Source: Psammoneis japonica (Eukaryota). Taken from it: 64,000 bases of DNA. Shown here one piece after another: positions 1 through 64,000 of the stretch (positions within the stretch are counted from its first letter, which is position 1; the number at the start of each line of letters is the position of its first letter). Under the pieces are notes generated by a model. It ran no database searches. It saw nothing but the letters and a program-made list of their open reading frames with translations, and was not told where the DNA came from. The stretch lies in NCBI GenBank assembly GCA_008632985.1, contig QPGO01000072.1:186001-250000 (forward strand), in the 5' to 3' direction. The position numbers and the translations under genes are program-made.

Positions 1-321
1 AAGGATTAAATAGCTGAAAACCATAAAAAGTGTACTTAGTCTCGATTGGTTCCCTGTACTTACTTTAAACGAAATCTACAACTCGGCATACTCGCCACGA
101 ACGATCGAAGGGGCTAGTAATCGCCGAAAACGATTGCCATACTCGATCGTATACCGGTACCAGGTATACCTAGACAAATCGTCAACGCTACGTAGTTTTC
201 GCTTTTTGTAATACATGTGCTGTAATAATGTGTAGTAACAGAATAGGAAGGAGTAGCTGAGCGAGACGCCAAATACAACTATCAATTCGTCCGAGAGTCA
301 AACTACAACTCGACAATGGCG

Positions 322-957
322 TCATGAACAAAGCTGCTCCGAAAATGATGAGAGCCTTGAAAGGGCAGGATATATACCTTCCTTACACGTGTGATCAATC
401 ATACCTCCTGGGAATTTCCTTCCTTGAAAGAAACACTGCAACTCTTCCACATCGATCTCAGCAGTTTCGTCATCAAAACACAAAGGCGGTAGCGTCACTT
501 CCCAGTGGGATTGCTGAAGTACCCATCTTGATGCTTCAACCATTCCTTTCCAGTCAAAATCATGGGCAGAACTGAAGTGTGAAACAACTTGTAGAGAATT
601 GAGAAGCGAAGCGTGCTCCAGCACATGAGGGTGTTTCTTGATGTCTCGAAACAGCTGTCCGACCTTTTCTCTTGCCTTCTCTGTTTCAACCAGTTCCCAT
701 GTATCGTATTTTTTGCATGTGCACTTTAGGAATCTACCTCCAGATTCACTCACATGATCAACTATTTCTTGGTACAGCATGTTTCTCAACTTTCGACAGC
801 TTGGAGGAATCTGCTGGTACTCAGGGAGAGCCAAGCCGACAGCAGTCCTCAGGCAGACGTTTCCGACATGCATCACACTATGGTTGTCTTTTCCAAAGAG
901 AATGTCATGGTCACGAGGGTTTAGAGTTTCTTGAAAAGGATCTTCTTCATCCATCAT
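322..957 (-). CDS. DUF6824-domain protein (diatom-expanded family)
   Basis: 211-aa ORF with the motif series DILFGK...HVGN..LR...Y...EIVDHVSESGGRFLK...WELV...AREKVGQLFRD, which is typical of DUF6824. Normal Tyr and TpA content. Confidence 0.8.
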   Translation of the reverse strand: MMDEEDPFQETLNPRDHDILFGKDNHSVMHVGNVCLRTAVGLALPEYQQIPPSCRKLRNMLYQEIVDHVSESGGRFLKCTCKKYDTWELVETEKAREKVGQLFRDIKKHPHVLEHASLLNSLQVVSHFSSAHDFDWKGMVEASRWVLQQSHWEVTLPPLCFDDETAEIDVEELQCFFQGRKFPGGMIDHTCKEGIYPALSRLSSFSEQLCS

Positions 958-1161
958 TGCGCCTTCGCAAGTTAATCGTATGCAAAATATGAAAGAAGTA
1001 TTCTGCTTTCGCGCGGATATGAAGAGTTTTTGTGGCGGCGCTCGAAGAACGATAATTATTATGTCTTACTGAAAATTGTGCAATTAAGACATGATATTGA
1101 GACATTTTATACTTAAGGATAAATATGTTCCACGCCACATGAAGGATATCGTAACAATTAA

Positions 1162-1542
1162 GGGGGTCATCCCCGCGTTTGTCCAAAAATTTTTTACCGT
1201 GGCATTTGAATAAGGTTATTTAGACCTATTAGGGTCTATTTTTGAATACAAAAATTATTCTTTTTGTTCACACCCGAGCACCGCGATCGAAGCACGACGA
1301 TGACGACAATCGTCGACAGTTCTCAAAAACGTAGCTTGCAGTCTTCAAACTTTTCATGCACACAAGATCTTTGATGCACAAGGAACATAAAATAAATGAG
1401 AGTTTGAAGACGGACCACATCCGTCACAGACTTGTGGCTTGCTGTTTTCACCATGGTGAAGCGTGGTGAAATTCAGGAAAAATGATGCAAAAAATGAGCT
1501 GTTCGGCAGAATTCAAGCTAAAAAAGTGGCAACCGGCCACCC
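1162..1542. mobile_element. Non-autonomous TIR element (MITE), copy 1, TTAA target site
   Basis: Starts TTAA|GGGGGTCAT and ends ...CCACCC|TTGA. The internal sequence is colinear with 43752-44139 and 44202-44604. The left part is TpA-rich and the right part TpA-depleted. Confidence 0.75.
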
Positions 1543-3179
1543 TTGAGACTCCTGATTGCCAGTGACTTCACCACTCAGAGTGCAGTGAGGGCACGCAATG
1601 CTTTGGGTGGTGGGCCACATCCTGCGCTCGGGGCCATCTTCGCTGTGCTGCGACAAAATGCTCATGACCCAAAACAGCTTTCTTTCTCTCACAGGGGAAT
1701 GAATCACAAAAAAATCACAAATGAAAGCTTTGGGACAAAAAATTGGCATCCCAGATTCCACTGGAATGTCTCTCCTGATTTTGGTGAAGAAGAAGCGGGG
1801 GGGGGGGCACAGTGACGCTCCCAGCTTTCAGGGGGCCCCCTCCTCACTGCAGCTCTGCTTGTGCAGCAGCGACCCTCTTTTTTGTGGCTGCTGCTGCACC
1901 TGGATGGCAGTGACTGCAACAAGATCTGTCTTGGAGTTGGCTGACAAAAAAAAGAAATCGTGAGCCAAGAAGAGCCCCAGGGAAAGCAGGCTTGCTTGCT
2001 CAGCATGGGAGCTTCGGGTGGCTCCCTGGGCATCCTCTGACACTCTGGCAAACACACGTGTGTTGGAAGAGGCTTTCCCCCTGTGGCACAAGAGATGTGT
2101 TGGAGCATCCAGATTGTGGGAATGCAGAGAACCTGGATGTGTTGAAGAGAAGGGTGTTGAAGAGAAGATGTTGAAGATCCTGATGTGGTGGATTTGGTGA
2201 CTTGTTGCACTTGGAATTTCATCATCACCAATCTCACTCACCTTGCATTGTGTCTTGCTCTTTGGAGTGAATTGCCTGGTTCACACAAATTGTGTTTTGG
2301 TGTCACTGGGCACCTGTTGTGCCACAAGTTTGAAGCTTGCATCGACAACTTCCAGGCAAACCACAGCCTCCGGAGCAACCAGGGCAAGTGCAGCAAGTGG
2401 CGCAGGAGGCCTTGTGGGATTCCCTTTCAGTGACATTGACTTGCTGGTTCAACATTCACTTAAAAGGGTCACAACCAGCACTGCATTTGGTGCTCACAGA
2501 TGCACCTCCACACAGTCACCCAACATTGGAACTCTGCATTTTGAGCAGCAGAGGAGGAGGCAGATCAAATGGCAGAGGTCAAGGTCACAACCAAGGCAGA
2601 TGTGACAAAGGTCACAAGTTTCCCCATGTGAGATGTTGCAGCCCAGGTGAGGGTGTGCATCCAAAGACCCTTGAGAACAAAATGGATGCATTGTTGAGTC
2701 ATCCAATGGACAACAATCCTTGCAAACAATGCTGAAAGAGGAACAACGAGGAGTGTGACAACAATGGGAGCAACAGTGACAACAGGTCCAGAGAGAGGCC
2801 CAACAATCAAAAGGACCAGAGGCATGCCCAGAGTGGCAACCAAGGTGATGCCACAGTGCATCATTGCTGTGGTGAGCAAAACCACAAGTCCCCCCAGACT
2901 GCAGACACAATGGTGAAATCCTGCACAAAAAGTTGTGCAGGAGCACTGCCAGACTCCATGGGACCAAGTCATGCACACAGACAACCATGGGACCAAGTCA
3001 TGCACAAAGACAAGAGATGAGAACAATTCATTGGTGGACAGCAACACAGTGCCAACATTGACACAACCAGATCCAATTGATCAACACATTCCAGCCAAAG
3101 AGCATTGCATGGCATGGGTCACAACTGGACAAGGAAAGACCAGGAAAGACCAGAGACAAGTTTGAGCCAAGCCAACACA

Positions 3180-5065
3180 GGTGCTGATTCAGGAGATGAG
3201 ATCATCCTTGACAATCACTCCTGCCCTCAGCATGGCAGCAAGCCGGAGATTGGTGCACATTGTGTGGCCAGTGAGGATCAAGATCAATGTTTCCACCAGT
3301 GCAGGAGTGGATGCTTTTGACAAAGACTGCACCCATGCCTGGATGGGGAGATGTGAAGCTTGGACAGCAGAACATGAGATTGCAAACATCTCCTCAGTCC
3401 AAAGGGTGGAAAGAGCAAGTGCCATGCAGCGTGCAACAACAGAGTGGCAGATGAGTTCTGACCACAAGACAAGAAGACTGACAAGCAAGTCTTGTGGTGT
3501 TCAAAGCAAGAGACACCAGACCATGTGCCTTTGCACCAAGTCAGAAATTCTTTGACTGCACAAAAGACCTCCAAAAGAGAGCAAGTTGCATGTGAGCATG
3601 CTGTCAAAGGGCAAGAAGGTTGTGAAGAAGACTGACAAAAAGCGCAGGAGTGGTGCATCAAGAGCCATTGTTCCAACTGCAAAACAGAACTCCAAAGGCT
3701 GTGCCAAGAGAGAGAGGCAGCAAATGCTGAGCAAGCACTCAGACTGAACTGCAAGGCTGGAACACACCCAGTGCAAGGGATTTCAAGCCATTTGTGTGAT
3801 CCAACCAGGTGAAGAGCTTGTCTGTCACACCTGAAGATGTGGACAGGATGGCAGCCATTTGGAGCCCACTGACAGATGCACTCTGAAAGGCAAGACCAAG
3901 CACGTGTGCTGTTCCTGTGAGAGGAACCACATCATGGCAATTCCACCTGAGATTTGCAAAAGAAGCAGAGAGATGGTGTGTGTGATCCTCTGCATTGACA
4001 CTATGGAAGAGAGGGATTTCCAACACTTGCACCCCCCAGAGCACTGTCATGCAATGAAGAAACCTTGACTGTGACAGACACTTCCAGCTCAAGTTCAGGG
4101 AACTTGCCATTTCCCACATTGAGAATGACCCAATGAACACCATGGAAGCATGTGGCATTGACAGCATGCACCTGCAACCATGTTCTGACTTGCCCAAGGG
4201 TGGACACTGTGTGCTGTCAAGAAGAGCAAGGCATCAAAGAACTCAAATTCACAGGAAAACATGGAGACAATTTGTGCAACGCTGACTGGACTGCAGGAGT
4301 GGACAACAATGAAAGTGACAGTGAAAGCAAAGACAAAAACAAAAACAAAGACAAGCATGACAATGCAAACTGTGCAAAAGAGTCAGAACAAGATGAAAAC
4401 TGCAAAGATGAGCCTGACTCAGATGATGAATGCAAAGAAGCAAATTGCACACTGGCTGATGAAAGATCCAGCCCTGATTGACGGCACGAGATCCAAGAAA
4501 AGAACAAGAAGCTGAGGAAGACCAACAAGACACTGATCCCTGTGATGACAAAGAGTCCAAAAAGGACAATGATTTCCAGGAAGACAACAGATGGGAAGAA
4601 GAATGTTTGGAGGAAGAGGCAGAGCCATGCCAAGCAGAATCACCAGAAGTGGAAAGGCACTTGGTGCATCCAACATGAAAATGCACAAACACAGAGAAAA
4701 CAAAAGTTCAATTTGCAGGAGTGGCTGACACCAAAGGAAGATGTAAAGAAAGAGCAGAGTGAGTTGGAACACTGCCATCATCTGTGCACAAACGCAAGCC
4801 CCAATCCAGAGGACAGCATCAAAAATGTGCAAGATTGATGATGACTGACTCTGAAGTGGAAAGGGTGTGTCTTTAGCCCAACAATGTTTGCTGCACAAAG
4901 GCCTTAAAAAGCACTTGGCAAGAGAAGACATGATGCCTCAGAGAAAGAAATGAAACAGCCACATGACCAAGTGTGCTTTGCTCCAGTGTCAGTCAAGGAT
5001 TTGAGTCCAACTGAAAGGACCAAGGTGACAGCAGCCTTGACATTCCCAAGCAAGAAATGTGACAA
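3180..5065 (+). mobile_element. Degenerate Ty1/Copia (CoDi-like) pol relic
   Basis: Broken frames retain a protease-like IILDNHS, a pre-integrase segment (PTAKQNSKGCAKRE; SVTPEDVDRMAAIW; TLKGKT), an integrase start (IPPEI..VILCIDTM) and a pre-RT segment (LAQQCLLHKGLKK; FAPVSVKDLSPTERTK). It has many frameshifts and an internal deletion. Confidence 0.7.
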
Positions 5066-5746
5066 TAAAAAAAATTTGATTGGGTGACAATCAAAAAAAT
5101 TGATTGTGAATCAAAATTGATGGCTCATCAAAAGAAAGCAATCAAAAATGATCAGCCATGCAACTGAGTCATGAGCACAAGCACGATGGATGTCCATGGA
5201 CATTTTCAAGTTAAGTGTGTGTTTGACATTTTGATTGCTGATCAAAGTTGATTGCCAACTAATTGCTGGTTGTGCAGCAATCAAAAACATTTGATTGGTG
5301 GTCAAAATTGCAGAGGCAATCATGAAAACTGACACACATGAAAAAACAATGGCACAATTGATTCATTGAACAATCTCATTTCCATCACTTGTGCACGAGA
5401 GTGACTGTGAAAACCCGCAAACAGCACTGAGGGTTCCAAGGTGGGTGACACATGATGCAGAGGCCAGCATGGTTGAGGTGGTTGGTGAATGCATGGCCAA
5501 ACCAGTGTCTTCTTGATTTCCACAAAACTTCCACTTGGCCCTCTTGTGGTGTGCTTTGGTCAGTGGAGTCACAGCAGGGGCAGGCAAGCCAGGACAAGGA
5601 AGAACAGGAGGTTCCTGTTCAACCAAAATTGCACATGTTGAAGTCAGGAGAAGATGCCACAATCATGCATGAGATGCAAACAGGGCAGATGCTTTGTTTG
5701 CTGCCACATGACATCTGTCCTTACATTTTGCATGCAATCATGAGGT

Positions 5747-6740
5747 CTTCCAGTTGTGTTGAACATGTTTGCCACCATCCTTGCCATCACGGCATTTTCT
5801 GTGGCAGTGCATGGCATCAACCAGCAGCTGGACTCAGGGCACTTTGTCAGGGAGATGTGTGCCACACACACAGGTTTTGGCAACTTTTGTCCTGACTCTG
5901 TTGCAAGCTCTTGAGGGGATCTTTTGGCCTCATTTGCAAGAATCCATTGCAGCCCATGTGAGTTGGATGAAGAAAATTCTCGGGTGAAGATGCCCAAGAT
6001 GGCTCCAGGAGAGCAGAGCCCCCAACACCAACTTTCCAAGGTTGCACACTGCATTGTCAGAGTTGCTCTTCTTGGCATGGCATGGTGCATGGTGGCAAGC
6101 CCAGAATGGTTTTGGTCTTTTTGCCAATCTTTTCAATGAGAACAACATCAAGAATGCTTTGTGGGGTGTTGCAGGTCATGGTCTCTGCAGCTGCTTTTTG
6201 ACTGTGCTTCTTGTTCTGCAAGAAAGCAGTGCAGAACAAGAAGAAGGCTGAGAAGAAAGAGGAGTCAGCAGGCAGCCAAGCAAACTCAGAAACAACAGAA
6301 CTTGGAACTTGGACAGAGCATGGGCAGAGCATGGCACATTGCAACACAGGATTTGTTTGTGTCAAGAAGCCTCATTTCATGGATGTTTGGCTCCAGCACA
6401 AAGCTGGAAGTCATCATTGCAATGCTTGCCATGCAGGTCATGTCCCAACAAATGATGCTCCTTGGATCATCCCATCACTCCTTCTGATGTTGTGCTTGCC
6501 ACAGTCTCATCCAGTGCCACGAGAACCCACAGCATTCTACAGGAGTCCATGAATTTCCCTTGGCAGCATCATTTGCTCTGCCACCCTTTAGAAAGGTGGT
6601 GGAAAGAGGAAAGAGTTGGGACAACCATGCATGTGCACTGCAGAATCTGAAATGCTTGCAGGCTGATGTTTTTCATTTGGAGCTGAAAGAAAAAGTTGCA
6701 CAGCATGGTGGTGAGACTCTTGGATTTCACATCATCATCT
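5747..6740 (+). pseudogene. Decayed copy of the 3' end and 3' flank of the DOMON-cytochrome b561 gene
   Basis: Colinear with about 14770-15720 (shared strings cctgactctgttgcaagctctt, aagaaggctgagaagaaa, aatgatgctccttgg). TA->TG/CA and CG->TG/CA substitutions and frameshifts throughout. Confidence 0.9.
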
Positions 6741-8284
6741 GCTGGTCTCCAATTGTCATCAGGCAGGTGCCACTCACCTGGGGACTGAGTTTTTGAAAGA
6801 GAGAAGGAAGCACGGGAGTTGTGTGTGGGGAAACACCCCAGGGTCTCTTTGGGCATGCAGAGAAAGACCCAAGCAAATGACAGACCATTTTCAAAAACAG
6901 TTTTTGATCACCATGCACCCGGGTTTTTGTCAAACATTTGCCACATGGAAGCAACTGAGACCAGGTGAAGAGAGATCAGAATGTGAGTCTCTCTCTCAAT
7001 GCACTGTGGAATGAAGGTCAGACCCAAATGACATCATGACATCACAGTTGCATCAAAAATGACCCAGAAAAATGATTTCACTGGGCAACACACAATGCAA
7101 GCACAAGAAGATGACTGGCCATGACATGATGCCAATGGTGGGCCACACACCTCACCCCCTCATGAATGGTGCAATGAATGCCAGCATTGAGCCACACAAG
7201 AGTGTGTCTTGCAAATGACTGTGTCATCAGAAGAGCAACAACTGAAGTGAAATGGTCACAAAAACTTCTCACAAGTTGCTCCGATTGCCAGAGTCATTGT
7301 TGCATCACAGTCGCTGTCAATCTGTTTCTCATGCTGTTTGTTGCATCATTTGTTGCCATCCCACGGGAATCAATTGCAGATGGAAATTGAGTTGGGTCCT
7401 TGGGGTGATCTTTGCTGTTCAGCTCTTCTTGACAGTCTGCCAGCAATCACCCCACATCAACAAATTGTTGTGGTGACGCACCTGTTGCTCACTTTTGTCA
7501 CAGCCCTCAATGACCACACAAGAAGAAAGCACAGATTGACCCCAGGTTGGAGCAACATGGATTTTGACATTGCAGCCTGTCTTGATCTGTTCAGCTGATC
7601 CTGCCAGCAGCACTGCAATCTCATCCGAAACTTTCAGCACACTTGAAATTTTGTCTGGCTCCATTGCAAATGCGTCTGTTTTGAGCATGTCAAAGCATGA
7701 TTCAAGATGACCAAAGCCAGAATCTTCCAAGACATCTGTCAAGCCCAAACACAAATTCCTTTGCAAGGGCATCTGCTCCCAAGCTTTTGGCAGGAATTGA
7801 TGAGAGATGCCTCTGAGTGCAGGTTCTCAAATTGTGCGAATCATGTGGGCTTGGACTTTCTCGCCCTTCAACAACAGACTTTCCATTGCAAGCAAGCTTG
7901 GTGTCTCTGAATCTTCTTCTTGGAGTGTGGTCCCTTGCAGATGTCCTTGAGAAGACATTTGGTGTCTGGAGGCTTGACTGGTGTGGTCACAACAACTGTG
8001 AAAGAGTGGGGGGAGACTGCCACCCTTGCAATGGATCATGGTGAAACCAACATTTTGTGGACAAGGGATGGTGTTGGCACCTGCAGTGACAAGGAGTGTG
8101 CAACTCTCTTTGTGGGACAAGGGATGGTGATGACAAGCAGAAGAGAAACTCCATCCGGTCTTTTTGAGATCAACACTTGTGGGATGAAGCTCAAGGGAAA
8201 CTGGCTTTGCAACAAGTGACATGTCACAAGGTTTTGTGCCGGGGGTGATTTTGATGCCTGGCCAGAGAAAGCGCATGCTGTGGC

Positions 8285-8640
8285 AATGCCAAGAGCCCAA
8301 AAGCAGAAATGGTTTGCAGCATGACTCAATCAACAGAAGGGCAAGACCGAACTGCAAAGCTGTGGTGGGAGCATTTTGTGGTGTGTCATCAAGAGCACAA
8401 AAGTTGAAATGGTTCACAACATGGCCCAGTCAACAGAGTGGTGAGCACAAACTGCAAAGCTGTGGTGGGAGCATGCCATGGTGACACAAAAAGCCTGAAA
8501 ATTGAAACAGTTCACAATGCAGCTCAATTGACAGAGTGCAGAGTGCCAAGAGCAAAGTGTGGTGGGAGCACACTCTGGCGATGCCAAGATCCCAAAAATC
8601 AAAACAGTTTGCAACATGGCTCATTTGACAGAGTGGCAGG
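8285..8640. repeat. Degenerate tandem repeat, about 100-bp unit, about 4 copies
   Basis: Recurring aactgcaaagctgtggtgggagca (about 8351, 8451; variant about 8553) and aaa..gaaa(t/c)(g/a)gtt..caacatg..tca...acagag blocks at about 100-bp spacing. Confidence 0.65.
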
Positions 8641-8929
8641 AGCAAACTCCAAATGACTTGTCAGCATCTTTCTTCTTCTTGCCAATGAGTGAGCACACTG
8701 TGGAATCTTTGTCAGGTCATTCTCAACCAACATGTTTTGATTTGTTCTTGACACCTCCACCAGATTTGTGACAGCAGGATTGTGCAAACTTTTTCTAAAT
8801 GTGGACAAGGGATGGTGCCAGTGCCACACATTGACAACAAAGTGCCCCCAAGAAAATGAGTGTTGGTTGCCCACCATGCAGCTCCAGCTGTGGCATTGAA
8901 TTGCACAACTGCTCCCTGGGGCATCTCAA

Positions 8930-9680
8930 GCAGCTTCTGCAAGAGGCCAAGCATGGCAAGAAAAGTGGAGTGAGCAAAATGCATGTTTTGGCAAACTTCA
9001 ACATCACACAAAATGTGTGCTTGCAGAACAGCACCAAAAGAAAGCAATTGAGTTCTGTCAAGTTGCAATCCCAGAATCCTGCCTGTCAGTGGGGCCATCC
9101 AGAGCAGCTGCCAAGAGGCCAAGCATGGCAAGAAAAGCAGAGTCAGCAAAATGGCACATGTTTTGGCACATTTTAAAATGTCACAATGCACACTCGCTGA
9201 ACAACACCTAAAAGAAAGGTGTCCCAGATTCCATGTGCCCCAATCCCAGAATCCCACTGCCTGCAAGTGGGGCAATCTCCAGCAGCCACCAAGTGGCCAA
9301 GCATGGTGAGAAAGGCAGAGTGAGCAAAGCAGTGCATGTTTCAGTGTGCTTTAGCATCACAATGCATGCTTGCTGAATGATGCCCAAAAGAAAGGCCTCC
9401 CGTGTGCTGTGTGTTGCAACATTGGAATCCTGCCTGTCAGTGGGACCATCTTGAGTGGCTGCCAAGAGACCAAGCATGGTGAGAAAAGTGGAGTGAGCAA
9501 AACAACTCACATTTTGGTGTGCTTTTGGATGTCATGATGTAAACTCACTGAACAACACCCAAAAGAAAGGCCTCCCAGATGCTGTGTGTTGCAGCCCCTG
9601 TCAAGCAGCTTGGCATCCTTTTTGATGTCATGACATGCACTTGCTGAGCAACACCCAAAACAGAATGAGTGGTCATTGTG
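8930..9680. repeat. Degenerate tandem repeat, about 175-bp unit, 4-5 copies
   Basis: ccaagcatgg(c/t)(a/g)agaaa(a/g)g..gagt.agcaaa recurs at about 8947, 9119, 9297 and 9470. Each copy is followed by ...acacc.aaaagaaagg. Confidence 0.75.
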
Positions 9681-12600
9681 AAACCACACAGCTGCTCCAA
9701 CGTGCTGCAAGATTTTGCCAAAACTGGCAAGGGCAAGAAACACATGATGGTGAGCAAGTTGAGTTGCACTCGAGCGCACAAAATCAACATGAGCTCAGCA
9801 AAGCACACCACAAGTTCTTGCATTGAACCATGACTCAGCAACCCAGTCAGTGCAAAATCAAAACCACGCAGGACAAACTAAACAGGATGCCCATGCACAA
9901 AGTGAGCCGTTCATTGTCGAGTCAAGCAAAACCCATTCTTGCTGTGGTGTGTTGTCTTGTTCTGCCACTGTCCACAGTCCACAGCTTGCCATGCCACAAC
10001 AAGATGAAAGAGCTCAGTTAGAAGCATTGAGAGAAAAAAGACACACAAAGAGAGAGAGACTGATGGACAGACAACAGACAAACAGCATGCACACCACATG
10101 CATGGATTGCAGTGGACTGCAGTCAGGCGTTCCAGTGCCTCATCTTCCAACAACTTCACTTGCCTTCTTGACTGACAACACAAACAGTGCAAACAAAACA
10201 CACAGTTTTTTAAAAGCAGCAATGCTGCCTCAAAAACTCTTTTCAAAATCTCTCACTTTTTTCAACACAATGAAGTGTGGAGAGTCTCAGCTCTTCACCA
10301 AGCCAAAACTCATGCAGAACCTGCAAAAAATCCTGGCAGGGCAAAGAGAGATTTTGCCCCCAGGTGAACATCACCTCCCCTCATCATCTTCCTGTTCACG
10401 CAGTCTGGGTCCCTGCAATGCAACCACACATGTTGTTGGAGTCAGTGAGTTGGGTTTGCAGCAGCACACCCCTGAGCAGGGGCCTCTGCACAAACATTTG
10501 GCTGTGTGAAGGCCATTGTGCCGAGGGGCAAATCAAGTTGGGAATGCTCACATGTTGTCTTTGGCACATGAGACACATTTTTGGCATTTGGCAAAAATCA
10601 ATTGTCCCAGTGCCCACACATGAAACACCCTGGAAATGGACTTGCACAGAGGCCCCTGCACTGCAACAGCTCCATGCACTGTCAAGCCATTTTGCTGCTC
10701 AGAACCCAAATCGCACCACACAAACACCATGGTTCATTGATGCTGTTTGCCTGATGGGCTGTTGTGACTGTGCTCTCCCTTTTCCTTAGAAAGCAGGGGC
10801 ACAGGTCATGGCTGCAAGCTCTGCATGAGAATGGCGTGCCCCAAGTTTGGGGAGAATCAATTGGTTTTTGCAAAACACTGAGTTGGCAAGATTTGGTGAG
10901 TTGAGGGACAACAACAGTTCTTGCTAGAGTGTTCATGCCAAATTTCTCATTCACTCTTTTTCTCCCCCCCCCCCCCCCCCAAAAGGAAACATGTGGACCA
11001 CTCAACATTGTGCAAGAAAATGCCATGTGGATGCATCTGCATTGTGAACTGTGATGATTTCATTGTGGACAACAATTGTCTCCTCTCATGCAGCAAGAAG
11101 CAGATTTGCTGCCGGCATGCTGTGTGGCAAAACTTTGGGTCAGCGGTTGAACTCTCAGAGGGTTTCTGTGGATGCTGCACCAACTGGAGCTGACAATGCT
11201 CTGCTCGCTCCCTTCATTGTCAAGCCAGGGGGGCATTTGACAAGCTCCACAAGCAATGTGCCAATGCAACCCTTCAAAGACTCTTGAGGTTTGGTGCAAA
11301 CCTTGTGCAACTGTTGGCGTTTTGACCACTGGACAACAAGCAAGTGAGGGCTCTCAATGATTGTCCATGACAAAGTGTGTTGTGGGAACAGCAGGGCCTG
11401 CAATGGTGTGATTGGAGTGCCTGAATCTGGATGACAGGGCCATGGTTGGTGGCATCCCCAACAAGCTCCATTGGTTGACCAAATCAGTTGCACTTGATTT
11501 AAACTGTGGTGGTGCAATCAGCTCAACATGGGTTGTCATGCCAACATGACTCCACACCAGTGTGAGTCATCATTGAAGTGAAATTCACACTGTCGTTGCA
11601 TCCCATGCTTGCCAGCACTTTGCATTTGCTGTCCACACCATTCTTGAAGCACGCACCCAAGACAGCAGATAAATTCCTCACCTGTCCTTTCTGTGTTGTG
11701 CTTTTCAGCACCTGACCAGAAATCCAAAGGTTGCACAGTGCCCTTCTTGTGAATGTTCTTGACAACAGCAGATTGTGGTGGTTGCCAAGCACCAGCCTTT
11801 GGAGCAAGGTTTGTCCTTTCTCTTCCATGGCAGGTGCCAGCGGGCAGGAAGCACTGGCACATTCCAAGGGAGGATGGTCCATCTTCTGATGATTGTTGCA
11901 TGGTTGTTTGTTGGGAATGTTGTGGTGACGTGACTTTTTTGTGAATCTTTCCATCCATGATCACGTTCTGCAAAGTGCACAAAGTGCACCGGCTTTGAAT
12001 CATTTCTCAAGTTTCATGTGCAACACAGATGAAATTCATTCTTTCTTTTTCTCACCTGGGGTTGGTGTGCCCTTTTGCTGTCATTGTTGAAGGAGCAACT
12101 CCTTTGCTTTCATCTGTCAATTGATTTTTGAGTCGAGAGTTGAACATTCCCACCAACCTTTCAGCTTGTGTCAGCAGAGCTCAAACCACCCCACAGACAG
12201 ACTGAAAAAAAAGCTGCACTCCGACTCACCCACCTTTTGCCTGTTGGCAGATTCGCACGGCATTGAACATGGGCCAGACAGACTGAATCCCCTGAGATGA
12301 AATAAAACGTCCTCTCCCTTTTGCAACACAGTCAGTTGTCTCCTGCAGTCTGCAGTGGCATTTGCCCATCAACTGCTGAATCTTGTTGAGAATTCAATCG
12401 CACAACTCCAGATGGCTCATGGTGGCAGCTTTCATGCTCAGTGATTGTCAACTTTCTCTCTTGCTTCTTGTTCTGGGGGTGAGCCACTTGCCTTTTGCTC
12501 TGCTCTTTTTTTAGGCTGACACTTCTTGTTGTGGCTCTTCTTCTTTGGCGGCATGGTCATCTTGTGAAAGATGAGGAAACAGTGACTTCAAATGGTGCTC

Positions 12601-12794
12601 CTCTGTTGTTGGCCACGTTGTTGGTGGCAGCTTGCAAAGACGGTGTGCAGGAACATCCACCTTGGACCACCTTGGTGGCTCAATTTCTGTGTGGTGTGAG
12701 GAACTCAGCACCAATTTTGGAGAAGTCATTGTCCCTGATTCCTTGCCAGGGTTGCTGGCTGCAGAAGACAGTCCAGCCTTGGAATGCTCTTCAA

Positions 12795-15279
12795 GTTGCT
12801 CCTGAGGGTTTCAACTGTGAACCTCTGAGCGATGAGCACCAAGTGCACTGGCAAGTGCAAGGTGATGAGATTGCAATTGAACTGGTTGGTCTGATTGACG
12901 ATGATGTCTGCATGGGATTCAGATTTCCGGTTGTAACAACCAAACCTTAATGGTTGGTGCAGATGCAACCATCGCAGACTTCTTCAATGGGACATTCCGT
13001 GCACGTGACTTTTACATGAGCGAACAAGGGCAATGTAGCAGCAATGGCCTTGGAGTGTGCCCTGACGCTGGTGACAGTTCATCAGCTGACAATGTGACAT
13101 TGGTCTCGGGCATGCAGGAGGCAGGAGTCACGCTTGTTCGTTTCAAGCGTCCAGTGGAACCTTCCGATGTTGGTGGGATGGTAGCTGGGCAATCTGTTGA
13201 CTGATCATTGTCTGTGGCACCTGGTGTGTCATCTTTTATTGTTTGGGCGCTTGGACCAATCCAGCTTGAAACTGGTTTACCATTTTTCCACTCAATTGAC
13301 TTTGCACGGGAGAACGTAGCCCTTGAATTCGGTCGAAACGTTCAAAACAACTGCCCGCCTCTCGTTGGCGGGACAACAGCTCCAGCTCCCGGTACAGACG
13401 CCCCGGAATTGCCACCCTTCTTTCATCCTCCCATTGTCGACACAACGGAGCTAGTGGCAAATATAGGAATTTCTGGGGGAGAGCGTGGTGTGGAAAAAAT
13501 AACAAATCGCACTGCATGGGGCATTGCTTGGTGTAAGTTTGGCTTCGGCAAGATGTTTGTGTAGCTTTGTTCACGCCGCTTACTATTTGCTTGCTTCAAA
13601 ATACAGACATCAACGACCTTCTTATTCCGGTTATCGAGATGCGCCGTGGTACAACATATACTTTCAGAGTCAATGGCGGCGATAACCCATCGCAAAATTC
13701 GCGATATCACCCTATGTACATTACAACAAGCGATTTAGGCGGTTACGCTCAGCGAACACCAGCGCAAAGACTTGAAGAAACCGTACTCGCAGGACTTGAC
13801 ATCGTGGATAACACGGACGAAGGCTTCGAAATTCTAGCGGCTGGTCCAATCTGTCTCTACGGGGCCACGGACGCCACAGCAGAAGCATCTATGTTTGGAA
13901 CGTACGACCAGTTCTTCGCCTCGCAGGACACCTCATGCGCGGACGACACGACCCTCCTCGACCAAGCCGCAGTTCTCGAGTTCACGCCAGATGCGAGTGC
14001 TCCTGACTTGATCTATTATCAATGCGTCACTCACACAAGTCTTGGCTTCGAGATTCGAGTTATCGACGAAGACGCTCCATCGATTGTCGATGTGGATTGC
14101 TCCACTTCAAGCACAATCGGTCTCGGTGACATTGTCGTACACGCTGTTGTTGATCCTGTGACAGCAACGCTGACAACTGAAGTCATCTACAACGGCATCG
14201 GCTGGGTGGCAATGGGTTTCACGAACGGCGATGCCGTGATGGTAGGATCAGAGGCCGTCATTGGTTTGCCAGACGAACCCAACGGCCCGTCCAACCCAGG
14301 AAAGTACAATCTGAATGCCCGTAACCTGCCTGGAGTTGAGCCAATGCCAGAAGCACAACAGACTTTGATTAATGCAACCATTGAGCAGACGGAGACGCAG
14401 ACAATCATGAGGTTCACAAAGCTACTCGTCGACCCGGGCGAGCACCCAATCTCAGCTTCTCAGGAGAACACATTCTTGTTTGCATACGGAAGCGGCAATG
14501 ATCTGGGTTTTCACCAAGCCCGCGGTGGTTTCTCAGCGCTTCTCAATCAATGTGCAGTATCGATTGATGGAAAGCTCCTAAATGCTCAGTTTGTCAATGG
14601 AGGAGGGAACATTGAGATTGAGTCTGATGACATGAACCGCAACACATGGGTAGCACACGGAGCGTGTGCGGCGACTGCATGGGCAATTTTGGTGCCGTTG
14701 GCGATTGGGTCCTCCATCATTCGCAAAACCTTGGAGTATATCGGCCTACCCAAGGGGTCGTGGTTCATGCTTCATCGCGTATTGAACATGCTTGCCGCCA
14801 TCCTTACCATCACGGCATTTTCTCTTGCAGTGCACGGTATCAACCAGCAGCCGGACTCGGAGCACTTCAATAGAGAGACGCATCACACACTCGGATTGGT
14901 AATTTTCATCCTGACTCTGTTGCAAGCTCTTGGGGGAATCCTTCGCCCTCATTTACCAGAGCCTATTGAAATCCATGAGTTAGATGAGGAAGATTCTAAG
15001 ATGAAGACGACCAAGATGGTTCCAGGCGAGAAGAGCCCCCAACGCCGACTTTTCGAGGTTATGCATCGCATTGTGGGAGTTGCTCTGCTTGGTATGGCAT
15101 GGTGGCAAGTCCAGAATGGGTTTACTCTTTTTGCCAACCTTTTCAATGAGGACAACATCAAGAATACTTTCTGGGGCGTTGTAGGTGGCATCTGCGGCTT
15201 CTTCTTGATTGTGTTTGTTTATCAGAAAGTTGTGCTGAGCAAGAAGGCTGAGAAGAAACAGGAGTCAGCAGATGGATGA
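12795..15279 (+). pseudogene. DOMON / Skeletor-like / DOMON / cytochrome b561 gene, paralogue 1, 5' end inactivated
   Basis: Paralogous to 16583-22239. GT-AG intron at 13533-13606 restores W-Y-I-N-D-L-L-I-P. Exon 2 is intact. The first DOMON has a frameshift (about 12920), an in-frame TGA (13202-13204) and Y->H/C changes (EHQVHWQ, DVCMGF versus EYQVRWQ, NVYMGF). The true start could not be determined. Confidence 0.8.
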
Positions 15280-15864
15280 TTAGACGCAGAACTTGGATAG
15301 TATGCGCAGAGCATATTGGATTATAGCGTGTAGGATATGTTTGTCTGAAGAAGCCTTGTTTCGCGATATTCAGCTCTATCGCGAAACTAGTAGAAGTCGT
15401 CATTACAATACTTGCGGCACGGGTCTCGCCCCAACGAATGATGCTCCTTGGGTTATCCCATCACTCCATCTGATGTTATGCCTGTACCAAATTAGGTATC
15501 TCGTATAGTACGGCGAGAACCCACGGCGTTCCGAGTGAGTCCACGAAATTCCCTTGGCGGCCTCGTTTATTGCTCCGTTTCCCTTCAGAAAAAAGTGGTG
15601 GAAAGAGACAGGATCTTTTGCACTACATTATTTGAAACGCCTGCAGCCCGCTGTTTTTCATACAGAATCAAAAGAAAAAGCTGTACAGCGTAGCGTCGAC
15701 GACTCATGCGATCTTTCATCATCTACAAGTGGTACCGTCCCTACAGTATCCAGTACAGTATTTCTAATCGCAATCACCTTCCTGCCTGTTGATTCGGTCC
15801 GGGTCCTTGCAACCACGCACGTTATTGAAGTCAGTGAGTCGGGCTTGCAATACAGGGGTCACCG

Positions 15865-16236
15865 ATCTAGTGTTTATTATTTATTATCCCGGACGATTAC
15901 TTATTCGTTAGACTTTATTGGCGAAGAAACGTGACAATTGCATTTAGGTAACTTTTATTCGAACATTTAGTGTGAGTTTAACTTATGTCATTAATGACGT
16001 CATAAGGGTCTTTCTGGCTAGGCGTGCGTCGGAACTGCCTGACACCGGCCTCGTTTGGCGTCGAAGGCTTAATTAAAATAGTAATAGATGATGTCATCAA
16101 CATAAGTAGGAAAATGTCCGACGTGTCTTCATGTCTCACGGATTTTATTTATGAAAATAATAAACACTGCATTTACGGCCAAATATAGAAATAAAATTAT
16201 TTGGAAATAATACACGAAAAACAATAAACACTAGAT
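15865..16236. mobile_element. AT-rich MITE-like element bounded by 14-bp inverted repeats
   Basis: atctagtgtttatt (15865-15878) is the exact reverse complement of aataaacactagat (16223-16236). The interior is AT-rich and non-coding, with an extra internal aataataaacact at about 16156. Confidence 0.55.
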
Positions 16237-16582
16237 GTGCGCGCTGCGCGATTTCGATTAGATCAGCGATGCCTGTAGCAGGTTTCCACCGTAGACTGTA
16301 CGCAGAAGTTCCCACCCAAGAAACAGCAGCAGTTGGATTTTCCGCGCCGGCCGCGATGTCAACTTCACTTCAGAAACCTGCATAGGAAGGCTACGTTCGT
16401 AGAAAATGTACTGCAGCCAACGAGGAATATCTTTTGGTGGCGTTGTTACAAACAAAATTGAAAATTTGGTGACATCGCTTCAAGCTTCACCTTTTCTTCT
16501 TGTTGGTCGCGTACAATCCATCATTCATTTATTCTGCTTTTGTAGTCATAAACCAAGATTTTACCGTCCTTGATCAACCGGA

Positions 16583-19500
16583 ATGATTTTTAACGTTAGG
16601 AGGTTGCTGTTGCTAGCAGCAACCGGATGGTATGCTGCAGGACAGATTGAGGTGACGCCTGATGGAGTCAATTGCGAGCCTCTGAATGACGTTTTTCAGG
16701 TGCGTTGGCAAGTGCAAGGTAACAACATTGCGATTGCGCTTGTAGGCTTGATTGAGGAGAATGTCTACATGGGCTTTGGAGTCTCCGGTCGTCAAAACCA
16801 AACCTTCATGGTTGGAGCAGATCCAACTATCGCTGACTTCTGGAATGGAGCGTTCCGAGCTCGTGACTTTTATATCAGCGGACGGACCGTTTGTACCCCT
16901 GATTGGACCGGTGTGTGTCCAGATTCTGTTGGATCGTTCGAGAATGATGTTTCAGATGTGGCAGGCGCACAGGATTCAGGTGTTACAGTAGTTGTGTTTA
17001 GGCGTCCATTGAATCCAATCAATGTCAACGAAGGTGTAGGTGGCCAGCCGGTCGACAGACCCATCTCCGTGGAGCCTGGGGTTTCGACGTTTGTTGTGTG
17101 GGCGATCGGGCCGGTTCGACCCGATGGATTACCTGGTTTTCACACCGACTTTCCCCGTGAAAATGTCAGCATCGAGTTTGGTCGAGCTGTTCAGAACAAC
17201 TGTGAACCTCTCATCGTTCAAGATTCACCCCCTCCCACGTCGTCTCCACCGCCGCCTCCTCCTCCTCCACCTCTTGAAGTATCTATCGGCGACACCCCCG
17301 CCGGCTACAACTGTGAGCCCCTAAGCGATGACTACCAAGTGCGTTGGCAAGTTCAAGATGATGAGATTGCGATTGAGCTTGTTGGCTTGATTGGCGAGAA
17401 CGTCTACATGGGATTTGGAGTCTCTGGACTTGAAGACAGTACTTTCATGGTGGGAGCAGATGCAACGATTGCGGACCTCTCGAATGGAGCATTTCGAGCA
17501 CGTGACTTTTACATCAGCGGACGTACCGTTTGCAGTGATGCTGGTACCGGTGTGTGCCCAGATTCGGTTAGTACGTTTGAGAATGATGTTTCAGAGGTGT
17601 CGGGCCTACAGGAGTCGGGTGTTACATTGGTTCGTTTCAAGCGTCCGTTGGATCCAACCGATGTCGACGAAGCTGTAGGTGGCCAATCGGTCGACAGACC
17701 TATCTCCGTGGAAAGCGGGGTTTCGACGTTTGTTGTATGGGCGATAGGACCGGTTCGACCCGATGGATTGCCAGGCTTTCACACTGACTTTCCCCGTGAA
17801 AATGTCAGCATCGAGTTTGGTCGAGCCGTTCAGGACAACTGCGAACCTCTCGTCGTTGGTGATTCACCACCTCCCACGCCGTCTCCACCGCCTCCCCCAC
17901 CTCTTGAAGCAGGCATTGGCGATACCCCCGCCGACTACAACTGTGAGCCCCTAAGCGATGACTACCAAGTGCGTTGGCAAGTTCAAGATGATGAGATTGC
18001 GATTGAGCTTGTGGGCTTGATTGGCGAGAACGTCTACATGGGATTTGGAGTCTCTGGACTTGAAGACAGTACCTTCATGGTGGGAGCAGATGCAACGATT
18101 GCGGACCTCTCGAATGGAGAATTTCGAGCTCGTGACTTTTACATCAGCGGACGTACCGTTTGCAGTGATGCTGGTGCCGGTGTGTGCCCAGATTCGGTTA
18201 GTACGTTTGAGAATGATGTTTCAGAGGTGACGGGCTTACAGGAGTCGGGTGTTACATTGGTTCGTTTCAAGCGTCCGTTGGATCCAACCGATGTCGACGA
18301 AGCTGTAGGTGGCCAATCGGTCGACAGACCCATCTCCGTGGAGAGCGGGGTTTCGACGTTTGTTGTATGGGCGATAGGACCGGTTCGACCCGATGGATTG
18401 CCAGGCTTTCACACTGACTTCCCCCGTGAGAACGTCAGCATCGAGTTTGGTCGAGCTGTTCAGGACAACTGTGAACCTCTCGTCGTTGGTGATTCACCAC
18501 CTCCCACGCCGTCTCCACCGCCTCCTCCACCTCTTGAAGCAGGCATTGGCGATACCCCCGCCGACTACAACTGTGAGCCCCTAAGTGACGACTACCAAGT
18601 GCGTTGGCAAGTTCAAGATGATGAGATTGCGATTGAGCTTGTTGGCTTGATTGGCGAGAACGTCTACATGGGATTTGGAGTATCTGGACTTGAAGACAGT
18701 ACCTTCATGGTTGGAGCAGATGCAACGATTGCGGACCTCTCGAACGGAGAATTTCGAGCTCGTGACTTTTATATCAGCGGACGTACCGTTTGCAGTGATG
18801 CTGGTGCCGGTGTCTGCCCAGATTCGGTTAGTACGTTTGAGAATGATGTTTCAGAGGTGTCGGGCTTACAGGAGTCGGGTGTTACATTGGTTCGTTTCAA
18901 GCGTCCGTTGGATCCAACCGATGTCGACGAAGCTGTAGGTGGCCAATCGGTCGACAGACCCATCTCCGTGGAGAGCGGGGTTTCGACATTTGTTGTGTGG
19001 GCGATCGGGCCAGTTCGACCCGATGGATTGCCGGGCTTTCACACTGACTTTCCCCGTGAGAATGTCAGCATCGAGTTTGGTCGAGCTGTTCAGGACAACT
19101 GTGAACCTCTCGTCGTTGGTGATTCACCACCTCCAACGCCGTCTCCACCGCCTCCGCCACCTCTTGAAGTAAACATTGGCGACACTCCGGCCGACTACAA
19201 CTGTGAGCCCCTAAGCGAAAACTACCAAGTTCGTTGGCAGGTGCAAGATGATGAGATTGCTATTGAGCTTATTGGCTTGATTGACGATAATGTCTACATG
19301 GGCTTCGGACTATCAGGTAGCGAGACAAATACATTCATGGTTGGGGCAGATGCAACTATAGCAGATTTCGTGGATGGGACGTTTCGAGCTCGCGATTTCT
19401 ACATGAGCGCAAGATTTCCATGCAACGAGGCTGGTGAGGGTGTATGTCCCGACCCTGCAGGCTCACTTACTGATGATGTATCAGAGGTGTCAGGAGTACA

Positions 19501-22239
19501 GGATTCGGGTGCTACATTAATACGGTTCAAGCGCCCATTATCCCCTACCGACCTCGACGCGACTGTAGGAGGGCAACCTGTTGATGCCACCTTTTCCGTA
19601 GAACCTGGCGTGTCAACCTTCATTGTCTGGGCACTTGGGCCGGTTCTCGCCGACTCCGGATTACCGGGTTTTCACACTGACTTCCCCAGTGAGGATGTCA
19701 GCCTAGAATTCGGGCGAGCTGTTCAGAACAACTGTGAATCTCTCGTTTCACCTCCTCCAGAAGCCATCCCTGAGTTTGTATCGACCCCGGCAGACTATAA
19801 TTGCGAGCCTCTAAATGATGAGTACCAAGTGCGTTGGCAAGTTCAAGATGACGAGATTGCGATTGAGCTTATAGGCTTGATTGACGATAATGTCTACATG
19901 GGCTTCGGAACATCAGGTAGCGAGACAAATACATTCATGGTTGGGGCAGATGCCACTATTGCAGATTTCTTCGACGGGACGTTTCGAGCTCGTGACTTCT
20001 ACATGAGTGCAAGGTTTCCGTGCAACGATGCTGGAGGTGGCGTGTGTCCCGACCCTGCAAGCTCATTCACTGATGATGCATCAGAGGTGTCAGGTGTAGA
20101 GGATTCCGGAGTGACGTTGGTTCGCTTCAAGCGTCCCCTCTCTCCCACTGACGTTGGCGAGACTGCAGGTGGGCAACCCATTGATACCAACATTTCCGTA
20201 GAACCTGGCGTGTCAACCTTCATTGTCTGGGCACTTGGGCCAGTTCTCGCCGAATCCGGATTGCCAGGTTTTCACACTGACTTTCCTCGGGAGGACGTTA
20301 GCCTTGAGTTCGGTCGAGCTGTTCAAGACAACTGCGTGCCACTTCTCGGCGGCACATCCCCTCCAGCCCCTGAAACCGAAGCCCCAGAGCTTGAACCATT
20401 CTTCCGCCCACCTCTTGTTGAAACCACAGATTTTGTCGCTCACATTGGTCCTTCTGGTGGTGACCGCGGTGTAGCTGGGATTACAAATCAGCCCCCGTTT
20501 GTCGTTGCATGGTGTAAGTGGTTGCGCAGCCTTGTCACAATTTGTATATGTGTTGACGTTTCTTACGATTCTATTGGTAACTGCATTGCTGTAACTCAGA
20601 CATCAATGACCTTCTGATTCCTCTCATCGAGATGCGTCGTGGTACAACCTACACCTTTCGTGTCAATGGAGGCGACGACCCTGGGATTGGAGCGGACTTC
20701 CATCCGCTTTATCTGACAACAAGTAGTTTAGGAGGGTACAATCAGCGTACACCAGAAGAACGACTTGAGGAAACGGTAGTTGCTGGACTTGACATCGTAG
20801 ACAACACGGACGATGGCTTCGAAGTACTTGCCGCTGGTCCGTTATGTCTTTACACTGCCACCGAAGATACCGAAGGTGCGCTGACTTATGAGCAGTTCTT
20901 CACGTCTCTGGATACTTCATGTGCGGCAGACACTGCCGTTACAGACGCAGCTGCAGTTTTGGAGTTCACACCAGATGCGAATACTCCCGACTTAATCTAC
21001 TATCAATGCGTCACCCACAGTAATCTTGGATTCGAGATTCGCGTTATTGATGAAGACGCTCCGTCAGTTGTCGATGTGGATTGTTCTACTCCAACTACGG
21101 TCCCGCTAGATGATGTCACTATTAACGCGGTTATAGACCCCGTTGCAGGAACCTTGAACGCTGAAGTCATTTACGACGGCATTGGCTGGGTGGCAATGGG
21201 ATTTACGAATGGCGCTGCTGTGATGGTAGGATCAGAGGCCGTCATTGGTTTGCCAGACGAACCCAACGGGCCAACCAACCCCGGGAAGTATAATCTTAAT
21301 GCACGCGCTGTCTCTGGTGTTGTGCTCATGCCAGAGGAACAGCAGACGTTAATCAATGCCACCATTGAGCAGACGGAGACGCAGACAATCATGAGGTTTA
21401 CGAAGCTTCTCAATGAACCGGGTGAGCATCCAATATTGTCTTCTCAAGAGAACACATTCCTGTTTGCATACGGAGGGGACAATGATCTAGATATTCACCA
21501 AACACGCGGAGGCTTCACCGTGCTTTTAAGCCAGTGTGCTGTGTCTGTGGACGGGGTGCTGCTAAATGCCCAGTTCGTCGACGGAGGTGGTGTTGAGCTT
21601 GATTCGAATGATCCGAATCGTAGCCTATTTGTGGCACACGGCGCTTGCGCGGCGACGGCGTGGGCAATTTTGGTACCTCTCGCGATCGGATCTTCGATCA
21701 TTCGCAACACATTGGAGTACGTAGGCTTACCCAAGGGGATGTGGTTTAAGATCCATCGTGGTTTGAATATGCTTGCCGTCGTGTTGACAATCACGGCGTT
21801 CTCTCTGGCAGTGCATGGGATCAACCAGCAGCCGAACCCAGAGCATTTTTCTCTCACCACACATCACAAACTCGGTTTGGTGATTTTCATCCTAACGCTG
21901 TTGCAAGCACTTGGGGGCATTCTTCGTCCCCATTTGCCTGAGCCGATAGAGATTCATGAGCTTGATGAAGAGGGCTCTGAAATGAAAAAGACTACGCTTG
22001 TACCCAAGGAAAGGACCCCTCAGCGTAGAGGTTTTGATGTCGGTCACCGTGTCCTTGGTCTTGCTCTGGTCGGTATGACGTGGTGGCAAGTTCAGGATGG
22101 GTTCGGTCTTTTTGCCCAAATTTTCAGTGAGGACAACATCAAGAACATTTTCTGGGGCGTTGTCGGTGGCATTTGTGGCTTCTTTCTCATTGTTTTCATA
22201 TACGAAAAGATGGTTTTGAGCAAGAGGGCCTCAAAATAG
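16583..22239 (+). CDS. Giant secreted/membrane protein: 6 tandem DOMON + Skeletor/At5g54830-like domain + DOMON + cytochrome b561 (ferric-reductase-like, about 1856 aa)
   Basis: Signal-peptide-like N-terminus. Exon 16583-20513, GT-AG intron 20514-20599, exon 20600-22239. DOMON motifs (YQVRW...YMGFG...MVGAD...VWAIG...FH) separated by poly-Pro linkers, then YYQCVTH. The C-terminal TM domain has four His (VAHG, KIHR, THHK, GHR). Confidence 0.9.
17291..19220 (+). repeat. Intragenic tandem repeat with exact 630-bp period (three near-identical DOMON units)
   Basis: The unit start ga(c/t)ac(c/t)cc(c/g)gccg.ctacaactgtgagccc recurs at 17291, 17921, 18551 and 19181. Confidence 0.95.
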
Positions 22240-22434
22240 CAACACAGAGGCGGTAACTTGCCAGACGCCAGTTCTTTTACATGTTAATGCTTAAATAAAT
22301 GCACATGCGTACGTCCTGTGGTCTGAGTTTGCTTCTACAGTAGCGTACGACAGGCAATCTTCATTATCGTAGCTCGTCTGGGATCGCGCATTTGTTCGAC
22401 AGCGTTTGCCAACTTGCATTCCTTGAAGTCTTCA

Positions 22435-25400
22435 TTACAAACCAAGACCGTCACTGACAAGCAAATTTACAATAATTTTCATTTCGGCCGTTGCAGAAAT
22501 GTCAAACGCTGGGTTCTCCACCTTCCTTGAAAGAAGTTCGTCAACTTTTTGACGAAGTCCACCAATCAGCGCCCCAATTCTTGGATTAGCTGCTAGTCGA
22601 GCCCACTTGTCAATGACAATGACTCCTTTTGCCGCCTGCACTTCTAGCTGACCACCAAATAGTAAAAGAGCATAGGAACTGCATTCTGTTGAATCTCGCA
22701 AAAATGCTTTCGAAGTCTTAACCAATTCGTGATATACAAGCCATGGACAATCATAGGATCCAGCATCAAAGTTTGCCGAAGAAGGATGAGTGAAAACGCG
22801 CTGCTCGGAAGATAATCGGTCTTCCGTTCCCGTAGAGCTTTCAGGCGCTTTATCGGAAGGAGAGCCGTTGGAATCGCTCTTTTCATCACTAACCACACGT
22901 ATAAAAAGCTTTATTTCCTTTGCATTACCTTCCCTTTCCACTGCTCCTTCAACCGTCTCTCTGTACTTCTGGCTAGGTCTGACCACCTTTACAAGCTGAC
23001 TTGGTGCTAAGGCTGCAACTACGCACGCCCGCACGACGCTCCAAGAGCAGGTGCCATCCTGGTCATTTCCGTAAAAGCCGATGCTGATCAAAGATGAATC
23101 TAGCTGTGATACCAATTGCTTCATATCCTTCATTCCGTTGAAGCTCAGGCCCAGCCTGTCACAATATTGCTTTCTTTCGCCGCCACCAGTACCGCGTTTT
23201 TCCCACTCCATGTATGCAGCAGCAACAAGTGCGTGGTCGCTTCTACCAACATTGTTCTGTAGCTGCTTTCTTTCCTTCAAAACGTTCTTTTGTTTCATGG
23301 CTTCAGAGGAGTCCTCGTCATTGTCCTGTTTATAGCCAGCGAAGCTGTTGACACGAAGAAACGGGTTTCGTCCGAGGCTCATGCCAGCCGCAATTGCGAG
23401 AGCTGCTTGGCGACATCCAAGGATGCAGCCGACAACACAAACTTCCAAAACGAACAAGCAATCAAAAGTGTGAGAGAATGAATATTTGGACAAAAAGAGA
23501 CGAATCGAAACGTTTGAAGGACATACTCTTTCCAACAGTGGGAGGAGCTGGGATGCCTGCCAGATGTGTCCCTAGTGGTGTCAGGCAGACACCAGGACCA
23601 TCGATTTCTTTTTCAACTGCGCCAAGCCTCTCAAGATTGTACAAAGCAGCATCAATAGACTTTCTGCTGGGCGGATCTAACAAAGTATGAAGAAATTTGC
23701 CAGTGCCATCTTCAAGTCGAAGGAAAAGTAGTGAAAGTAGGGTCTGATCCAATGCGCATCGTTTGATTTCTGGTTCGCCATGCTCTTGCAGCTTCGATAA
23801 AGTCGCTCTCGAAATGAGCTTGTAGCAAGTGCCCTCTCGCACCCGACCAGCGCGACCACGACGCTATTATCGAAAGAGAGAAGAAGAAAAATATACACTC
23901 CGTGAGCACACAGATCACGATTCGCTCGAGCAAGAGCTTGTTGAGGACGCACCTGCTTCAAGCTTGCTTTCGAAGCAAAGGCTTCAACAAGAAGGGGCAT
24001 GCGATTGTTCGGATCATACGAAAGCTGCTTTTCCCGGCACGAGTCAATCACGATGGTACAATCTTGAATAGTAATACTTGTCTCGGCGATGTTTGTGCTC
24101 AGGATGACCTTGGTGCAACCCCGTTCGACTGACTGGAAAACAAGGTTTTGCTCCTTTGGCTGTAAGCCACCGTGTAGAGGAAGCAAACGCACCGACAGTC
24201 CACGCAGGATTCTTTGCAAAGTTTTGGTAGCAGCATTGATTTCGGGGGCTCCCGGCAGGAAGACAAGAATAGATCCATCACCACATTTCTTTGTACGGAT
24301 CAAATGCTTCACAAGCTGCCCAACAAGGTCGTAATCTGTATTTGTCTCGTCCAGACGTTTGATTCGTTCCTCGAGCGAAGGAATATTGGAAGATCACGAT
24401 CATCAGCGTCAGTATTGATGATATCCTTGTCGCGTATTCTAGTCGGATCATCTCCATCATTGTCATATTCCCATGGACGGCTTCTATTGTAGCCCCCACT
24501 CCTCTTCTTCTTACCGTTCTTTGAAGGGACATAGTTTGTAACTTGAAGAACATCCTCAACAGTGAAGTCATTAACAGGAAAAGTGCGGCCTTCGATATGC
24601 ATCCTGGGTATATTGTCGCCAAAGTATCTTGCGAATCGATCTTCATCAATGGTAGCACTCATCAGAATCAGCTTCAAATGAGGCGTTCTATCGAGGCAAG
24701 CCTTCAATATTCCTAAAAGAATATCGGTGTCGAGATGGCGCTCGTGAACCTCGTCGACAATAACGTGAGAAACGCAGTCCAAGGCTTTTGAGCACTGGAG
24801 CTGACGGAGAAGGACTCCAGTCGTGCAAAACATGAGACGAGTGCTATCGCACATTGCAGAGTCACCCCTCACAACATGACCAACGCTACCTATCCCAGCT
24901 CGAGCTTCTCCGCGTTCGTTTGCCACACGAAGTGCGACTCCCGTGGCAGCCAGTCGTCGGGGCTGAGCCACAACGATTTTGGCCTCCTTTGGATTCTCCT
25001 CGAGGATGTATTGGGGAACTTGTGTCGTTTTACCCGAGCCTGTTGCACCCGTCACTAGCACCACACGGCCGTTCTGTGAAAGAAGTGTCAAAAAACGGCC
25101 AACGATTAGGAAAGGCATGTCTGTATATCAAAGTAAAAGCAAAACACGACTAGTCGTATGCCTACATTACCTTTTCGGCCAACTTCAAGGCTGCCAGAAA
25201 CTCGTCTCTCGCTCTCGCAGCCGGCAAACTTTTCCTGGCTCTATCGAGTGATGCGCCAAGCTTGGGAAATGCTGTAGCAACAGGTGTCTCGCGAGGTGTC
25301 TTTGACCAGAAGAAGGAACGCGGTCTTGGACGTCGGTACGTTGACTCGCCAAACTTCTTGGGTATCCGCTTTGGTTGGGCCGCTTTCTTTTCAACAAATT

Positions 25401-27267
25401 TTCTTTCTACCTTGCTCTTTCATTTTCTTTCGGTACCGGCGTCTTCGTATCATCAGAGAACAACGAAAACGGCTCAATTTCGTCATTTATAGCCATGTGT
25501 AGAAGCTCTTGAGCTTTCCCATAAATTTCATACACCATGGGATCGCCCCGCGCCAACGTCAAAACAAATTGAAGCAGCTCTACATGAAGAGCCGCTCCGA
25601 GACCATTTAGTTTCCCCGTCCATCCGTTTGTTAGCAAAATCGATTCAGGATAAAATGCGGGATATTTTCCATTTGTCACGACAATGCTCAATGTCATTTT
25701 GCTATCATCGTCAGCAATGGACGGAAGCTGGATTGCGACATTGGTCGACCCGCTCTTGTCTCGCGTAATCTTGCACTCCTCCAAAGGAAAAATCGCTTCT
25801 AATGCTTCTATTTCTTCTCGCATCACCTCCAAGTTTTCTTCTTCTTCTTCTTGGTGTTCGGTAGCAGCCTCATCTGCCAGCAAAGAAGAAGCATTTGCTG
25901 CATCGACAAACGTGGAATACACGGCTTGTTCCAAGGAGGAGGTCTGAGCTCTGTCTAAAACACGCATAGCCTCCGCGGAGGTTAGCCCGTACATTGCAGA
26001 GCACGATTGCACCTCCTTGGTCGGTTTGCCTTTTTGTTCCTTTTTACTGGGCGCAGCGACGATATCCAAAGTCCCTCCTCTGGGGTCAAATCCTTCCGGT
26101 AGGTCATCTTCACTCAAATGTATGCTACAAGTAGGCACAAAAGGATGAGAACGAGTATGAACCAGAAAAGCCAGCTCAGCATACCACCTACCATAACCAT
26201 TGAAGACATTCGTCATGAATCCGATCCCACTCTTCCTCATCTTGATCTGCTGATGCGTTTTTGGCTTTCACGACCTGACTGTAAGCTGTCCGTGATTGTG
26301 CTATTGTGAATCCTTCATGTGTCAGCCGCTCCATCACGTACGCTTTCAAATCATCTTCTTCCTCCTCTTCTTCTCTGGACTGAGATCAGTATCTTGTGCA
26401 TGGATGAGTAGATCTGCCAAGTTGGAGTCTCCTCGAAGCAGTGCTTCAATCTGTTTTCGACAGTTGGCGACAAAAAGACTTGATGGTCCCGATTGGCCAT
26501 TCGAATGGCTTCGTGCTTTCGAATGCGCTCTTTTCGCGCCTTGTTCTTTTCCATTTGTTGCAACCGCCTCTCAGCGACAGAAGCATATCCCTTGGCGGAC
26601 CTGAGATTGATGGAAGCGGTTGCTCCCGAAGAAGAAGAATTGGATGCCGGCTTTTTGTTTTGTGCAGTACTGTTGTTGTTGGAAGCTTGCTTCTTGTCGG
26701 TTGTACTAGCAGAAGGTTTCGACGCCGATACCGCATGCAACCAAGTAGTTTTATAGGGCTCTGGTAATTTGCGTTCATGAGGAAGGCTAGGCGACAAGTG
26801 CAAGAGGCCCAGCAACGCAGCCTCTCCTTGGCTTGCTCTTCGTTCGGACAACTCTTGTTTGGAACGAGAATCACGTCATGATCCGTCCCCCGTTTCGAAG
26901 CCTTGGCATCCTGAATAATCACTCGATACAGATACTTGTCATTTAGACACTTGTACTTTGGTCTCGGGCGGCCCTCTCGTTTGCAGACTTCTTCCAAAAG
27001 CCTCGTCGGAAGCCGTTGCCATTGTTCCAGTTTGGTCTTGCCCACGTTGGTCGTCACAGCTTCCTTGGCGACCGAGGCAGTCTGACCCGAGGCTCCTTTT
27101 TGTTTATGGCCCTTACCACCCCATGCCTTGGTAGTTGGATCCCATTTGTGACCCTTGGAAGGACGAGGTGGACGATTTCCGCATGTGCAAGTATAAGGGT
27201 GTTCACAAGAGCATTCCGCAGTCGACTTGTTGGATGTTGCTTTTGAGGACTTGTTCTTTTTTCCCAT
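22435..27267 (-). CDS. DEAH-box RNA helicase, DHX57/DHX29-like (multi-exon, with apparent 1-2 nt frameshifts)
   Basis: Motifs GATGSGKTTQ, QPRRLAA, DEVHER, MSAT, LVFLPG, STNIAETSITI and QRRGRAGR, plus an RWD-like region and HA2/OB-like C-terminus. GT-AG introns read at 26125-26191, 25074-25170, 23864-23952 and 23442-23526. Frame breaks near 26825, 26465, 25410 and 24390. Confidence 0.88.
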
Positions 27268-27806
27268 GGCTCTTTCTCTACAGAGAGTTAGAGAAAAACT
27301 ACTAACTATGTCTTACAGGCAATCAGGATATGATAAGGGATATAACAGGAGTACTTCAGAGAAATGCTGTGACGAGTGACGAGGCAGAGTGTACCTTGCC
27401 ATGGTCGACGATCGGTGGTCGGCATTTCGAAAATTGTCACAGCCCGCCCGCCGATGGACAGACAGGCAAGAAAGGATGACATCCGCTATTCAGTCACGGA
27501 TATTTGATTTTGACGGGTCGGAACAAAATCGAATCGCCAGGATCATCGCGAACGAAAAGCGCACAAAACAGACACACGTATCGCGACTTGTTGCTGCTCA
27601 AGCAACATCGATCATAAAAAAACAACAGAAGCTTTGCGAGCAACGTGATAACCTCGTGGATGATTCGGTGCTGTTCCCAGAAGCATTCGAATGCCAAGAG
27701 GCTAGAAAAAAGTGAGACAGGCGGCAAAATAACGAAAGAAAAAAAAACAGAAGAACTGAACCGTCCACAGAAGCAGCATAGTATCATAATTGAATAGTTG
27801 TCAAGC

Positions 27807-30800
27807 ATGAATAAGATTGACTTTTCCAATCTGGAACTGTATGGTCGAGAAGAGGAGTTCAATGTGATTCGAGATGCATACACTCGAGTGAAGGATGCCA
27901 AATCATCGTCCTTGGAAATCGTCATGGTGAAAGGCTACTCGGGGACTGGAAAATCATCTCTTATTCGCAAGCTTCAGAGGTGGATGCTTGAAAACACTCC
28001 AGACGACAATGGGTACTTTGTGTCTGGAAAATTCGATCAACAAAGAACAGCAGAGCCATACTATGCACTTGCGGCAGCATTCAACGAATTGTGTGATCTG
28101 ATCGTTGCTTCGAGTGACAAGGATCAGACCATCAAGTATTTTATGGATGCTGTGGGAAGCAAGGGAAAAGTTTTGTTGGATGTTGTGCCCAAGCTGAATA
28201 AGCTTATAGGAGACGTGAAGAGCGATGGCCGACGTGACGGTACGACAACTACAGCATTGAACCAACTAAAGTTTGTGTTTCGTGCCTTTGTGAGAACCGT
28301 CTGCGCCGTGACAAAGCACCCTATCGTTCTATTTTTGGATGATTTGCAATGGGCCGATGCGCCGTCGTTGGAGTTGATAAAGTCGCTCATGAGTGATTCG
28401 GACAAAACACGCGTGCTCTTTATTGGTTCTTATCGTGACAATGAAGTCACTGAGAGTCATCAGTTTATGAAATGCATGAAGGATTTGGAGAGTGAACGGC
28501 ACATTACCTATATCCAGCTGGGTAATTTTGCTGTCGAATCGGTCAACGATTTGATATCCAGCTTGACAGAACTGAATCCGACCAACACTCTCCCACTTTC
28601 GGAGATTATCTATCACAAAACAAATGGGAACATTTTCTTCGTCCTTCAATTTTTACGCATGCTTCAGGATGAGGGGCTATTATACTTTTCTCTCCAGACT
28701 TATGAATGGTCATGGGACATGGACAAGATCAAGGCTCAAACGAATCTTTCAGACAATGTTGTCGATTTGATGGCAAACAAGATTAAGCGAATGCCCATGA
28801 AGACCCGTGCTGCATTGAAGCTTGCGTCGTGTCTGTGGTCTACTTTTGATGTAGGTCTGCTACAGGAGGTCTTATTGAAGGGAAGAGTCAAGATGGAAGA
28901 TGCGGGGATGACGTGTGAACACATCATTTGCGCTACGGACGACCTTGGTGCTCTTTTGGACCATGCAGCCGACGAAGGCTTGTTGGATAAGCTGTCTGAT
29001 ACGAGGTATAAGTTTGCCCATGATCGTATTCAGCAGGCAGCATATGAGCTCGTCCCCGAAGGACGGGAACGAGAACAGCTTCACCATTGGATAGGCGGCC
29101 TATTGTGGGAAATGACAGAGTCGTCGTCACGGAGTGACGAATGGATGTACTTTGCCGCAGCAGATCAAATGAATCGTGGTGCTGCTCTCATTACCGAGAG
29201 CGAGAAGCGCATAGAACTTGCAAGGTTGAATTTGGTCGTGGGACTTAAAGCCATGTCTCTATCTGCGTTCGTACCTGCTTTGGGATATCTCAAGTCTGGG
29301 CTCGGACACCTGCCGGAGAACTCTCGGTGGCGAGATCACTACGAGCTCACTTTGGAGCTAAACAACGCATTGCTAAGCATGGAGCACTGTTGCGGATCCT
29401 ACGAAGGAACCAAAAAGGTTGCTGATGAGATCTTGGCTAATGCCAAGTCATGCAAAGACAAGATCGACTGCATGTACACGATGGGACATTCTCTTATTGC
29501 TCAACAACGGCATCCGGAAGCTGCCGAGCTGTGCTATACGATGCTGGCCAATCTAGGCGAACGCCTACCGAAAAGAGTCTCAAAAGCCACCGTCGCATTC
29601 GAATGCTTGAGACTCTCAAGACATCTACGAGACAGAAGCGATGAAGAGCTTTTGAACCTTCCGATGATGACGGACGAGATGAAGATTGCTGCAGCAAGAT
29701 TCTACGACTTGATGCACACAAGCAAGTCGCATCTAAGCCTGGTCCAGTACGCAGCGGTGGTAGCAATGCGGATGTTGAGATTGACGTTGAAATTTGGGCT
29801 TTGCGATGAATCACCAATCATTTTTGTACTTTGGGGTCAGGTTCTTATTGGAGAAGGTGATATCAAGGGAGGCTTTCGATTTGGCAAGCTAGCCCTTCAG
29901 CTGGCCGATCGCATCGATTCTAAGATTGTAAAGTCAAGAACAGTGACGCAATTTGCGGTTACTATCAGCCACTGGCGTGAGCCACTCCAGAACAGTTTGG
30001 ATCCGTTGATGGATGCACACAAGACTGCAATGCTTGCGGGCGAGATCACATTTGCATTCACTGGGATATTGGGTTATCAAGTCATGTACTTTTATGGCGG
30101 GCTTCCTCTGGAATCGGGTGTCGAAGACATGCTGGCTTTCAATAAACAGATGAAGGACTATCACCAAAAGATGCTTTATCACGCTCAAGCTCCTGTTCTA
30201 CAAATGATGTTAAACTTAATGGGTCGGTCGGAGGATGTATTGACATTGACTGGCGAGGCCATGGATCAAAGTGATTTTGAGGACCGCGAGAAGAATCCTT
30301 TGGAGTTCGGGCTTCAAGCCATTGCTTCCTGTAGAATGCAGCTTGCATATTACTTTGGCGACTTGGACCTTGCTGCAGAGCTATCTAGGAAGCTACAAAG
30401 CATTCGTGAAATCTCCTTTGCCGCCAGTTACTTCGTGTGCGCTCGGGCCATGTTCTTTGGGCTGATATCGGTTGCGCTTGCTCGAAAAACCAAGAGACGC
30501 AAGCATGCAGCTGAAGCTCGAAAGATTATTACGGATATGGAGAAGAAGTGGGTGAAGCGCGGGGCTGTAAATGTTTTGCACAAGTTACTTCTACTAAAGG
30601 CTGAATACGCTACTCTGAGTACGATCAACTCCGCCGAGAAAGTAAGGGAGGCGTTTGACTCAGCAATATCAACAGCCAGGCGATCAGGATTCACGCAAGA
30701 TGAAGCTCTTGCAAACGAGAGATCTGGGATGTTTTTCTTGGAACGGAATGACAAGTTCTGGGCTTCTTCATACTTGTCACGTGCACATGAATTGTACACT

Positions 30801-30977
30801 GAATGGGGGGCGCTTGCCAAAGCGGATGATCTCGAGAAGACACATGGCTCGTTGCTGCTCACCGATCGGGAACAGCACTACGCATCACATTTGAGAGGCC
30901 GGCAGCGTTTTTCAGATGAGCCAGCCAAGAGTCACAAGAGCCTCGACACAAACGAGCTCTTTCGGCACAGCTTCTGA
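27807..30977 (+). CDS. STAND/AAA_16-type ATPase with helical (TPR-like) C-terminus, COG3899-like, copy 1
   Basis: Intronless ORF, first ATG at 27807. Walker A GYSGTGKS, SGKFDQ, Walker B LFLDDLQWAD, KTNGNIFF, FAHDRIQQAAY, DEALANER. Confidence 0.9.
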   Translation: MNKIDFSNLELYGREEEFNVIRDAYTRVKDAKSSSLEIVMVKGYSGTGKSSLIRKLQRWMLENTPDDNGYFVSGKFDQQRTAEPYYALAAAFNELCDLIVASSDKDQTIKYFMDAVGSKGKVLLDVVPKLNKLIGDVKSDGRRDGTTTTALNQLKFVFRAFVRTVCAVTKHPIVLFLDDLQWADAPSLELIKSLMSDSDKTRVLFIGSYRDNEVTESHQFMKCMKDLESERHITYIQLGNFAVESVNDLISSLTELNPTNTLPLSEIIYHKTNGNIFFVLQFLRMLQDEGLLYFSLQTYEWSWDMDKIKAQTNLSDNVVDLMANKIKRMPMKTRAALKLASCLWSTFDVGLLQEVLLKGRVKMEDAGMTCEHIICATDDLGALLDHAADEGLLDKLSDTRYKFAHDRIQQAAYELVPEGREREQLHHWIGGLLWEMTESSSRSDEWMYFAAADQMNRGAALITESEKRIELARLNLVVGLKAMSLSAFVPALGYLKSGLGHLPENSRWRDHYELTLELNNALLSMEHCCGSYEGTKKVADEILANAKSCKDKIDCMYTMGHSLIAQQRHPEAAELCYTMLANLGERLPKRVSKATVAFECLRLSRHLRDRSDEELLNLPMMTDEMKIAAARFYDLMHTSKSHLSLVQYAAVVAMRMLRLTLKFGLCDESPIIFVLWGQVLIGEGDIKGGFRFGKLALQLADRIDSKIVKSRTVTQFAVTISHWREPLQNSLDPLMDAHKTAMLAGEITFAFTGILGYQVMYFYGGLPLESGVEDMLAFNKQMKDYHQKMLYHAQAPVLQMMLNLMGRSEDVLTLTGEAMDQSDFEDREKNPLEFGLQAIASCRMQLAYYFGDLDLAAELSRKLQSIREISFAASYFVCARAMFFGLISVALARKTKRRKHAAEARKIITDMEKKWVKRGAVNVLHKLLLLKAEYATLSTINSAEKVREAFDSAISTARRSGFTQDEALANERSGMFFLERNDKFWASSYLSRAHELYTEWGALAKADDLEKTHGSLLLTDREQHYASHLRGRQRFSDEPAKSHKSLDTNELFRHSF

Positions 30978-31254
30978 TGGCAACGTGCTGGTTAACAGTG
31001 ACCCGTTGTGATGCATCTCGAGCTAGAGCGAAAATTGAAATTGTGAGGCCAGAATTAGAAATCCCTTCATAGTGCCGTCTACGGTACATCGACGTACGTA
31101 ATCAGTTAATGATGATGACTAATAGTGTGTCATTATTCATTGTAGTCCCTGTGCTGTTTACATAATAAATAATAACAAATCAAAATAATGTACTTGCCCG
31201 CCACATCCTTTCAGGGGTGGCTGATGGGTGAAGCTTTCGTCGCCGACGTGATGG

Positions 31255-34200
31255 GCGCAGCACCAAGGACACATGCGCGAAGAATCATGTTGAAAACTGG
31301 CCCAACCAGCACTGCATCTGTGGTGCACGCTCCTCACATGAAAGGCCACAACCCATGAAAAAGCTCAGGAAGTGGGTCAACCCAAAGATCCTCTTTACCC
31401 TGGAGAGTGTGTGCCCCATGCTGGGTGGGATGGGAGGAACCTTGTTGGCTGTGTTCATTGCACTGCCCTTTCAAGACTCCATTGAGAGTGCAGCTGTGCC
31501 ATCATGACCTTGGCCAACCATGGCAACAAAGAGAAGAGGGCAAGGCTCATTCGCAAAATTGCTAGGAGGAGGAGGAGTTTGACATGGATCAGGCCATCAC
31601 ACTGCTGTTCCTCTCAAAGCAAGTTTTGCCAGATGAGCTTGGGGTCTTCTTTGCTCCTCCTCTTTGTCAACCAGAGCAAAGATGCAGCCCCTTGAGAGAA
31701 AGCTGCAACCAAGTGCAGTGTGAAGGCATTTGGTGAGGAGTTTTCCAAAAGATTTCATCACAGCACCACTGAGCTCTGTCATTGGTGCCAAAGGGCCAGC
31801 CATGAACTCAACTCTTGCAATGAGTGCTTTGGCCAGGACACAACTGGAAATGTGGTGTGAACACCTCACTGGGTTGTCAACCCAGTGCCTGAGTGCTGCA
31901 AGCTGGCACATTGGCCAAAGGCTCTTCATTGCCAGCAAAGATGTCCCAAGGGATGAGGGGGGATCACAGCTGTGACCAGGGTGAGGCACTGTTGGGAAGT
32001 GTGACCACCAAAGCTTTCTCACACATTTTGGTGGGCAAGAAGACACCCCCCATTCCATGGCTCTGGTGCTCTGCTGGTCTTGCTGTGCTGTGGGATGGTG
32101 ACTCTGTCTCAAACAAAATTTGCACTGAACTGCTGAAGTGTTCATGTTGGCCACTCCAGCAGAGCCATCTTGGCAAAGCACCTTTGCTTTGGAAGGAGCC
32201 AGTTCTCAGAGACTCCAGCAGCTGTCTCACCAGCAAAGTCATGGTGCTGACATGACTGCCAGCTCTTGGCAGACAATTTCTCTTGCAGTGACACTGAATG
32301 ACTTCAGCCCACAATGCTCTGTGCTGCTGTGCTTGCCACCAATGCAAGGAATGTGCCAAAAACTTGAGCCTCTGCCACCTCTTTTTCTTTTGTGTTCATG
32401 CTGTCCAAGGCATGGTGCCAATCAAGCACATGTGGCCAGCCAGGAGGCTGGTTGTCAACCTGGCTCAGCAACAGCATGTGTTGCCTGTGCCAACCCACCC
32501 AGCACACGCAAGACCTGCAGCTTTGGGAGCTGCTGTCAAGGCTGCTGGAGTGAGAAGCCTTTTGTCCTCTGTTTCCCATGGCAGCTGAAGCTGCTGGAGT
32601 GAGCTGCTGCTGCAGCTTCTCCAGCATGCTTCTTGGCTGGCTCCTGTCCAGTCCCCCTAGAAAGGTGGTGCAGAGCTGCCATTGCCCTGAATGGTCTGGC
32701 CCCTTCCACCCTGCATCTCTCAAGCATCAGATCAACAGCCTTGTGCTTTCCAGCTTTCTGTGAGGTTGCTGAGCTCCCTGCTTGTTGGCCCCTCACACTG
32801 CCTTCTTCTGGTCTTTGCTCGGATGATGAGAAAAGGCACAAAGCTCACCTCTTGCACTGTCTTGGGGCAACACATCACATTGTTGCAACAGCCACACACT
32901 TTGCGCTGTCCACACAATCTTTCCCAGCCTTGCAGGTGTTCTTTCCTGCACTCAATGAGGACAATGGACCAAAAAGAGTTTGTGCCCAGTGCAGCCCTTG
33001 CACATTTTCTCTCTTGTGGGAGAGTTGAATTGCTGCGGCCCTGGCTCTCCATTGAAGTTCAGCAGCACTTGCTTGTCATGCTCTTGAAGAAGCCCCTCAA
33101 GCTTGTTGATGATTCTCAACTGCCCTGTTGCACTGCTGTCCATGACAACATTGTGGCTGGATTGTTGCTGCATCTGTGGGTGTGGTTTGTTGTGACAGGG
33201 CAAACAAGACAGTGGAAAAGGAGCAAGCATCAAGTGTGAGGTGTGAGAGCTGGCCCTGCTGGTGGTCGACTGTTGTTGTTCCCTTCACCCCGGCTCAATG
33301 TGTGTCCTTCTTGAGTGGCAATTCCACACTCCCGGGTGCCTCTGATGGACATTTTGTTCTACAACATTTCTTAAAATGCGACATCCATCACTGTGCATGA
33401 GAGACAAGAGAGGTGCTTGTTGAGCATTTGAGCTTGTCGAACGCCCAATTTTCTGAGAGCACCGACCTCGCGTAAATTCGCAAAACGACATGAAAAACCA
33501 ACAAACAAAAAGCAAGCAAACAACACACCGCGATGCACGACGCACATCAAAATCATTGTGGGAGCAAAAGATGCCACTTTCATTGCAGCTGGCTGTCCAT
33601 GTGCAGTGAACAGGACCCCAAAAGGCAGCAATTGGAAGTTCCTCTTTGTCTTTTGAAGGACCAGAAATGCTAACTTTCGAAAAGTTCCCCACCTCTCTGA
33701 CATGTCATGTCAAGTGAAATGGGCTTCAAGTCGTTTCTGGGGCCCAATCCCGGTGGCTGCCTTGCTTCAGCTGTTCGGCGCGCATTGGAACATGCCCTGG
33801 ATCCAGGCAACGATGATCCACATCACCGTGATCATTGGTGGTCCTGGAAGGACTGGCCCATGGATGGTCGTCAGTGGACTCGGAGAGACGGAGGATCGTA
33901 CAAGCTCGATCGAAGCTGTGTCGGTGAACAGAAGAAACGTTCGGAGCAAATGGACAACTGTTGCGGAACCAAGATCTGGTCGAGCGCAAGCTAGAAGGTG
34001 TGATGTGGGATTGTGACAATCCTGGAACGCAGGTGCGAGCCACAGGAGATTTCGATGTTGATCTGTTTGATGTGTCGGCAGAGGATGACACAACTCTGCT
34101 CATGCAGGTGATGGTGGAATTCCGGAAACGTTTCCAAAAATTTGACGAGCAAGCTGAGTGGGACCCTTCTGTTGCCGCAGACATGAAGGGGACGAGGCCA

Positions 34201-35600
34201 GATGCAACACTGAGAGAGCAGTTTGAAGAAGCGGATCATTTCAGTCCCCTCCGTGTGAGATTCGGACTGATTGAGGAAGAAACACTCGTGCTTGGAAACT
34301 TGTCCATCTTTTGGTGCACTGGTGCGTTTGCAACAAGGGATGAGCAGAGAAAAACCCAAAGTGGAGAGGTGGACGAGGGAGGGACACTTTGCATTTGTGC
34401 AGATGCTTTCTTGGTGCATTTTCACGCTGGTGTTCCTCGGACGACCTTGGTTGTTGCCGAGGTGCCCCTCTTGTCGCCAGTGGAACCGAAGCTGTTCATC
34501 AAAAGCACTCATGATCATGTTGCAGGAATCTGTCTTTTTGACGCTGCTCAATTCAACCAAGACTCAGAGCCAACCATTTTGAAGCCTGCCAATGCAGTGG
34601 TGGATGAACCACCGAAGAGCGTTCTCTGCGCTGTCTGTGTTGAGTCTTGTGACTGTGATTTCGAGTCATTGGACGACGGCCCGAAGGAATTGATGCTCGA
34701 AGATTGTGGTCTGACCCTGCTGCGTGCCATGCAACAGTGTGTCAAATCTAACGAGAAGGCATTGCTGAAAGCGCCTGCAATTCACACGCCACCGTATGGT
34801 TCCAAGCAAGCCATCGGCTTGCCGCCGGTTCGCACCCTCTGCTGCCACCAGACTGTCTGCCGAGGAGACCCCCGCTGGCCAAAGATTCCTCCAAACTCGG
34901 TTTGCCTGCAATGTGGCAAGGGCCCAAAACATCCAGATGAAGCGATGCGAATCAGAAACCTAGATCAGTGCTCGAAATGTCGAGTCCGACAGTTCTGTTC
35001 CAAGGATTGTCTCAAGAAAAGTTGGAAATGCAAGAGTTGGCCCCACAAGTGCGAGTGCAACAAGAAACATGAGCATGACTTGTCAACTGTGGGTGTGTCC
35101 ATGTGCAATCAGCTCCACGAAGCTGCGGGCGAAGGTGCTTTGAACGTGACCCCGGACAATGAACAGCATCTGCAGGACATTTACGAGAAACTGGAAAAAG
35201 GAAAGTTCGACCGCGTTCCTGGCAGTCTAGAGGAGCTGCACGAGCAGCAAGAGCAGTCAGCTGAGAAGGCAAGGGCAGCCCATCGAAACAAAAAGAAGAA
35301 GAAAAAGGAAAGAAAAAAGAGATCTCCGAAGGCCAGCTGATGGCGCCGCAACGTTTCGCAAGTCCTGCTTTCTCACAGGATCCTTTCTTTTCGCAAGCGA
35401 CATCCTGAAACCACAAAAAGAGAGCCTGCAGCATGAACAAAAGGCTGAACTTTAGAACAATTCTTGAACTGGAATGTTTTTCACAGATTGCTTCTACCAC
35501 ACCAAAAGGCTGAATGTGCCACTCTGAGTGCGACCAACCAACACCGCCGAGAAAGCAAGGGAGGCGTTCAACTCAGCAATGTCCACAGCCAGGCAATCAG
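31255..35600. other. Hypermutated domain 2 (insertion within the ATPase cluster)
   Basis: Abrupt loss of TpA from about 31200. 31260-33400 lacks both TpA and most CpG. 33450-35340 lacks TpA but keeps CpG. Confidence 0.85.
33707..35340 (+). pseudogene. MYND zinc-finger protein, TpA-mutated
   Basis: CLQCGK...CSKCRVRQFCSKDCLKKSWK...HKCEC matches the MYND spacing. Only 2 Tyr in the 459-aa ORF. Probable frameshift near 33960; the 5' end is uncertain. Confidence 0.7.
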
Positions 35601-35890
35601 GATTCACGCAAGACGAAGCTCTTGCAAACGAGAGAGCCAGAGCAGTCTTCTTGGAACGGGACGACAAGTTCTGGGCTTCTTCATACTTGTCGCGTGCACA
35701 TGAATTGTACACCGAATGGGGCGCGCTTGCCAAAGCATGCGATCTCGAGAAGACAGACGGCTCGATGCTGCTCACGGATCAGGAACAGCACTGCGTGTCA
35801 CATTTGAGAGGCCGGCAGCGTTTCTCAGATGAGCCAGCCAAGAGTCGTAAGAGCCTCGACATAAACGAGCTCTTTCGGCGCAGCTTTTGA
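35433..35890 (+). pseudogene. Internally deleted third STAND ATPase paralogue
   Basis: 35370-35472 resembles the upstream region and start of copy 2 (atgaacaaaaggct). It is fused directly to sequence matching the last about 410 bp of copy 1 and its 3' flank. Confidence 0.85.
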
Positions 35891-36236
35891 TGGTAACCTG
35901 CTGGTTCAATGCGACCCGTTGCGATGCATCTCTCGTGAAAATGTGAGGCCAGAAATCCCTTCACAGTACTGTCTGAATCGACTTGCGTAATTAAAATGCG
36001 TGTATTGATGCATATACAATGGTTTATGGCTATTCATTTTGGAAAAGTGATAATATATTTAAAATTTCAACATACGATATCCTCTCATTCAGGGGTGGTT
36101 GATGGGTGAAGCGTGAAGCGTGAAGCTTTTCGCCGCGACGCGCGATGATGAGCTTGGAGCTATCCATAGACCTAATCCTGCTCACAGATCGCAGTCGCAA
36201 GTGACGCCCTGAAAACACAAAACGAGAGCTTGTAGC

Positions 36237-39200
36237 ATGAACAAAAGGCTAGACTTTGGAAATCTTGAACTGCAAGGTCGAACAGAGGAGTTCAATGTGC
36301 TCTGTGACGCTTATCTACGCGTCAAGAATACCGAAACGCCGTCTTCCGAAATCGTTCTGGTCCGAGGCTACTCGGGGACTGGAAAATCGTCGCTAATTCG
36401 AAAGCTGCAGACGTGGATGCTAGAAACTCAGAATGAGAATGGGTACTTCGTGTCGGGGAAATTTGATCAACAAAGAACAGCTGAGCCGTACTATGCACTT
36501 GCAGTAGCATTCAACGAATTGTGCGATCTAATAGTTGAGGGAGATGCGAGGGAGAAAATCATGGCCGCTTTTGTGGAAGAAGTCGGTTTGAAAGCGAAAG
36601 TGCTACTTGACGTCGTGCCAAATATGAAGCAACTTATTGGAGATGATTTTGCCAGGGACGATGGTAGAAGGGAGAGCACGTCAACGTCGTTGAACCAACT
36701 GAAGTTTGTGTTTCGTGCCTTTGTGCGGAGCGCGTGTGCAGCGATAGTGCAACCCATCGTATTATTCTTGGATGATTTGCAATGGGCCGATGAGGCGTCG
36801 TTGGAGCTGATCACGTCGCTCGTAACTGATTCAGATTCGACTCATTTTCTCTTTCTGGGTTCGTACCGCGACAATGAAATCAGCGAGAATCATCCATTTA
36901 CAAGACACTTGAAAATTATTGAGAGCGGAAATCACATGAGTCTTGTTCACTTGGGTAACTTCGATATCATATCGGTCAATCAATTGATAGCCATTCTGAC
37001 GCAACTGAATCCGATCAAGACTGAGCCTCTCGCCGAAATTGTCCATCACAAAACAAACGGCAACATTTTCTTCGTCCTTCAGTTTTTACGAATGCTTCAA
37101 GGGAATAACCTCCTCTTTTTCTCGTTTCAAACTTTTGAATGGACATGGGACTTGGACAAGATCAAGGCTCAAACGGATCTTACAGACAATGTGGTTGATT
37201 TGGTGTCCAAGAAGATCGAACGGATGTCTACAAAGACATGCGCTGCACTGAAGCTCGCGTCCTGTCTTTGGTCCACATTTGATATAGGTTTAGTACAAGA
37301 TATGTTGCTGAAGGGAAATGCTATTGCTGAACGTGAGGGATTGTCGAGTGATTTAGCTTCCTGTTTGGACGAGGCTGCAGACGAGGGACTGCTCGACAAA
37401 CTGTCTGACACACGTTACAAATTTTCCCACGACCGTATTCGTCAGGCCGCATACGAGCTAATACCGAAAGGACGGGAACGAGAGGAGTTCCACCATTGGA
37501 TTGGGGGAATGCTGTGGGAAATGGCAGAGTCGTCACAAAGTGAAGAATGGATGTACTTTGCTGCGGCTGATCAAATGAATCGCGCTTCCGCTCTAGTCGA
37601 GAAAGAAGAAATACGGGTTGAGTTGGCCAAGCTCAACCTGCTTGTAGCCGAGAAGGCGATTGCGTTGTCTGCCTTTGTTCCTGCTTTGGGATATCTCAAG
37701 GCTGGACTCATTCTGCTTCCAAAGGAGACTCGTTGGCAAGATTACTATGATCTAACGCTGAAGCTGAGCAATCAGTTGTTGGATATGGAACATTGTTGCG
37801 GTCGCTGTGAAGAAACTCAGAAAGTCGCTGATGAGATCTTCTCACATGCCGTGTGTTCGCAAGATAAAGTTGAGGCGCAGTTTACGATGGGGCTCTCTCT
37901 GGTGTCCCAGACAAGGCAGCCTGAAGCCGCGGAGTTGTGCTTTTCGGTATTAGAGAGTTTAGGGGAACGTCTACCAAAACGAGTTTCAAGGATAGCACTT
38001 TCTGTCGAATGCAGCAGACTCTCAAGGGCTCTCAGAGACATGAGCGATGAAGACATTCTAGATCTTCCTCCAATGAAGGAGGACTTCAAGATTGCTGCTG
38101 CCCGGTTTTATGACCTAATGTACAATTGCAAATTTCATGTGGGGTTGATAAGATATGCCTCACTGTTGGCCGTGAGGATGACAAGATTGACGTTGCGATA
38201 CGGGATTTGTGACGAATCGCCTTTCTTCTTTTCATTCTGGGGCCAGGTCATGATAGCCGAAGGTGATATTAGGGGAGGATATCGCTTTGGAAAGCTTGCG
38301 CTCAAGTTGGCTGATCGTGTTAACACCAGAAATGTGAAGGCTCGAACGGCGACCATTGTCAGCACTTTTCTCAGCCACTGGCGGGAACCGTTACAGAATA
38401 GCTTACAACCATTGTTGGATGCACATAGGAGTGCCATGCTAGGTGGCGACATCACCTGGTCATCTCATTGTATTTTGGGCTATCAAACAATGTACTTTTA
38501 TAGCGGTCTCCCTCTGGGAACTGCAGTGGAAGACATGCTGGCTTTCTCAAGACAGATGAAGGAATATAACCAAGAACTGTTTCAAAGAGCTCAGCCACCG
38601 GTCTTGCAGACGATGCTAAACTTGATGGGTCGGTCCAAGCATGATGTGTTGACATTAACGGGCGACGCAATGAATCAAAAAGAATACGAGGACCAACTGG
38701 CGAATCCGCTCGGATTGGGGCTGCAGACTATAGCATCTTGTAGAATGCAACTAGCATACTACTTTGATGACTTGGAGCTTGCAGAAGAGTTATCAAAGAA
38801 GCTTCAGATCAACGCAAAGAATGAAACCTACGTTGCAAGTTATTACACGTGTGTACGGACCATGTTTTTTGGACTTATATCAATTGCTCTTGCTAGAAGA
38901 ACAAAGAAACGAAAGCACTCTTCAAAAGCGCGGAAAATCATCGCCGATATTAAGGAAAAGTGGGTAAGGCGTGGAGCTGTTAATGTTTTGCACAAACTGT
39001 ACCTTCTGGAGGCGGAATACGCGACTCTGAATAATGCTAGCAAGACTGACAATGTGAGAGAAGCATTCGACTCGGCGGTGTCGGCAGCGAGAAGATCTGG
39101 ATTCATCCAAGACGAAGCTCTTGCTAACGAGAGAGCCGGCATATTTTTCTTGGAACGGGGCGACAAGTTTTGGGCCTCGTCCTACTTGTCGCGTGCTCAT

Positions 39201-39386
39201 GAGTTGTACATCGAATGGGGGGCGCAGGCCAAAGCCGATGATCTCGAGAAGAATCATGGCCTGACAGTGATGACCACCCACGAGGAGCAGCACGTCTCCC
39301 ACCTGAGGGGACGGCAGCATTTTTCAGATGAGCCAACCAAGTGCCACAAGGCTCTTGACTCGAACCACCTTTTTCACAATGCGTAA
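36237..39386 (+). CDS. STAND/AAA_16-type ATPase, COG3899-like, copy 2
   Basis: 1049-aa intronless ORF colinear with copy 1, with the same motifs (GYSGTGKS, LFLDDLQWAD, FSHDRIRQAAY). Confidence 0.9.
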   Translation: MNKRLDFGNLELQGRTEEFNVLCDAYLRVKNTETPSSEIVLVRGYSGTGKSSLIRKLQTWMLETQNENGYFVSGKFDQQRTAEPYYALAVAFNELCDLIVEGDAREKIMAAFVEEVGLKAKVLLDVVPNMKQLIGDDFARDDGRRESTSTSLNQLKFVFRAFVRSACAAIVQPIVLFLDDLQWADEASLELITSLVTDSDSTHFLFLGSYRDNEISENHPFTRHLKIIESGNHMSLVHLGNFDIISVNQLIAILTQLNPIKTEPLAEIVHHKTNGNIFFVLQFLRMLQGNNLLFFSFQTFEWTWDLDKIKAQTDLTDNVVDLVSKKIERMSTKTCAALKLASCLWSTFDIGLVQDMLLKGNAIAEREGLSSDLASCLDEAADEGLLDKLSDTRYKFSHDRIRQAAYELIPKGREREEFHHWIGGMLWEMAESSQSEEWMYFAAADQMNRASALVEKEEIRVELAKLNLLVAEKAIALSAFVPALGYLKAGLILLPKETRWQDYYDLTLKLSNQLLDMEHCCGRCEETQKVADEIFSHAVCSQDKVEAQFTMGLSLVSQTRQPEAAELCFSVLESLGERLPKRVSRIALSVECSRLSRALRDMSDEDILDLPPMKEDFKIAAARFYDLMYNCKFHVGLIRYASLLAVRMTRLTLRYGICDESPFFFSFWGQVMIAEGDIRGGYRFGKLALKLADRVNTRNVKARTATIVSTFLSHWREPLQNSLQPLLDAHRSAMLGGDITWSSHCILGYQTMYFYSGLPLGTAVEDMLAFSRQMKEYNQELFQRAQPPVLQTMLNLMGRSKHDVLTLTGDAMNQKEYEDQLANPLGLGLQTIASCRMQLAYYFDDLELAEELSKKLQINAKNETYVASYYTCVRTMFFGLISIALARRTKKRKHSSKARKIIADIKEKWVRRGAVNVLHKLYLLEAEYATLNNASKTDNVREAFDSAVSAARRSGFIQDEALANERAGIFFLERGDKFWASSYLSRAHELYIEWGAQAKADDLEKNHGLTVMTTHEEQHVSHLRGRQHFSDEPTKCHKALDSNHLFHNA

Positions 39387-39584
39387 CGCCGCGCTATGGA
39401 AAGTGAAAAGATGTGTGCTCGGAAGTTCATGCCATGAATTTGCAGGTCAAGCAACAATTGCCTTACTATCAGTTGGATTGAGATGAGCCCATTTCATAGG
39501 TTTGGGCTGTCAGTAGATTGAAATAGATAGAATAGTCACAGCAAGAAGTCAGGTGTAAACGGCAGTTCCGCGGTTCAGTCGGAT

Positions 39585-39730
39585 AGTTCGTGACAAATTT
39601 TAGTCGTTGTAGTCATGCAGAACATTTGTTCACAAACGATCCTGAAAATGTTCAAACATTGCACATTGACGTTTCACGTCGTCCTTGCGGATCTTTGAGC
39701 GCGGAATCATTGTGGAAGCAAGAAGCGTCT
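39585..39730 (+). repeat. Diverged direct repeat, copy A (partner at 51211-51375)
   Basis: agttcgtgacaaattttagtcg.tgtagtcat...catttgttcaca.acgatcctgaa...tgcggatctttga...agcaagaagcgt is shared with 51211-51375. Confidence 0.8.
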
Positions 39731-40039
39731 GAGACTGTTACTCACCGAGAAAAGAGATGGTCGCATGAAAGGGCGAATCGTCTGCAGTGGGAAACCGACC
39801 CGAGAGTGGCCAGACAAAGACAAGTCAACCGGCCCCACTGGTGCATCCTCAGAAAGAACACGGCTGCGGCGATTGTGGTTGGCGCATGTGAAGAGCTCGA
39901 TGTCATGAGCACTGATGCACCAAACAGGCAAAGACCAGATCATGATGAAAATTGCAAGAGCATTGGGCAGCAACATGCATGTGTGGCGCTGGAAAAGGGA
40001 AAGAGAGTCCACTGCGTCCAAGTCATTGAGTCTGTTTGC

Positions 40040-40680
40040 AGCAGGAAGATTGCAGCTTTGCTGCAGCACAAGCCATCTCACAAAGACTTGAAGAAGATGG
40101 GGTTCAATTCAACCCATGTGATCCATGCATTGCAAACCGAACAGTCAGTGGCAAGCAGCAAACTGTCTGACTCCATGTGGACGACCTGTTGTCCTCGAGC
40201 CATGAGAGCTCAAAAGCAAACTGCCAATTTATGAGCTGGCTAAACAAGATGTGTGGAAGCCATGATGGTGAAGCTGACACTGTGCAAGGGAAGAGACATG
40301 GTAGCCTTGGCATGACCCTGCACTTTCAGGCACAACACAAGGTGAAAATCCACATGATTGACTGTGTTCACAAGATGATTGATCAGTTTCCAGAGCAGAT
40401 CAACAGCACAGATGCTGCCAGCCATGATGCCAGCTGGAGAGAACACATTTGGCATCAGTGGTGCCAGATTGCCAAACAAGAAGGCACAGACCTTCCCCAT
40501 GCATGGGTGGTCAAGAGGCTGTTTGTGTCCAAGAGAGGCTGTGTGGATGTGCACCGCTGTTGCCACATCTCATGCACGCGAGTCAGAGAACCCACCAATG
40601 AGGATTGGGGAAAGCCAGTCCATTGTCTCAAGCATGTGAACCAGACACAAAGAAATGAATTTGCTGCATTGAGCAGAAAG
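40040..40680 (+). mobile_element. Degenerate Copia (CoDi-like) reverse transcriptase fragment
   Basis: WLNKMCG...GKRHGSLGMTLHF...KVKIHMIDCVHKMIDQFPE and LFVSKRG...CTRVREPTNEDWGK...CLKHVNQT correspond to Copia RT palm/thumb motifs with Y->C/H changes. Confidence 0.75.
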
Positions 40681-41489
40681 GTGCTTTTCAGCAGGTGTTG
40701 AAGGCAGAGACCATCCCTTGTCAAAACTCCAGATGGCAGACAGCATCATGCACACCCAATTCTGGGTGCAGCTCCCCCAACTGTGACAAGGAAAAAGCTG
40801 TGGCACATGTGGATGAATGTCTGGTGGGAGCCAGTGACATGAGGGGAAAGCACTGAAAAGATGACCACACGCATGGTGATGAATCAGATTTGTTCGAGTC
40901 TGATGGGGACAATTGTTCCAACACAGGAGGTGAGTGTCAAGGCATTCTTGCAAAGTTGGCATGGTGGGCAACCGCAACAAAAAAGCAGGGCACAGACTCC
41001 ACTGAACACAATGCTTCCCAGTTACAAACACATGATGTCTGGGAAGGAGCGCTTTTGACACTCATGAAGTGCTTCTGCAGATGAGACTAAGTCGTCTTCC
41101 TTCCAAGAAATGCCACCACACATTTTAAATTTTCTGCTTGAAAGTCTCAGGTCACACAGAACAAGACCACGTGGCCACACAAATCATGGATGATCCCAGC
41201 CCCTTGAGGACAACTGACACCATTGTGCGCGAAACAGAATCAGGTTCTCATCAATGCTGACATTGATTTCCCTTGAATGACAGCTGTCTTTCTGCATCCA
41301 TCGCATTGAAGCAATCCTTCTTATGACCCCATTTCCAGTCTTGTTTCTGACAGTCTCTGCTGCAGTGCTTGATGCACTTGCACTGCGCACATTGTTTGGC
41401 AGGTTTTTTGCAGCAAAAGAAGCAGCGAGAATCTACAAAATTTTTAGTTTTTTCAATGTTTCCATCCAGGAATTTTCCAGAGTTTCATT

Positions 41490-42130
41490 GCCAGAACAAG
41501 GCTTCTGGAGTGGGACAGTGTCCAGCAAAGCAGACACTCCCAAACTCTGCTTCTGCCATTTCTAGCATCACACTAGAAAGGAGGTCTTGTGCATCATGTT
41601 CACCATTCACAGCAGCCTCTTTCAACCAATGCACAGCATGATGGAGTGACTTTTTCAATCTGCTGCCCCCCCTTGCAAAAGCAGAGCCCCAGCGAATGCT
41701 GGCCATTCCTGTGGTGTTGAGCGGCAGAGAGTGCCACCGAAAATGCAGCTTCGGGATTGCTTTCACATTCGTCACACATCAATTGGCTCAGACAAAACTG
41801 AGATGTTGCACAGCCCATCTCTGCTGCTTGTAGAAGGTGCTTCTTGGCTGTTCCCTTGCATTTCTCCATGCCTTCCCCTGCCAAGTGGCAACATCCCAAA
41901 GTCCTTTGCAACCTCACATGACCATGCTCCACAGCATGATGGCACCACTCGAATCCTTTTTCATCATCTACAACTGTGCCACTCTCATCTTTGTTCACAC
42001 ATGTCTCAGCCAAAGCCACCTCAACCCAAACTTTTCCACTCTTTGCATGGTTGAGATGCTGCTCAATTCTCTTCTCCATGGAATCGGCAAATGGTGTCCT
42101 GCAATGGGGGCATTTTGAAAAGTCAACCTC
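41490..42130 (-). pseudogene. Sel1-like repeat protein relic (preceded by a CPxCR RING-like end)
   Basis: CPHCRTPF...KGFEWCHHAVEHGH..LQRTLGCCHLAGEGMEK..TAKKHLLQAAEMG..SQFCLS...GQHSLGLCF..HAVHWLKEAA matches the Sel1 consensus with Tyr replaced by Cys/His. Frameshifted. Confidence 0.75.
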
Positions 42131-43059
42131 AGCACCACCCACACGTGTCTGCAATGACAATGACAAAAAAAACTGGAAATCTGTTTTACCGCTGCCTTGC
42201 CACCACCCACACCAACACCGACCACAGCAGACCCACGTTTCCCAGTGCCCACAAAGGGCAGCAGGGACAATTTGGGCACCACTGAACGTTGTCAGAAAGA
42301 CAATGCCATTGACACATTGTCCAAAGGCAATGCCATTGGTGCATCATCAGAAAGAGGCTGTTTGTTTTAAGTCAGAATGGCAACTGACCAGATGCTTGTT
42401 ACACAGCAACCACAGTTGCTGTGCCTCAAAGAATGGACAAGCCCAGCCACACCACTTGGGAGACACCAAAACAAACACTGCAGAAAACCAAACACACGTC
42501 CATCTCCAAAGATGATGTGCTTGAAGAGATGTGAGAGAAATTCCTGGGATGAAAAACACCCCTGGGATGAAAAAACACCCAAGAAAGTCCAACATGGACC
42601 CCAACGAAGGAAAAGGAAATGATGGTCAGAGTCGTTGGATGAAACTTCCGTCATGCACAGAATTGTGCAGAAATTGTGTGCTGAAGCTGCAACATCAAAG
42701 AGCAAGAGGAGCAACACCAAGACTTGGAAATTCGGACCACTTGGAAGACCCATGACGACCCACTTTGGAACACCGTAGAATGTCCATCATCAATTGCAGT
42801 GTGTTGGAAAGAAAACTCAAAGGAAGTGAACTGGTGAGAAGAACAAGAGGACAAACCTGACACAGTCGTTGACTCGAAATTCTGGCCAAACGCACAGAAA
42901 TGTGCGTGAAATTTGCACTGAAATGACTGACTTGGGAAATTGCTGAATCGCACAGAATTTAATGTAGAAAACATGCTGACATCAGGAAAGAAAATGTGCA
43001 AAGAGATGCAACACACCATGGTGGCACCACTCCCCCGAATGTAGAAACAACAGAGTGTC

Positions 43060-43300
43060 CCCTCTGATGCCTTTTGGTTTTTCTGTCATTGGCACAACTG
43101 CCCAATGTCCCAAAGTGCCTGAGGAGGTTGGCATGCCACCACACTCTCACATGGGACTCTCACATGGGACAATCCCACTGGCGATTGTGCAGAATTGTGT
43201 GACAACAATGACAGCATTGGCTGGAAGTTCTTCCTGAATGGGCATTTGTCTGAGCATCCTCAGCACATGTGGGCTCCACAGCATGACATTCGAACATTCA
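43060..43300 (+). mobile_element. Possible non-LTR retrotransposon C-terminal relic
   Basis: Only the short motif DSIGWKFFLNGHLS, reminiscent of the IGW..F..G.LS motif after the zinc knuckle of diatom non-LTR elements. Confidence 0.3.
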
Positions 43301-43751
43301 TTTCTTTGTCGCATTGCACTTCCAGGTCTGAGAACACCTCCAAACATGTGATGCATGCCCCTTCTGTGTCGTTTTGCAGTCTCTTGACTTTGCCACTGCT
43401 TTTTGCTCTGCTTCCTGTTGTGTCTTCTTCACCCTGTCAATTTCTTCAATTTCAACCAGCAGTTCATGACATTTTGCCACTGTGATTTGCTGAAGTTTCA
43501 GCCTGTCTTTGGGAAGAATGCTCTTTGAATTGAGTTTTTTGGTGAGCTGCGCAAGGTCAGCTGCCAAGAGCTTGCAACATTTGTCCCTCTACATTGTAAA
43601 AGGCAATGCTCTGAGGCTCAATTTCTCAGGCGCAGGCTCTTGTTGTGTGGATGAGGATCAGCACCGATTTGTGAGCTGATCAAAGAATTTCCTTTGCACA
43701 GCTTCACAGAACAAGGTCAACTCCAACCAGCCGAGATCTTGTCATGATCAA

Positions 43752-44139
43752 GGGGGGTTGTCCCCATGTTTGTCCTGGAATTGTCATGGCATTTGAACAA
43801 GGACATTTGTGGTTTTATTTTTGAATGCAAAAATCACTTGCATTCACCCCCGATCGCACATGAAACTGAGAACATCAGGCACCACGATCGAAGCATGATG
43901 ATGATGGCAATGTCGACACAGCTCAAAAACGCAGTGGTCCATTCTCAAACATTTGATGCACATGTGACCTTTGATGCACAACAAACATGAAACAAATCAG
44001 AGTTGACAGACACACCACCTCTGTCACAGATTCATGGCTTGATGTTTTCGCCAAGGTGAAGCACCACGAAAATCAGGAAAAATCATGTGAGTCACAAGCC
44101 ACTCGGTTGCATTTGAGCCAAAAAAGCAGCAAATGACCC
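43752..44139. mobile_element. MITE copy 2 (family of 1162-1542)
   Basis: TCAA|GGGGGGTTGT...AATGACCC|TTGA; internal sequence colinear with copies 1 and 3. Confidence 0.75.
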
Positions 44140-44201
44140 TTGATCAACTCCAACTAAAATTTTGACCATCCACGTTTTTTTGCTCATTTGCGCATGATCA
44201 A

Positions 44202-44604
44202 GGGGGGTCATCCTCGTGTTTGTCCTGCCTGGAATTGCCCCGTGGCACCCAAATGAGAGCATTTGCAGCGTTCCTTTTTGAATGCAAAAATTGTTTGCAT
44301 TCACCCCCAATCATGCAGGAAAATGAGAACATCAGGCACTGCGATCAAAGCATGGCAATGACGGTGATGTCATGACATGGCTCAAAAATGCAGCGATCCA
44401 TCCTCAAACATTTGATGCATGTGTGACCTTTGAGACACACAACGAACACAAAACAAATGAGAGTTGACAGATGGGCCACCTCCTTCACAGACTTGTGGCT
44501 TGATGTTTTCACCATGGTAAAGCACGGTGAAAATCAGGAAAAATCATGCAAATCACCAGCCACTTGGTCAAATTTGAGCCAAAAAAAGTGGCAAATGACC
44601 CCCC
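44202..44604. mobile_element. MITE copy 3 with perfect 10-bp TIRs
   Basis: TCAA|GGGGGGTCAT ... ATGACCCCCC|TTGA. Confidence 0.8.
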
Positions 44605-45707
44605 TTGACTCCCACGACAGGGGCTGACTCCTCCAATCGGTTCATCTGGTGACACAATCTCTCTCCAATGTTGACCCCTTCAAACATTTGAGCCTCCTCT
44701 AGAGAGAGTTTCAAAGCCCATTCTCTGCTCTCTGTGATGTTCACATTTTGTTCCCACAACAATCAAATCAGATTTATTTTCTCGGATGCAATCAGCAGGG
44801 TGGCTCTTCTTGATGTTGCCATTGACCATGTGCAAGCAGTCACGCTCCCCCCCCCCAAAAAAAAAGTTTGCAGATGCACCCACGCATGACCTTCATTTTG
44901 GTTTGGAGGCACTTTGCATTCACACAAGTCCTCACAGTGTGAATCGTGATGCAGCTTCATTCACAAAGCAAAGGTGCCCCCCATTTGCCACCGAGTGTGA
45001 GATCCGCGGCCATTGCCGTGTCTCCTTCACAGCCCAAGAGTCAACAGACAAAGGAGGTGAAGCACACAGTGTGGGGTGATGGGCTGCTGTTGATGGCAAC
45101 GGAGACATGCGTCTTCAAGTGGGGTGTGATGGGCCAAACTGCAGTGGGAGCTCTGAAGAGAAGAAAAACATGTCAGTGCCGAAGTGCCGATGCTTCCTGA
45201 GCCCGTGGAAAGCACAAAACAGAGGATGTGACTCTCACTCAACATGAGGCTCTTATTTTCTGTTGTTAGCGCAAGTGGTGTCGGGGAGAGACAGCGTCTT
45301 GTTGAACAGTGACAATGTCAAAAGAGGAGGTCGATAGACGACAGACGATACAGCACCGGTAAAGCGTGGTTTTGTCGTGGTAAAAAGCGGAGCCTGCTCG
45401 CTCTGTGCTCTGGAGGGTACTGTACACACACACGGTACTGTAGTTACAGCAATTCAACGTCCGGGTTACTTCCGGGCTTGTGGACAGACCCATCGCCAAA
45501 AATCTGATGAACGACACAGCTGATGACTGAAAACCATCGCATCACAGAGATGACACAATCCACAGAAAACCCTGAAGAAGAAGGTCTCTGTTCTGTTTGC
45601 ACTTCTTGTCGACGCTTTACGATTGATCTCATTTTTGGACGATACGCAGTATCTCTAAGCGTTGAGGCCAACGACAGCAGAAAACGCATACCGGTTTCTC
45701 CAAGAAA

Positions 45708-46943
45708 ATGGCAGAAGCGCCGACCACCGTTCGTCGCAGCGATGCTGTTCTTCACGACACGAATCTTATTATCTACGGCGATCGCAACTCTATCACCGGC
45801 TTCAATATTGCGGTTCATGGGAACGACAATGTCATAAGCCTTCCTGCTAATTACAACGATGTTGGTGCAATTGTGCAACGTGTTCAAAACGGCTTTCTTG
45901 GAAACGGCTTGTTTGAAACAGGACTGACGGTTATAGGCAACGGCAACGACATCACTTATAACTACGCCAAGGTCACTGGCAATGGAAATGTTATCCATGG
46001 CAGGGATGCAACGGTTGAAGGGGACAGAAATAGCTTGAACGGTCCGTACTCAAAAGTGAAAGGAGATTCCAACTTTGTCGAAGGAAACGACGGAGTTGTG
46101 ACCGGAGACGACAACGAAATCAAGGGACGATGGTGTAAAGTGACCGGAAACCGCAACACCATTTTCGATGGCGATAATTCTAAAGTGGAAGGTCATTCTA
46201 ATACGGTGAACGGACGATATGCATATGTCCGAGGCAATCGAAATACAGTCGTTGGACATCATTGTAATGCTCAAGGAAATCACAATACATTGAGCGGACG
46301 ATATGCCAGCGCCCGCGGGGATCAAAACAAGGTCGACGGATACCATTCCAGCGCTAACGGTAACAACAATGCAGTTGCAGGAGAAGAAGCCGATGCCTAT
46401 GGCATTGGAAACACCATCAATGGCGTACCTGCCGATCAGGCGCTACAGGAACGCAGGCAGCAGCGTCAACACCGCATGGATCAACTCCAACAATTCCTGC
46501 AGCAGCGACCTGGGTCAGTGAATGAACAGCTAGAATACGCGCAGCTCCAAAGTGCCCAGCAGGCACAAGACACCATGCAGCAGGCCCGACACATACAGCA
46601 ACAGTTTGAGCAGCAATTCCAGAATATCTTTCAACCACTCCAATTTATGCAATTCCCAACCGCCCAGCAACCCCAGATTGTTGCTCCTCCCGCAGCTGCG
46701 ACTGTCCATCATCAGCCCACAATTCAGTTGAAGCTTCGTGGTGAGGATGAGACGGTGGCCGACAAGGACGATAATGTCTGCTACGTTTGCCATGACAACA
46801 AGGCTGTCGTGGTGTCCACTTGCTGCTACAAACTTATCAGTTGTATGGAATGCGCACGCATTCTCTATGAGAACAAGCCGGTTGGAGACGTTTCCTGCAT
46901 GAACTGCAGAGCGGTGGTTCGAGAGGTGGCGCGCATCTTTTAG
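45708..46943 (+). CDS. Protein with xxNxVxG heptad beta-roll repeats, Gln-rich linker and C-terminal RING-like finger
   Basis: 411-aa intronless ORF with normal Tyr. About 20 repeats such as GNRNTVV/GHSNTVN/GDSNFVE. C-terminus CYVC...STCC...SCMEC...SCMNCR. Confidence 0.8.
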   Translation: MAEAPTTVRRSDAVLHDTNLIIYGDRNSITGFNIAVHGNDNVISLPANYNDVGAIVQRVQNGFLGNGLFETGLTVIGNGNDITYNYAKVTGNGNVIHGRDATVEGDRNSLNGPYSKVKGDSNFVEGNDGVVTGDDNEIKGRWCKVTGNRNTIFDGDNSKVEGHSNTVNGRYAYVRGNRNTVVGHHCNAQGNHNTLSGRYASARGDQNKVDGYHSSANGNNNAVAGEEADAYGIGNTINGVPADQALQERRQQRQHRMDQLQQFLQQRPGSVNEQLEYAQLQSAQQAQDTMQQARHIQQQFEQQFQNIFQPLQFMQFPTAQQPQIVAPPAAATVHHQPTIQLKLRGEDETVADKDDNVCYVCHDNKAVVVSTCCYKLISCMECARILYENKPVGDVSCMNCRAVVREVARIF

Positions 46944-47234
46944 ACGTAGACATTTCGACTTTCTTATCGGCTGGCAACGTGCAACTGAGAGAACAGGAGT
47001 GATTGGTTTGCAAAGTACGCATGTGTTGAACGCTAGCGTACGTACGTCCAACGCTCGCCTTCTAAACTTAGTAAACAATGTGGTAACAAATGACCGTGCA
47101 CTTTGTCATCTGCTTTGAGGCATTTTCAGTGTAGGTTCGGTGATTTCCACTTGATGACTGCCCAACAGTCTCTTGCGTCGATAGTGCTGGCAATGAGTGA
47201 AGGATGTTTCATCCTGTGAGAGTTGTCCGGTTAG

Positions 47235-50200
47235 AAGGTCCGTTCGGAACCGTAAGGTCCTTTTTTTAAAATAGAAGATTAAGGAAGCCTATGTAGAGCG
47301 GAAGGCAACAGCAGAGGGAGGCACGGAGGTAGCTGTAGAGACGGTAGAGTAAAAAGGTCGATGGACGCAAGACGAAGGGCGTTTTGTGGAAGGTATGGGT
47401 GAGGAGGGGGGCAGGGAGAGAGGAGGTGAATCGGAGGATGTGCGTAGAAAGGTGAAGAACAACGTTGTAGCCAAGAGTTTGGGTGGCCCACTGGGATGGG
47501 GTGGCTGTACGGTAGGTGTTTCCAAAGCGATCGGCGGACAGGCGACGCCATGCGGAGTCAGCAGAGGGAAGGATTGCAGACGGAGATGACAAAGCGTAGA
47601 GGAAGGCGGAGTGGGGAGGCATCGGAGTGACGAAGGTCAGAGGAAGAGGACCAGGGTGGCTTGGGCTGAGAGCAAACGGAGGGGGATGTAGAACCAAAGA
47701 GCAAGCGGTGGGCAAAGTAGCCGAGACCACCAAGGTGATCTACAGTGAAGGGGAGCAGAAAGATGCCATTGTCGCCAAGCGAAGAAACAACAAGGGATCC
47801 ATCGGTAGAGGAAGTAGAGGGGCCAAGAAACTTCAATCTCGCGCTCGAGTGGTGTGCCTCAGTTAAGATAGGAGAAGAGGGGGCAGGCAGACCTGGAGGA
47901 GGGCGAGAGGAAGCTTGAGGGACGGTGACGTCCACTGCAATGTAGTGATGGCGGGAGGGAGCGGAAAGGGAGGCGGGAGGGGGGATTGAAATGCCGACAT
48001 CGGCGGGACGGAGAAGCGGGCGGGTGGGGAGTAGGTTGGTGGGTTCAAGATGAACGTCATTGGGGGATCGACAGAACTCTGCAAGAGGACCCAAAGTTTG
48101 GGCTAGGATGAAAACAGTGTCACGGAGACCATTGGAAAGCTTGGACTTGTGAGCACGGCGGCAAGAAAAGGCATGATCACCGTAGGCATCCAGAATGGCA
48201 TGGCCACAGGGACAGGGAGTGTTGACAAGGGACGGAGGAAGGATGGGGAGACGAAGCTTACGAAGGGCGGCAACAGCGTGGGCGTCCGAAGAAAGGCAGG
48301 AGCTTGGAAAGCGACGAGAGAAGGAATGAAGAGGGAGGCTTGTAAGCGGAGACAGCAATGAAGGGAGTGAAGATTGCACGTCGTAAGATGAGTTAGCAAG
48401 GATGGAGGTCACTGCTTGTTGCTGATGTTCATGGTAGAGACGACGGGCCAGACCGGGGAGAGTGGCCGATTTAACCAGGGCAGCCAAGGAAGAAGAGGAA
48501 AGGGTAGAGGCGGAAGCCAGAACGGGAGCACAACGGCGGAAGAGCGTATAGAGTCGTAGGGAAGAGCGAGGGTTGGACCAGGAAGACAGGGAGAGCCGAA
48601 AGCAGCGCGGAAGGGAAACAGAAGCGCCAGATGGCAGGCTGACACCGTGCGAAGCAAAGCGGAACGAGCGGAGAAGCGACACCAAGAAGGAAGGAATGGC
48701 GGCAGTTGTTGGGTCCCGGAGACCAAACCCGCCTAAGGAGGCAGGAAGGAAGGCGATGGCAATGGAGTGGTCGGGAAAAGGAGCGGCGAAGGAAGTGACG
48801 TAGTGTAGAAAGCGGTGAGTGACGGCAAGGAGGAAATCTTGAAACGGAGAGGTCCAGAGAAAGGGGTCGGGAGGATTGTCGGGGTCGAAGTTGCAGCAGA
48901 AGTCAGCTCCAAGGAGGTGAGCAGAGGATGGAACAAAACAGTGCTTGAAGAGTTGAGCCTGGGTTTGTTTGTCATGGAGACGGGTGAGAAGCATGTCAAC
49001 TTTGTCGGAGAGAGCAGAGGAAGTGTCGGAAAGGAAAGAGGTGGCGAAGTCGTGGGAGCCGAGGGGCTGTCCAAGGAAGCGAACACCAGAGGTGAGTTCG
49101 GGGTTGTAAGAGGGGTCATTGGCAGGGTTTAAGAAGGAAAGTGCAGCACGGAGAGAATCGGCGCGGGAAGGGGGAAGAGCAGGGATGGGGCTAACACCGG
49201 CAATGGAGGTGAGGATCTTGGTTTTACGGAGGTTGAGGGAGATTCCGCAAGGGGCACCGAGGGCGGAGAAGCGTTCAAGGAACCATGGAAGTACGGAATG
49301 GGGAAGGAAAGTGTGAGCATCGTCAATGTAGGAGCCAACTGAGACAGAGGAACGGCCAGGAATACGTTCTTGAAGCTCTTGGTTAATCGGACGAAGAACC
49401 AGAGAGAGGACCAGGCTGGCGAAGACAGGGCCGAGAGGGCATCCTTGGGCAAATCCCTCTTCTTGAAGAAAGGAGCCCCAGGAAGAGTCGGGTCGGCGAC
49501 ACCAACATGCATTGGAACTTTGATGTAGAAGGTCAAAAAAAGGAAGCAGAGGATGGAAGGCAGGGGTGGAGGTGAGAACGTGTCGACAGGCATCTCGAGA
49601 TGCTTCGTTGAACATGTTGACGAGGTCAAGAAGAAGAAGAGCCTTGGTAGAGTCGGCAGAAGAAAGATGCCGTTCAATGTTGGCAAGAGCAGAGTGAATG
49701 AGATAATCGAGGCCACCTTTGACACCAATGCCAAATTGACCATCTGGGAGGAGGCACTCGGCAAATGCAGAACCAAAGAGAGTCATGACGACGGAGCCGG
49801 CAATGCGACGAAGAGCAGCACCGACGCCAATGGGGCGAAGCTTGTTGAGGTCGCTGGCATCTTTATGCAGAGCGACAAAGTAGTTCGAAGCAAATGAGGA
49901 ATGGACGGAGGAAGGAATGGAGCCATGGAGTAGAAGAAGGACAAGCTCACGAAAGGATGACAAGCAGGGGCGTTGAGCAACACCTGTTGGGGTTTTGGTA
50001 GAATTAGAGGGCGCAGGACTTGAAAAGGTCGGTAGAATCAGCAAAGACACCGGCAGCAGTCCCAGGCTTACATTTGGAGAGAGCGGAAAGAAGAGCATCG
50101 GAGGAGAGCTCAATGGGCTCATTATGAAGGGAGGAGGCCGAGCGAGTTGAAGGAGGATTAGGTAGATCGGAGGGGTGCAGGCGAGGAGGGTAGAGCTTGA

Positions 50201-51210
50201 GGATGGCAGGAAGGCGCTCAGGAGCAACGGCAGCAACAGGAAGCGCAGAGGTGAGCTTGGAGCAGGCCGAGTGAAAGTCATCTTCGTCGGCGCAAACTTG
50301 AGCGGAGCAGCAACAGGTGGAAGCAGAAAAGTCGGGGGAAGATGAGGAGAGGCGTGGCGCATGGGAGCAGGCTTCGTGGTAGAGTTGGCGAATACAGCCA
50401 CGGCGGAAGAGGGACAAGCGGGAGGCAATGGCAGGGCCAAACTTGGAGCGTGGCGGGACAGGAGCAAGAATGAGAGCTTCAAAGAGTAAGAGCAGCTTCC
50501 AGAAGGGAGCAGAGTCACGTTGCCACGTAGGAATGAGGTGGGAGGGGTCAGAGAGAGGCTGGGAGGCGGCTAGTACCCAGCTTGTCACATGATGAAGAGC
50601 AGAGTAGAGTTCCTTACGGGCGGAGGACGAGAGCTTGCGGCGGCAGGAAGCTCGGAAAGGCGGAGGCTCGAGTGCAAGAGCATGGAGCCATTGTAGCGAG
50701 GGGCCCCAGTCACCTAGATTATGGAAGGACGAGAGAACAATGTCAGTGTTAAGGGAAGAGCGAGGAGCGAAGTGCTTGTTCTGCAAGTGATTGCGAAGGT
50801 GGGTGGTAGACAGGCAGGTGCATTGGCCATGATTGCAATGCCTGCAGACGTGCAAACCAGCGGTGTCGAAGAAGGACGTGGGTGCATGAGAAAGCGAGAG
50901 GCGGGGATGCTCCTGGCGAAGATGGCTGCGTATAGAAGTAGGAAGGGATGATGCATCAATGGAAGGAGGGGACCAGGAGCAGAAGGGGCAAGTTGGCGAG
51001 GCACGGGCTTCGGTGGGTTCCACGAGGCGATGAGATCGCGGAGGGAGTCGATGTCAGGGGCTGCAGCCCGGATGGCTTCTTCGTAGAAGGGTTGCCAGGT
51101 AGAAAGGCGGGCCGGGCAGTAAGTACCTACGAAGGCATCAAGGACATCCAAGAGTTCCATCTCGCGCTGGGACTGTTGGGGAGAAACCGATCTGAGTTCC
51201 ATGCCGCAAC
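47235..51210 (-). mobile_element. CRE-clade-like non-LTR retrotransposon (C2H2 fingers, RT, restriction-like endonuclease)
   Basis: N-terminal CPFC..H....H and CRHC..H....H. RT motifs KLRPIGVG, GQFGIG, LDLVNMFN, GFAQGCPLGP and YIDD. C-terminal CPCG..D.YGDHAFSC and RPADV...AVDVT...LPF. Short A-tail on the minus strand (T7 at 47261-47267). Frameshifts near 50005 and 47600. Ends are approximate. Confidence 0.85.
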
Positions 51211-51375
51211 AGTTCGTGACAAATTTTAGTCGATGTAGTCATACATATCATTTGTTCACATACGATCCTGAATACGTTTCAATGTTTCAATATTCACACT
51301 TACAGTACAACGTCTGACGTCGCCCTATTGCGTGCGGATCTTTGAACCGGCGAAAGTGGTCAGCAAGAAGCGTTT
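51211..51375 (+). repeat. Diverged direct repeat, copy B (partner at 39585-39730), abutting the 5' end of the CRE-like element
   Basis: Shared blocks as listed for copy A. Confidence 0.8.
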
Positions 51376-51485
51376 GGGTGGTTGTCGGTTGTGAGTGTTA
51401 CAGTAGAAGTATTTTGTGCGAAGTCCATAGCAAAGTGTCGTACCCCCTTTGTTCCATTTGTGAGTGAGCTTTTGCATGGTATACG

Positions 51486-53026
51486 ATGGGGCAGTTATGC
51501 AGCAAGTCAGCTCCGTCCAGCGTCGAGAGGAATATGGGAGATAGTCCGAGGAAGGAACCTACAGCATCAGCTCCGCCACCTCCAGCAGCGCCAGCAGCTG
51601 ATACTACAAAAGACGAGCGCACGAAGGAATTAGAGTCGTTTCGGGAAAAGTTCCGAGGATCCGTGTACTTTGATGCCCTTGATCATTTTGAAGAAGATGA
51701 AGAAGCCTACAAAGTTGAACCCTTGCGCTATGCTCCTGCCGCAGCTGCCAACCCGCACCCACGTGCCTCGATTGCTGTGGACGTGGACGCCACCATGCTC
51801 AAGGATAAGCGGGAGGACATGAATCAACGTTCCGCCTCTGTCGTTGTTATGGAGAATCTGAAGTCGCCTTCTATCAAACTCAGCATGGAAGGATATCCCG
51901 GAGATTTGACTCCGACGGAACTTGAAGCTTGTAGGCTGTTTCGCCAGCGACTCAAGCAAAAGGATCCTGCTTACTATGACATGGTGTTGGCGTTGGCACC
52001 CGGTGAGGAAGAGCCTTACTCGATCTGCCGCTTTATGCGAGCGAGGAACTTTGATGTTGATGCTGTGATTGAGATGATGGACGAGTCCATTGGCATGTGG
52101 AAGGATGCAGCAAAGCATAAGTTTTACCCCACAATCGAAGATGCAGTTGGGTGCAGCGAGGCCGTCTTCAATTCGCAGTATCCCTCTGTTTGGTCTGGTC
52201 TTGCAGAGAATGGACAGTCGTTATCTTCCTTCCAGCAAGCGCCATGTCCATTGAAGGAATACAGTGTTTGGCTGAGGTTGACCAGTTGAGTAATTATTTC
52301 TGGTACACCTCAAAACACAGGTTTGCAAAGCGCTTGATCGAGCTACAGGAAGATAACCCTCAAGTTGTTGTACGTGCAGAACAATTTTATGTCGTCGACT
52401 TGAAGAATACAACTTCATCACAGTTCTCAAAGACTGCTATTGAAGCCGTGAAGAACATGTTCATGCCATCCTCGTGTTTCCCCGAGATTCTTAATAAGGC
52501 GGTGGTTCTAAATGCTCCAAGCTTCTTCTCCTTCATCTGGCGCATCGCGAAAGTATTCCTGGATCCACGTACGCAGCAGAAGGTTGAGATCTTCTCCAGT
52601 GCCAGCAAGGGTAATGAACGGTTGAAAGAGCTCATGAAATCTGAGTACATTCCATCTGACTACGGTGGTACGGCGCCCTCCATTGATGAGATCTTTCGTG
52701 AGCAATACTGTGGTGCAGGACGTCGACAAGTTCATAATCTAATGACTCTTGAAAAAAAGAGAAAAACGGACTGGAAGTTCACCTTGAACGCAAAAGAACG
52801 CGCGACCGTGACAGTGTACAGTTCTTCTCCCGGTCCAGCTGACTTTGTTGTTTCATCTGGCGGCAAGAGTATTGCGCAGTCAAGTGTGAAAAGCAATGGC
52901 AAAAAGGGCGCGTACTCGACAGAGATTGCTTCCAAGTTGGAGGGCTCCGGCAATTTTCAAGTCTCGGCTCATTCGCAGTCGTATAGCACCGAATACTTTT
53001 TGGTCATTGTCAGTATCATAATGTAG
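51486..53026 (+). CDS. Sec14/CRAL-TRIO lipid-binding protein (one apparent 1-nt frameshift near 52213)
   Basis: MGQLCS N-terminus (possible acylation site), GYPGDLT, ICRFMRARNFDV, VVDLKN, CFPEIL...LNAPSFF...FLDPRTQQKV, IPSDYGG. The two ORFs join as ENG/TVVIF if one base is added. Confidence 0.82.
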
Positions 53027-53519
53027 CAGAACAAATTTTAAGTCCAATGTCAGAATTATGTACCATACTCCGATTATCAACAATTTCGCCCTGTTTCAAT
53101 CAAATTAGTTGTCTAATCGTGGAATGAATTGTAAAAGAATAATGGGAGACACGATTGCCAAAGTCTATCAGCTAGAAACGAATGTTCAGATGAAGAACGG
53201 CTATTGAGGCTTGCAAGGGGCTCGAGTCACTTAGTTCAGTTAGACTTGCTTCTCTCTTGATCATTCTGTTCGCAAGTTCGAATCACGGAACTACGACCTG
53301 GTCAATCCTAAGACAAGATGAAAAAACCGCAGAACTCGGAAAAAGTCCCCTCTAGTTCTAGCAAGCCGGTCACTTCCCTACCTCTACTAGAGGATATGAA
53401 GGTTAAGTCTAACAAAATCAGTTTAACACATACACAAATTACCAAAATTTGCAAAACCATAGAATTCCCATAGCAACTGAGTAGAGCGAGCCACGCGTAA
53501 TTTCCCTTGGTGACTCATC

Positions 53520-54166
53520 TCAAGGCTCTTCCTTCTCAAACTCCTCCAACGACTTTCGCAGGGACTCTGACGGCAAAGAATGCCTGCGTTTGTCTTCATT
53601 TGCGTCTTCATCTTCTATTGAAAAGCCGGCGGACAGCAACTCTTCAGAATTTTGCGGGTCACTGATCGATACCCGACGCTGTGGAGACAAGGAGGACAAC
53701 TTCTGTCGCCGCGCCTTCTCCTGCTCATCCAAGAGAACCCCCATTTCATCCCTTTCAATCTCCATCACTGGACCCATCTGATCTTCTGGATCGCTTTTTG
53801 TAGTAGATGCCGTGTCTTGTCGATTTTGAAGGGCCTTTTCTTTGACCGTGACGGTACTTTTCCCTAGTTCTGTCGTACTTTCTGCTTCCAATGGCACGCT
53901 TGGAAGCGACACAGTCATACGACGGGAAGCTCTAGTCATGTCTGGAAGGTTTGCCGTCCCCTGACATATCGCATATCGCGCAACTCTGTACCACCTCCAA
54001 TGAGGGTAGCATTTCTTCACGGATGCATATCGTGGATGCAAATGGAGGAAGAAATTGAAAAAGCCTTGAAAAGGTTGCAATGTGTTACCCAACAGCACAA
54101 TCCAATACTTTGGGGGTACGTTCTCCACAAGCCGTTTTGCATTTGCAATGGTGATCCAGGCATAAG
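53520..54166 (-). pseudogene. 3' part of a 7TM GPCR-like (cAMP-receptor/Git3-like) gene interrupted by Copia
   Basis: YAWITI...LQPFQGFFNFFLHLHPRY followed by a hydrophilic tail. It joins in frame to 61414-62299 when the element and one TSD are removed (IFFNT|YAWIT). Confidence 0.8.
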
Positions 54167-54400
54167 AGTCACGACTCAACGTCATTCTGGTCGCATCTCA
54201 CGACTACAACCCAGACTCAGATTTTCTCTTCGAAATAATTAGCTCATCACAAAATCGATTCAAACAGAAGCAACGACATTCGTCATAATTTCTAGACAAC
54301 GACTTTCAAAAAGCGTCTGTTTACCTCTGTCGCTATTCATATTGCTACCAACCTCCGAGGTCTTATCCATCCTACTCAGCTGCAGGACTGTATCTCGACT
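54167..54400 (+). repeat. 5' LTR (AGTC...GACT termini)
   Basis: Ungapped match to 61175-61408 with 12 substitutions. Confidence 0.95.
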
Positions 54401-54413
54401 GGTCACAGAGACC
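54400..54413 (+). other. Putative primer-binding site
   Basis: TGGTCACAGAGACC directly at the 5' LTR end; resembles the tRNA-iMet type TGGTATCAGAGC. Confidence 0.5.
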
Positions 54414-54562
54414 AATTTGCGCGTTGACGAGAGCTCCTGACCGAGTCATCGTCACGGACGCTTTCGGTTTTTGATTTTGAAGCAAACCCGGGAAATAGCT
54501 GAGTCTCTCTCGCTTCTCTCGTCTTCACCCTAACAAGAACCTCCCACACTACACTCTCTGTC

Positions 54563-57500
54563 ATGGCTGCCATCGATCCAGATGTTCTGGCGAAGGCGTT
54601 TGCCGATGCAATGGCCGCCAACGCCGCGGCGACCGCTCCTCCGGCTCCAACCAAGCCGTTACGTGGTGGAATTCACCCAACCCACGGGGTTTACATTGGT
54701 GGTTCCAAACTCAACAACAACTGCGAACAATCCAACGACAGAACCTGCCGACTCGCCTCTCAGCGCCGTCATCCCAAGGCTCTCGACTCGATAGAACGAT
54801 CTCTCCGCGATCAACAAGCTTCCGCAATGACTTCCAAGTTCAACGGTCGACTTGAGATTTCGGACGGTTCCATCAACGAGCTTGACAAGGACCATTTCGT
54901 CAAGACTGTTCGAGATCTAGTAGAAGCCCACGGTCAGCAGACGTTCTACCATGTCAAGGACAGCGACGACAAGGTTCAACATGTCTTCGACCATCTTCAC
55001 GAGTTTACTGTGACCGATCTCGTGAATGAGTACACGGTTAGGAAAGCAGCTACCGATGATGCCAAGTACGACGAGATCGAGCTCGACGATGTCGGGCTCT
55101 CTCAACTTCTCGTTCACTCAAGAATCACTGACACCTTTCGCGAGAAAATCGAGACCAAGTTCAACCATCTTTCGGACTGCCAAGACTACCCTGGATCTGT
55201 TCCATTCATGATGGCTCTCGACACTTGCAACACTAGCGCTCTAACGAACATTGAGACGGCTGAGAAGCAGCTGGAAGACCTTAGTTTGGTTGACTATCCC
55301 GGCGAGGATTGCACGGACTTTGCCACCGAAGCTCTTCGCATCGTGAAAATTGTGCAGACCGACTGCGCGCTTCCGGCGAACACAAGCTCCAAGCTACTCC
55401 ACAAGATCTCCTCTACGTCCTCTGAACACTTCAATCGCCGAGTCTACAACAAGCTCGACGACGTCAAGGCTGTGGAACGCAAGTGCCGCCTCAAGAATCC
55501 TGCTGACATCGTGTCCGACAGTGATTGCAGAACGCTCGGACCGGTCGGCATCATTGCGTGGATTCAAGAGCAACACAATGAACTCGTGAAGGACGGGGAA
55601 TGGCCTGCATTAGTCGCCAAGCTACCCGAGAGTAATCTTTCAACTACGGACAACCCTGGGAAGACGAAGCACTGTCATGGTTGCGGTCTCGAGGGGTGCG
55701 CCAAGAAGACGTGTCCGAAGTGCAACGCCAAACCGCCGCGCGACGATCCTCCTCCCAATCCGCCGCCTGCAGACGACCCCTCCAAGAAGAAGAGGCGACC
55801 CATCGCTGTCTGGCGCACTAAATTTGACGGAGAAACGAAGAAGGATAAGAATGGCAAGGAATGGAAGTGGTGTGCCACGTGCAAGGCGAAGGGTGCCGAC
55901 AAACCTGGAATCTACCAGAAGCACTCTACCGCGGAACATACCGACGACCGCAGGCAACCTCCCAAGGAGACCCCAGCCGGGAATTTGTCTTCCGTTGCTG
56001 ATCCGGACAGTGGCGTGCCCATGGGTCCGCCCGCTCAGACTACCAAGGAACCAGAGGGAGACGAATCCGACCCCAACGAGTTGGTTTTCACGGGAATGTG
56101 GTGCGCGGCTACGGATCCCGTTGCCGACCCGGATTTCTGTTCCGCCCCTGTTGCTGCTGCAACCATTGTTACTCCGGCTTCTTCGGCCGAGAGGGAGAGC
56201 GATGCAGTCGTCAGTGCTGAGGTGGTTTGCATCGAAACGAGCCCACCTGCACTCACCTCAGTCGTGGATCCAGTCGTGTCTCCCATCGTGGTTGAGACTG
56301 TCACTCCCGAAGACGCCGATGACTTCTACGAACACTCCGACGCTTTCTCTACCTTTGAAAACGAACCACCGGCTATTGAGTTGTTTCCGGCCTCGAAGCT
56401 GTACTCCATCAAGCATCCAGATGAGTTCTTTGACGCTCCCGCACATTTGACGGACATGCTGTCAGACGACACCAAGTTAGATCTCATCCTTGAACACGAC
56501 GTACACTTTGAAGACGCACACTACGACTTGCCTCCGTGTGTTACGTATCGTGGCTTCGATTTCTACGATCCAGAGGTCCTGGACACGGATGATTGTCACG
56601 AGGACGTCGAAGACGAGCCCACTTCGCGTCGCTCACTCTTGGGTCGAGTCAAGCTGTTCACATTCTGGCTCGCCGCCATGTTTTGGGAAACGGTGCTGCA
56701 TCTTTGCTTTGCTCCGATCCCATGCATTCCTCGAGCTCTACGCCGCCAGCGCAAACTCCCAACTTTGCACGGGTTTCCAGCCTCCTGGATGGTCCTGTCC
56801 GTTGCAGTGATGGTGTGGTCAGCAGTTTACGCCGGTCAACAGCCCGAGCATCCCTTCTCGCACGTGCCAAGTCGTTTTTCGACCGCTGGCTCTCAAGTCT
56901 ACCACATTGTGGAAGAGCTAGATGACCGGATAGTGTTGGATGCGGGGTCACTGTTCGAATGTCACAGGATCAAAGGCACGCAAGTACTCACCGAGTTTGT
57001 CGCGCGCCATCCATCACACGCACTGAGCACTCGTCTCAAGGCCTGCTGGGAGAGCCCAGAAGTGGCTGAACGGTCTGATGCGATGGACGAATCAGCCTTC
57101 TTTGACACCTGTGAGGAACTGGAACCTCTCGACGACCAGAAGCATTTCTTTGACGCTCTTGAGGACTTCAGCCCAGATTTCTTCCGGTTTGACAAGCTCT
57201 GTCTGCCGCATCACATCGTGGACACTGCCCATTTTCAAGATCCTGTGGAACTGTTGGAGGAAGCAAGTGTTAGACCAGTCGTCTGTGACACCTCCACCAT
57301 CCAACTGCTCACCGGACAATCACAAGCCGACCTCCTTGCATCCGATCCGCAGGCTCTCATCGGTCTGTCGGACGAGGCTCTCACGGTCGTCATGGACACT
57401 GGTGCCACGTTAGCTGTTGCCCCCGACAAAGATGATTTTACGGGGCCTGTGACTGTTCCCAAGAAACCCTTGCAGATCAATGGGATTGCCAACGGTCTTG

Positions 57501-60500
57501 CCATCCAGGGTGCCGGTCCGGTTGCGTGGGTGTTCACAACGCCGAGTGGGGCTACCATCCAACTGAACACCATGGCATGCTACGTCCCTGGAGCCCGTCA
57601 GCGCCTGCCATCGCCTCAACGCCTCTTCAACGAAGAGAAGGGGACACGTGGGAAGTGTGAGGGCGATGAAACCACTTTCCGTTTACATGTTGACGGGGTG
57701 GGCAAGTTGGTCGTGCCATGTCATCCATCAAGCCACTTGCCTGTTGCGTCGATGACCAAGGGCGCATCTGCCGCTCCTCAAGTGAACCTTCAGGTCCTCA
57801 ACGAGGAGAATCAAAACCTCACGGCAGGCCAAAAGCTTCTTCTCGAAATGCACGCCCGTTTTGGCCATTTGAACTTTGGTCGCGTCCAAGCACTTCTCCG
57901 CGCAGTTCCGTTCCTTTCGAACCGTTTCAAGTCCGCAGCGAAGTGTGACCACCCAAGATGCGAGGCATGCGAATGTGCTAAAGGTCACAGACGCTCTCTT
58001 GGATCTACTCACAAGTCGACAGTCCCTGAACGCGACGGGGCCCTTCGAGCTGACCATCTTCGACCGGGTCAGGCTGTCAGCGTTGATCATTTTGAGTCGC
58101 GCCTTTTAGGCCGCACCTTCGACTCTTATGGCAAAGCCACGTCCAAGCAATTCAAGGGCGGTTGCATCTTTGTCGACCACGCCTCTGGCTATGTCCAGGT
58201 CGAGCACCAACTGGGTTTCTCCGCTGTTGAGACGATGCGCGCGAAGCAAGCGTTTGAGAAACATGCTTTGGACCACGGGGTCATCGTCCAAGAATTTCTT
58301 GCCGACAGTGGCGCTTTCAAGGCCAACGCTTTTGCACAACATGTGCGAGAACATGAACAACATCTCCGTTTTTGTGGAGCCAACGCCCATCATCAGAACG
58401 GCGTCGCAGAGCGGGGCATCCACAGCATCTCCAACATGGCGAGAGCGATGTTGCTTCATGCATCAATCCACTGGAAGGGGGGAATTGACAGCTCCCTGTG
58501 GCCCATGGCAGTTTCTTGTGCCACGTGTGTCTACAATGTCACCCCAAATTCCAAAGGACATTGCCCAGTGGACATTTTCACCGGTTCGACAGTGCCAAGA
58601 CATCGGTTGCGCGACATTCACACATGGGGATGTCCAGCGTACGTACTTGACCCGACCCTCGCTTCCGGGAAGAAGCTCCCGCATTGGGAGCCTCGCACTC
58701 GTCGCGCTTTGTTCGTGGGACTCAGCACCATCCATTCCAGTGAGGTTCCTTTGGTCCTCAATCTTCAAACTGGAAGTGTTGCACCTCAGTGTCATGTGGT
58801 CTTTGACGATCTCTTCACCACCGTGCCATCAATCGAGAGGGAGACGGATCCACCTGATCACTGGGAACACTTGTGCCTCAACCAATTGACATGCATCCCT
58901 CTGGAGAAGGATCAGGCAGTTCATTTACACGATGAGTGGCTCACCCCTCCAGAGCGTCAACGTAAAGAACGAGAACTAGCCAGAGCAACACGCATTCGCG
59001 GGCATTTTGAGCCCACTCCATCGATTGCTGTGCCGGATTCACCCACTTCTCGCGACGACGTCACCGATCGAGTCGCACCTGCGACTCAGCAGCCAACGCC
59101 ACCAGTCCCACCTGCGACTCAAACTCCTACAGACTCTGCGGACTCTGCGCCAATTCAGCCACCTGAACCTCAAGACAGTGACGGACTTCCGCCACCCGAA
59201 GCGCCGACGGAACCAACAGCTCCTCCCCCAGTCGAGACACCTCCTGTGATGAATCCAGAGGGAGCGCCAGGGCTGCGACGGTCTTCACGGTCAACCAAGG
59301 GACAGTTCAACTCTGCCAAGTTTGTAGATGAGGTCTACTTCAGCTCCGTTGAGAAAATGCCGCCACCGATCGGACACGAGGCTCAACTGGCGCATCTGGC
59401 GACTCTCGAGACAGATTTGGACAGTGGCACCATCAATGTCGGCGATCCACGAGCCTGCGCAGCTAGCAAGAAAACCAAGGACCCTGATGTGCCTTCGTTG
59501 CACAATGCTCTGAAAGGTCCGGACTCCGACGAATGGATTGAGGCGATGAAAATTGAAGTCAACGCACTCGTGCATCATCGAGCCTGGAAAGCAGTCGAGC
59601 GTCAGCCGCACATGAATGCACTTCCAGGCACATGGGCACCAAAGCTCAAGAGACTCCCAGATGGAACCCCTCTCAAGTATAAGGCCCGATGCTGCGTCCG
59701 CGGTGATTTGCAGAAAGAAGGAGTCGACCACTTCGAAACCTGCGCGCCGGTTGTGCAATGGTCCAGTGTCCGACTCATGCTCACTGCGGCATTAAAGGAG
59801 GGATGGACCACACGACAGGTGGACTGTGCCACAGCCTTTTGCCAAGCTGATGTCGCCGAGGAAGTTCACATAACACCGCCGAAGGGATTTGCGCCAAGGT
59901 CGGGACTCAATGTGGTTCTCAAACTTTTGAAAGGACTGCACGGCCTAAAACAGTCTCCCAAGGGCTTCTACGAGAAGTTACGAGCTGGTTTAACCGAGCG
60001 CGGATGGGCACCTTCAGCCATGGATCCCTGTTTGTATTTCAAAGAGGGCATGATGTGTGTGGTGCACGTCGACGACACCGTTTTTGCTGGAGCTTCAGCT
60101 GAAGCTCTAGAAGCCGAAATTCGCAAGTTAGGAGTCTCCGATGACGAACATCGCCACGCATTTGAACTTAGAGACGAAGGAGAAGTCGGTGACTTTCTCA
60201 GCATCAAGATCGAAAAGCTCTCCGAGGGTCGATTTCTACTCACTCAACCCGGTCTAATTGACAAGGTCCTGCGCACCGCACAGATGCAGGATTGCAATGG
60301 AGCATCTGCTCCAGCTCTACCTGCGGCTGTTGGTGCCGACACGGACGGCCTGCCTTTTGATGAACCCTGCGATTATCGCTCAGTTGTTGGAATGTTGATG
60401 TGCTTGGCAGCGAACAGCCGGCCAGACATTGCACATGCCACACATCAAGTGGCTCGATTCTCGTTTGCGCCCTGAGCGTCCCATGCTGCTGCAGTGAAGC

Positions 60501-61153
60501 GGACACTCCGACACCTCAAAGCAACTGCTGCTGAAGGTCTCATTCTCAAACCTGCGCAAGATCATCGAGTTGATTGTTACGTCGATTCTGACTTCGCGGG
60601 GTCATTTGGTGTGGAAGATGGTCAAGACCCAGTTTCTGTCAAGTCCAGGACTGGATGCCTTGTCCACTGCGCCGGCTGCCCGCTTGTCTGGGTGTCCAAG
60701 CTGCAGACTCTTGTGGCATTGTCGACTGTGGAAGCGGAACATGTCACACTTTCTCAAGCTGTGCGCGATCTCATCCCCATTCGTGAAGTTCTCAAGGAGC
60801 TCAACCACCACGTGTTCGGAAAGTCTGACCGCCAAAACCCAATCACGACTCACTCCAAGGCTTTTGAGCTTGCAACCCAAGGCACCGATGACTCGCCTGT
60901 AGAGCAGAATGTCCTGCCTGCGTCCGTTGTGTACGAAGATAACTCCGCGTGCCTCAAGTTCGCACGTGTGCCCAAGTTGTCTCCGCGAACCAAACACATC
61001 GGCATCCCACACCACTGGTTTAGGACTAAAGTCGAACAATTGGAGATCGACATCCAACCCATCAGCACTCTAGAGCAACTGGCCGATCAGTTCACGAAGG
61101 GACTACGGACCGATGCGTTCCGCACGGCTAGAAAGGCTCTCATGGGCTGGCAA
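54563..61153 (+). pseudogene. Copia gag-pol polyprotein, inactivated
   Basis: Protease VMDTGA; integrase HARFGH..CEAC, VSVDH, LADSG, NGVAER; RT; RNase H YVDSDFAG, EAEH, YEDN, LADQFTK. One in-frame TGA at 60473-60475, RT motif HVDD at 60065, and the probable original stop now CAA at 61151-61153. Confidence 0.93.
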
Positions 61154-61165
61154 GCTCTCTCGGTT

Positions 61166-61174
61166 GAGAGGGAG
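61166..61174 (+). other. Polypurine tract
   Basis: GAGAGGGAG immediately before the 3' LTR. Confidence 0.8.
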
Positions 61175-61408
61175 AGTCATGACTCAACGTCATTCTGGTC
61201 GCATCTCACGACTGCAACCCAGACTCAGATTTTCTCTTCGAAATGATTGGCTCATCACAAAATCGATTCAAACAGAAGCAACGACATTCGTCATAATTTC
61301 TAGACAACGACTTTCAAAAAGCGTCTGTTTGCCTCTGTCGCTGTTCACATTGCTGCCAACCTCCGAGGTCTCATCCATCCTACTCAGCTGTAGGACTGCA
61401 TCTTGACT
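61175..61408 (+). repeat. 3' LTR
   Basis: Ungapped match to 54167-54400; carries 11 of the 12 apparently derived substitutions. Confidence 0.95.
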
Positions 61409-61413
61409 GCAAG

Positions 61414-62299
61414 TGTTGAAGAAAATCAGTGCGCAGAGGATGGATCGTACGGCAACTCGGCGACCGCACGTGTTTCCAGACATTAGATTTGACCCTTGGA
61501 AGCTGCTTTCGCGTCTCATGGCCCTAATGTTGCTGTTGATGCTGCCACCCCGTCTTTGTGCCTCCTGTCGATGATCACATTCTCGGCGAAGCACTGTGTG
61601 GCAAATGACGGCAAGAGACACAAACTGTGCGGCAAGCGCCAGCAAGGTGGGCACCAGGTTGAAAGCCCATTTGTAGATTTCGTGATCTTCTCCTCGTTGA
61701 CAGTCAACTCTTGGATTTGAAATGCACCCCAGCGGGAAAGAATTGATGGAGCATCTTCCCACCGGTGCGGGGTTGTAAATGTCGAGTCCAAGTCCGGCAA
61801 AAGCCGTTCCCAGCGTAAAGAGCATTGCCGTCACATGAAAGACGGGCTCCATCCTGCGAGAAATAAATTCATCACGCAATCCACCATGCAGGGTCACCGC
61901 GAAGAAGATCATGAGGAAAGCATTGTAGATCGGTTGCGCGTGCCCAAGCTGAAGAAAGAACCCCTGCATGGCACACGTCTGGGTGTTGCCATGTGTTCCT
62001 TCAAACGGCAACCTCGATGGCATGAGCCAAGTCCCCAGAAAAAACATGAGGGAAAAGGGAATGTCCGAAACGCCAATGGCAAACATGAGACGATTCTGAG
62101 TCTTCCTGAGTTTGAATTGTGAAGACTTGAGAATCATGTGCACAATGAGGCAGGATCCAACGAGAGACAGAGCACCAGTGACTCGAGGCATGTTGTGCAG
62201 GGCTCGTCGCTGTGCTTGTGTGAATCTGGGTCCACGAGGTCCGAGAAACTGCGGCGGCCCTCCTGCACCTCTCGGCGGCCCTCCTGTTGTTGCATTCAT
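61414..62299 (-). pseudogene. 5' part of the interrupted 7TM GPCR-like gene, TpA-mutated
   Basis: PRVTGALSLVGSCLIV..NRLMFAIGVSD..GNTQTCAMQGFFLQLG..YNAFL..MEPVFH..CSINSFPLGC..CQRG. Several expected Tyr appear as His/Cys (IVHMI, GTHGN, EDHEI, ICHTV, ILCAL). Confidence 0.8.
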
Positions 62300-63021
62300 G
62301 GTTTGTTCTTCACTTTCAAACCCAGTTGTGTTTTGATGCAGTTTGTCTCTTCATCAGCTGGCAACTTGAAACTGTGTCAACCCTTTGTCCTTTAGATTTT
62401 ATGTTGGGTTAGGGAAACTACAGCTAGACTGGTGTCAGTGTCGGGGGTTGGGGACGTTGGATTTTTGTCCGCGAAGAGAGGAGGAGTTTTACCGCTACAG
62501 TGTATTAGCATGTCTGAAACTACCGTAGAGTAGCGGCTATTATGAAGAGGAAAGTGGGTAAATTATAATTTTTATCTTGAGTAGATGTTATTTATCATCT
62601 ATTTTTTAAAGAATGTCTATTGTACATTTCCCCTACGTACATATTAGTACTGTAATATGATGTATACAAACTTTTTCATTGCACTTTATGTACACTTATG
62701 TTGTAATGTACTGTGATCTATCGTTATTTATGGTAAAAGAGTCTTTATAGATTTGTCTTTTCAATGCGAAATTGTTATACTGTAGAAAGCTACGTGAGAC
62801 AAAGCGACGACATCGAGAGGTAGGTTCACGCAAGAAAACTGTAGAGTTTCCCAGTGCTGCTAGTAGCTACGTAGAGGCCATGATGATGATCAGAATTGTT
62901 CGCGTTAGTCTTGCTTTTGTAATGCTCTCTACTAGTAGTGATATGGATGGATCAAGAATTTGAATTTCGAAGAAATGTACTCTATCATAATGCTGATTCT
63001 ATTCAAAACTGGCGCTAGACG

Positions 63022-64000
63022 TTAAACATCGCTATCATCATCAGATGCGTGGGATGTCACGGCAATGTCTTTTTCACCGGATAAAGTAGTGCCGGAGCGA
63101 GGCTCACGGATGCAGTCTTTTGTACCAATGATAGACAACACGACTGGGAGGAGCATAAGGCCGTGGCTAATACCAAGCAGTACCAGAGCCATGAAGGTCA
63201 GGAAAATCGTACTGAAGATCTCGCTCGTGCTGAATGCAAGTGGAATCACACCAAGAAATGTCGACATGCCCCCAATTAGGATCGAGCTGCCCATTGTCTG
63301 AAGCATATCCTTTGTCTTTTCGAAACGTTCCCCAGGCGCTTCGTAGTACCGAAGCAGTGCGTGCATAATGAAATCAACAAGGAGCCCAATTGCCATGACG
63401 AGGGATATGTAGCTCACTGCGTTGATGTGTACTCCCCAGAATTGAAGCAAGCCTGCGAAATGGAGAAACACGTAGATTGCATTAGTTGGAAAGAGATGGA
63501 CGATACGACGAATCTTGTGTATGTTTCTTCGCTGATGTACTTACCAAGAAGATCAACGTATAGTATGGCTATCATTGGAGCAACAAACAACACTGCTGAC
63601 CAATGCGGAATAAAGAAAAAGCCAAGGGCGCTGACTGCCACCACACCAAGAATAGTGGTAAGAATAAGCTCGTCGGCCGCAACAGAATAAAATTCCCAAA
63701 TATAATACGTCGACTGGAACGTGAAGAAGGGCCAGTCCTTCTTGTCCTTGTTGATGGGTTGAGCTCGAGTTACTTTGCGTTGGTTTTCAAGAGCATTTAT
63801 CTGGTCTTGAACATCTTCTTGATCAACGTTGTCCATGGTGAAATGACAAGATGAAGCGATAATCGATCCATCGTCACCGCGCCAGATATGATCTTCGTAT
63901 AAATCTCTGTAAACCGGGTCTTGCAAAAAGAGGTCGACCTGTTCATTGAATGTCAAGCTGCCGGTAGCATTCTCGGATCCAACAAAGTTGTAAAAGTCAC
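63022..64000 (-). CDS. Patched/NPC1-like sterol-sensing RND-family membrane protein, 3' end (continues beyond the window)
   Basis: YYIWEFY, multi-TM region, LVMAIGLLVDFIMH, MGSSILIGGMSTFLGVIPLAFSTSEIF, HGLMLLPVVLS. GT-AG intron at 63453-63544. Confidence 0.88.

Follow-up and report, generated by a model that had tools for sequence, protein, structure and literature searches.

Probable TpA-specific A:T→G:C hypermutation around a MYND-family gene in the diatom Psammoneis japonica

A MYND-family gene of the diatom Psammoneis japonica lies in a chromosomal zone (31230-35800 of the 64-kb stretch analysed, here called the window) that was probably struck by DNA-level, TpA-specific A:T→G:C hypermutation; we give this reading a probability of roughly 0.65. 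The conversion followed insertion or duplication, took place in situ, and affected both strands about equally. Its targets were determined by chromosome position, and by neither target sequence nor copy number. In the same DNA, TpA disappeared at several times the rate of CpG, and coding constraint was overridden, with Tyr giving way to Cys or His.

Composition of the TpA-poor zones

The original prediction of about 7 TpA in about 1.6 kb with plentiful CpG was borne out by counting. The segment 33707-35340 (1634 bp) contained 7 TpA (observed/expected ratio [o/e] 0.08; positions 33899, 33992, 34749, 34795, 34961, 35182, and 35228) and 79 CpG (o/e 0.72), together with 164 TpG (o/e 1.60) and 123 CpA (o/e 1.24). 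The TpA-free stretch expected at about 33995-34745 was measured as a 757-bp gap between 33992 and 34749. In 2000 mononucleotide shuffles of the segment, TpA averaged 92.9 and never fell below 69, and 249 stretches of 1634 bp classed as normal in the 64-kb window held 24-100 TpA (median 57, median o/e 0.54). At the window background, 50.6 TpA would be expected in the segment (Poisson P(≤7) = 2e-14). Its CpG o/e was slightly under the normal 5-95% range of 0.81-1.09; CpG is therefore abundant yet partly touched.

The limits 33707 and 35340 did not hold as the bounds of the feature. In a 300-bp profile, the TpA-poor zone was unbroken from about 31230 to about 35800, with the MYND-family gene inside it, and CpG was also lost only in its left part (31400-33250). 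The absence of both dinucleotides that had been claimed for the neighbouring 31260-33400 was seen there: 32001-33000 contained 1 TpA and 3 CpG, and the 300-bp windows starting at 31601-32201 contained none of either. Near 33250-33300, CpG o/e jumped over some 200 bp from ≤0.16 to ≥0.6, with TpA near zero on both sides. To the left of this step lies an old unit (31230-33280) in which both dinucleotides were erased and TpG/CpA o/e was 1.6-2.2 in the 300-bp profile. It had no recognisable coding content, none of its 13 overlapping ORFs of ≥90 aa giving a Pfam match at E≤0.01, and TGA made up 93 of its 98 stop triplets in six frames. To the right lies a TpA-only zone (33280-35800; TpA o/e 0-0.16, CpG o/e 0.57-0.91; TGA in 95 of 113 stop triplets in six frames), which spans the MYND-family gene and its flanks and also takes in the greater part of a truncated STAND pseudogene.

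The zone is flanked by two intact, plus-strand STAND genes of normal composition, STAND gene 1 on the left (27798-30977; Pfam AAA_16, E 1.9e-26) and STAND gene 2 on the right (36213-39386; AAA_16, E 2.9e-26). In run X1, one short-read-like contig (12,533 bp, word depth 63) covered 27426-39955 unbroken and differed from the window by seven letters and three one-base indels. Because of this agreement, a local assembly error was rejected as the source of the composition; X1 may itself be a source of the assembly, so the independence of this check is incomplete. The zone was single-copy at the 31-mer level in the X1 contig. The X2 contigs over the two STAND genes (27631-31145 and 36194-39575) stopped at 31145 and restarted at 36194, beside the zone edges.

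Similar blocks were found elsewhere in the window. Composition profiles revealed a large block at 1450-12900 with both dinucleotides erased, the right edge of which reaches into the 5' part of a gene at 12813-15279. A TpA-erased block with high-copy repeats occupies 39800-45250 (CpG o/e 0-0.5; X1 word depth up to 1663-2327 at 42216-44751). A second TpA-only zone at 57000-62300 (TpA o/e 0-0.37, CpG o/e 0.64-1.17) extends over the 3' half of a Copia element together with the 3' LTR and some 0.9 kb of flanking DNA. The Pfam cut-off was reached by none of 94 ORFs in the deep blocks; the affected sequences were the Copia element, a host-type gene duplicate, the STAND pseudogene, and the MYND-family gene. 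Sharp TpA edges were located at about 1450, 12900, 31230, 35800, 39800, and 45250, and at every block edge the sharp TpA drop lay outside the CpG drop. The sliding-window profiles proposed at the outset were nested: among 128 windows of 500 bp, covering the 64 kb, 13 were low in TpA only and none in CpG only. Of the stages that had been foreseen, the old blocks with both dinucleotides erased were confirmed by these profiles. The light stage assigned to a CRE element was not supported; TpA o/e in that reverse-transcriptase ORF region (47-51 kb) was 0.31-0.68, which is inside the normal range or at its edge.

Tyrosine codons in the MYND-family ORF and Copia pol

The MYND-family frame runs from stop to stop at 33928-35340 on the plus strand (470 codons), so that 33707 is not the gene start. 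Its probable ATG is at 33950, which is in frame if an extra C after 33975 in the X1 contig is counted; this frame was worked out by eye from the X1 indel and the sequence. Its relatives included P0001 (E 1e-82) and P0002, in a small family of 18 relatives among 1.84 billion representatives, none carrying a name. The zf-MYND domain (PF01753) was matched at E≤0.01 by 11 of 12 aligned sequences, namely all 11 relatives (best E 9.1e-6). The window ORF matched no Pfam family at E≤0.01, and MYND was absent from its matches even at E≤10. The designation as a MYND gene thus stands by homology but not by a match of the window copy itself.

Alignment with the relatives, another of the checks first proposed, showed that all eight conserved Cys columns and all four conserved Trp were kept in the window ORF. 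C326, C329, C351, C357, C361, H373, and C377 were invariant, and the zinc-binding Cys/His pattern was conserved. Conserved Tyr, on the other hand, was kept at 0 of 6 and 0 of 3 positions in two comparisons, the replacements being His (CAT/CAC) and Cys (TGC/TGT); one Tyr invariant in 11 of 11 relatives was Cys (TGT). Since the eight conserved Cys and an ATG-to-stop frame persist, the ORF may have residual function.

The same substitution was observed in Copia pol. At 15 aligned conserved-Tyr columns, the element had Cys in five, His in four, Phe in three, and Tyr in three, and conserved Tyr was kept far less often than other conserved residues (3/15 versus 175/231; p = 2e-5). The Tyr content of the element was 1.26%, compared with a median of 3.0% in 120 relatives. 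Converted Tyr was encoded by TGY (Cys) or CAY (His) in both the MYND-family ORF and Copia pol. No sense codon becomes a stop through a TpA→TpG/CpA change, which is why genes that have died still have long open frames.

These data bear on the possibility that no mutational process was at work, the gene being functional with odd codon usage or the composition being an artefact that modified bases caused in sequencing or assembly. The 470 open codons and the intact Cys columns would suit a functional gene, and the three indels relative to the X1 contig mean that the assembly is not error-free. However, an invariant Tyr was replaced, the depletion crosses non-coding flanks and a pseudogene, the 12.5-kb X1 contig (depth 63) differs at 7 bases only, and the depleted copies were 24% diverged from their paralogues with all site kinds included. 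This explanation is largely refuted and highly improbable.

Duplicate pairs and the relation of TpA loss to CpG loss

The Copia LTRs, both on the plus strand, lie on either side of a zone edge: the 5' LTR (54165-54401; 12 TpA, 13 CpG) outside and the 3' LTR (61173-61409; 4 TpA, 11 CpG) inside the second TpA-only zone. They differed at 12 sites, comprising 10 at TpA, 2 at CpG, and none at the other ~185. The TpA changes were TA→TG in six cases and TA→CA in four, nine of the ten being in the 3' LTR, as were both CpG changes (CpG→TpG). TpA was thus lost at 9/13 sites in the 3' LTR versus 1/13 in the 5' LTR (Fisher p = 0.0036). Such unlike fates of LTRs that were identical at insertion speak for targeting by position or chromatin and against targeting by sequence. 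The moderate stage predicted for Copia was borne out by this comparison and by the Tyr columns. The ends of the LTRs had no recognisable target-site duplication, and the purine run GAGAGGG lies immediately upstream of the 3' LTR.

Within the 3' LTR, 9/13 TpA were lost versus 2/13 CpG (p = 0.015; hazard ratio about 7). The per-TpA hazard there was 1.18, at least ~70 times background by indirect arithmetic from the LTR counts. The truncated STAND (AAA_16) copy (35391-35974, plus strand) has an internal deletion, its 5' end corresponding to 36195-36278 and its 3' end to 30570-31080, and its TpA were converted as far as about 35800. Three-way polarisation showed that 4/4 polarisable ancestral TpA and 2/8 CpG were lost on its branch, compared with no TpA and four CpG on the branch of intact STAND gene 1. 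With the 3' LTR and this copy pooled, TpA was lost at 13/17 sites and CpG at 4/21 (p = 0.0008); these polarised counts are small, the LTRs contributing 13+13 sites and the STAND copy 4+8.

A degraded duplicate of the 3' end of a cytochrome b561/DOMON gene (14779-15723) was found at 5756-6736, in the block at 1450-12900. At 31 of 41 TpA of the normal copy, the duplicate now has TG (17) or CA (14); CpG became CA at 18 sites and TG at 15. In both duplicate pairs, conversion was confined to the copy inside a zone. The pooled products were 33 TG and 25 CA (binomial p = 0.36 against 1:1), representing both strands.

RNA-level A-to-I hyperediting by an ADAR- or ADAT-like enzyme, fixed in the genome through reverse transcription, would suit the one affected element that is a retrotransposon. 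ADAR-type editing also prefers U as 5' neighbour, according to the accessible text of a preprint (bioRxiv 10.64898/2026.01.13.699255). Hyperediting is contradicted by the divergence of the LTRs after integration, by the presence of both products, and by in-place conversion of DNA that is not retroelement-derived (the gene duplicate with its downstream flank, and the pseudogene), and is extremely improbable.

A homology-triggered defence resembling fungal RIP, in which duplicates are recognised by pairing and then mutated, was considered because every zone has duplicated material (5756-6736, 35391-35974, the repeats at 42-45 kb, and Copia). RIP is also alike in that its dinucleotide-specific transitions inactivate repeated or foreign DNA where it lies and can extend into single-copy genes nearby. 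However, RIP needs duplication, mutates both copies, and changes C to T mostly at CpA, producing TpA and AT-rich DNA. In the window, TpA was destroyed by the reverse of that CpA→TpA change, GC content stayed near 50%, and the TpA/ApT index was 0-0.1 where RIP raises it. Moreover, only the zone copy of each pair was struck (9 versus 1 in the LTRs), and the zone of the MYND-family gene is single-copy. A RIP-like mechanism is accordingly quite improbable.

Diatom transposable elements are marked by 5mC, according to the accessible part of one source (PMC9998398). Decay by 5mC deamination resembles the CpG→TpG/CpA change and graded edges seen in the old blocks, and CpG there behaved as such decay predicts. 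It cannot give TpA→TpG/CpA; the TpA-only zones keep a CpG o/e of about 0.6-1.0, and 33707-35340 departs from the expected pattern. The view that the TpA signal is not a by-product of 5mC deamination was upheld, the change being A:T→G:C (TA→TG/CA) with CpG kept in places; as cytosine deamination cannot make A:T→G:C, TpA loss is a process apart from 5mC decay. The proposed order of TpA first and CpG later survived in that TpA loss is faster and the patterns are nested, but not as a purely temporal series. A rate difference alone is insufficient, because the sharp CpG step near 33280 sits inside a continuous TpA-poor zone; this step is as compatible with units that differ in age, or with a narrower core of methylation, as with kinetics.

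TpA loss would depend on cytosine methylation after all if it were a by-product of mismatch or base-excision repair. T:G mismatches from deaminated 5mC would then be resynthesised in error-prone patches by a Pol eta type polymerase, with nearby A:T mutated and CpG restored. Polymerases of this type make WA→WG errors, a pattern known from phase 2 of immunoglobulin somatic hypermutation. In favour of this origin, every TpA-poor zone contained or bordered a CpG-poor core, no window being low in CpG only, and both LTR CpG changes fell in the TpA-converted 3' LTR. Nevertheless, the specificity was too strict for a WA-type polymerase, ApA being mostly kept (in the duplicate 5756-6736, AA was unchanged at 44/57 sites, with 4 AG and 2 GA). 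Furthermore, the LTR changes were all transitions, with none at sites other than TpA and CpG, and the zone at 57000-62300 had no CpG-erased core within the 64-kb window. We regard this explanation as unlikely.

Proposed process and its meaning

Under the preferred reading, TpA-specific hypermutation, the change was probably made by an enzyme acting on DNA. TpG would arise when the A on one strand changes and CpA when the A on the other strand does. The leading candidate would be an adenine deaminase (A to inosine, read as G). The natural substrate of ADAT/TadA is A34 following the invariant U33 of tRNA and, by this analogy, a deaminase derived from ADAT/TadA is one candidate. No candidate enzyme was encoded within the 64-kb window. 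The zones may be transcriptionally silent, heterochromatin-like intervals able to spread into neighbouring genes. The MYND zone would then extend an older core that is fully converted, the extension being either younger or unmethylated, and the CpG loss in older cores would be ordinary 5mC deamination in parallel.

Alternatively, the T of TpA could be modified (to 5-hydroxymethyluracil or a base-J-like form, by a TET/JBP dioxygenase) and then mispaired or repaired to C. Dinoflagellate 5-hydroxymethyluracil favours TpA and TpC. Such a process would yield TA→CA and TA→TG just as symmetrically and with the same restriction to particular regions, and since TpA is its own reverse complement, the base that was struck is invisible in sequence data. 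No sign of such a modification or enzyme was found in the window, and TpC was not visibly depleted (TC o/e 1.16 in 33707-35340); its likelihood is low. Adenine deamination, thymine modification, and error-prone synthesis cannot be separated by sequence alone.

In the sources searched, a single description of TpA-specific hypermutation of eukaryotic DNA was found, a 2026 preprint on one rhizarian alga, the chlorarachniophyte Bigelowiella natans. Its accessible text (Mettrop et al., bioRxiv 10.64898/2026.01.13.699255) deals with integrated NCLDV and virophage DNA that undergoes TpA-restricted hypermutation, for which an adenine deaminase was likewise proposed. Two regions in mutation-accumulation lines had 231 mutations; 230 of them were A→G or T→C, and the authors place all of these on TpA. 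The rate in single-copy integrated viral DNA was ~1000 times background, and TpA-depleted CDS showed enrichment for TE-type domains and a zinc finger (bioRxiv 10.64898/2026.01.13.699255). As far as that text goes, both cases have TpA→TpG/CpA transitions on both strands, sharply bounded regions, single-copy targets, and a lasting footprint of depleted TpA with enriched CpA and TpG. The host here is a diatom (stramenopile), and the targets are an LTR retrotransposon, gene duplicates, a pseudogene, and a host-type MYND gene instead of viral DNA; no viral gene was recognised in the 64-kb window. Conversion is near saturation here (o/e 0-0.1), compared with a Rho of 0.45 given for the B. natans NCLDV region. 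Nesting with CpG erasure was seen in the window and is not a topic of the preprint's accessible text; the rate was measured directly in B. natans, whereas that from the window is an LTR-based lower bound.

As a sequence signature, TpA-specific hypermutation is now shown in a diatom, a second and ecologically major lineage, and as a process separable from 5mC decay. The LTR pair with its different fates is a natural experiment absent from the accessible text of the preprint. The flank bias of surviving TpA (TAT > TAC ~ TAA >> TAG, equivalently ATA > GTA ~ TTA >> CTA) offers a fingerprint for candidate deaminases. Because TAA and TAG are removed and no new stops are made, gene annotation will mistake dead transposons and hypermutated pseudogenes for genes; very long ORFs of 470 and 1990 codons survive in those of the window. 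We suggest tentatively, at somewhat below even odds, that diatoms have an enzyme-driven defence opposite to RIP, in which position-aimed A:T→G:C change at TpA in silent chromatin would spread from transposon-rich cores and kill host genes whose frames stay open. If this is true, then, together with the chlorarachniophyte case, TpA hypermutation would be an old, SAR-wide system.

Extent and nesting of TpA and CpG loss

The original prediction held that a MYND gene at 33707–35340 had lost nearly all TpA while CpG remained plentiful. The counts bore this out: the 1634 bp contain 7 TpA (observed/expected ratio [o/e], 0.08) and 79 CpG (o/e, 0.72), and the o/e values of TpG and CpA were 1.60 and 1.24, respectively. 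The TpA gap said to lie inside the gene was also found, with no TpA between 33992 and 34749. Every one of 2000 shuffles contained at least 69 TpA, and normal 1634-bp stretches of the window (n = 249) carried 24 to 100 TpA (median o/e, 0.54); against the latter background, the probability of 7 or fewer TpA was 2e-14. The TpA scarcity of this region is far from chance. Its CpG o/e was slightly under the normal 5–95% range (0.81–1.09). The adjoining stretch, predicted to be short of both dinucleotides, contained almost no TpA or CpG from 31400 to 33250. A 12.5-kb contig from sequencing run X1 (word depth, 63) matched 27426–39955 apart from 7 substitutions and 3 one-base indels, and the composition is therefore that of real sequence, X1 being a possible source of the assembly itself. 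The X1 contig has one added base (A, A, and C) after 27705, 32357, and 33975, respectively, and these positions are probably residual 1-bp deletions of the assembly.

The MYND-family ORF (33928–35340, +) is located between two intact STAND (AAA_16) genes, STAND1 (27798–30977, +) and STAND2 (36213–39386, +), which flank the TpA-poor zone B. The same interval holds a unit of 2 kb without recognizable content and an internally deleted STAND copy (35391–35974, +). The family of the MYND-type ORF is small (18 relatives among 1.84 billion representatives), and P0001 is its closest relative (E = 1e-82). A zf-MYND match was obtained for 11 of 11 aligned relatives, and the window copy is the sole non-matching member; all 8 conserved Cys residues are present in it. 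The extra C after 33975 in the X1 reading brings an ATG at 33950 in frame as the start of the ORF (frame read by eye), and the N-terminus from this ATG aligns with that of P0002, another family member. Metagenome scans that used alignment A1 or P0001 as the query located no DNA of the MYND relatives, and the paralogue comparison was a protein-level Tyr test only. The named relatives of the window's genes come from Epithemia, Fragilaria, and Thalassiosira, on which the diatom assignment rests.

In zone B, TpA was almost gone without a break from approximately 31230 to 35800. CpG was erased only from approximately 31400 to 33250, beyond which it stepped up to an o/e of 0.6–0.9. The composition profile revealed that both dinucleotides were erased at 1450–12900 (block A) and 39800–45250, and that a second TpA-only zone (57000–62300) covers half a Copia element and its flank. 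Of the 500-bp windows (n = 128), 78 were normal, 37 had lost both TpA and CpG, and 13 had lost TpA only (12 in the two TpA-only zones and a borderline one at 20001); none of the 128 within the 64-kb window had lost CpG with TpA kept. At all block edges, an abrupt TpA drop was positioned outside a more gradual CpG drop. None of the 94 ORFs of at least 90 aa in the fully erased blocks reached a curated Pfam cut-off, and the sub-threshold matches of four of them (LIFR_D2, Cornifin, PG_binding_5, and Sel1) were taken as chance.

The 5' 700 bp of a cytochrome b561/DOMON gene (12813–13500 of 12813–15279) fall within the gradual margin of block A (TpA o/e, 0.2–0.38; CpG o/e, 0.46–0.79). Compared with the paralogue, TA had become TG or CA at 8 of 16 sites and CG had become TG or CA at 19 of 39, and the remainder of the gene was normal; it looks as if the edge of block A is spreading into this gene. 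The same gene and a paralogous one (19799–22239) flank a 1347-codon ORF (16574–20617, +) with six DOMON domains in tandem units of approximately 630 bp that are 70–86% alike. Within a fully converted block, 42216–44751 had an X1 word depth of 1663–2327, compared with 63 in the flanks, and many contigs were joined over 70- to 630-bp skips; the repeats form a high-copy family that is tandem in part (43743–44601). The ORF at 45666–46943 (+) pairs a beta-roll of the grass-antifreeze type (LbR_Ice_bind; E = 2e-17) with a RING finger match at its C-terminus that falls below threshold (zf-C3HC4_3, 20.0 bits versus a 27-bit cut-off).

Direction, rate, and targeting of the TpA changes

When the depleted duplicate at 5756–6736 was compared with its normal counterpart at 14779–15723 (overall divergence, 24%), 31 of 41 TpA sites had become TG (17) or CA (14), and 33 of 42 CpG sites had become CA (18) or TG (15). 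The two LTRs of the Copia element were identical at insertion; therefore, all 12 differences between them arose after insertion, 10 at TpA, 2 as CpG to TpG, and none at the remaining approximately 185 sites. The 3' LTR (61173–61409), inside the zone, had lost 9 of 13 TpA and 2 of 13 CpG, and the 5' LTR (54165–54401), outside the zone, 1 of 13 TpA and 0 of 13 CpG; neither had changes at other sites. A target-site duplication of the element was not recognized. With STAND2 as the third sequence for polarization, the branch of the truncated STAND copy had lost 4 of 4 TpA and 2 of 8 CpG, with 24 changes at other sites, and the intact STAND1 branch had lost no TpA and 4 CpG, with 15 changes at other sites. 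The pooled conversion products (33 TG and 25 CA) fit a process that strikes the two strands equally. The product strand bias of the MYND ORF (141 TG and 108 CA) was uninformative, given ratios of 271/220 and 257/201 in normal + strand genes. Double changes between TG and CA, considered as a sign of cycling, occurred at 6/68 and 7/64, similar to AT to GC in the same alignment (7/65), and the cycling reading was rejected on this ground.

The process consists of in-place, double-strand, TpA-restricted A:T to G:C transitions in bounded zones. Both the LTR comparison and the strand counts contradict an origin in RNA editing with later retro-copying. The TpA change would be made by an enzyme acting on DNA, and the leading candidate is deamination of adenine to inosine, as proposed for the Bigelowiella natans signature. 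A modification striking the thymine of TpA instead seems improbable, and we give just as little weight to error-prone repair synthesis, which is disfavoured by the sparing of ApA and the occurrence of transitions only. In the partly converted zones (33300–35800 and 57000–62300), the surviving TpA was non-random (chi-square P = 8e-6): CTAA and CTAG made up 24 of 73 survivors versus 125 of 1036 TpA of normal DNA, and the ATAN classes 12 of 73 versus 469 of 1036. CTAA/TTAG and CTAG were enriched, and ATAT, ATAG/CTAT, and ATAC/GTAT were almost absent. This distribution suggests a mutator flank preference of TAT > TAC ~ TAA >> TAG; part of the surviving TpA may have newly arisen, and the survivor bias may reflect either the flank preference or a bias of new TpA.

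TpA loss was faster than CpG loss, as had been predicted (9/13 versus 2/13 in the 3' LTR, P = 0.015; hazard ratio, approximately 7). Pooling this LTR with the truncated STAND copy gave 13/17 versus 4/21 (P = 0.0008), and the o/e-based rate ratio was of the same order (TpA, 0.08 versus a normal median of 0.54; CpG, 0.72 versus 0.93). These results indicate that TpA conversion is chemically distinct from, and faster than, 5mC deamination, in support of the prediction that it is not a by-product of the latter. The earlier interpretation was largely right about this independence and relative speed. The purely temporal order of its stages is unproven: CpG steps up near 33280 while the TpA-poor zone continues unbroken, and this calls for units that differ in age or for a methylated core that is narrower. 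The proposed "CRE (light)" stage was indistinguishable from normal composition.

The numbers of TpA lost by the LTR inside the zone and by the same-sequence LTR outside (9 and 1, respectively) differed significantly (P = 0.0036), conversion in two duplicate pairs was confined to the copy within a zone, and zone B is single-copy at the 31-mer level. Chromosomal position, not homology or copy number, decides conversion, which argues against a RIP-like trigger and sequence-guided targeting; a chromatin-type domain able to spread fits these observations. A second sequencing run, X2, is listed as "DNA?" with its kind not on record and looks like a transcriptome. Its contigs covered 27631–31145, 36194–39575, and the sequence from 45564 (45564–46000) at unequal depths (36 versus 179), and those on the flanking STAND genes stop at 31145 and begin at 36194, adjoining the edges of zone B. 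No X2 contig lay over 31146–36193 and 39576–45563, gaps that are no evidence for or against silence.

Coding consequences

Tyr is the only amino acid that requires TpA within its codon. None of the six columns with Tyr in both close relatives of the MYND ORF keeps Tyr in the window copy, the replacements being His (CAT), Cys (TGC), Cys (TGT), His (CAC), Phe, and Lys. In the 12-sequence MYND alignment, a Tyr shared by all 11 relatives is replaced by Cys (TGT) in the window copy. In the Copia element, the 15 aligned conserved-Tyr columns hold Cys (5), His (4), Phe (3), and Tyr (3), while 175 of 231 non-Tyr conserved residues are kept (P = 2e-5 versus Tyr), and its Tyr content is 1.26%, the median for 120 relatives being 3.0%. 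Tyr-poor Copia relatives were considered as a sign of the same signature in other genomes. Five of the 120 had 0.8–1.6% Tyr without the Cys/His replacement pattern; these distant relatives from other sources (P0196, P0201, P0204, P0209, and P0211) keep 10–13 Tyr at 20 conserved-Tyr columns, the remainder being mostly Phe or Leu, and they do not support the presence of the signature elsewhere.

No sense codon becomes a stop when TA changes to TG or CA, and the change eliminates TAG and half of TAA. TGA accordingly accounts for nearly all stop triplets in the zones (95 of 113 and 93 of 98, versus 700 of 1237 in normal DNA), which is why frames of 470 and 1990 codons stay open. Their openness is no evidence of function.

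Relation to known mutational systems

The process is neither RIP nor 5mC decay. Diatom TEs are marked by 5mC (PMC9998398), a plausible cause of the loss of CpG from the cores. The hypermutation of B. natans is the nearest precedent; its authors report two regions of integrated viral DNA in which 230 of 231 mutations changed A to G or T to C, all on TpA, at approximately 1000 times background (bioRxiv 10.64898/2026.01.13.699255). The features that define the signature in this description are found in the window. Relative to the same description, the present case differs in its host lineage (a diatom), in its targets (a retrotransposon, gene duplicates, a pseudogene, and a host-type gene, as opposed to viral DNA), and in its near-saturation and nesting with CpG decay. 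No report of TpA hypermutation in diatoms was found in the literature searched, whose coverage was incomplete and left most subscription journals outside. The sequence of this one 64-kb window points to what would be a new member, in a diatom, of a very recently described type of TpA hypermutation.

What the first reader, a model, noticed from the sequence alone, without database searches (positions are those of the whole stretch)
54162..61413. RIP-like genome defence with a new chemistry: TpA -> TpG/CpA hypermutation, shown by the LTR pair
SEEN: the two 234-bp LTRs differ at 12 positions with no indels. Ten differences are TA versus TG/CA, out of 13 TpA sites present in either copy (cTAc/cTGc, aaTAatTAg/aaTGatTGg, tTAc/tTGc, cTAttcaTAttgcTAc/cTGttcaCAttgcTGc, ctTAt/ctCAt, gCAg/gTAg, gTAt/gCAt). 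Two are CG->TG, out of 13 CpG sites. None fall elsewhere. The TSD ATAAG reads GCAAG on the right, which is exactly T|ATAAG with both TpAs converted. KNOWN: LTRs are identical at insertion; fungal RIP and 5mC decay give C->T, not A->G. INFERENCE: the element is very young (no background substitutions), yet most TpAs in one LTR were converted on both strands, faster than CpG decay. This points to an active, targeted A:T->G:C mutator acting on repeats. Candidate chemistries are a TadA-like DNA adenine deaminase (TadA-derived editors favour TA) or error-prone synthesis by a pol eta-like polymerase (WA->WG). I do not know of a description of this process but cannot search the literature.
Basis: partly seen in the sequence, partly recalled or inferred. 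Interest (0 to 1): 0.97.

Follow-up and report, generated by a model that had tools for sequence, protein, structure and literature searches.

The report
TpA-erasing hypermutation of a diatom retrotransposon
A young retrotransposon in a diatom genome, and the host DNA just beside it, has had most of its TA dinucleotides rewritten to TG or CA after insertion; this unusual mutation process has so far been reported only in one 2026 preprint on an unrelated alga.

Summary
The two 234-bp LTRs differ at 12 sites, all transitions: 10 at TpA and 2 at CpG.

- An allele without the insertion, found in a public run, carries a single ATAAG. The window's right-hand target-site copy, GCAAG, is therefore derived.
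- That empty allele has TA at 21 places where the insertion-bearing 3' flank has TG/CA, and never the reverse.
- Outgroup proteins match the empty allele at 7 of 15 changed residues and the window allele at 0.
- 9 of 15 conserved Tyr codons of the polyprotein now read Cys or His, including YVDD to HVDD.

Classical RIP, which creates TpA, is excluded.

The mutated domain runs from about 57 kb to 62.1 kb. It spares the 5' LTR and the 5' flank, and it extends about 700 bp into a host gene that the insertion disrupted.

Older blocks elsewhere in the window (16.9 kb analysed) have almost no TpA (observed/expected 0.05) and little CpG (0.15).

The host is a diatom. The same signature was reported in a 2026 bioRxiv preprint on the chlorarachniophyte Bigelowiella natans, so the chemistry is not undescribed. 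I found no report of it in diatoms. The enzyme is unknown.

The parts
54162..54166 (.). Left copy of the 5-bp target-site duplication, ATAAG (ancestral state)
   Evidence: Sequence. The empty-site contig reads a single ATAAG across the joint 54163 to 61411.
54167..54400 (+). 5' LTR, 234 bp, termini AGTC...GACT. Almost unmutated: 12 TpA kept, 1 converted to CA at 54383.
54563..60475 (+). Polyprotein reading frame of a Ty1/Copia-type element (1970 codons) ending at an in-frame TGA at 60473-60475. Only 3 of 15 conserved Tyr are kept, and the RT motif YVDD reads HVDD (codon at 60065).
   Evidence: ORF. Pfam RVT_2, E=1.3e-35. Relatives 52-59% identical, including Fragilaria crotonensis. Tyr analysis. 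All 11 contigs covering 60473 read C, i.e. CGA.
60476..61170 (+). Same frame continues past the TGA and aligns with the C-terminal part of the relatives' polyproteins
   Evidence: Translation. Consensus of relatives (PRxSH...KRILRYLK against AP*ASH...KRTLRHLK).
61175..61408 (+). 3' LTR, 234 bp. 9 of 13 TpA converted (6 to TG, 3 to CA) and 2 of 13 CpG converted to TG.
61409..61413 (.). Right copy of the target-site duplication, now GCAAG. Both changes sit at TpA; the first TpA exists only after insertion (last T of the LTR plus the first A of the duplication).
61414..62110 (-). Hypermutated single-copy 3' flank, which is the 5' part of the host reading frame that the insertion disrupts. 21 TpA converted and 8 kept in 61411-62110; 2 CpG converted and 50 kept in 61411-62387.
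   Evidence: Empty-allele contig, X2 record 7, and a half-depth X1 contig. Contexts, counts, outgroup test.
53520..54163 (-). 3' part of the same host reading frame. No difference from the empty allele: 17 TpA, 0 converted.
   Evidence: (X1 record 1 and X2 record 7, 0 other letters). With the element removed, 62299..61411 plus 54163..53520 reads as 510 codons plus a stop, starting with M. Relative P0198 is 508 aa.
1500..13400 (.). Old block almost free of TpA and CpG. It includes a degraded copy of a cytochrome b561/DOMON-family gene tail (about 5711-6736) and erodes the first DOMON unit of the neighbouring gene (12801-13444).
31500..33500 (.). Old block depleted of both TpA and CpG
33500..35974 (.). 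Block depleted of TpA but with CpG largely kept (over 33500-35500: TpA observed/expected 0.08, CpG 0.70). It contains a duplicate of the tail of the STAND NTPase gene (35473-35974).
40000..45000 (.). Old block depleted of both TpA and CpG

Best explanation
This is a heterozygous, very recent insertion of a Ty1/Copia-type (diatom CoDi-like) LTR retrotransposon into a 510-codon host gene of a diatom.

After integration, a locus-restricted mutator acted on the genomic DNA of the insertion-bearing allele. It converted TpA to TpG or CpA, that is, an A:T to G:C transition at the A of either strand.

It acts over a domain of about 5 kb, from roughly 57.0 to 62.1 kb. This covers the 3' half of the element, the 3' LTR, the right target-site copy and about 700 bp of adjacent single-copy host DNA. 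The 5' LTR and the 5' flank are spared.

Carried to completion, and joined by slower CpG to TpG/CpA decay, it yields the multi-kb blocks elsewhere in the window that hold almost no TpA or CpG and about twice the usual TG/CA.

It inactivates genes by missense changes (Tyr to Cys/His and others). It never creates a stop codon, so mutated copies still look like open reading frames.

- **Shown:** DNA level, timing after insertion, direction, dinucleotide specificity, equal action on both strands, domain-wise action with spread into the flank, and speed relative to CpG decay.
- **Inferred:** the chemistry, what selects the target, and that the process serves as defence. The most likely chemistry is enzymatic deamination of adenine to hypoxanthine by a TadA/ADAT2-like deaminase, as proposed for Bigelowiella natans. 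One possible trigger is overlap of host-promoter antisense transcripts with element sense transcripts.
For: **LTR pair.** 12 of 12 differences are transitions, 10 at TpA and 2 at CpG (P=1.4e-8 for 10 or more of 12 at TpA).

**Empty allele.** X1 and X2 contigs skip 7247 bases from 54163 to 61411 and read one ATAAG.
- X2 record 7 shows 37 differences from the window in 61411-62387, of which 30 are listed. In 21 of those 30 the empty allele has TA and the window has TG (10) or CA (11). The reverse case occurs 0 times.
- The 5' flank shows 0 differences over 53543-54163, which holds 17 TpA.
- In X1 the variant flank contig has depth 26.7 of 57.3, so both alleles are present in one read set.

**Outgroup test.** At 15 residues that differ between the two alleles, P0198 matches the empty allele at 7 and the window allele at 0. 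P0199 matches 3 and 1.

**Polyprotein.** Among 374 columns that are at least 80% conserved in 86 relatives, only 3 of 15 Tyr are kept. 5 became Cys (TGY) and 4 became His (CAY). The other residue classes are kept at 60-100%. No relative shows this loss: only the query, 1 of 87 sequences, has 3 or more Tyr-to-Cys/His changes.

**Paralogue pair.** Comparing 5756-6736 with 14779-15723, 39 TpA in the normal copy read TG (17) or CA (14) in the mutated copy, with none kept. Of 42 CpG, 33 read CA/TG and 2 are kept.

**Both strands.** TG:CA outcomes are 6:3 in the 3' LTR, 10:11 in the flank and 17:14 in the paralogue pair.

**End state.** In 16.9 kb of old blocks, observed/expected is TA 0.05, CG 0.15, CA 1.75, TG 1.90, and 0.85-1.27 for all other dinucleotides.

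**Published precedent.** Mutation-accumulation lines of B. natans gained 231 mutations in two integrated viral regions, 230 of them A to G or T to C, all at TpA (preprint, Results section).
Against: - No enzyme, DNA modification or chromatin data exist for this organism, and no whole genome was available. The chemistry and the targeting are therefore inference.
- The 12 LTR letters were not seen in reads, because the table was cut.
- The family is very abundant: 3010 contigs at 80% likeness or more, with summed depth about 5000 against about 55 on the flanks. Letters inside the element could in principle have been affected by assembly or polishing with reads from other copies. The flank and target-site evidence does not have this problem.
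- X1 to X3 come from one sample, possibly the one the window was assembled from, so they are not independent of the assembly.
- 7 of the 37 flank differences were not listed.
- 9 of the 30 listed flank differences are not TpA conversions: 3 at CpG, 3 window-T versus empty-allele-C differences outside CpG, 2 A-to-G at ApA beside a converted TpA, and 1 transversion. The flank also carries ordinary or other changes.
- Part of the internal TpA loss may have been inherited from the source copy rather than made at this locus.
- A 3'-neighbour preference was not significant: TAC 13 of 34, TAT 9 of 29, TAA 5 of 24, TAG 6 of 27.
Confidence: 0.85

Rival explanations
1. Same process and same targeting, but a different chemistry. 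The thymine of TpA is modified, for example oxidised to 5-hydroxymethyluracil by a TET/JBP-type dioxygenase, and then mispairs with G or is misrepaired. This gives T to C, which on the other strand reads as A to G.
For: Sequence data cannot tell A to G from T to C on the opposite strand of a palindromic dinucleotide; both outcomes occur equally. A TET/JBP enzyme that makes 5hmU and helps silence transposable elements is reported in dinoflagellates (PMC11572971; title and abstract start, passages). That 5hmU in dinoflagellates favours TpA is only my recollection.
Against: Term searches found no mention of TpA in either 5hmU paper I opened. 5hmU pairs mainly with A (recalled). No evidence for 5hmU in diatoms was seen. 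The preprint favours adenine deamination.
Confidence: 0.1
2. The direction is reversed. A RIP-like C to T process converts CpA/TpG to TpA, as in Neurospora, so the TA-rich copies are the mutated ones.
For: With only two LTRs the direction cannot be read. RIP's preferred CpA to TpA change (recalled) gives exactly the same pairs of letters.
Against: - The left target-site copy and the empty allele both read ATAAG, so GCAAG is derived.
- Outgroup proteins match the TA-bearing allele at 7 of 15 residues and the other allele at 0.
- Conserved Tyr codons have become Cys/His codons.
- Affected regions lose TpA (observed/expected 0.05-0.22) rather than gaining it. The RIP index TpA/ApT is 0.01-0.3 in these regions.
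Confidence: 0.01
3. Technical artefact: base-calling, polishing or assembly errors at modified bases or among near-identical repeat copies created the TG/CA letters.
For: The family is highly repeated. The library type of the runs is not on record. The LTR letters were not individually seen in reads.
Against: - In the single-copy flank, X1 holds both versions as separate contigs at about half depth each (26.7 of 57.3).
- X1 and X2 contigs match the window with 0 differences over 621-663 bases of the other flank.
- The changes are allele-specific and confined to one side of the insertion.
- The window allele has lost residues that the outgroups conserve.
- The same signature was seen as new mutations in Illumina-sequenced lines of another organism.
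Confidence: 0.02
4. Error-prone synthesis by a polymerase-eta-like enzyme at WA motifs during repair of the targeted domain.
For: TA is a WA motif. 2 A-to-G changes at ApA lie next to a converted TpA (61657, 61658).
Against: The changes are almost only transitions: 12 of 12 in the LTRs, and 1 transversion among the 30 listed flank differences. ApA is otherwise untouched (AA observed/expected 1.14 in old blocks). Polymerase eta also produces A to T and A to C changes and hits AA (recalled).
Confidence: 0.02
5. ADAR-like editing of element RNA, fixed by reverse transcription. The A-to-G changes were made before integration.
For: ADAR enzymes prefer a 5' U (preprint discussion). Part of the internal TpA loss could predate this insertion.
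Against: Editing before integration cannot make the two LTRs differ, cannot change the target-site copy or the host flank, and would affect one strand only. All three are contradicted.
Confidence: 0.01

Closest known systems
TpA hypermutation of integrated viral DNA in Bigelowiella natans (Mettrop et al., bioRxiv 10.64898/2026.01.13.699255, dated 2026-04-14)
   Same: - Almost exclusive A to G / T to C changes, all at TpA, giving TpG or CpA depending on strand.
- Confined to particular regions while the rest of the genome is ordinary.
[quoted passage not shown]
- Reverse-transcriptase and DDE-endonuclease domains are enriched among TpA-depleted genes.
   Different: - The host here is a diatom (stramenopile), not a chlorarachniophyte.
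- The target here is an LTR retrotransposon plus adjacent host DNA, with before-and-after alleles at one locus.
- Spread into a single-copy flank, sparing of one LTR, and the accompanying loss of CpG are not mentioned in the preprint: 0 occurrences of LTR, Copia, CpG, flanking or diatom.
- Erasure in this window's blocks is far more complete: TpA observed/expected 0.05, against Rho 0.45 for their whole 186-kb giant-virus (NCLDV) region.
- Their evidence is new mutations observed in mutation-accumulation lines. Mine is comparative only.
- Their supplements could not be read.
Repeat-induced point mutation (RIP) of Neurospora and other fungi
   Same: Local, dinucleotide-specific transition hypermutation of mobile DNA that disables it. 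It leaks into neighbouring unique DNA (RIP leakage is recalled).
   Different: - Opposite chemistry and direction. RIP makes TpA from CpA/TpG and creates stop codons; this process destroys TpA and cannot create stops.
- Dependence on sequence duplication is not shown here. Tandem DOMON repeats 86% identical have ordinary TpA counts, and half of the repeated element is little affected.
Decay of methylated CpG (5-methylcytosine deamination) in silenced transposons
   Same: CpG to TpG/CpA loss in the same blocks, with the same end products.
   Different: It is the slower, second component here: 2 of 52 CpG against 21 of 29 TpA in the young flank. One block has lost TpA but kept CpG. Methylation itself was not measured. 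That diatom transposons are CpG-methylated is recalled.
Diatom Copia-type (CoDi-like) LTR retrotransposons
   Same: 234-bp LTRs, 5-bp target-site duplication, RVT_2 domain, and a polyprotein 52-59% identical to diatom and environmental relatives over its integrase-RT part.
   Different: This copy is disabled: YVDD reads HVDD, only 3 of 15 conserved Tyr remain, and there is an in-frame TGA where all 11 contigs covering that place read CGA.

Membership tests
TpA-specific A:T to G:C hypermutation (B. natans type) | Changes are almost only A to G / T to C transitions | tested here: met
   In the LTRs, 12 of 12 differences are transitions, 10 of them A:T to G:C. In the flank, 23 of the 30 listed differences are A:T to G:C in the insertion allele, with 1 transversion.
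TpA-specific A:T to G:C hypermutation (B. natans type) | The mutated base lies in a TpA dinucleotide, giving TpG or CpA | tested here: met
   10 of 12 LTR differences, 21 of 30 listed flank differences and both target-site changes. 31 of 39 TpA in the paralogue pair.
TpA-specific A:T to G:C hypermutation (B. natans type) | Restricted to particular regions, with ordinary composition elsewhere | tested here: met
   TpA observed/expected is 0.05-0.22 in affected regions against 0.53-0.55 in 25.7 kb of ordinary sequence. Boundaries are sharp in 500-bp bins.
TpA-specific A:T to G:C hypermutation (B. natans type) | Targets DNA of foreign or mobile origin | tested here: inconclusive
   The young domain centres on a Copia element. 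It also covers host coding DNA. The origin of the old blocks could not be identified.
TpA-specific A:T to G:C hypermutation (B. natans type) | Occurs as new mutations at about 1e-7 to 1e-6 per site per generation, in only some lines | not testable with these tools
   Needs mutation-accumulation or clonal re-sequencing. Only one sample of contigs was available.
TpA-specific A:T to G:C hypermutation (B. natans type) | Presence of an ADAT2/TadA-like candidate deaminase | not testable with these tools
   No whole genome is held for this window.
Fungal RIP | C to T at CpA, creating TpA (high TpA/ApT index) | tested here: not met
   The direction is the opposite. TpA/ApT is 0.01-0.33 in affected regions.
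Fungal RIP | Triggered by sequence duplication and covering the duplicated segment | tested here: inconclusive
   The family is abundant, but the 5' LTR and 5' half are little affected while the single-copy flank is hit. 86%-identical tandem repeats have ordinary TpA counts.
Ty1/Copia LTR retrotransposon | Two LTRs, 5-bp target-site duplication, RVT_2-type reverse transcriptase with the integrase-bearing part upstream of it | tested here: met
   The insertion is confirmed by the empty site.
Methylated-CpG decay | CpG to TpG/CpA loss in the silenced region | tested here: met
   33 of 42 CpG converted in the paralogue pair. CpG observed/expected is 0.15 in the old blocks.
Methylated-CpG decay | Cytosine methylation present on the region | not testable with these tools
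   No methylation data were available.
RNA editing (ADAR-like) fixed by reverse transcription | Changes on the sense strand only, identical in both LTRs, absent from the flanks | tested here: not met
   Both strands are hit, the LTRs differ, and the flank and target-site copy are changed.

The most novel reading that the evidence does not exclude
The TpA to TpG/CpA mutator is an old, chromatin- or small-RNA-guided genome-defence pathway shared by distant lineages of the SAR supergroup (here a diatom; in print, a rhizarian).

- It acts in cis on one allele.
- It is set off where host and element transcripts overlap.
- It is limited on the right by the host gene's start.
- It uses a tRNA-adenosine-deaminase relative turned onto DNA.
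- The same machinery, or the chromatin state it marks, also drives the loss of CpG, so that silenced DNA is funnelled into TG/CA-only sequence.
Probability: 0.2. Interest if true: 0.92.

Novelty: new member of a known kind. Interest (0 to 1): 0.75.

Why it matters
- **A second host lineage.** If the process in this diatom is the same as in Bigelowiella natans, TpA-directed A:T to G:C hypermutation is not a quirk of one alga. It would be a second kind of mutational genome defence beside fungal RIP and APOBEC-type editing, present in a major group of marine primary producers.
- **A natural before-and-after experiment.** This locus offers something the published work does not have. One allele carries the insertion and one does not. 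The comparison shows that the process follows the insertion, acts on one allele only, spreads about 700 bp into a host gene and stops near that gene's start.
- **Testable questions.** This makes the question of what selects the target directly testable, using small RNA, strand-specific RNA, methylation and histone maps of one locus. Which enzyme acts can be tested by comparing diatoms with and without the signature: 0 of 79 environmental relatives of the element fall below TpA observed/expected 0.36.
- **Practical consequence for annotation.** The process removes TAA and TAG and never creates stops. Dead genes therefore remain as long open reading frames and will be annotated as intact.

Tried and rejected
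- **Whole genome.** None is held for this window, so genome-wide LTR pairs, copy consensus and a deaminase search could not be done.
- **Other copies in the window.** None of the element or LTR beyond the pair.
- **LTR 30-mer in JGI metagenome contigs.** No match.
- **RNA.** No RNA holder is listed among the runs. This says nothing about expression.
- **Runs X2 and X3.** X3 laid nothing, and X2 covers only the flanks.
- **LTR letters in reads.** Its summary of change types (A>G 156, T>C 161, G>A 175, C>T 141, 129 transversions in all) carries no context and was not used for direction.
- **Origin of the old blocks.** Pfam on 24 reading frames gave 3 hits, all below the curated cut-offs, and no transposon domain. 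tblastn of 8 Copia relatives found no Copia remnant in the old blocks; it found only host-gene paralogue pieces and one weak RVT_1 hit.
- **Flanking-base preference of the mutator.** Not significant with 57 sites.
- **Signature in relatives.** Absent from 86 relative proteins and from 79 environmental loci, whose TpA observed/expected is 0.36-0.88.
- **Literature.** Five searches for the process in diatoms or elsewhere and one on B. natans returned only the one preprint. PMC9258296 was opened because it held 'diatom' and 'hypermutation'; the passage concerns antibodies.
- **5hmU papers.** Neither mentions TpA.
- **Earlier findings of this scan.** Nothing on this genome and nothing relevant.

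Full report
**1. Observation**

The window holds one direct-repeat pair, 54165-54401 and 61173-61409 (237 nt, 95%, no indels). The pair differs at 12 places, all transitions.
- 10 of the 12 lie in TpA positions and 2 in CpG positions. None lies elsewhere. The chance of 10 or more of 12 falling in the 26 TpA positions of 237 is 1.4e-8.
- The 5' LTR has 12 TpA and the 3' LTR has 4 (union 13). CpG counts are 13 and 11 (union 13).
- At 9 sites the 3' LTR has TG (6) or CA (3) where the 5' LTR has TA. At one site the 5' LTR has CA where the 3' LTR has TA.

**2. Anatomy**

The element spans 54167-61408 (7242 bp). It has 234-bp LTRs ending AGTC...GACT and a 5-bp target-site duplication.
- It carries a 1970-codon frame (54563-60475) with an RVT_2 domain (E=1.3e-35).
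- Its integrase-RT part is 52-59% identical to many environmental proteins and to Fragilaria crotonensis proteins. It is therefore a diatom Copia-type element.
- The frame ends at a TGA (60473) where all 11 contigs covering that place read C, i.e. CGA. It then continues in the same frame.

**3. Host**

A DHX57-like helicase fragment in the window finds only diatoms among its named best hits, at 46-58% identity. The nearest named full-length non-diatom hit is an oomycete at 34%. The window is from a diatom that is not close to any named genome, and it is not Bigelowiella natans.

**4. An allele without the insertion**

Laying the contigs of three coded runs from one sample on 53501-62500 gave these results.
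- Depth is about 55 on both flanks and about 5000 summed over the element. 3010 contigs match at 80% likeness or more, so the family is abundant.
- One contig in each of X1 and X2 joins 54163 directly to 61411, skipping 7247 bases.
- That contig reads ...GGCAT|AAGTG..., i.e. one ATAAG. The insertion and the 5-bp duplication are thereby confirmed.
- With the element removed, the minus strand reads as one frame of 510 codons plus a stop, starting with Met. A 508-aa relative exists (P0198). The element therefore sits inside a host gene, on one allele only.

**5. Direction, shown four ways**

(a) The left duplication copy and the empty allele both read ATAAG, so the right copy GCAAG is derived. 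Its first change is at a TpA that exists only after insertion.

(b) The empty-allele contig (X2 record 7) has 0 differences from the window over 53543-54163, which holds 17 TpA. It has 37 differences over 61411-62387, of which 30 are listed.
- In 21 of the 30 the empty allele has TA and the window has TG (10) or CA (11). The reverse case occurs 0 times.
- The other 9 are 3 at CpG, 3 window-T versus empty-allele-C differences outside CpG, 2 A-to-G at ApA next to a converted TpA, and 1 transversion.
- In X1 the variant contig has depth 26.7 of 57.3, so both alleles are in one read set.

(c) At the 15 residues that differ between the two alleles, outgroup P0198 matches the empty allele at 7 and the window allele at 0. 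P0199 matches 3 and 1.

(d) In 374 columns that are at least 80% conserved among 86 relatives of the polyprotein, the element keeps only 3 of 15 Tyr.
- 5 are Cys (TGY) and 4 are His (CAY), including the reverse-transcriptase motif YVDD, now HVDD.
- The other residue classes are kept at 60-100%.
- Only the query, 1 of 87 sequences, has 3 or more Tyr-to-Cys/His changes.

An in-window paralogue pair adds a fifth line of evidence. Of 39 TpA in the normal copy, 17 read TG and 14 read CA in the mutated copy, and none is kept. Of 42 CpG, 33 read CA/TG.

The reversed reading (RIP, CpA to TpA) is therefore excluded.

**6. Extent and rates**

- TpA per 500 bp is 8-13 in 54.5-57 kb, 3-8 in 57-61 kb, 6-7 in 61.5-62.5 kb and 57 in 62.5-63 kb.
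- In the flank, 21 TpA are converted and 8 kept within 61411-62110. No TpA site exists between 62110 and 62393. Beyond that, 7 are kept and 1 differs, seen in X1 only.
- CpG: 2 converted and 50 kept in 61411-62387.
- The 3' LTR shows 9 of 13 TpA against 2 of 13 CpG converted. The 5' LTR shows 1 of 13 and 0 of 13.
- The domain therefore does not follow the repeat boundaries. It ends on the right near the start of the disrupted host gene (62299).
- Outcomes are balanced between strands: 6:3, 10:11 and 17:14.

**7. End state**

Blocks at about 1.5-13.4 kb, 31.5-33.5 kb and 40-45 kb are almost free of both dinucleotides.
- In 16.9 kb of these blocks, observed/expected is TA 0.05, CG 0.15, CA 1.75, TG 1.90, and 0.85-1.27 for all others.
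- Ordinary sequence has TA 0.53-0.55 and CG 0.86-0.96.
- The stretch 33.5-35.5 kb has TA 0.08 but CG 0.70. Together with the young domain, this shows that TpA loss comes first.
- The blocks include host-gene paralogue pieces. They erode the first DOMON unit of the adjoining gene.

**8. What is in print**

A full-text search found one matching paper, bioRxiv 10.64898/2026.01.13.699255 (dated 2026-04-14). I read its abstract, all of Results, the Discussion and term passages. Its supplements are closed.
- It reports that in mutation-accumulation lines of B. natans, 231 of 302 mutations fell in two integrated viral regions. 230 of the 231 were A to G or T to C, and all of these were at TpA.
- It proposes an ADAT2-like adenosine deaminase.
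- It does not mention LTRs, Copia, CpG, flanks or diatoms.
- Five further searches found no report in diatoms.
- Among 79 environmental loci encoding relatives of this element, TpA observed/expected is 0.36-0.88. Several are CpG-poor (0.22-0.37) but none is TpA-erased. The process is therefore not general to diatom transposons.

**9. Mechanism**

*Shown:* a DNA-level, post-integration, allele-specific mutator, specific for TpA, producing only transitions, acting on both strands over a domain. It outruns CpG decay by roughly an order of magnitude per site.

*Inferred, chemistry:* adenine deamination to hypoxanthine by a TadA/ADAT-like enzyme. The natural substrate of these enzymes, A34 of tRNA, follows U33; this point is recalled and was not tested here.
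- A thymine-modification route cannot be separated from this by sequence.
- Polymerase-eta-type synthesis fits poorly, because transversions are almost absent and ApA is untouched.
- RNA editing before integration is excluded for the LTR, target-site and flank changes.

*Inferred, targeting:* the empty allele has the same promoter and is unmutated, so the element is required. The limits of the domain suggest either overlap of host antisense and element sense transcripts or spreading of a silencing state.

*Consequence:* because TA to TG/CA cannot produce a stop codon, inactivation is by missense changes and reading frames stay open.

**10. Caveats**

- No whole genome was available.
- The run data come from a single sample and may be the assembly's own source.
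- The LTR letters were not individually seen in reads.
- 7 of the 37 flank differences were not listed.
- Part of the internal TpA loss may have been inherited from the source copy.

**Verdict**

It is a real and striking process of a kind described once, very recently, in an unrelated alga. This locus adds a new host lineage, a retrotransposon target, allele-specific action in cis with spread into a host gene, and the link with CpG loss.

Noticed in passing
window 1500-13400, 31500-33500, 40000-45000: Multi-kb blocks with almost no TpA (0-3 per 500 bp) or CpG (0-8 per 500 bp) and about double the usual TG+CA. Their origin is unknown: no transposon domain was found.
   Followed up: partly
window 33500-35974: A block that has lost TpA (observed/expected 0.08 over 33500-35500) but kept most CpG (0.70). 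It includes a duplicate (35473-35974, 82% identical) of the tail of the STAND NTPase gene at 27798-30977. Of 12 TpA in the other copy, 8 read TG/CA here; 18 of 26 CpG are kept.
   Followed up: partly
window 53520-54163 and 61411-62299 (minus strand): The element interrupts a host gene of 510 codons of unknown family (no Pfam hit; relatives P0198 at 508 aa and P0199). The insertion is present on one allele only in the sequenced sample.
   Followed up: yes
window 12801-13444: The first DOMON unit of the gene next to the large old block has lost TpA and about half its CpG relative to five paralogous units. The erosion therefore reaches into a neighbouring host gene.
   Followed up: partly
window 60401-60402: The window reads TG (a Cys codon) where all 3 contigs covering this place read CA (His) and relatives have Tyr. 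The same ancestral TpA seems to have been converted independently on opposite strands in different copies.
   Followed up: no
window 54167-61408: The element family is very abundant in the sequenced sample: 3010 contigs at 80% likeness or more, 774 of them at 99% or more, with summed depth about 5000 against about 55 on the flanks.
   Followed up: no
window 46000-52000: A strongly purine-skewed stretch (GC skew up to 0.39, AT skew up to 0.35 on the + strand). It holds a 1003-codon minus-strand frame with an RVT_1 reverse-transcriptase domain (47558-50569) and moderately low TpA.
   Followed up: no
window 62501-63000: A sharp AT-rich stretch (34% G+C, 57 TpA per 500 bp) immediately beyond the start of the disrupted host gene. 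It marks the right-hand limit of the TpA-poor domain.
   Followed up: no
window 27798-30977 and 36213-39386: Two paralogous STAND/AAA_16 NTPase genes about 71% identical at the DNA level, both with ordinary TpA and CpG. Duplication alone at this divergence does not attract the mutator.
   Followed up: no

Follow-up and report, generated by a model that had tools for sequence, protein, structure and literature searches.

How could a retrotransposon polyprotein exchange most of its conserved tyrosines for cysteine and histidine and still be read through an almost uninterrupted frame? The question is raised by a Copia-type polyprotein in the 64-kb stretch of DNA analysed here (the window). An earlier note on this sequence had attributed its state to systematic recoding of Tyr codons by TA to TG or CA changes. 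Our analysis indicates that a bounded process acting at TpA, on both strands of already integrated DNA, very probably struck a young Copia copy lying in one allele of a host gene.

The element and its relatives

The element at 54167-61408 is a young copy of a high-copy LTR retrotransposon of the Ty1/Copia type. Its direct LTRs of 234 bp (5' LTR, 54167-54400; 3' LTR, 61175-61408; both on the plus strand) differ at 12 positions and are flanked by a 5-bp target-site duplication, which is in agreement with a Ty1/Copia structure. The left copy of the duplication (54162-54166) reads ATAAG, as does the single copy in a read contig representing the empty site, and is free of mutation. The right copy (61409-61413) reads GCAAG, with two TpA-type changes relative to ATAAG. 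A candidate primer-binding site starting with TGG, TGGTCACAGAGACC (54400-54413, plus strand), was read directly from the sequence adjoining the 5' LTR; a tRNA scan found no tRNA genes in the window with which it could be compared. The purine-rich GAGAGGGAG (61166-61174, plus strand), directly 5' of the 3' LTR, is a candidate polypurine tract. In the reads, summed word depth was about 3000-6700 within the element and about 55 in its flanks, so the family is highly repeated.

The polyprotein frame (54563-61150, plus strand) comprises 2196 codons with one in-frame TGA, and its domains are ordered gag, protease, integrase, reverse transcriptase (RT) and RNase H. Pfam detected RVT_2 at residues 1674-1919 (123.6 bits, 1.3e-35), and upstream of it gag_pre-integrs (1096-1140) and SH3_retrovirus (1349-1416), both weak and under the Pfam cut-off. 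The integrase is thus located 5' of an RVT_2-type RT, as in Copia, and the Pfam domain order was identical in eight relatives with normal Tyr content. The RVT_2 scores of these eight ranged from 125 to 155 bits; that of the window was the lowest of the nine, by 1.6-32 bits, and therefore only modestly reduced. The comparison of rve scores proposed earlier was moot, since rve was matched in none of the 120 relatives listed and in none of the 10 scanned. Among the relatives listed, the nearest named one was a protein of Fragilaria crotonensis (57% identity).

The element resembles CoDi, the Ty1/Copia-like elements of diatoms (Maumus et al., 2009, PMC2806351), in its type, in LTR identity (94-100%), in the 5-bp target duplication and in having diatom relatives. 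Its LTR termini are AGTCA...TGACT and not TG...CA; according to the same paper, TG/CA is missing in three of 26 families. The available text of that paper does not describe a TpA signature, as it uses "mutation" once and does not contain "YVDD".

Tyrosine codons, stop codons and the TpA dinucleotide

The frame-1 translation of 54563-61243 contains all 13 motif strings listed in the earlier note. The note had claimed an ancestral Tyr for 13 positions; the window has a TGY or CAY codon at all of them, and each time Tyr was the commonest residue among 78 close relatives (proteins with 49-68% identity to the window polyprotein; columns were taken from query-anchored phmmer alignments). Its frequency at these positions ranged from 45/78 to 78/78 (72/72 and 75/75 where coverage was lower), and nearly all other residues were Phe. 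The proposed Leu of RLPSPQ was likewise supported, as the window has CCA where the relatives have Leu (48/78) or Ile (30/78). HVDD and LHGLKQ are not native to the family: Tyr was found in 78 of 78 close relatives at YVDD and LYGLKQ, and also at VDY and LRYLK. The YVDD box of the window has CAC (His) at 60065-60067 (plus strand), where 115 of 134 distant relatives also have Tyr.

The loss extends beyond these motifs. At 42 conserved Tyr columns the window has 10 Tyr, 15 Cys, 10 His, 4 Phe and 3 other residues. Tyr was therefore kept in 10/42 columns, compared with 700/851 for all other conserved residues (Fisher p = 2e-15). Cys or His occupies 25 of the 42 columns in the window, while the 78 relatives have at most 5 (median 1). 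Tyr content was 2.5-3.9% in each of the relatives and 0.93% in the pol part of the window. The recoding would be what killed the element. Similar losses were found in public proteins: P0052 has one Tyr in 2061 residues and Cys or His at 12 of 15 Tyr columns, and P0094 has Cys or His at 11 of 15. A search with P0052 for the DNA of a Tyr-poor relative returned one relative at 51% identity, in which Tyr was normal and the observed/expected ratio of TA was 0.41.

Classification by codon of the 183 differing conserved columns gave 29 TA>TG, 14 TA>CA, 11 other A:T>G:C transitions, 10 changes of CpG type, 6 other G:C>A:T transitions, 58 transversions, 51 multi-step and 4 ambiguous changes. As the ancestral states were taken from relatives with only 49-68% identity, 109 of the 183 differences are ascribed to ordinary divergence. 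TA to TG or CA changes accounted for 43 of the 70 unambiguous single-step transitions, and A:T to G:C changes for 54, of which 43 were at TpA and 11 outside it. The inferred A to G changes were preceded by T in 29 of 37 cases, and the inferred T to C changes were followed by A in 14 of 17. As a control, first-position A to G changes were analysed: the preceding codon ended in T in 16/23 of these and in 8/107 unchanged codons (p = 9e-10). The enrichment in TA-containing codons and the direction TA to TG/CA, both put forward in the earlier note, are thus borne out, the direction by three independent supports: the protein columns, the flank of the empty-site allele and the host homologues. CpG-type changes formed a minority (10/70 coding transitions and 2/12 differences of the LTR pair).

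Both strands were struck, with 31 TG and 22 CA among the 53 events detected independently of strand. No strand coordination was found among them (runs test, 29 runs vs 26.7 expected, P = 0.78). As a side observation, the 5' two-thirds of the element had an 11:2 excess of plus-strand A to G changes compared with 20:20 in the rest (p = 0.05; the split at 59000 was chosen post hoc). Positions -2 and +1 also distinguished the events from the TpA that remain; the event sample is dominated by Tyr codons, and no motif beyond the dinucleotide is therefore drawn. The TA observed/expected ratio was 0.28 in the element interior and 0.41 in the apparently intact relative L001; composition by itself is weak evidence.

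CAA at 61151-61153 (plus strand), right after MGW, is probably a former TAA, since the residue corresponding to this W is the last one in 68 of 78 close relatives and in 91 of 111 distant ones. The frame reads through a further 30 codons (61154-61246, plus strand) and ends at TGA 61244-61246 inside the 3' LTR; the 5' LTR has TAA at the counterpart of this TGA. The sole internal stop (TGA, 60473-60475, plus strand) fits CGA to TGA by CpG to TpG, as had been proposed: C was found at 60473 in 7/7 family contigs, and the column contains 41 Arg, 36 Lys and 1 Gln in the 78 relatives.

The suggestion that the process tends to erase stop codons held for TAA and TAG (observed/expected 0.23 and 0.35) and failed for TGA (raised to 1.4), and six-frame stop density dropped only slightly, from 62-71 to 55 per kb. 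An open frame can indeed acquire no stop through TA to TG/CA changes. Old mutated blocks, which have lost nearly all TA and also CG, are without long open frames. In twelve open stretches of these blocks no Pfam match above the cut-off was found.

The LTR pair, the empty-site allele and the borders of the tract

Nine of the 12 differences between the LTRs pair a TA of the 5' copy with a TG or CA of the 3' copy. The others are two CG (5') vs TG (3') and one CA (5') vs TA (3'); no other kind was observed. The 5' LTR has kept 12 TpA and lost at most one of 13 (only 54383 is a possible case), while nine of its 12 TpA are TpG or CpA in the 3' LTR (p = 0.001), in which 2 of 13 CpG have also become TpG. 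Most TpA targets were gone before any ordinary LTR substitution had accumulated. The first TpA struck in the right duplication spans the junction, its T being the final base of the LTR and its A the initial base of the duplication, and thus exists only after insertion.

The insertion site lies within a gene for a host membrane protein on the minus strand. Its N-terminal 296 codons (61411-62299) are hypermutated on the insertion allele, while its C-terminal 213 codons (53520-54163), which are homologous to P0269 and in frame across the empty site, are unmutated. Reads were available from runs X1-X3 of one sample. In X1 and X2 the empty-site contig joined 54163 to 61411, skipping 7247 bases, that is, the 7242 of the element and 5 of the duplication. 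Over 621 bases of the left flank (53543-54163) this contig showed no difference from the window; over 977 bases of the right flank it showed 37. Among the 20 of these 37 that were listed, 14 were TG or CA in the window and TA in the empty-site allele, and 6 were not of TpA type. (In the comparison with the read contigs, 40 of 429 differing places were listed.) Two contigs of 189 bases over 61500-61688 had word depths of 30.6 (no difference from the window) and 26.7 (16 differences). The TpA loss is thus restricted to the insertion-bearing allele.

The asymmetry of the LTRs, the changes in the duplication and the mutated host gene of about 1 kb place the process after integration and on DNA. 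They also bear on the idea that retrotransposon RNA (by ADAR- or ADAT-like A-to-I activity) or cDNA was hyperedited and then integrated. In animals, retroelement RNA can undergo A to G hyperediting and cDNA can be edited by deaminases, and the post hoc plus-strand excess described above would fit such a course. But two LTRs copied from one template would not differ as they do here (1/13 vs 9/12 TpA struck), and editing before integration leaves no room for a change at the junction of LTR and duplication, for mutated host DNA beyond the element, solely on the insertion allele, or for strikes on both strands without strand runs. It is accordingly a very improbable account of the locus.

The polarity of the flank differences was given by homologues of the host gene, P0269 and P0270, which match the empty-site allele at all four informative codons (H/Y, M/I, A/V and V/I). 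The LTR comparison alone gives no direction. The family might natively lack Tyr, or RIP-like C to T changes at CpA/TpG might have created the TA of the 5' LTR and of the empty-site allele. The host homologues side with the TA-bearing allele, however, and the Tyr conserved in all 78 relatives at the four motifs, together with their much higher Tyr content, points the same way, leaving these two alternatives hardly any credence.

The reads also concern a possible artefact, in which silenced DNA densely modified at TpA would be misread by the sequencing platform, with G called for A and C for T, and the changes would be confined to the assembly. Nanopore sequencing is known for systematic miscalls at modified motifs. 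Runs X1-X3, possibly the source of the assembly and like it of unrecorded library type, give no independent exclusion of a platform artefact. On the other hand, exact 31-letter words of the window allele were present at a depth of about 30 in X1 and those of the other allele at about 27. Comparable Tyr loss occurs in proteins from other assemblies (the 12/15 and 11/15 columns of P0052 and P0094), and the old blocks have lost CG in addition to nearly all TA. In the available part of the preprint on Bigelowiella natans discussed below, the corresponding changes were called from Illumina reads. Miscalling is thus very unlikely.

The tract of TpA to TpG/CpA changes covers approximately 54700-62392 (about 7.7 kb). 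In bins of 400 bases, TA observed/expected was 0.04-0.40 for 54401-62400 (0.54 in one bin); bins on the left side had 0.48-0.65 and those on the right side 0.56-1.16. In 54700-62390, 103 TpA survive. The left border falls within 54392-54722. On the right the border is abrupt, with TA absent from 61927-62392 and dense from 62393, and about 1 kb of host gene beyond the element is thereby included.

Comparison with known systems, chemistry and targeting

The most probable course of events is as follows. The retrotransposon integrated within the coding part of a gene for a host membrane protein, on a single allele of the two, and a local process then turned about 60-75% of TpA into TpG or CpA on both strands of the DNA. 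From the interior of the element the tract extends through the 3' LTR and the right target-site copy to about 1 kb of host gene; the 5' LTR and the left flank are spared. Of the 42 conserved Tyr codons of the polyprotein, 25 became Cys or His, including that of YVDD, and the natural stop TAA became CAA, while a slower CpG to TpG/CpA decay probably gave the one internal stop.

A comparable signature has been described in Bigelowiella natans, as hypermutation restricted to TpA in integrated giant-virus and virophage DNA, which was measured as new mutations in mutation-accumulation lines and for which an ADAT2-like deaminase was proposed (Mettrop et al., 2026, bioRxiv 10.64898/2026.01.13.699255). 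As far as the available part of this preprint goes, the changes there are almost only A:T to G:C transitions, all at TpA, as TpA to TpG and TpA to CpA. They are limited to integrated foreign DNA in an otherwise normal genome, as they are here limited to a bounded tract with an overrun of about 1 kb. The TpA-poor coding sequences are enriched in reverse-transcriptase and DDE domains, which recalls the retrotransposon studied here. The two cases also differ. The present host is a diatom-like stramenopile and not a chlorarachniophyte, diatoms being unmentioned in the text available. The target is an LTR retrotransposon with about 1 kb of adjoining host gene on one allele, the old blocks have lost CpG too, and the process is deduced from sequence, whereas in B. 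natans new mutations were measured. In the diatom literature, including the available text of PMC9998398 and 10.1101/2025.10.24.684338, no description of TpA hypermutation was found.

As to the chemistry, the adenine of TpA may have been deaminated in DNA to hypoxanthine, which is read as G. Adenine deamination, as proposed for B. natans, appears to be the simplest reading. TpA is self-complementary, so an attack on thymine would give an identical pattern of TA to CA and TA to TG. Such an attack might consist of a TpA-directed modification, for example to 5-hydroxymethyluracil by a JBP/TET-type dioxygenase, which is then mispaired or misrepaired to give T to C. 5-Hydroxymethyluracil is enriched at TpA in the DNA of dinoflagellates, and the balanced counts of TG and CA suit this route as well, as A to G on one strand and T to C on the other look alike in sequence. 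The sole paper on the signature, in its available part, argues for adenine deamination, from the presence of the ADAT2-like gene only. No observation at this locus argues directly against the thymine route; we regard it as unlikely.

RIP acts by C:G to T:A changes, mostly at CpA, with an excess of TpA; it creates stop codons and AT-rich DNA and leaks into neighbouring single-copy DNA. It was rejected as the source, as the direction here is opposite and TpA is depleted. The RIP of Neurospora and other fungi (the subject of PMC2621366 and PMC7882544) remains useful for comparison. In both cases repeated mobile DNA is mutated locally and densely by transitions only, one dinucleotide is preferred, transposons are inactivated, and the changes leak into adjacent DNA. 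In contrast to RIP, A:T to G:C changes at TpA remove TAA and TAG and raise GC. Targeting by homology alone would also fit poorly, because only one of two equally repeated LTRs was struck; unique host DNA was hit and the 5' LTR spared, although the family is highly repeated.

In animals, APOBEC3 edits retroelements as cDNA and ADAR edits them as RNA, in both cases ahead of integration and on a single strand. These systems and the present locus have in common clusters of transitions, in a preferred dinucleotide context, by which a retroelement is disabled. Here, in contrast, the LTRs are unlike each other, the host flank is struck and both strands are struck.

As the tract does not match the borders of the repeat, we suspect that the process is targeted by a domain defined by chromatin or transcription and not by DNA homology. 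On the left, the tract begins at the inner border of the 5' LTR, the presumed start of element transcripts. Its other end lies about 90 bp 5' of the host start codon, and the host gene reads antisense into the element. The tract would thus coincide with the convergently transcribed interval. The process may serve as genome defence.

A process acting at TpA had previously been reported in one preprint only, on an unrelated alga, and is here extended to a diatom-like genome and to retrotransposons; this points to a wider DNA-editing defence with an A:T to G:C outcome. Since one sample holds both the allele with the young insertion and the empty allele, it provides a natural experiment from which direction, timing and reach can be read directly. 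Dead elements of this kind keep long open frames and good Pfam scores and will therefore be called intact by annotation pipelines, their age will be overestimated by LTR-divergence dating, and an insertion can bring about the recoding of adjoining host genes on one allele. An enzyme editing TpA in double-stranded genomic DNA would also interest the base-editing field. More speculatively, diatoms may possess, like Bigelowiella, a cis-acting DNA-editing defence at TpA whose target is set by a chromatin or transcription domain and not by repeat homology. If so, this defence would be an ancient feature common to stramenopiles and rhizarians, and the recoding or killing of host alleles beside insertions would be its side effect.

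The element and its relatives

A single LTR retrotransposon was detected in the window (54167-61408), bounded by two 234-bp LTRs with termini AGTCA...TGACT, the 5' LTR at 54167-54400 and the 3' LTR at 61175-61408. Its long polyprotein frame (54563-61150) is interrupted by one TGA at 60473. Residues 1674-1919 of the polyprotein matched RVT_2 in Pfam (1.3e-35, 123.6 bits), with weak gag_pre-integrs and SH3_retrovirus matches upstream, and the domain order, as judged from these matches, is that of Ty1/Copia. Pfam scores hardly reflect the damage to the polyprotein.

A full HMMER search returned 91,445 relatives at an E-value ≤0.001. A word-based search gave closer relatives of 2100-2300 residues with 49-68% identity, among them one named Fragilaria crotonensis protein and one MMETSP transcript; these relatives suggest a diatom host. 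Contigs from three sequencing runs of one sample were compared over 52000-64000; the family is highly repeated in the sample, since the summed word depth was ~3000-6700 in the element and ~55 in the flanks.

Tyrosine loss, TpA context and stop codons

The earlier note had read this frame as a Copia polyprotein recoded from Tyr to Cys or His. All 13 motif strings on which it relied were found, and 13/13 of the proposed Tyr positions have a TGY or CAY codon in the window where Tyr is the most frequent residue among 78 closer relatives. None of the relatives is natively HVDD or LHGLKQ, with Tyr in 78/78 at VDY, LYGLKQ, YVDD and LRYLK. The window agreed with the consensus at 710 of 893 conserved columns (conservation at least 60%). 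Of the 42 conserved Tyr columns, 10 kept Tyr; Cys replaced it at 15, His at 10, Phe at four and other residues at three. Tyr was the outlier (Fisher p = 2e-15), all other residue classes being retained at 53-94%, and Cys or His occurred at the same columns in the 78 relatives with a median of 1 and a maximum of 5.

The 183 differing columns were sorted by the single-base change linking the consensus residue to the window codon. A:T>G:C changes comprised 29 TA>TG, 14 TA>CA and 11 other transitions, and G:C>A:T changes 10 CpG>TpG/CpA and six other transitions. The remainder were 58 transversions, 51 multi-step changes and four ambiguous columns; transversions and multi-step changes are expected from relatives only about half identical. 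Inferred A>G transitions were preceded by T in 29/37 cases, and inferred T>C transitions were followed by A in 14/17. As an internal control, first-position A>G replacements (I>V, M>V, T>A, N>D, K>E) were compared with unchanged codons of the same kinds: the preceding codon ended in T for 16/23 replacements versus 8/107 unchanged codons (odds ratio 28, p = 9e-10). The proposed enrichment of changes in TA-containing codons was therefore borne out, with 43 TA>TG/CA columns. Because Tyr is universal in the 78 relatives at YVDD and LYGLKQ and the changes are TpA-enriched, neither native HVDD/LHGLKQ nor an absence of TA enrichment accounts for the polyprotein.

The W of MGW aligns exactly with the final residue of 68/78 close and 91/111 distant relatives. 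The codon after MGW is CAA, one TA>CA step from TAA, which agrees with the proposed loss of the stop codon. Read-through past CAA adds 30 codons and stops at the 61244 TGA, a codon that is TAA in the 5' LTR. The internal TGA had been read as fitting CGA>TGA, and this origin, a CpG change, is supported because position 60473 is C in 7/7 contigs of other family copies covering the site and the column most often holds Arg (41/78 close relatives). A general erasure of stop codons held in part: TAA and TAG fell to 0.23 and 0.35 of expectation (host genes 0.44-0.53), but TGA rose to 1.4. Six-frame stop density fell only to 55 per kb from 62-71, and the longest open stretch in old mutated blocks was ≤247 codons. 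It holds that TA>TG/CA is incapable of making a stop from a sense codon.

One mutated LTR and one mutated allele

The LTR pair displayed 12 differences. In nine, 5' LTR TA corresponds to 3' LTR TG or CA; in two, 5' CG corresponds to 3' TG; and in one, 5' CA corresponds to 3' TA. TpA was lost at 9/12 sites in the 3' LTR versus at most 1/13 in the 5' LTR (p = 0.001). CpG loss was smaller (2/13 in the LTR). The LTRs of a retrotransposon are identical when integrated; the process is therefore later than integration, because only the 3' LTR lost most of its TpA. The 9/12 loss was concordant with 25/35 for the conserved Tyr columns that are still Tyr, Cys or His. Strand use was balanced (31 TG, 22 CA) and events were unclustered. 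RIP was rejected, as its direction is opposite and only one of two equal LTRs is mutated.

An empty-site contig was found in each of runs X1 and X2, joining 54163 to 61411 and skipping 7247 bases. The X2 contig differed from the window at 0/621 left-flank and 37/977 right-flank bases; among the 20 of these 37 differences listed, 14 are TG or CA in the window and TA in the other allele. Over 61500-61688, X1 contained two 189-base contigs, one identical to the window (depth 30.6) and one with 16 differences (depth 26.7). These data fit two alleles of one diploid clone, and a mixed culture may instead have supplied the two sequences.

The insertion interrupts a host gene on the minus strand, with the N-terminal 296 codons at 62299-61412 and the remainder, after the junction codon TAT, at 54161-53520. 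The 510-codon frame is continuous across the empty site and intact on the other allele. The product had no Pfam match; two unnamed homologues were found, P0269 (508 residues, collinear) and P0270. At 4/4 informative codons differing between the alleles, the empty-site residues (Y, I, V, I) are those of the homologues and the window has H, M, A and V, so the direction is set without transposon data. The N-terminal part on the insertion allele is hypermutated, with Tyr>His replacements such as LGHAQ versus LGYAQ.

The left copy of the target-site duplication is ATAAG and the right copy GCAAG, and both differences between them are TpA-type. The first changed TpA straddles the junction, its T being the final LTR base and its A the opening base of the duplication, and was therefore absent before insertion. 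Pre-integration RNA or cDNA editing was also rejected. On the left, the LTR TpA and five more up to 54692 are intact, and 54722 is the first site with an inferred hit. On the right, TA is absent from 61927-62392 and then occurs five times in 33 bases, placing a sharp border ~90 bp upstream of the start codon of the host gene.

Nature and reach of the process

The observations show a post-integration, allele-restricted, TpA-specific process acting on both strands as A:T>G:C, with a sharp right border that departs from the repeat border. Composition by itself would not have proved hypermutation, TA observed/expected being 0.28 here versus 0.41 in an intact-looking metagenome relative. Adenine deamination in DNA probably produced these changes; a modified thymine would leave an identical sequence pattern. 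The depleted tract extends between the inner 5' LTR edge and the presumed promoter of the host gene, which reads into the element in antisense; a chromatin or transcription domain may therefore guide the process, a speculative reading.

In a preprint on Bigelowiella natans mutation-accumulation lines, 230/231 mutations in two integrated viral regions were A>G or T>C transitions, each of them at a TpA, and an ADAT2-like deaminase was proposed as the candidate enzyme (Mettrop et al., bioRxiv 10.64898/2026.01.13.699255). All sequence-level features described there also occur at the present locus, which differs in host lineage, target and depth of loss. Diatoms are unmentioned in that preprint, and full-text searches, with terms checked in diatom papers, found no diatom description of the TpA signature.

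Elsewhere in the window, a 1344-codon open frame (16583-20617) consists of six tandem ~630-bp units that are 68-94% identical, and several paralogous gene pairs are spaced ~7 and 8.4 kb. The region 46001-52000 has strong plus-strand GC and AT skew (GC skew up to 0.385), and a 986-codon open frame lies at 47558-50518 on the minus strand.

Complex non-genic blocks at 2001-12000, 32001-35000 and 40001-44000 displayed TA observed/expected of 0.01-0.13, CG of 0.08-0.31 (0.77 in one 2-kb bin) and TG and CA mostly of 1.5-2.1. Twelve open stretches from these blocks had no Pfam match above cut-off. By their composition, the blocks resemble the final, saturated stage of the TpA process, with CpG decay added. 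A gene-family scrap inside one block (5756-5867) has TG or CA at 4/4 TA and 5/6 CG of the gene copy (14779-14890), with 12 other differences; duplicated host-gene pieces are therefore hit besides transposons.

In a distant set of 150 representatives, the window had Cys or His at 9/15 Tyr columns, whereas the median for 82 homologues was 0. Three homologues, predicted as whole Copia-type proteins, were themselves Tyr-poor: P0052 (one Tyr in 2061 residues, Cys or His at 12/15) and P0043 (4/15) from ENA assemblies, and P0094 (11/15) from an NCBI genome. Judging from these proteins, the process is probably at work in further genomes or samples too.

Follow-up and report, generated by a model that had tools for sequence, protein, structure and literature searches.

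One-sided mutation of TpA beside a heterozygous Copia insertion, with a sharp edge upstream of the interrupted host gene and a possible link to its transcription

The locus analysed here is a heterozygous insertion of a Copia element into a single-copy membrane-protein gene, and the allele that carries the transposon has been altered by A:T to G:C changes at TpA on one side of the element only. The window (the whole 64,000-nucleotide stretch of DNA that was analysed, from a probable diatom) holds the transposon allele, and the uninterrupted allele is present in the sample's own reads (runs X1 and X2). As the states before and after mutation are found in one sample, the locus is unusually informative. 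We tentatively favour, at somewhat short of an even chance, a regional, transcription-linked TpA mutator that acted after the heterozygous insertion and whose tract would end at the start of the host transcript. The insertion, the gene and their surroundings are laid out as follows.

53520 to 54166, minus strand: 3' half of the host gene, unmutated, 214 codons plus stop
54163 to 54166 (left, TAAG) and 61410 to 61413 (right, CAAG), no strand: target-site duplication of 4 bp, one TA>CA separating the copies
54167 to 61409, plus strand: Copia element, with LTR pair and target duplication
54167 to 54401, plus strand: 5' LTR, essentially unmutated, direct repeat of 61175-61409, 1 derived change
54563 to 61246, plus strand: Copia gag-pol frame, with one in-frame TGA at 60473-60475
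61175 to 61409, plus strand: 3' LTR, 11 derived changes, 4 TA left
61412 to 62299, minus strand: 5' half of the host gene, coding part, 296 codons, ATG at 62299
61414 to 62392, minus strand: TA-depleted host tract, comprising the 5' half of the gene and 93 bp upstream of the ATG, 8 TA in 979 bp
62393 to 63021, no strand: AT-rich spacer between the host gene start and the stop of the Patched/RND-like neighbour, 66 TA in 629 bp

The host gene is one open frame split by the element, which lies antisense to it (element on the plus strand, gene on the minus strand). The start and N-terminus of the 5' half align with the homologues P0001 (47% identity) and P0002 (64%), and the 3' half matches residues 286-356 of P0001; between the two halves the reading frame is continuous through the target duplication. 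Pfam returned no family for either half. The hydropathy profile of the product gave four to six segments above threshold, and the structure model of P0001, which is of low confidence (pLDDT 42.3), shows seven long helices between residues 27 and 332. A metagenome scan with a 30-nt stretch of the gene gave no match, and of 107 pattern matches in a second scan, for protein relatives, none was confirmed. A multicopy 5' half, which would have undermined the preliminary description of this locus, was rejected because X1 read depth over the upstream half is 52-56, the same as in the left flank. Within gag-pol, residues 1674-1919 match RVT_2 (E = 1.3e-35), and gag_pre-integrs and SH3_retrovirus matches, both under the curated cut-offs, lie upstream of it; the type of reverse transcriptase, the LTRs and the target duplication together place the element among the Ty1/Copia LTR retrotransposons. 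No close copy of it was found in the protein collection, the best relatives being 50-58% identical over large parts and the named ones coming only from Fragilaria crotonensis.

Depletion of TpA in the upstream half, as noticed in the preliminary description, was borne out by counting. Eight TA sites remain in 61414-61930 (at 61448, 61484, 61525, 61674, 61776, 61816, 61864 and 61926) and there are none in 61927-62392. TA then resumes at 62393, followed by 62400, 62410, 62419 and 62425; the first of these lies 94 bp upstream of the ATG, close to the 90 bp or so originally estimated. The resulting 467-bp TA-free gap ranks 16th longest in the 64-kb window, and all 15 longer gaps fall within the heavily mutated blocks at 1519-12934, 31563-34749 and 39739-45254. 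As a reference we used the window's own ordinary coding sequence (23,055 bp), which has 34.0 TA per kb and a longest TA-free gap of 234 bp (775 gaps); among its 1,889 sliding 466-bp windows none had fewer than 4 TA, and the median was 16. The tract is poorer in TA than any ordinary coding stretch of the window. In the downstream half, 53520-54166, 18 TA are present over 647 bp and the Tyr codons are kept, as had also been described, and the CpG observed/expected ratio in 61001-62500 is 0.65-0.91, i.e., normal in the tract.

Comparison with the uninterrupted allele gives the direction of change. Its empty-allele joint, 54163>61411, skips 7247 bases. The downstream half differs from the empty allele at 0/621 positions (53543-54163) whereas the upstream half differs at 37/977 (61411-62387; Fisher p = 1e-8), which confirmed the asymmetric spread that had been proposed. 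About 30 of the 37 differences are C/G in the window and T/A in the empty allele. The site-level spectrum rests on the 23 of the 37 differences that are listed: 17 of these 23 read TA in the empty allele and CA (9) or TG (8) in the transposon allele, 17 of the 20 listed A:T>G:C changes fall in TpA against 13% expected (p = 1e-12), and 0/23 are at CpG sites. The empty allele restores Tyr103, Tyr120, Tyr234, Tyr241, Tyr243 and Ile159, of which Tyr120 and Ile159 agree with both homologues and Tyr103 with one (P0001). The opposite polarity, that of fungal repeat-induced point mutation (RIP), in which the 5' LTR would have gained TA, was rejected, as the empty allele and the homologues set TA as the ancestral state.

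The LTRs tell the same story from within the element. The two 235-bp copies are 95% identical, and of their 12 differences the 3' LTR carries the derived state at 11 and the 5' LTR at 1 (binomial p = 0.006), so that the 5' LTR is indeed barely mutated, as first reported. Relative to the 5' LTR, the 3' LTR has TA>TG 6 times, TA>CA 3 times and CG>TG twice; of the 12 TA in the 5' LTR, 6 stand in an ATA/TAT context, a share like that of normal DNA. Taken with the allele differences, the 11 against 1 changes indicate that the DNA itself was mutated once the element had inserted, that both strands were affected and that the change was confined to one side. As the LTRs were identical at insertion and yet fared so unequally, the aim must have been regional and not set by repetition as such; simple repeat recognition is ruled out, and regional targeting via transcription or chromatin is indicated. 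The lack of strand bias in the flank (9 TA>CA to 8 TA>TG) argues against simple one-strand guidance, making an R-loop type of transcript guidance unlikely.

Change along the host flank is patchy.

61530 to 61658, no strand: first saturated patch, 16 allele differences in 129 bp, 12/12 TA of the empty allele converted
61940 to 62009, no strand: second saturated patch, 5 allele differences in 70 bp, 4/4 TA converted
62010 to 62392, no strand: TA-free stretch, 383 bp with 0 TA, where each of 1,964 normal windows has at least 4

The lightly affected parts lie nearer the element (61414-61529 keeps 3 TA and 61659-61939 keeps 5) and the saturated patches farther from it, which agrees with the earlier conclusion that spread did not simply decay with distance. 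The last directly seen allele difference lies in the second patch. Mutation is proven by the empty-allele comparison for 61410-62009, and the support for 62010-62392 is indirect. In the latter interval a single full-depth X1 contig, which starts at 62010 and agrees with the window up to 62401, suggests that the alleles may be identical; the counts suggest that some of the remaining 12-14 differences fall in 62010-62387, and the X1 contig points against this. His54, encoded in this stretch, sits where both homologues carry Tyr. The view that the uninterrupted allele is not itself TpA-poor therefore holds for 61410-62009 and may fail for 62010-62392. Among the X2 contigs over 61411-62387 none has the letters of the transposon allele, and their coverage holes, including 62409-62775 and the element interior, prove nothing. 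In the 5' UTR the trinucleotide products are TGT 7 and CAT 1, against 23:8 in the adjoining spacer by itself, so that this skew is uninformative. The spacer has one TA>TG-type difference at 62431, and the window differs from the reads by 10 changes of ordinary type in 62402-62870. Three X1-only differences lie 1.5 kb to the left, at 52633-52648, two of TA type and one of CG type.

The transition to TA-rich DNA is abrupt.

62386 to 62393, no strand: edge of the TA-depleted zone, change point with support interval 62373-62393

To the left of the change point 0 of 88 TA/CA/TG sites are TA, and to the right 64 of 135. Past 62500 the GC content is down to 34%, from about 50%. An X2 contig of the intact allele covers 62387 down to 61411 and continues, across the joint, from 54163 down to 53543, so that its end lies 6 nt from the TA edge. 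In the neighbouring gene a canonical 92-nt GT-AG intron (63453-63544) is absent from X2 and the frame opens once it is removed, so that X2 behaves as spliced RNA and the contig is apparently RNA-derived; no run is registered as RNA. That the contig ends at 62387 hints, weakly, at an edge close to the transcript 5' end, but contig ends do not define transcript ends, as this contig breaks off at its other end 23 nt before the stop codon. From the TA edge it is about 630 bp (629) to the stop of the Patched/RND-like neighbour, and the 3' end of that gene could equally set the limit of the tract.

Other TA-depleted blocks in the window bear on how such an edge should be read. Of six other block edges tested, five were equally sharp (1393, 31191, 35848, 39610 and 45254, with support intervals of about 40-130 bp) and that near 12934 was gradual. 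The five sharp edges lie 200-400 bp beyond the bounds of intact genes, some at promoters (1393, 35848 and 45254) and others at 3' ends (31191 and 39610), so that a generic barrier or selection could set them. The preliminary description had placed a sharp end at the probable transcription start: the sharpness stands, and the link to a start does not follow from it, as a sharp edge alone is no pointer to transcription initiation. In the older blocks CpG is depleted along with TpA, CpA/TpG being the product of either, and TA-only shoulders of 140-500 bp flank both sides of these TA- and CG-depleted cores.

One such zone offers a parallel case to the interrupted host gene. The gene at 33928-35337 lies in a TA-only zone adjoining a fully depleted core; an atlas search gave weak MYND leads for this open reading frame (0.85), and a homologue search confirmed a MYND relative. 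At 4 positions that are Tyr in both homologues this MYND-finger gene shows Tyr>His/Cys, and its TA-only zone stops about 500 bp beyond the stop of the gene.

On the inner side of the tract, site-by-site polarity was impossible to establish within the element for want of close copies, and conserved Tyr columns were used instead, drawn from 45 of the 120 listed relatives. Cys or His is read at 25/44 conserved Tyr columns of gag-pol. The inferred Tyr changes are 14 Cys to 2 His up to 59825 and 2 Cys to 7 His from 59867 (scan-corrected permutation p = 0.0066), defining one further feature.

59867 to 61010, plus strand: last part of the element interior, in which the inferred Tyr>Cys changes switch to Tyr>His (Tyr columns)

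This switch is a possible inner limit of the two-strand tract, which would then lie near 59850. An inner edge taken from all TA is weak (2dLL 13, support 56522-57137), and from TA in unfavoured context alone the support spans 55422-60892. The strand-biased loss of TA over the initial 5.3 kb of the element may be inherited and predate this insertion. As most of the TA loss in the element has this other strand signature, the mutated zone cannot be equated with a 5-kb transcript.

In the mechanism that we favour, a DNA-level process converted TpA to CpA or TpG (A:T>G:C) on either strand after insertion. It reached the 3' LTR, roughly 1 kb of host DNA as far as the promoter-proximal end of the gene and, in all likelihood, some 1.3 kb at the end of the element interior; the 5' LTR and the other flank escaped. 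The host promoter would be the symmetry breaker: transcription from it would pass through the 5' half of the gene and enter the 3' end of the element in antisense, head-on to transcription of the element. Such transcription would single the region out to a TpA-directed mutator by way of small RNA or silencing chromatin, and the tract would stop where the host transcript starts. Transcript-guided targeting of mutation, the core of the preliminary description, is plausible. It is tempting to go further and to speculate about a diatom genome-defence mutator with a new adenine/thymine-directed DNA chemistry, an enzyme that would turn TpA into CpA/TpG with a preference for a 5' A or 3' T flank and would be aimed by a transcription unit entering the transposon, not by repetition, its tract running from the host transcription start over the promoter-side flank and the facing transposon end only; in this full form we consider the idea rather doubtful.

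Silencing chromatin nucleated in the element could also have recruited a TpA mutator and spread until it met nucleosome-free promoter DNA, with no role for a transcript, the host promoter acting as the right barrier and the active promoter of the 5' LTR as the left one. The spared 5' LTR and the TA-rich promoter DNA to the right of 62393 would fit such spreading, as would the equal change of both strands, the TA-only shoulders around the older cores and the five other sharp edges just outside intact genes, at promoters and 3' ends, although edges beside intact genes may merely reflect selection against mutated alleles. Spreading alone fails to explain why the 3' LTR, the same as the 5' LTR at insertion, formed no barrier, and it does not account for the 0/621 changes in the left flank; we regard it as unlikely, if worth serious attention. 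Leakage of the RIP kind is improbable. Here the mutator would be aimed at the repeated element and spill over in patches, with the one-sidedness and the position of the edge due to chance and the edge sharpened by the jump in composition at 62393. Such leakage into single-copy DNA is documented for fungi (PMC9453070), the tract is patchy, the GC content drops beyond 62500, and the X1-only differences at 52633-52648 would count as spill on the left. However, the equally repeated 5' LTR has 1 change against 11 in the 3' LTR, 37/977 against 0/621 is far from chance, and the saturated patches lie farther out than the sparsely changed ones; moreover, a TA in favoured context at 62400 and the 66 TA of 62393-63021 survive beside 383-466 bp without TA.

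Two further explanations move the changes away from the integrated DNA or deny them altogether. Adenosine deaminases favour A>G with a 5' T neighbour, and the TpA context resembles this preference; dsRNA from convergent transcripts could have been edited and then fixed by reverse transcription and gene conversion, in which case the tract would equal a transcript. The sense-strand-only pattern of the first 5.3 kb of the element (14:2) would be expected if edited RNA had been reverse-transcribed before insertion. In contrast, the changes in the flank and the 3' LTR are on both strands and intermixed by site, where a single cDNA carries the edits of one strand, the LTRs differ though they are copied from one template, and conversion by cDNA at the locus is without support, so that we consider this route very unlikely. 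Least credible is that nothing happened in place and that the differences reflect ordinary haplotype divergence or an ancestral TA-poor state. The alleles may be the same in 62010-62392, by the single full-depth X1 contig, and the 10 window/read differences in 62402-62870 are of ordinary type. Yet 0/621 stands against 37/977, 17 of the 23 listed differences are TA>CA/TG, the LTR pair carries the same spectrum, and Tyr103 (in one homologue) and Tyr120 and Ile159 (in both) match the empty allele and not the window; for 61410-62009 this explanation is already contradicted.

The nearest known process is fungal RIP, which leaves dense, dinucleotide-biased transitions on both strands, is tied to transposons and duplicated genes and, by leaking, disables genes in flanking unique DNA (PMC9453070, PMC3105345). 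The tract resembles it in its dense transitions, dinucleotide preference, link to a transposon, use of both strands and reach into unique DNA beside a repeat: as in RIP leakage, host positions are changed (37/977) in DNA whose read depth (52-56) is that of the other flank. The direction is opposite, RIP changing C:G to T:A at CpA and creating TpA, the tract showing A:T>G:C at TpA and destroying it; RIP makes stop codons and the tract removes them. With TAA and TAG erased, reading frames remain open despite dense transitions. RIP is pre-meiotic and depends on cytosine methyltransferases of the RID/DIM-2 type. It would also be expected to mutate all duplicated copies by homology, whereas here one LTR of the pair was spared (11 against 1).

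Decay of methylated CpG fits other parts of the window better than the tract. The older blocks have lost CpG and TpA alike, and 2 of the 12 LTR differences are CG>TG, but CpG is normal in the tract (0.65-0.91), 0 of the 23 listed flank differences are at CpG, and in the old blocks TA loss extends 140-500 bp past CpG loss. APOBEC/ADAR footprints are strand-biased hypermutation limited to the element and inherited through reverse transcription; this may apply to the first 5.3 kb of the element, whose 14:2 sense-strand bias fits, in contrast to the tract, in which host DNA and one LTR were changed after integration with a 9:8 split. Small-RNA-guided silencing systems deposit chromatin or cytosine-methyl marks and not point mutations, and the tract consists of point mutations. 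Silencing guided by small RNA on nascent transcripts (plant RdDM, fission-yeast and nematode nuclear RNAi; cf. bioRxiv 10.1101/089763) would predict targeting along a transcription unit that ends at its start, which is the model put forward in the preliminary description.

In our literature search we found no report of A:T>G:C mutation at TpA acting on transposons and neighbouring genes. To our knowledge, transposon defence by point mutation is a fungal speciality that works in one direction only, C to T. The outcome described here is fungal-like, arises in a probable diatom and runs in the opposite direction, from A:T to G:C at TpA. From this locus it is clear that mutation takes place in the integrated DNA itself, that it extends into unique host sequence and that identical LTRs are not treated alike. 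If the mutator is indeed aimed by transcription units, this would be the first time that the process has been captured with both alleles resolved, the empty allele of the heterozygous insertion being untouched. Should the tract really end at the transcript start, that link would give a direct handle on how the mutator is aimed and would account for the loss or diversification of transposon-adjoining genes in diatom genomes.

The locus comprises the following features.

54167-61409, plus strand: Copia element (RVT_2, E = 1.3e-35)
54167-54401 (5') and 61175-61409 (3'), plus strand: LTRs of the Copia element, a direct repeat
62299-61412, minus strand: 5' half of the interrupted host gene, 296 codons
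54164-53523, minus strand: 3' half of the host gene, 214 codons, stop codon at 53522-53520
54163-54166 (TAAG) and 61410-61413 (CAAG): 4-bp target duplication, host reading frame continuous across it

No Pfam family matched the host gene. Its two relatives are P0001 (508 aa, 47% identity), which aligns to both halves, and P0002 (216 aa, 64%). A low-confidence structure model of P0001 (pLDDT 42.3) has seven long helices within residues 27-332, and a '7TM' product is plausible on this model. The best named relatives of the element polyprotein (54-55% identity) belong to Fragilaria crotonensis, a diatom; the Copia frame of ~2,220 codons has a TGA at 60473-60475 as its sole in-frame stop.

The TpA (TA) depletion reported in the preliminary description for the upstream half proved exact: 61414-61930 contains 8 TA and 61927-62392 contains none, the next being at 62393, 94 bp upstream of the ATG. 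Ordinary coding sequence in the window carries 34 TA per kb with a longest TA-free gap of 234 bp, and every one of its 1,889 sliding 466-bp windows holds at least 4 TA. The downstream half retains its TA (18 in 647 bp), as had also been described. We aligned contigs of public runs from a single sample of a single study over 52500-63500. Runs X1 and X2 each carry a contig joining 54163 to 61411 and skipping 7247 bases; it represents the uninterrupted (empty) allele, with a single TAAG copy. X1 contains paired allele contigs of similar depth (30.6/26.7 at 61500-61688 and 27.2/28.6 at 61940-62009), thus the insertion is heterozygous or else the sample is evenly mixed. The X2 empty-allele contig matches the window throughout 53543-54163 and departs from it at 37 positions in 61411-62387 (Fisher p = 1e-8), of which about 30 have C/G in the window and T/A in the allele. 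Among the 23 listed differences, 17 have TA in the empty allele and CA (9) or TG (8) in the window, the rest being three other A>G changes and three C>T changes outside CpG; 17 of the 20 listed A:T>G:C changes lie in TpA, compared with 13% expected (p = 1e-12). Tyr103, Tyr120, Tyr234, Tyr241, Tyr243, and Ile159 of the empty allele are His, His, His, Cys, His, and Met, respectively, in the window, and the empty-allele residue is shared by both homologues at positions 120 and 159 and by P0001 alone at position 103. The LTR pair gives the same spectrum: 11 of 12 differences are derived in the 3' LTR (TA>TG 6, TA>CA 3, CG>TG 2) and one in the 5' LTR, in agreement with the earlier remark that the latter is barely hit, while the right copy of the target duplication adds one more TA>CA. 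Altogether, the allele, LTR, and duplication data indicate that the changes arose after insertion, in place, from A:T to G:C, with either strand intermixed, and on one side only. Two of the three outcomes that the preliminary description named as refuting, an uninterrupted allele that is equally TpA-poor and a multicopy 5' half, are excluded for 61410-62009, where the empty allele holds TA and X1 depth is 52-56 compared with 55.4 on the left.

Smaller differences were seen around the locus. In the CRAL-TRIO gene, 1.5 kb left of the element, the window differs from X1 at 52633, 52642, and 52648 (TA>CA, CG>TG, and TA>CA in the window) and matches X2; this cluster may reflect an isolated hit by the TpA process. 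Across the AT-rich spacer 62402-62870 the window also departs from all read contigs at 10 sites, six of which are small indels, and it does so again at 52869-52870, a GT/AC doublet; either the window contains assembly errors here or the genotypes differ slightly.

The last allele difference directly seen is at 62009, and the evidence on 62010-62392 conflicts. Mutation of this segment is supported by 0 TA in 383 bp, compared with a minimum of 4 across 1,964 normal windows, by His54 where both homologues have Tyr (the Val53-His54 codon pair being derivable from Ile-Tyr via three TpA changes), and by the 12-14 X2 differences that lie beyond the 23 listed. Against an allele difference, one X1 contig at full depth (52.1) starts at 62010, one base past the last difference, and matches the window to 62401; two differing alleles normally break such a contig. 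These observations could be reconciled if, to the right of 62010, the two alleles were identical by descent or heterozygosity had been lost. The tract on the transposon-bearing chromosome probably does extend to 62392.

Fitting a change point to the share of TA at TA/CA/TG sites placed the right edge of the tract between 62386 and 62393 (support interval 62373-62393): none of the 88 sites left of it is TA, compared with 64 of the 135 on its right. Beyond the edge, 66 TA are retained in 629 bp, including one in favoured context (see below) at 62400, with at most one TA>TG-type difference, at 62431; the stop of the neighbouring gene lies 629 bp from the edge. This Patched/RND-like gene (minus strand) bears on the nature of X2, which carries the guessed label 'DNA?'. 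An X2 contig skips from 63453 to 63546, dropping a canonical 92-nt GT-AG intron (63453-63544), and the frame after intron removal has no stops in 294 codons, therefore X2 behaves as spliced RNA. All four X2 contigs aligned map to genic or LTR sequence. The one from the intact allele spans 62387 down to 53543, ending 6 nt from the TA edge and halting 23 nt before the stop codon; contig ends are not transcript ends, and this proximity hints only weakly at an edge close to the 5' end of the host transcript.

Inside the element, we compared the polyprotein with 45 of 120 listed relatives, using columns with Tyr in ≥60% of relatives. The 44 conserved Tyr columns hold Tyr in 11 cases, Cys in 16, His in 9, and other residues in 8; the entire interior is therefore mutated and not just the 3' half. 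The ratio of Tyr>Cys to Tyr>His is 14:2 up to 59825 and 2:7 from 59867 (within 54722-61010; scan-corrected permutation p = 0.0066). From 59867 rightward, including the 3' LTR, duplication, and flank, there are 20 TA>CA and 16 TA>TG changes, compared with 2 and 14 in the first 5.3 kb (p = 0.006). The sense-strand A>G bias of the first 5.3 kb is probably an older or pre-integration footprint, as if gained at the RNA/cDNA stage, and we infer that the unbiased part, ~59850-62392, is the in-place tract, roughly centred on the 3' LTR. TA density by itself does not place its inner edge.

The window as a whole is eukaryotic and intron-poor, and contains a DUF6824 gene, a domain typical of diatoms; with the Fragilaria relatives of the polyprotein, this points to a probable diatom. 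In blocks 1500-13000, 31500-33000, and 40000-45000, TpA and CpG are both nearly absent and CpA and TpG are ~2-fold elevated; TA-only loss extends from the second block to ~35800. Five of six other block edges tested are as sharp as the one beside the host gene (1393-1435, 31191-31249, 35796-35862, 39610-39649, and 45206-45335; support ~40-130 bp), the sixth (12872-13317) being gradual, thus sharpness is not special to this locus. Two AAA_16 paralogues end 217 and 227 bp before a block edge, and three reading frames have an edge 330-410 bp upstream of them; where the adjoining gene is intact, the edge may be set by a barrier or by selection. Moving into a block, TA loss sets in first and CpG loss follows 140-500 bp later, which gives the older blocks shoulders depleted in TA only. 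The TA-only zone adjoining the depleted core 31192-33000 on its right contains a second affected gene:

33928-35337, plus strand: MYND-finger gene, open for 470 codons

Its two relatives (43% and 38% identity, one with zf-MYND) both have Tyr at four sites where this frame has His or Cys. The TA-only zone spans its upstream region and body and stops ~500 bp beyond its stop codon, a single case compatible with mutated zones tracking transcription units.

Surviving TA is in ATA/TAT context in 14% of cases in the old blocks and 17% in 57000-62392, compared with 48% in normal coding sequence (a coding-only figure; the tests, p = 3e-8 and 5e-6, respectively, used a broader normal set). The process prefers TpA with a 5' A or 3' T. 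In the host 5' half, favoured-context TA is reduced to 1.0 per kb (normal 16.4) and remaining TA to 7.2 per kb (normal 17.7); in the 5' LTR and host 3' half, TA by context is normal. Patches at 61530-61658 (12/12 TA converted) and 61940-62009 (4/4) are saturated, whereas 61414-61529 retains 3 TA and 61659-61939 retains 5, seven of these eight in unfavoured context. Saturation thus lies farther from the element than sparing, which argues against simple decay with distance. Elsewhere, an RVT_1 reverse-transcriptase element (47561-50569, minus strand) has an extreme plus-strand purine excess (GC skew ~0.4, AT skew ~0.3) and has lost favoured-context TA (2.7 per kb) while retaining other TA (14.3 per kb).

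A TpA-specific A:T>G:C process acts on DNA in place, on both strands and regionally, sparing one flank and one of two LTRs that were identical at the start. Our best, still tentative, explanation is a transcription-marked region with the tract ending at the host transcript start. Transcription from the host promoter would enter the element at its 3' end and run against the element's own; small RNA or silencing chromatin would then mark the region so transcribed, and the tract would stop where the host transcript begins. Chromatin spreading halted by promoter barriers is rather unlikely; the balanced 9:8 strand ratio of the flank changes, which speaks against a one-strand R-loop mechanism, does not discriminate it from transcription marking.

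Stochastic leakage of the RIP kind is more doubtful still. Fungal RIP with leakage (PMC9453070) is the closest known system by function, and its defining direction and repeat-wide action, tested at this locus, were not found. RNA editing fixed via cDNA would resemble the strand bias of the first 5.3 kb, and in view of the in-place changes on both strands is very improbable for the tract; that no in-place event occurred is scarcely credible given the allele and LTR comparisons. Chemically, the changes could come from deamination of adenine, or from a modified thymine that then mispairs. A full-text literature search, with subscription journals largely outside it, returned no account of transposons hypermutated by TpA>CpA/TpG changes, and none of a RIP-like process in diatoms.

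In the older blocks, the direction of mutation follows from paralogous segment pairs, which show excess TA/CG loss over the reverse classes: 5756-6736 compared with its paralogue at 14779-15723 has TA>TG 19, TA>CA 15, CG>CA 20, and CG>TG 16, with 6-9 in each reverse class. This segment of block 1500-13000 is a heavily mutated paralogue of part of a DOMON/cytochrome b561 gene, therefore duplicated host genes are affected too, and not transposons alone. Stop codons in the old blocks are TGA in 565 cases, compared with 27 TAA and 21 TAG; the process thus erases two of the three stop codons, leaving misleadingly long open frames.
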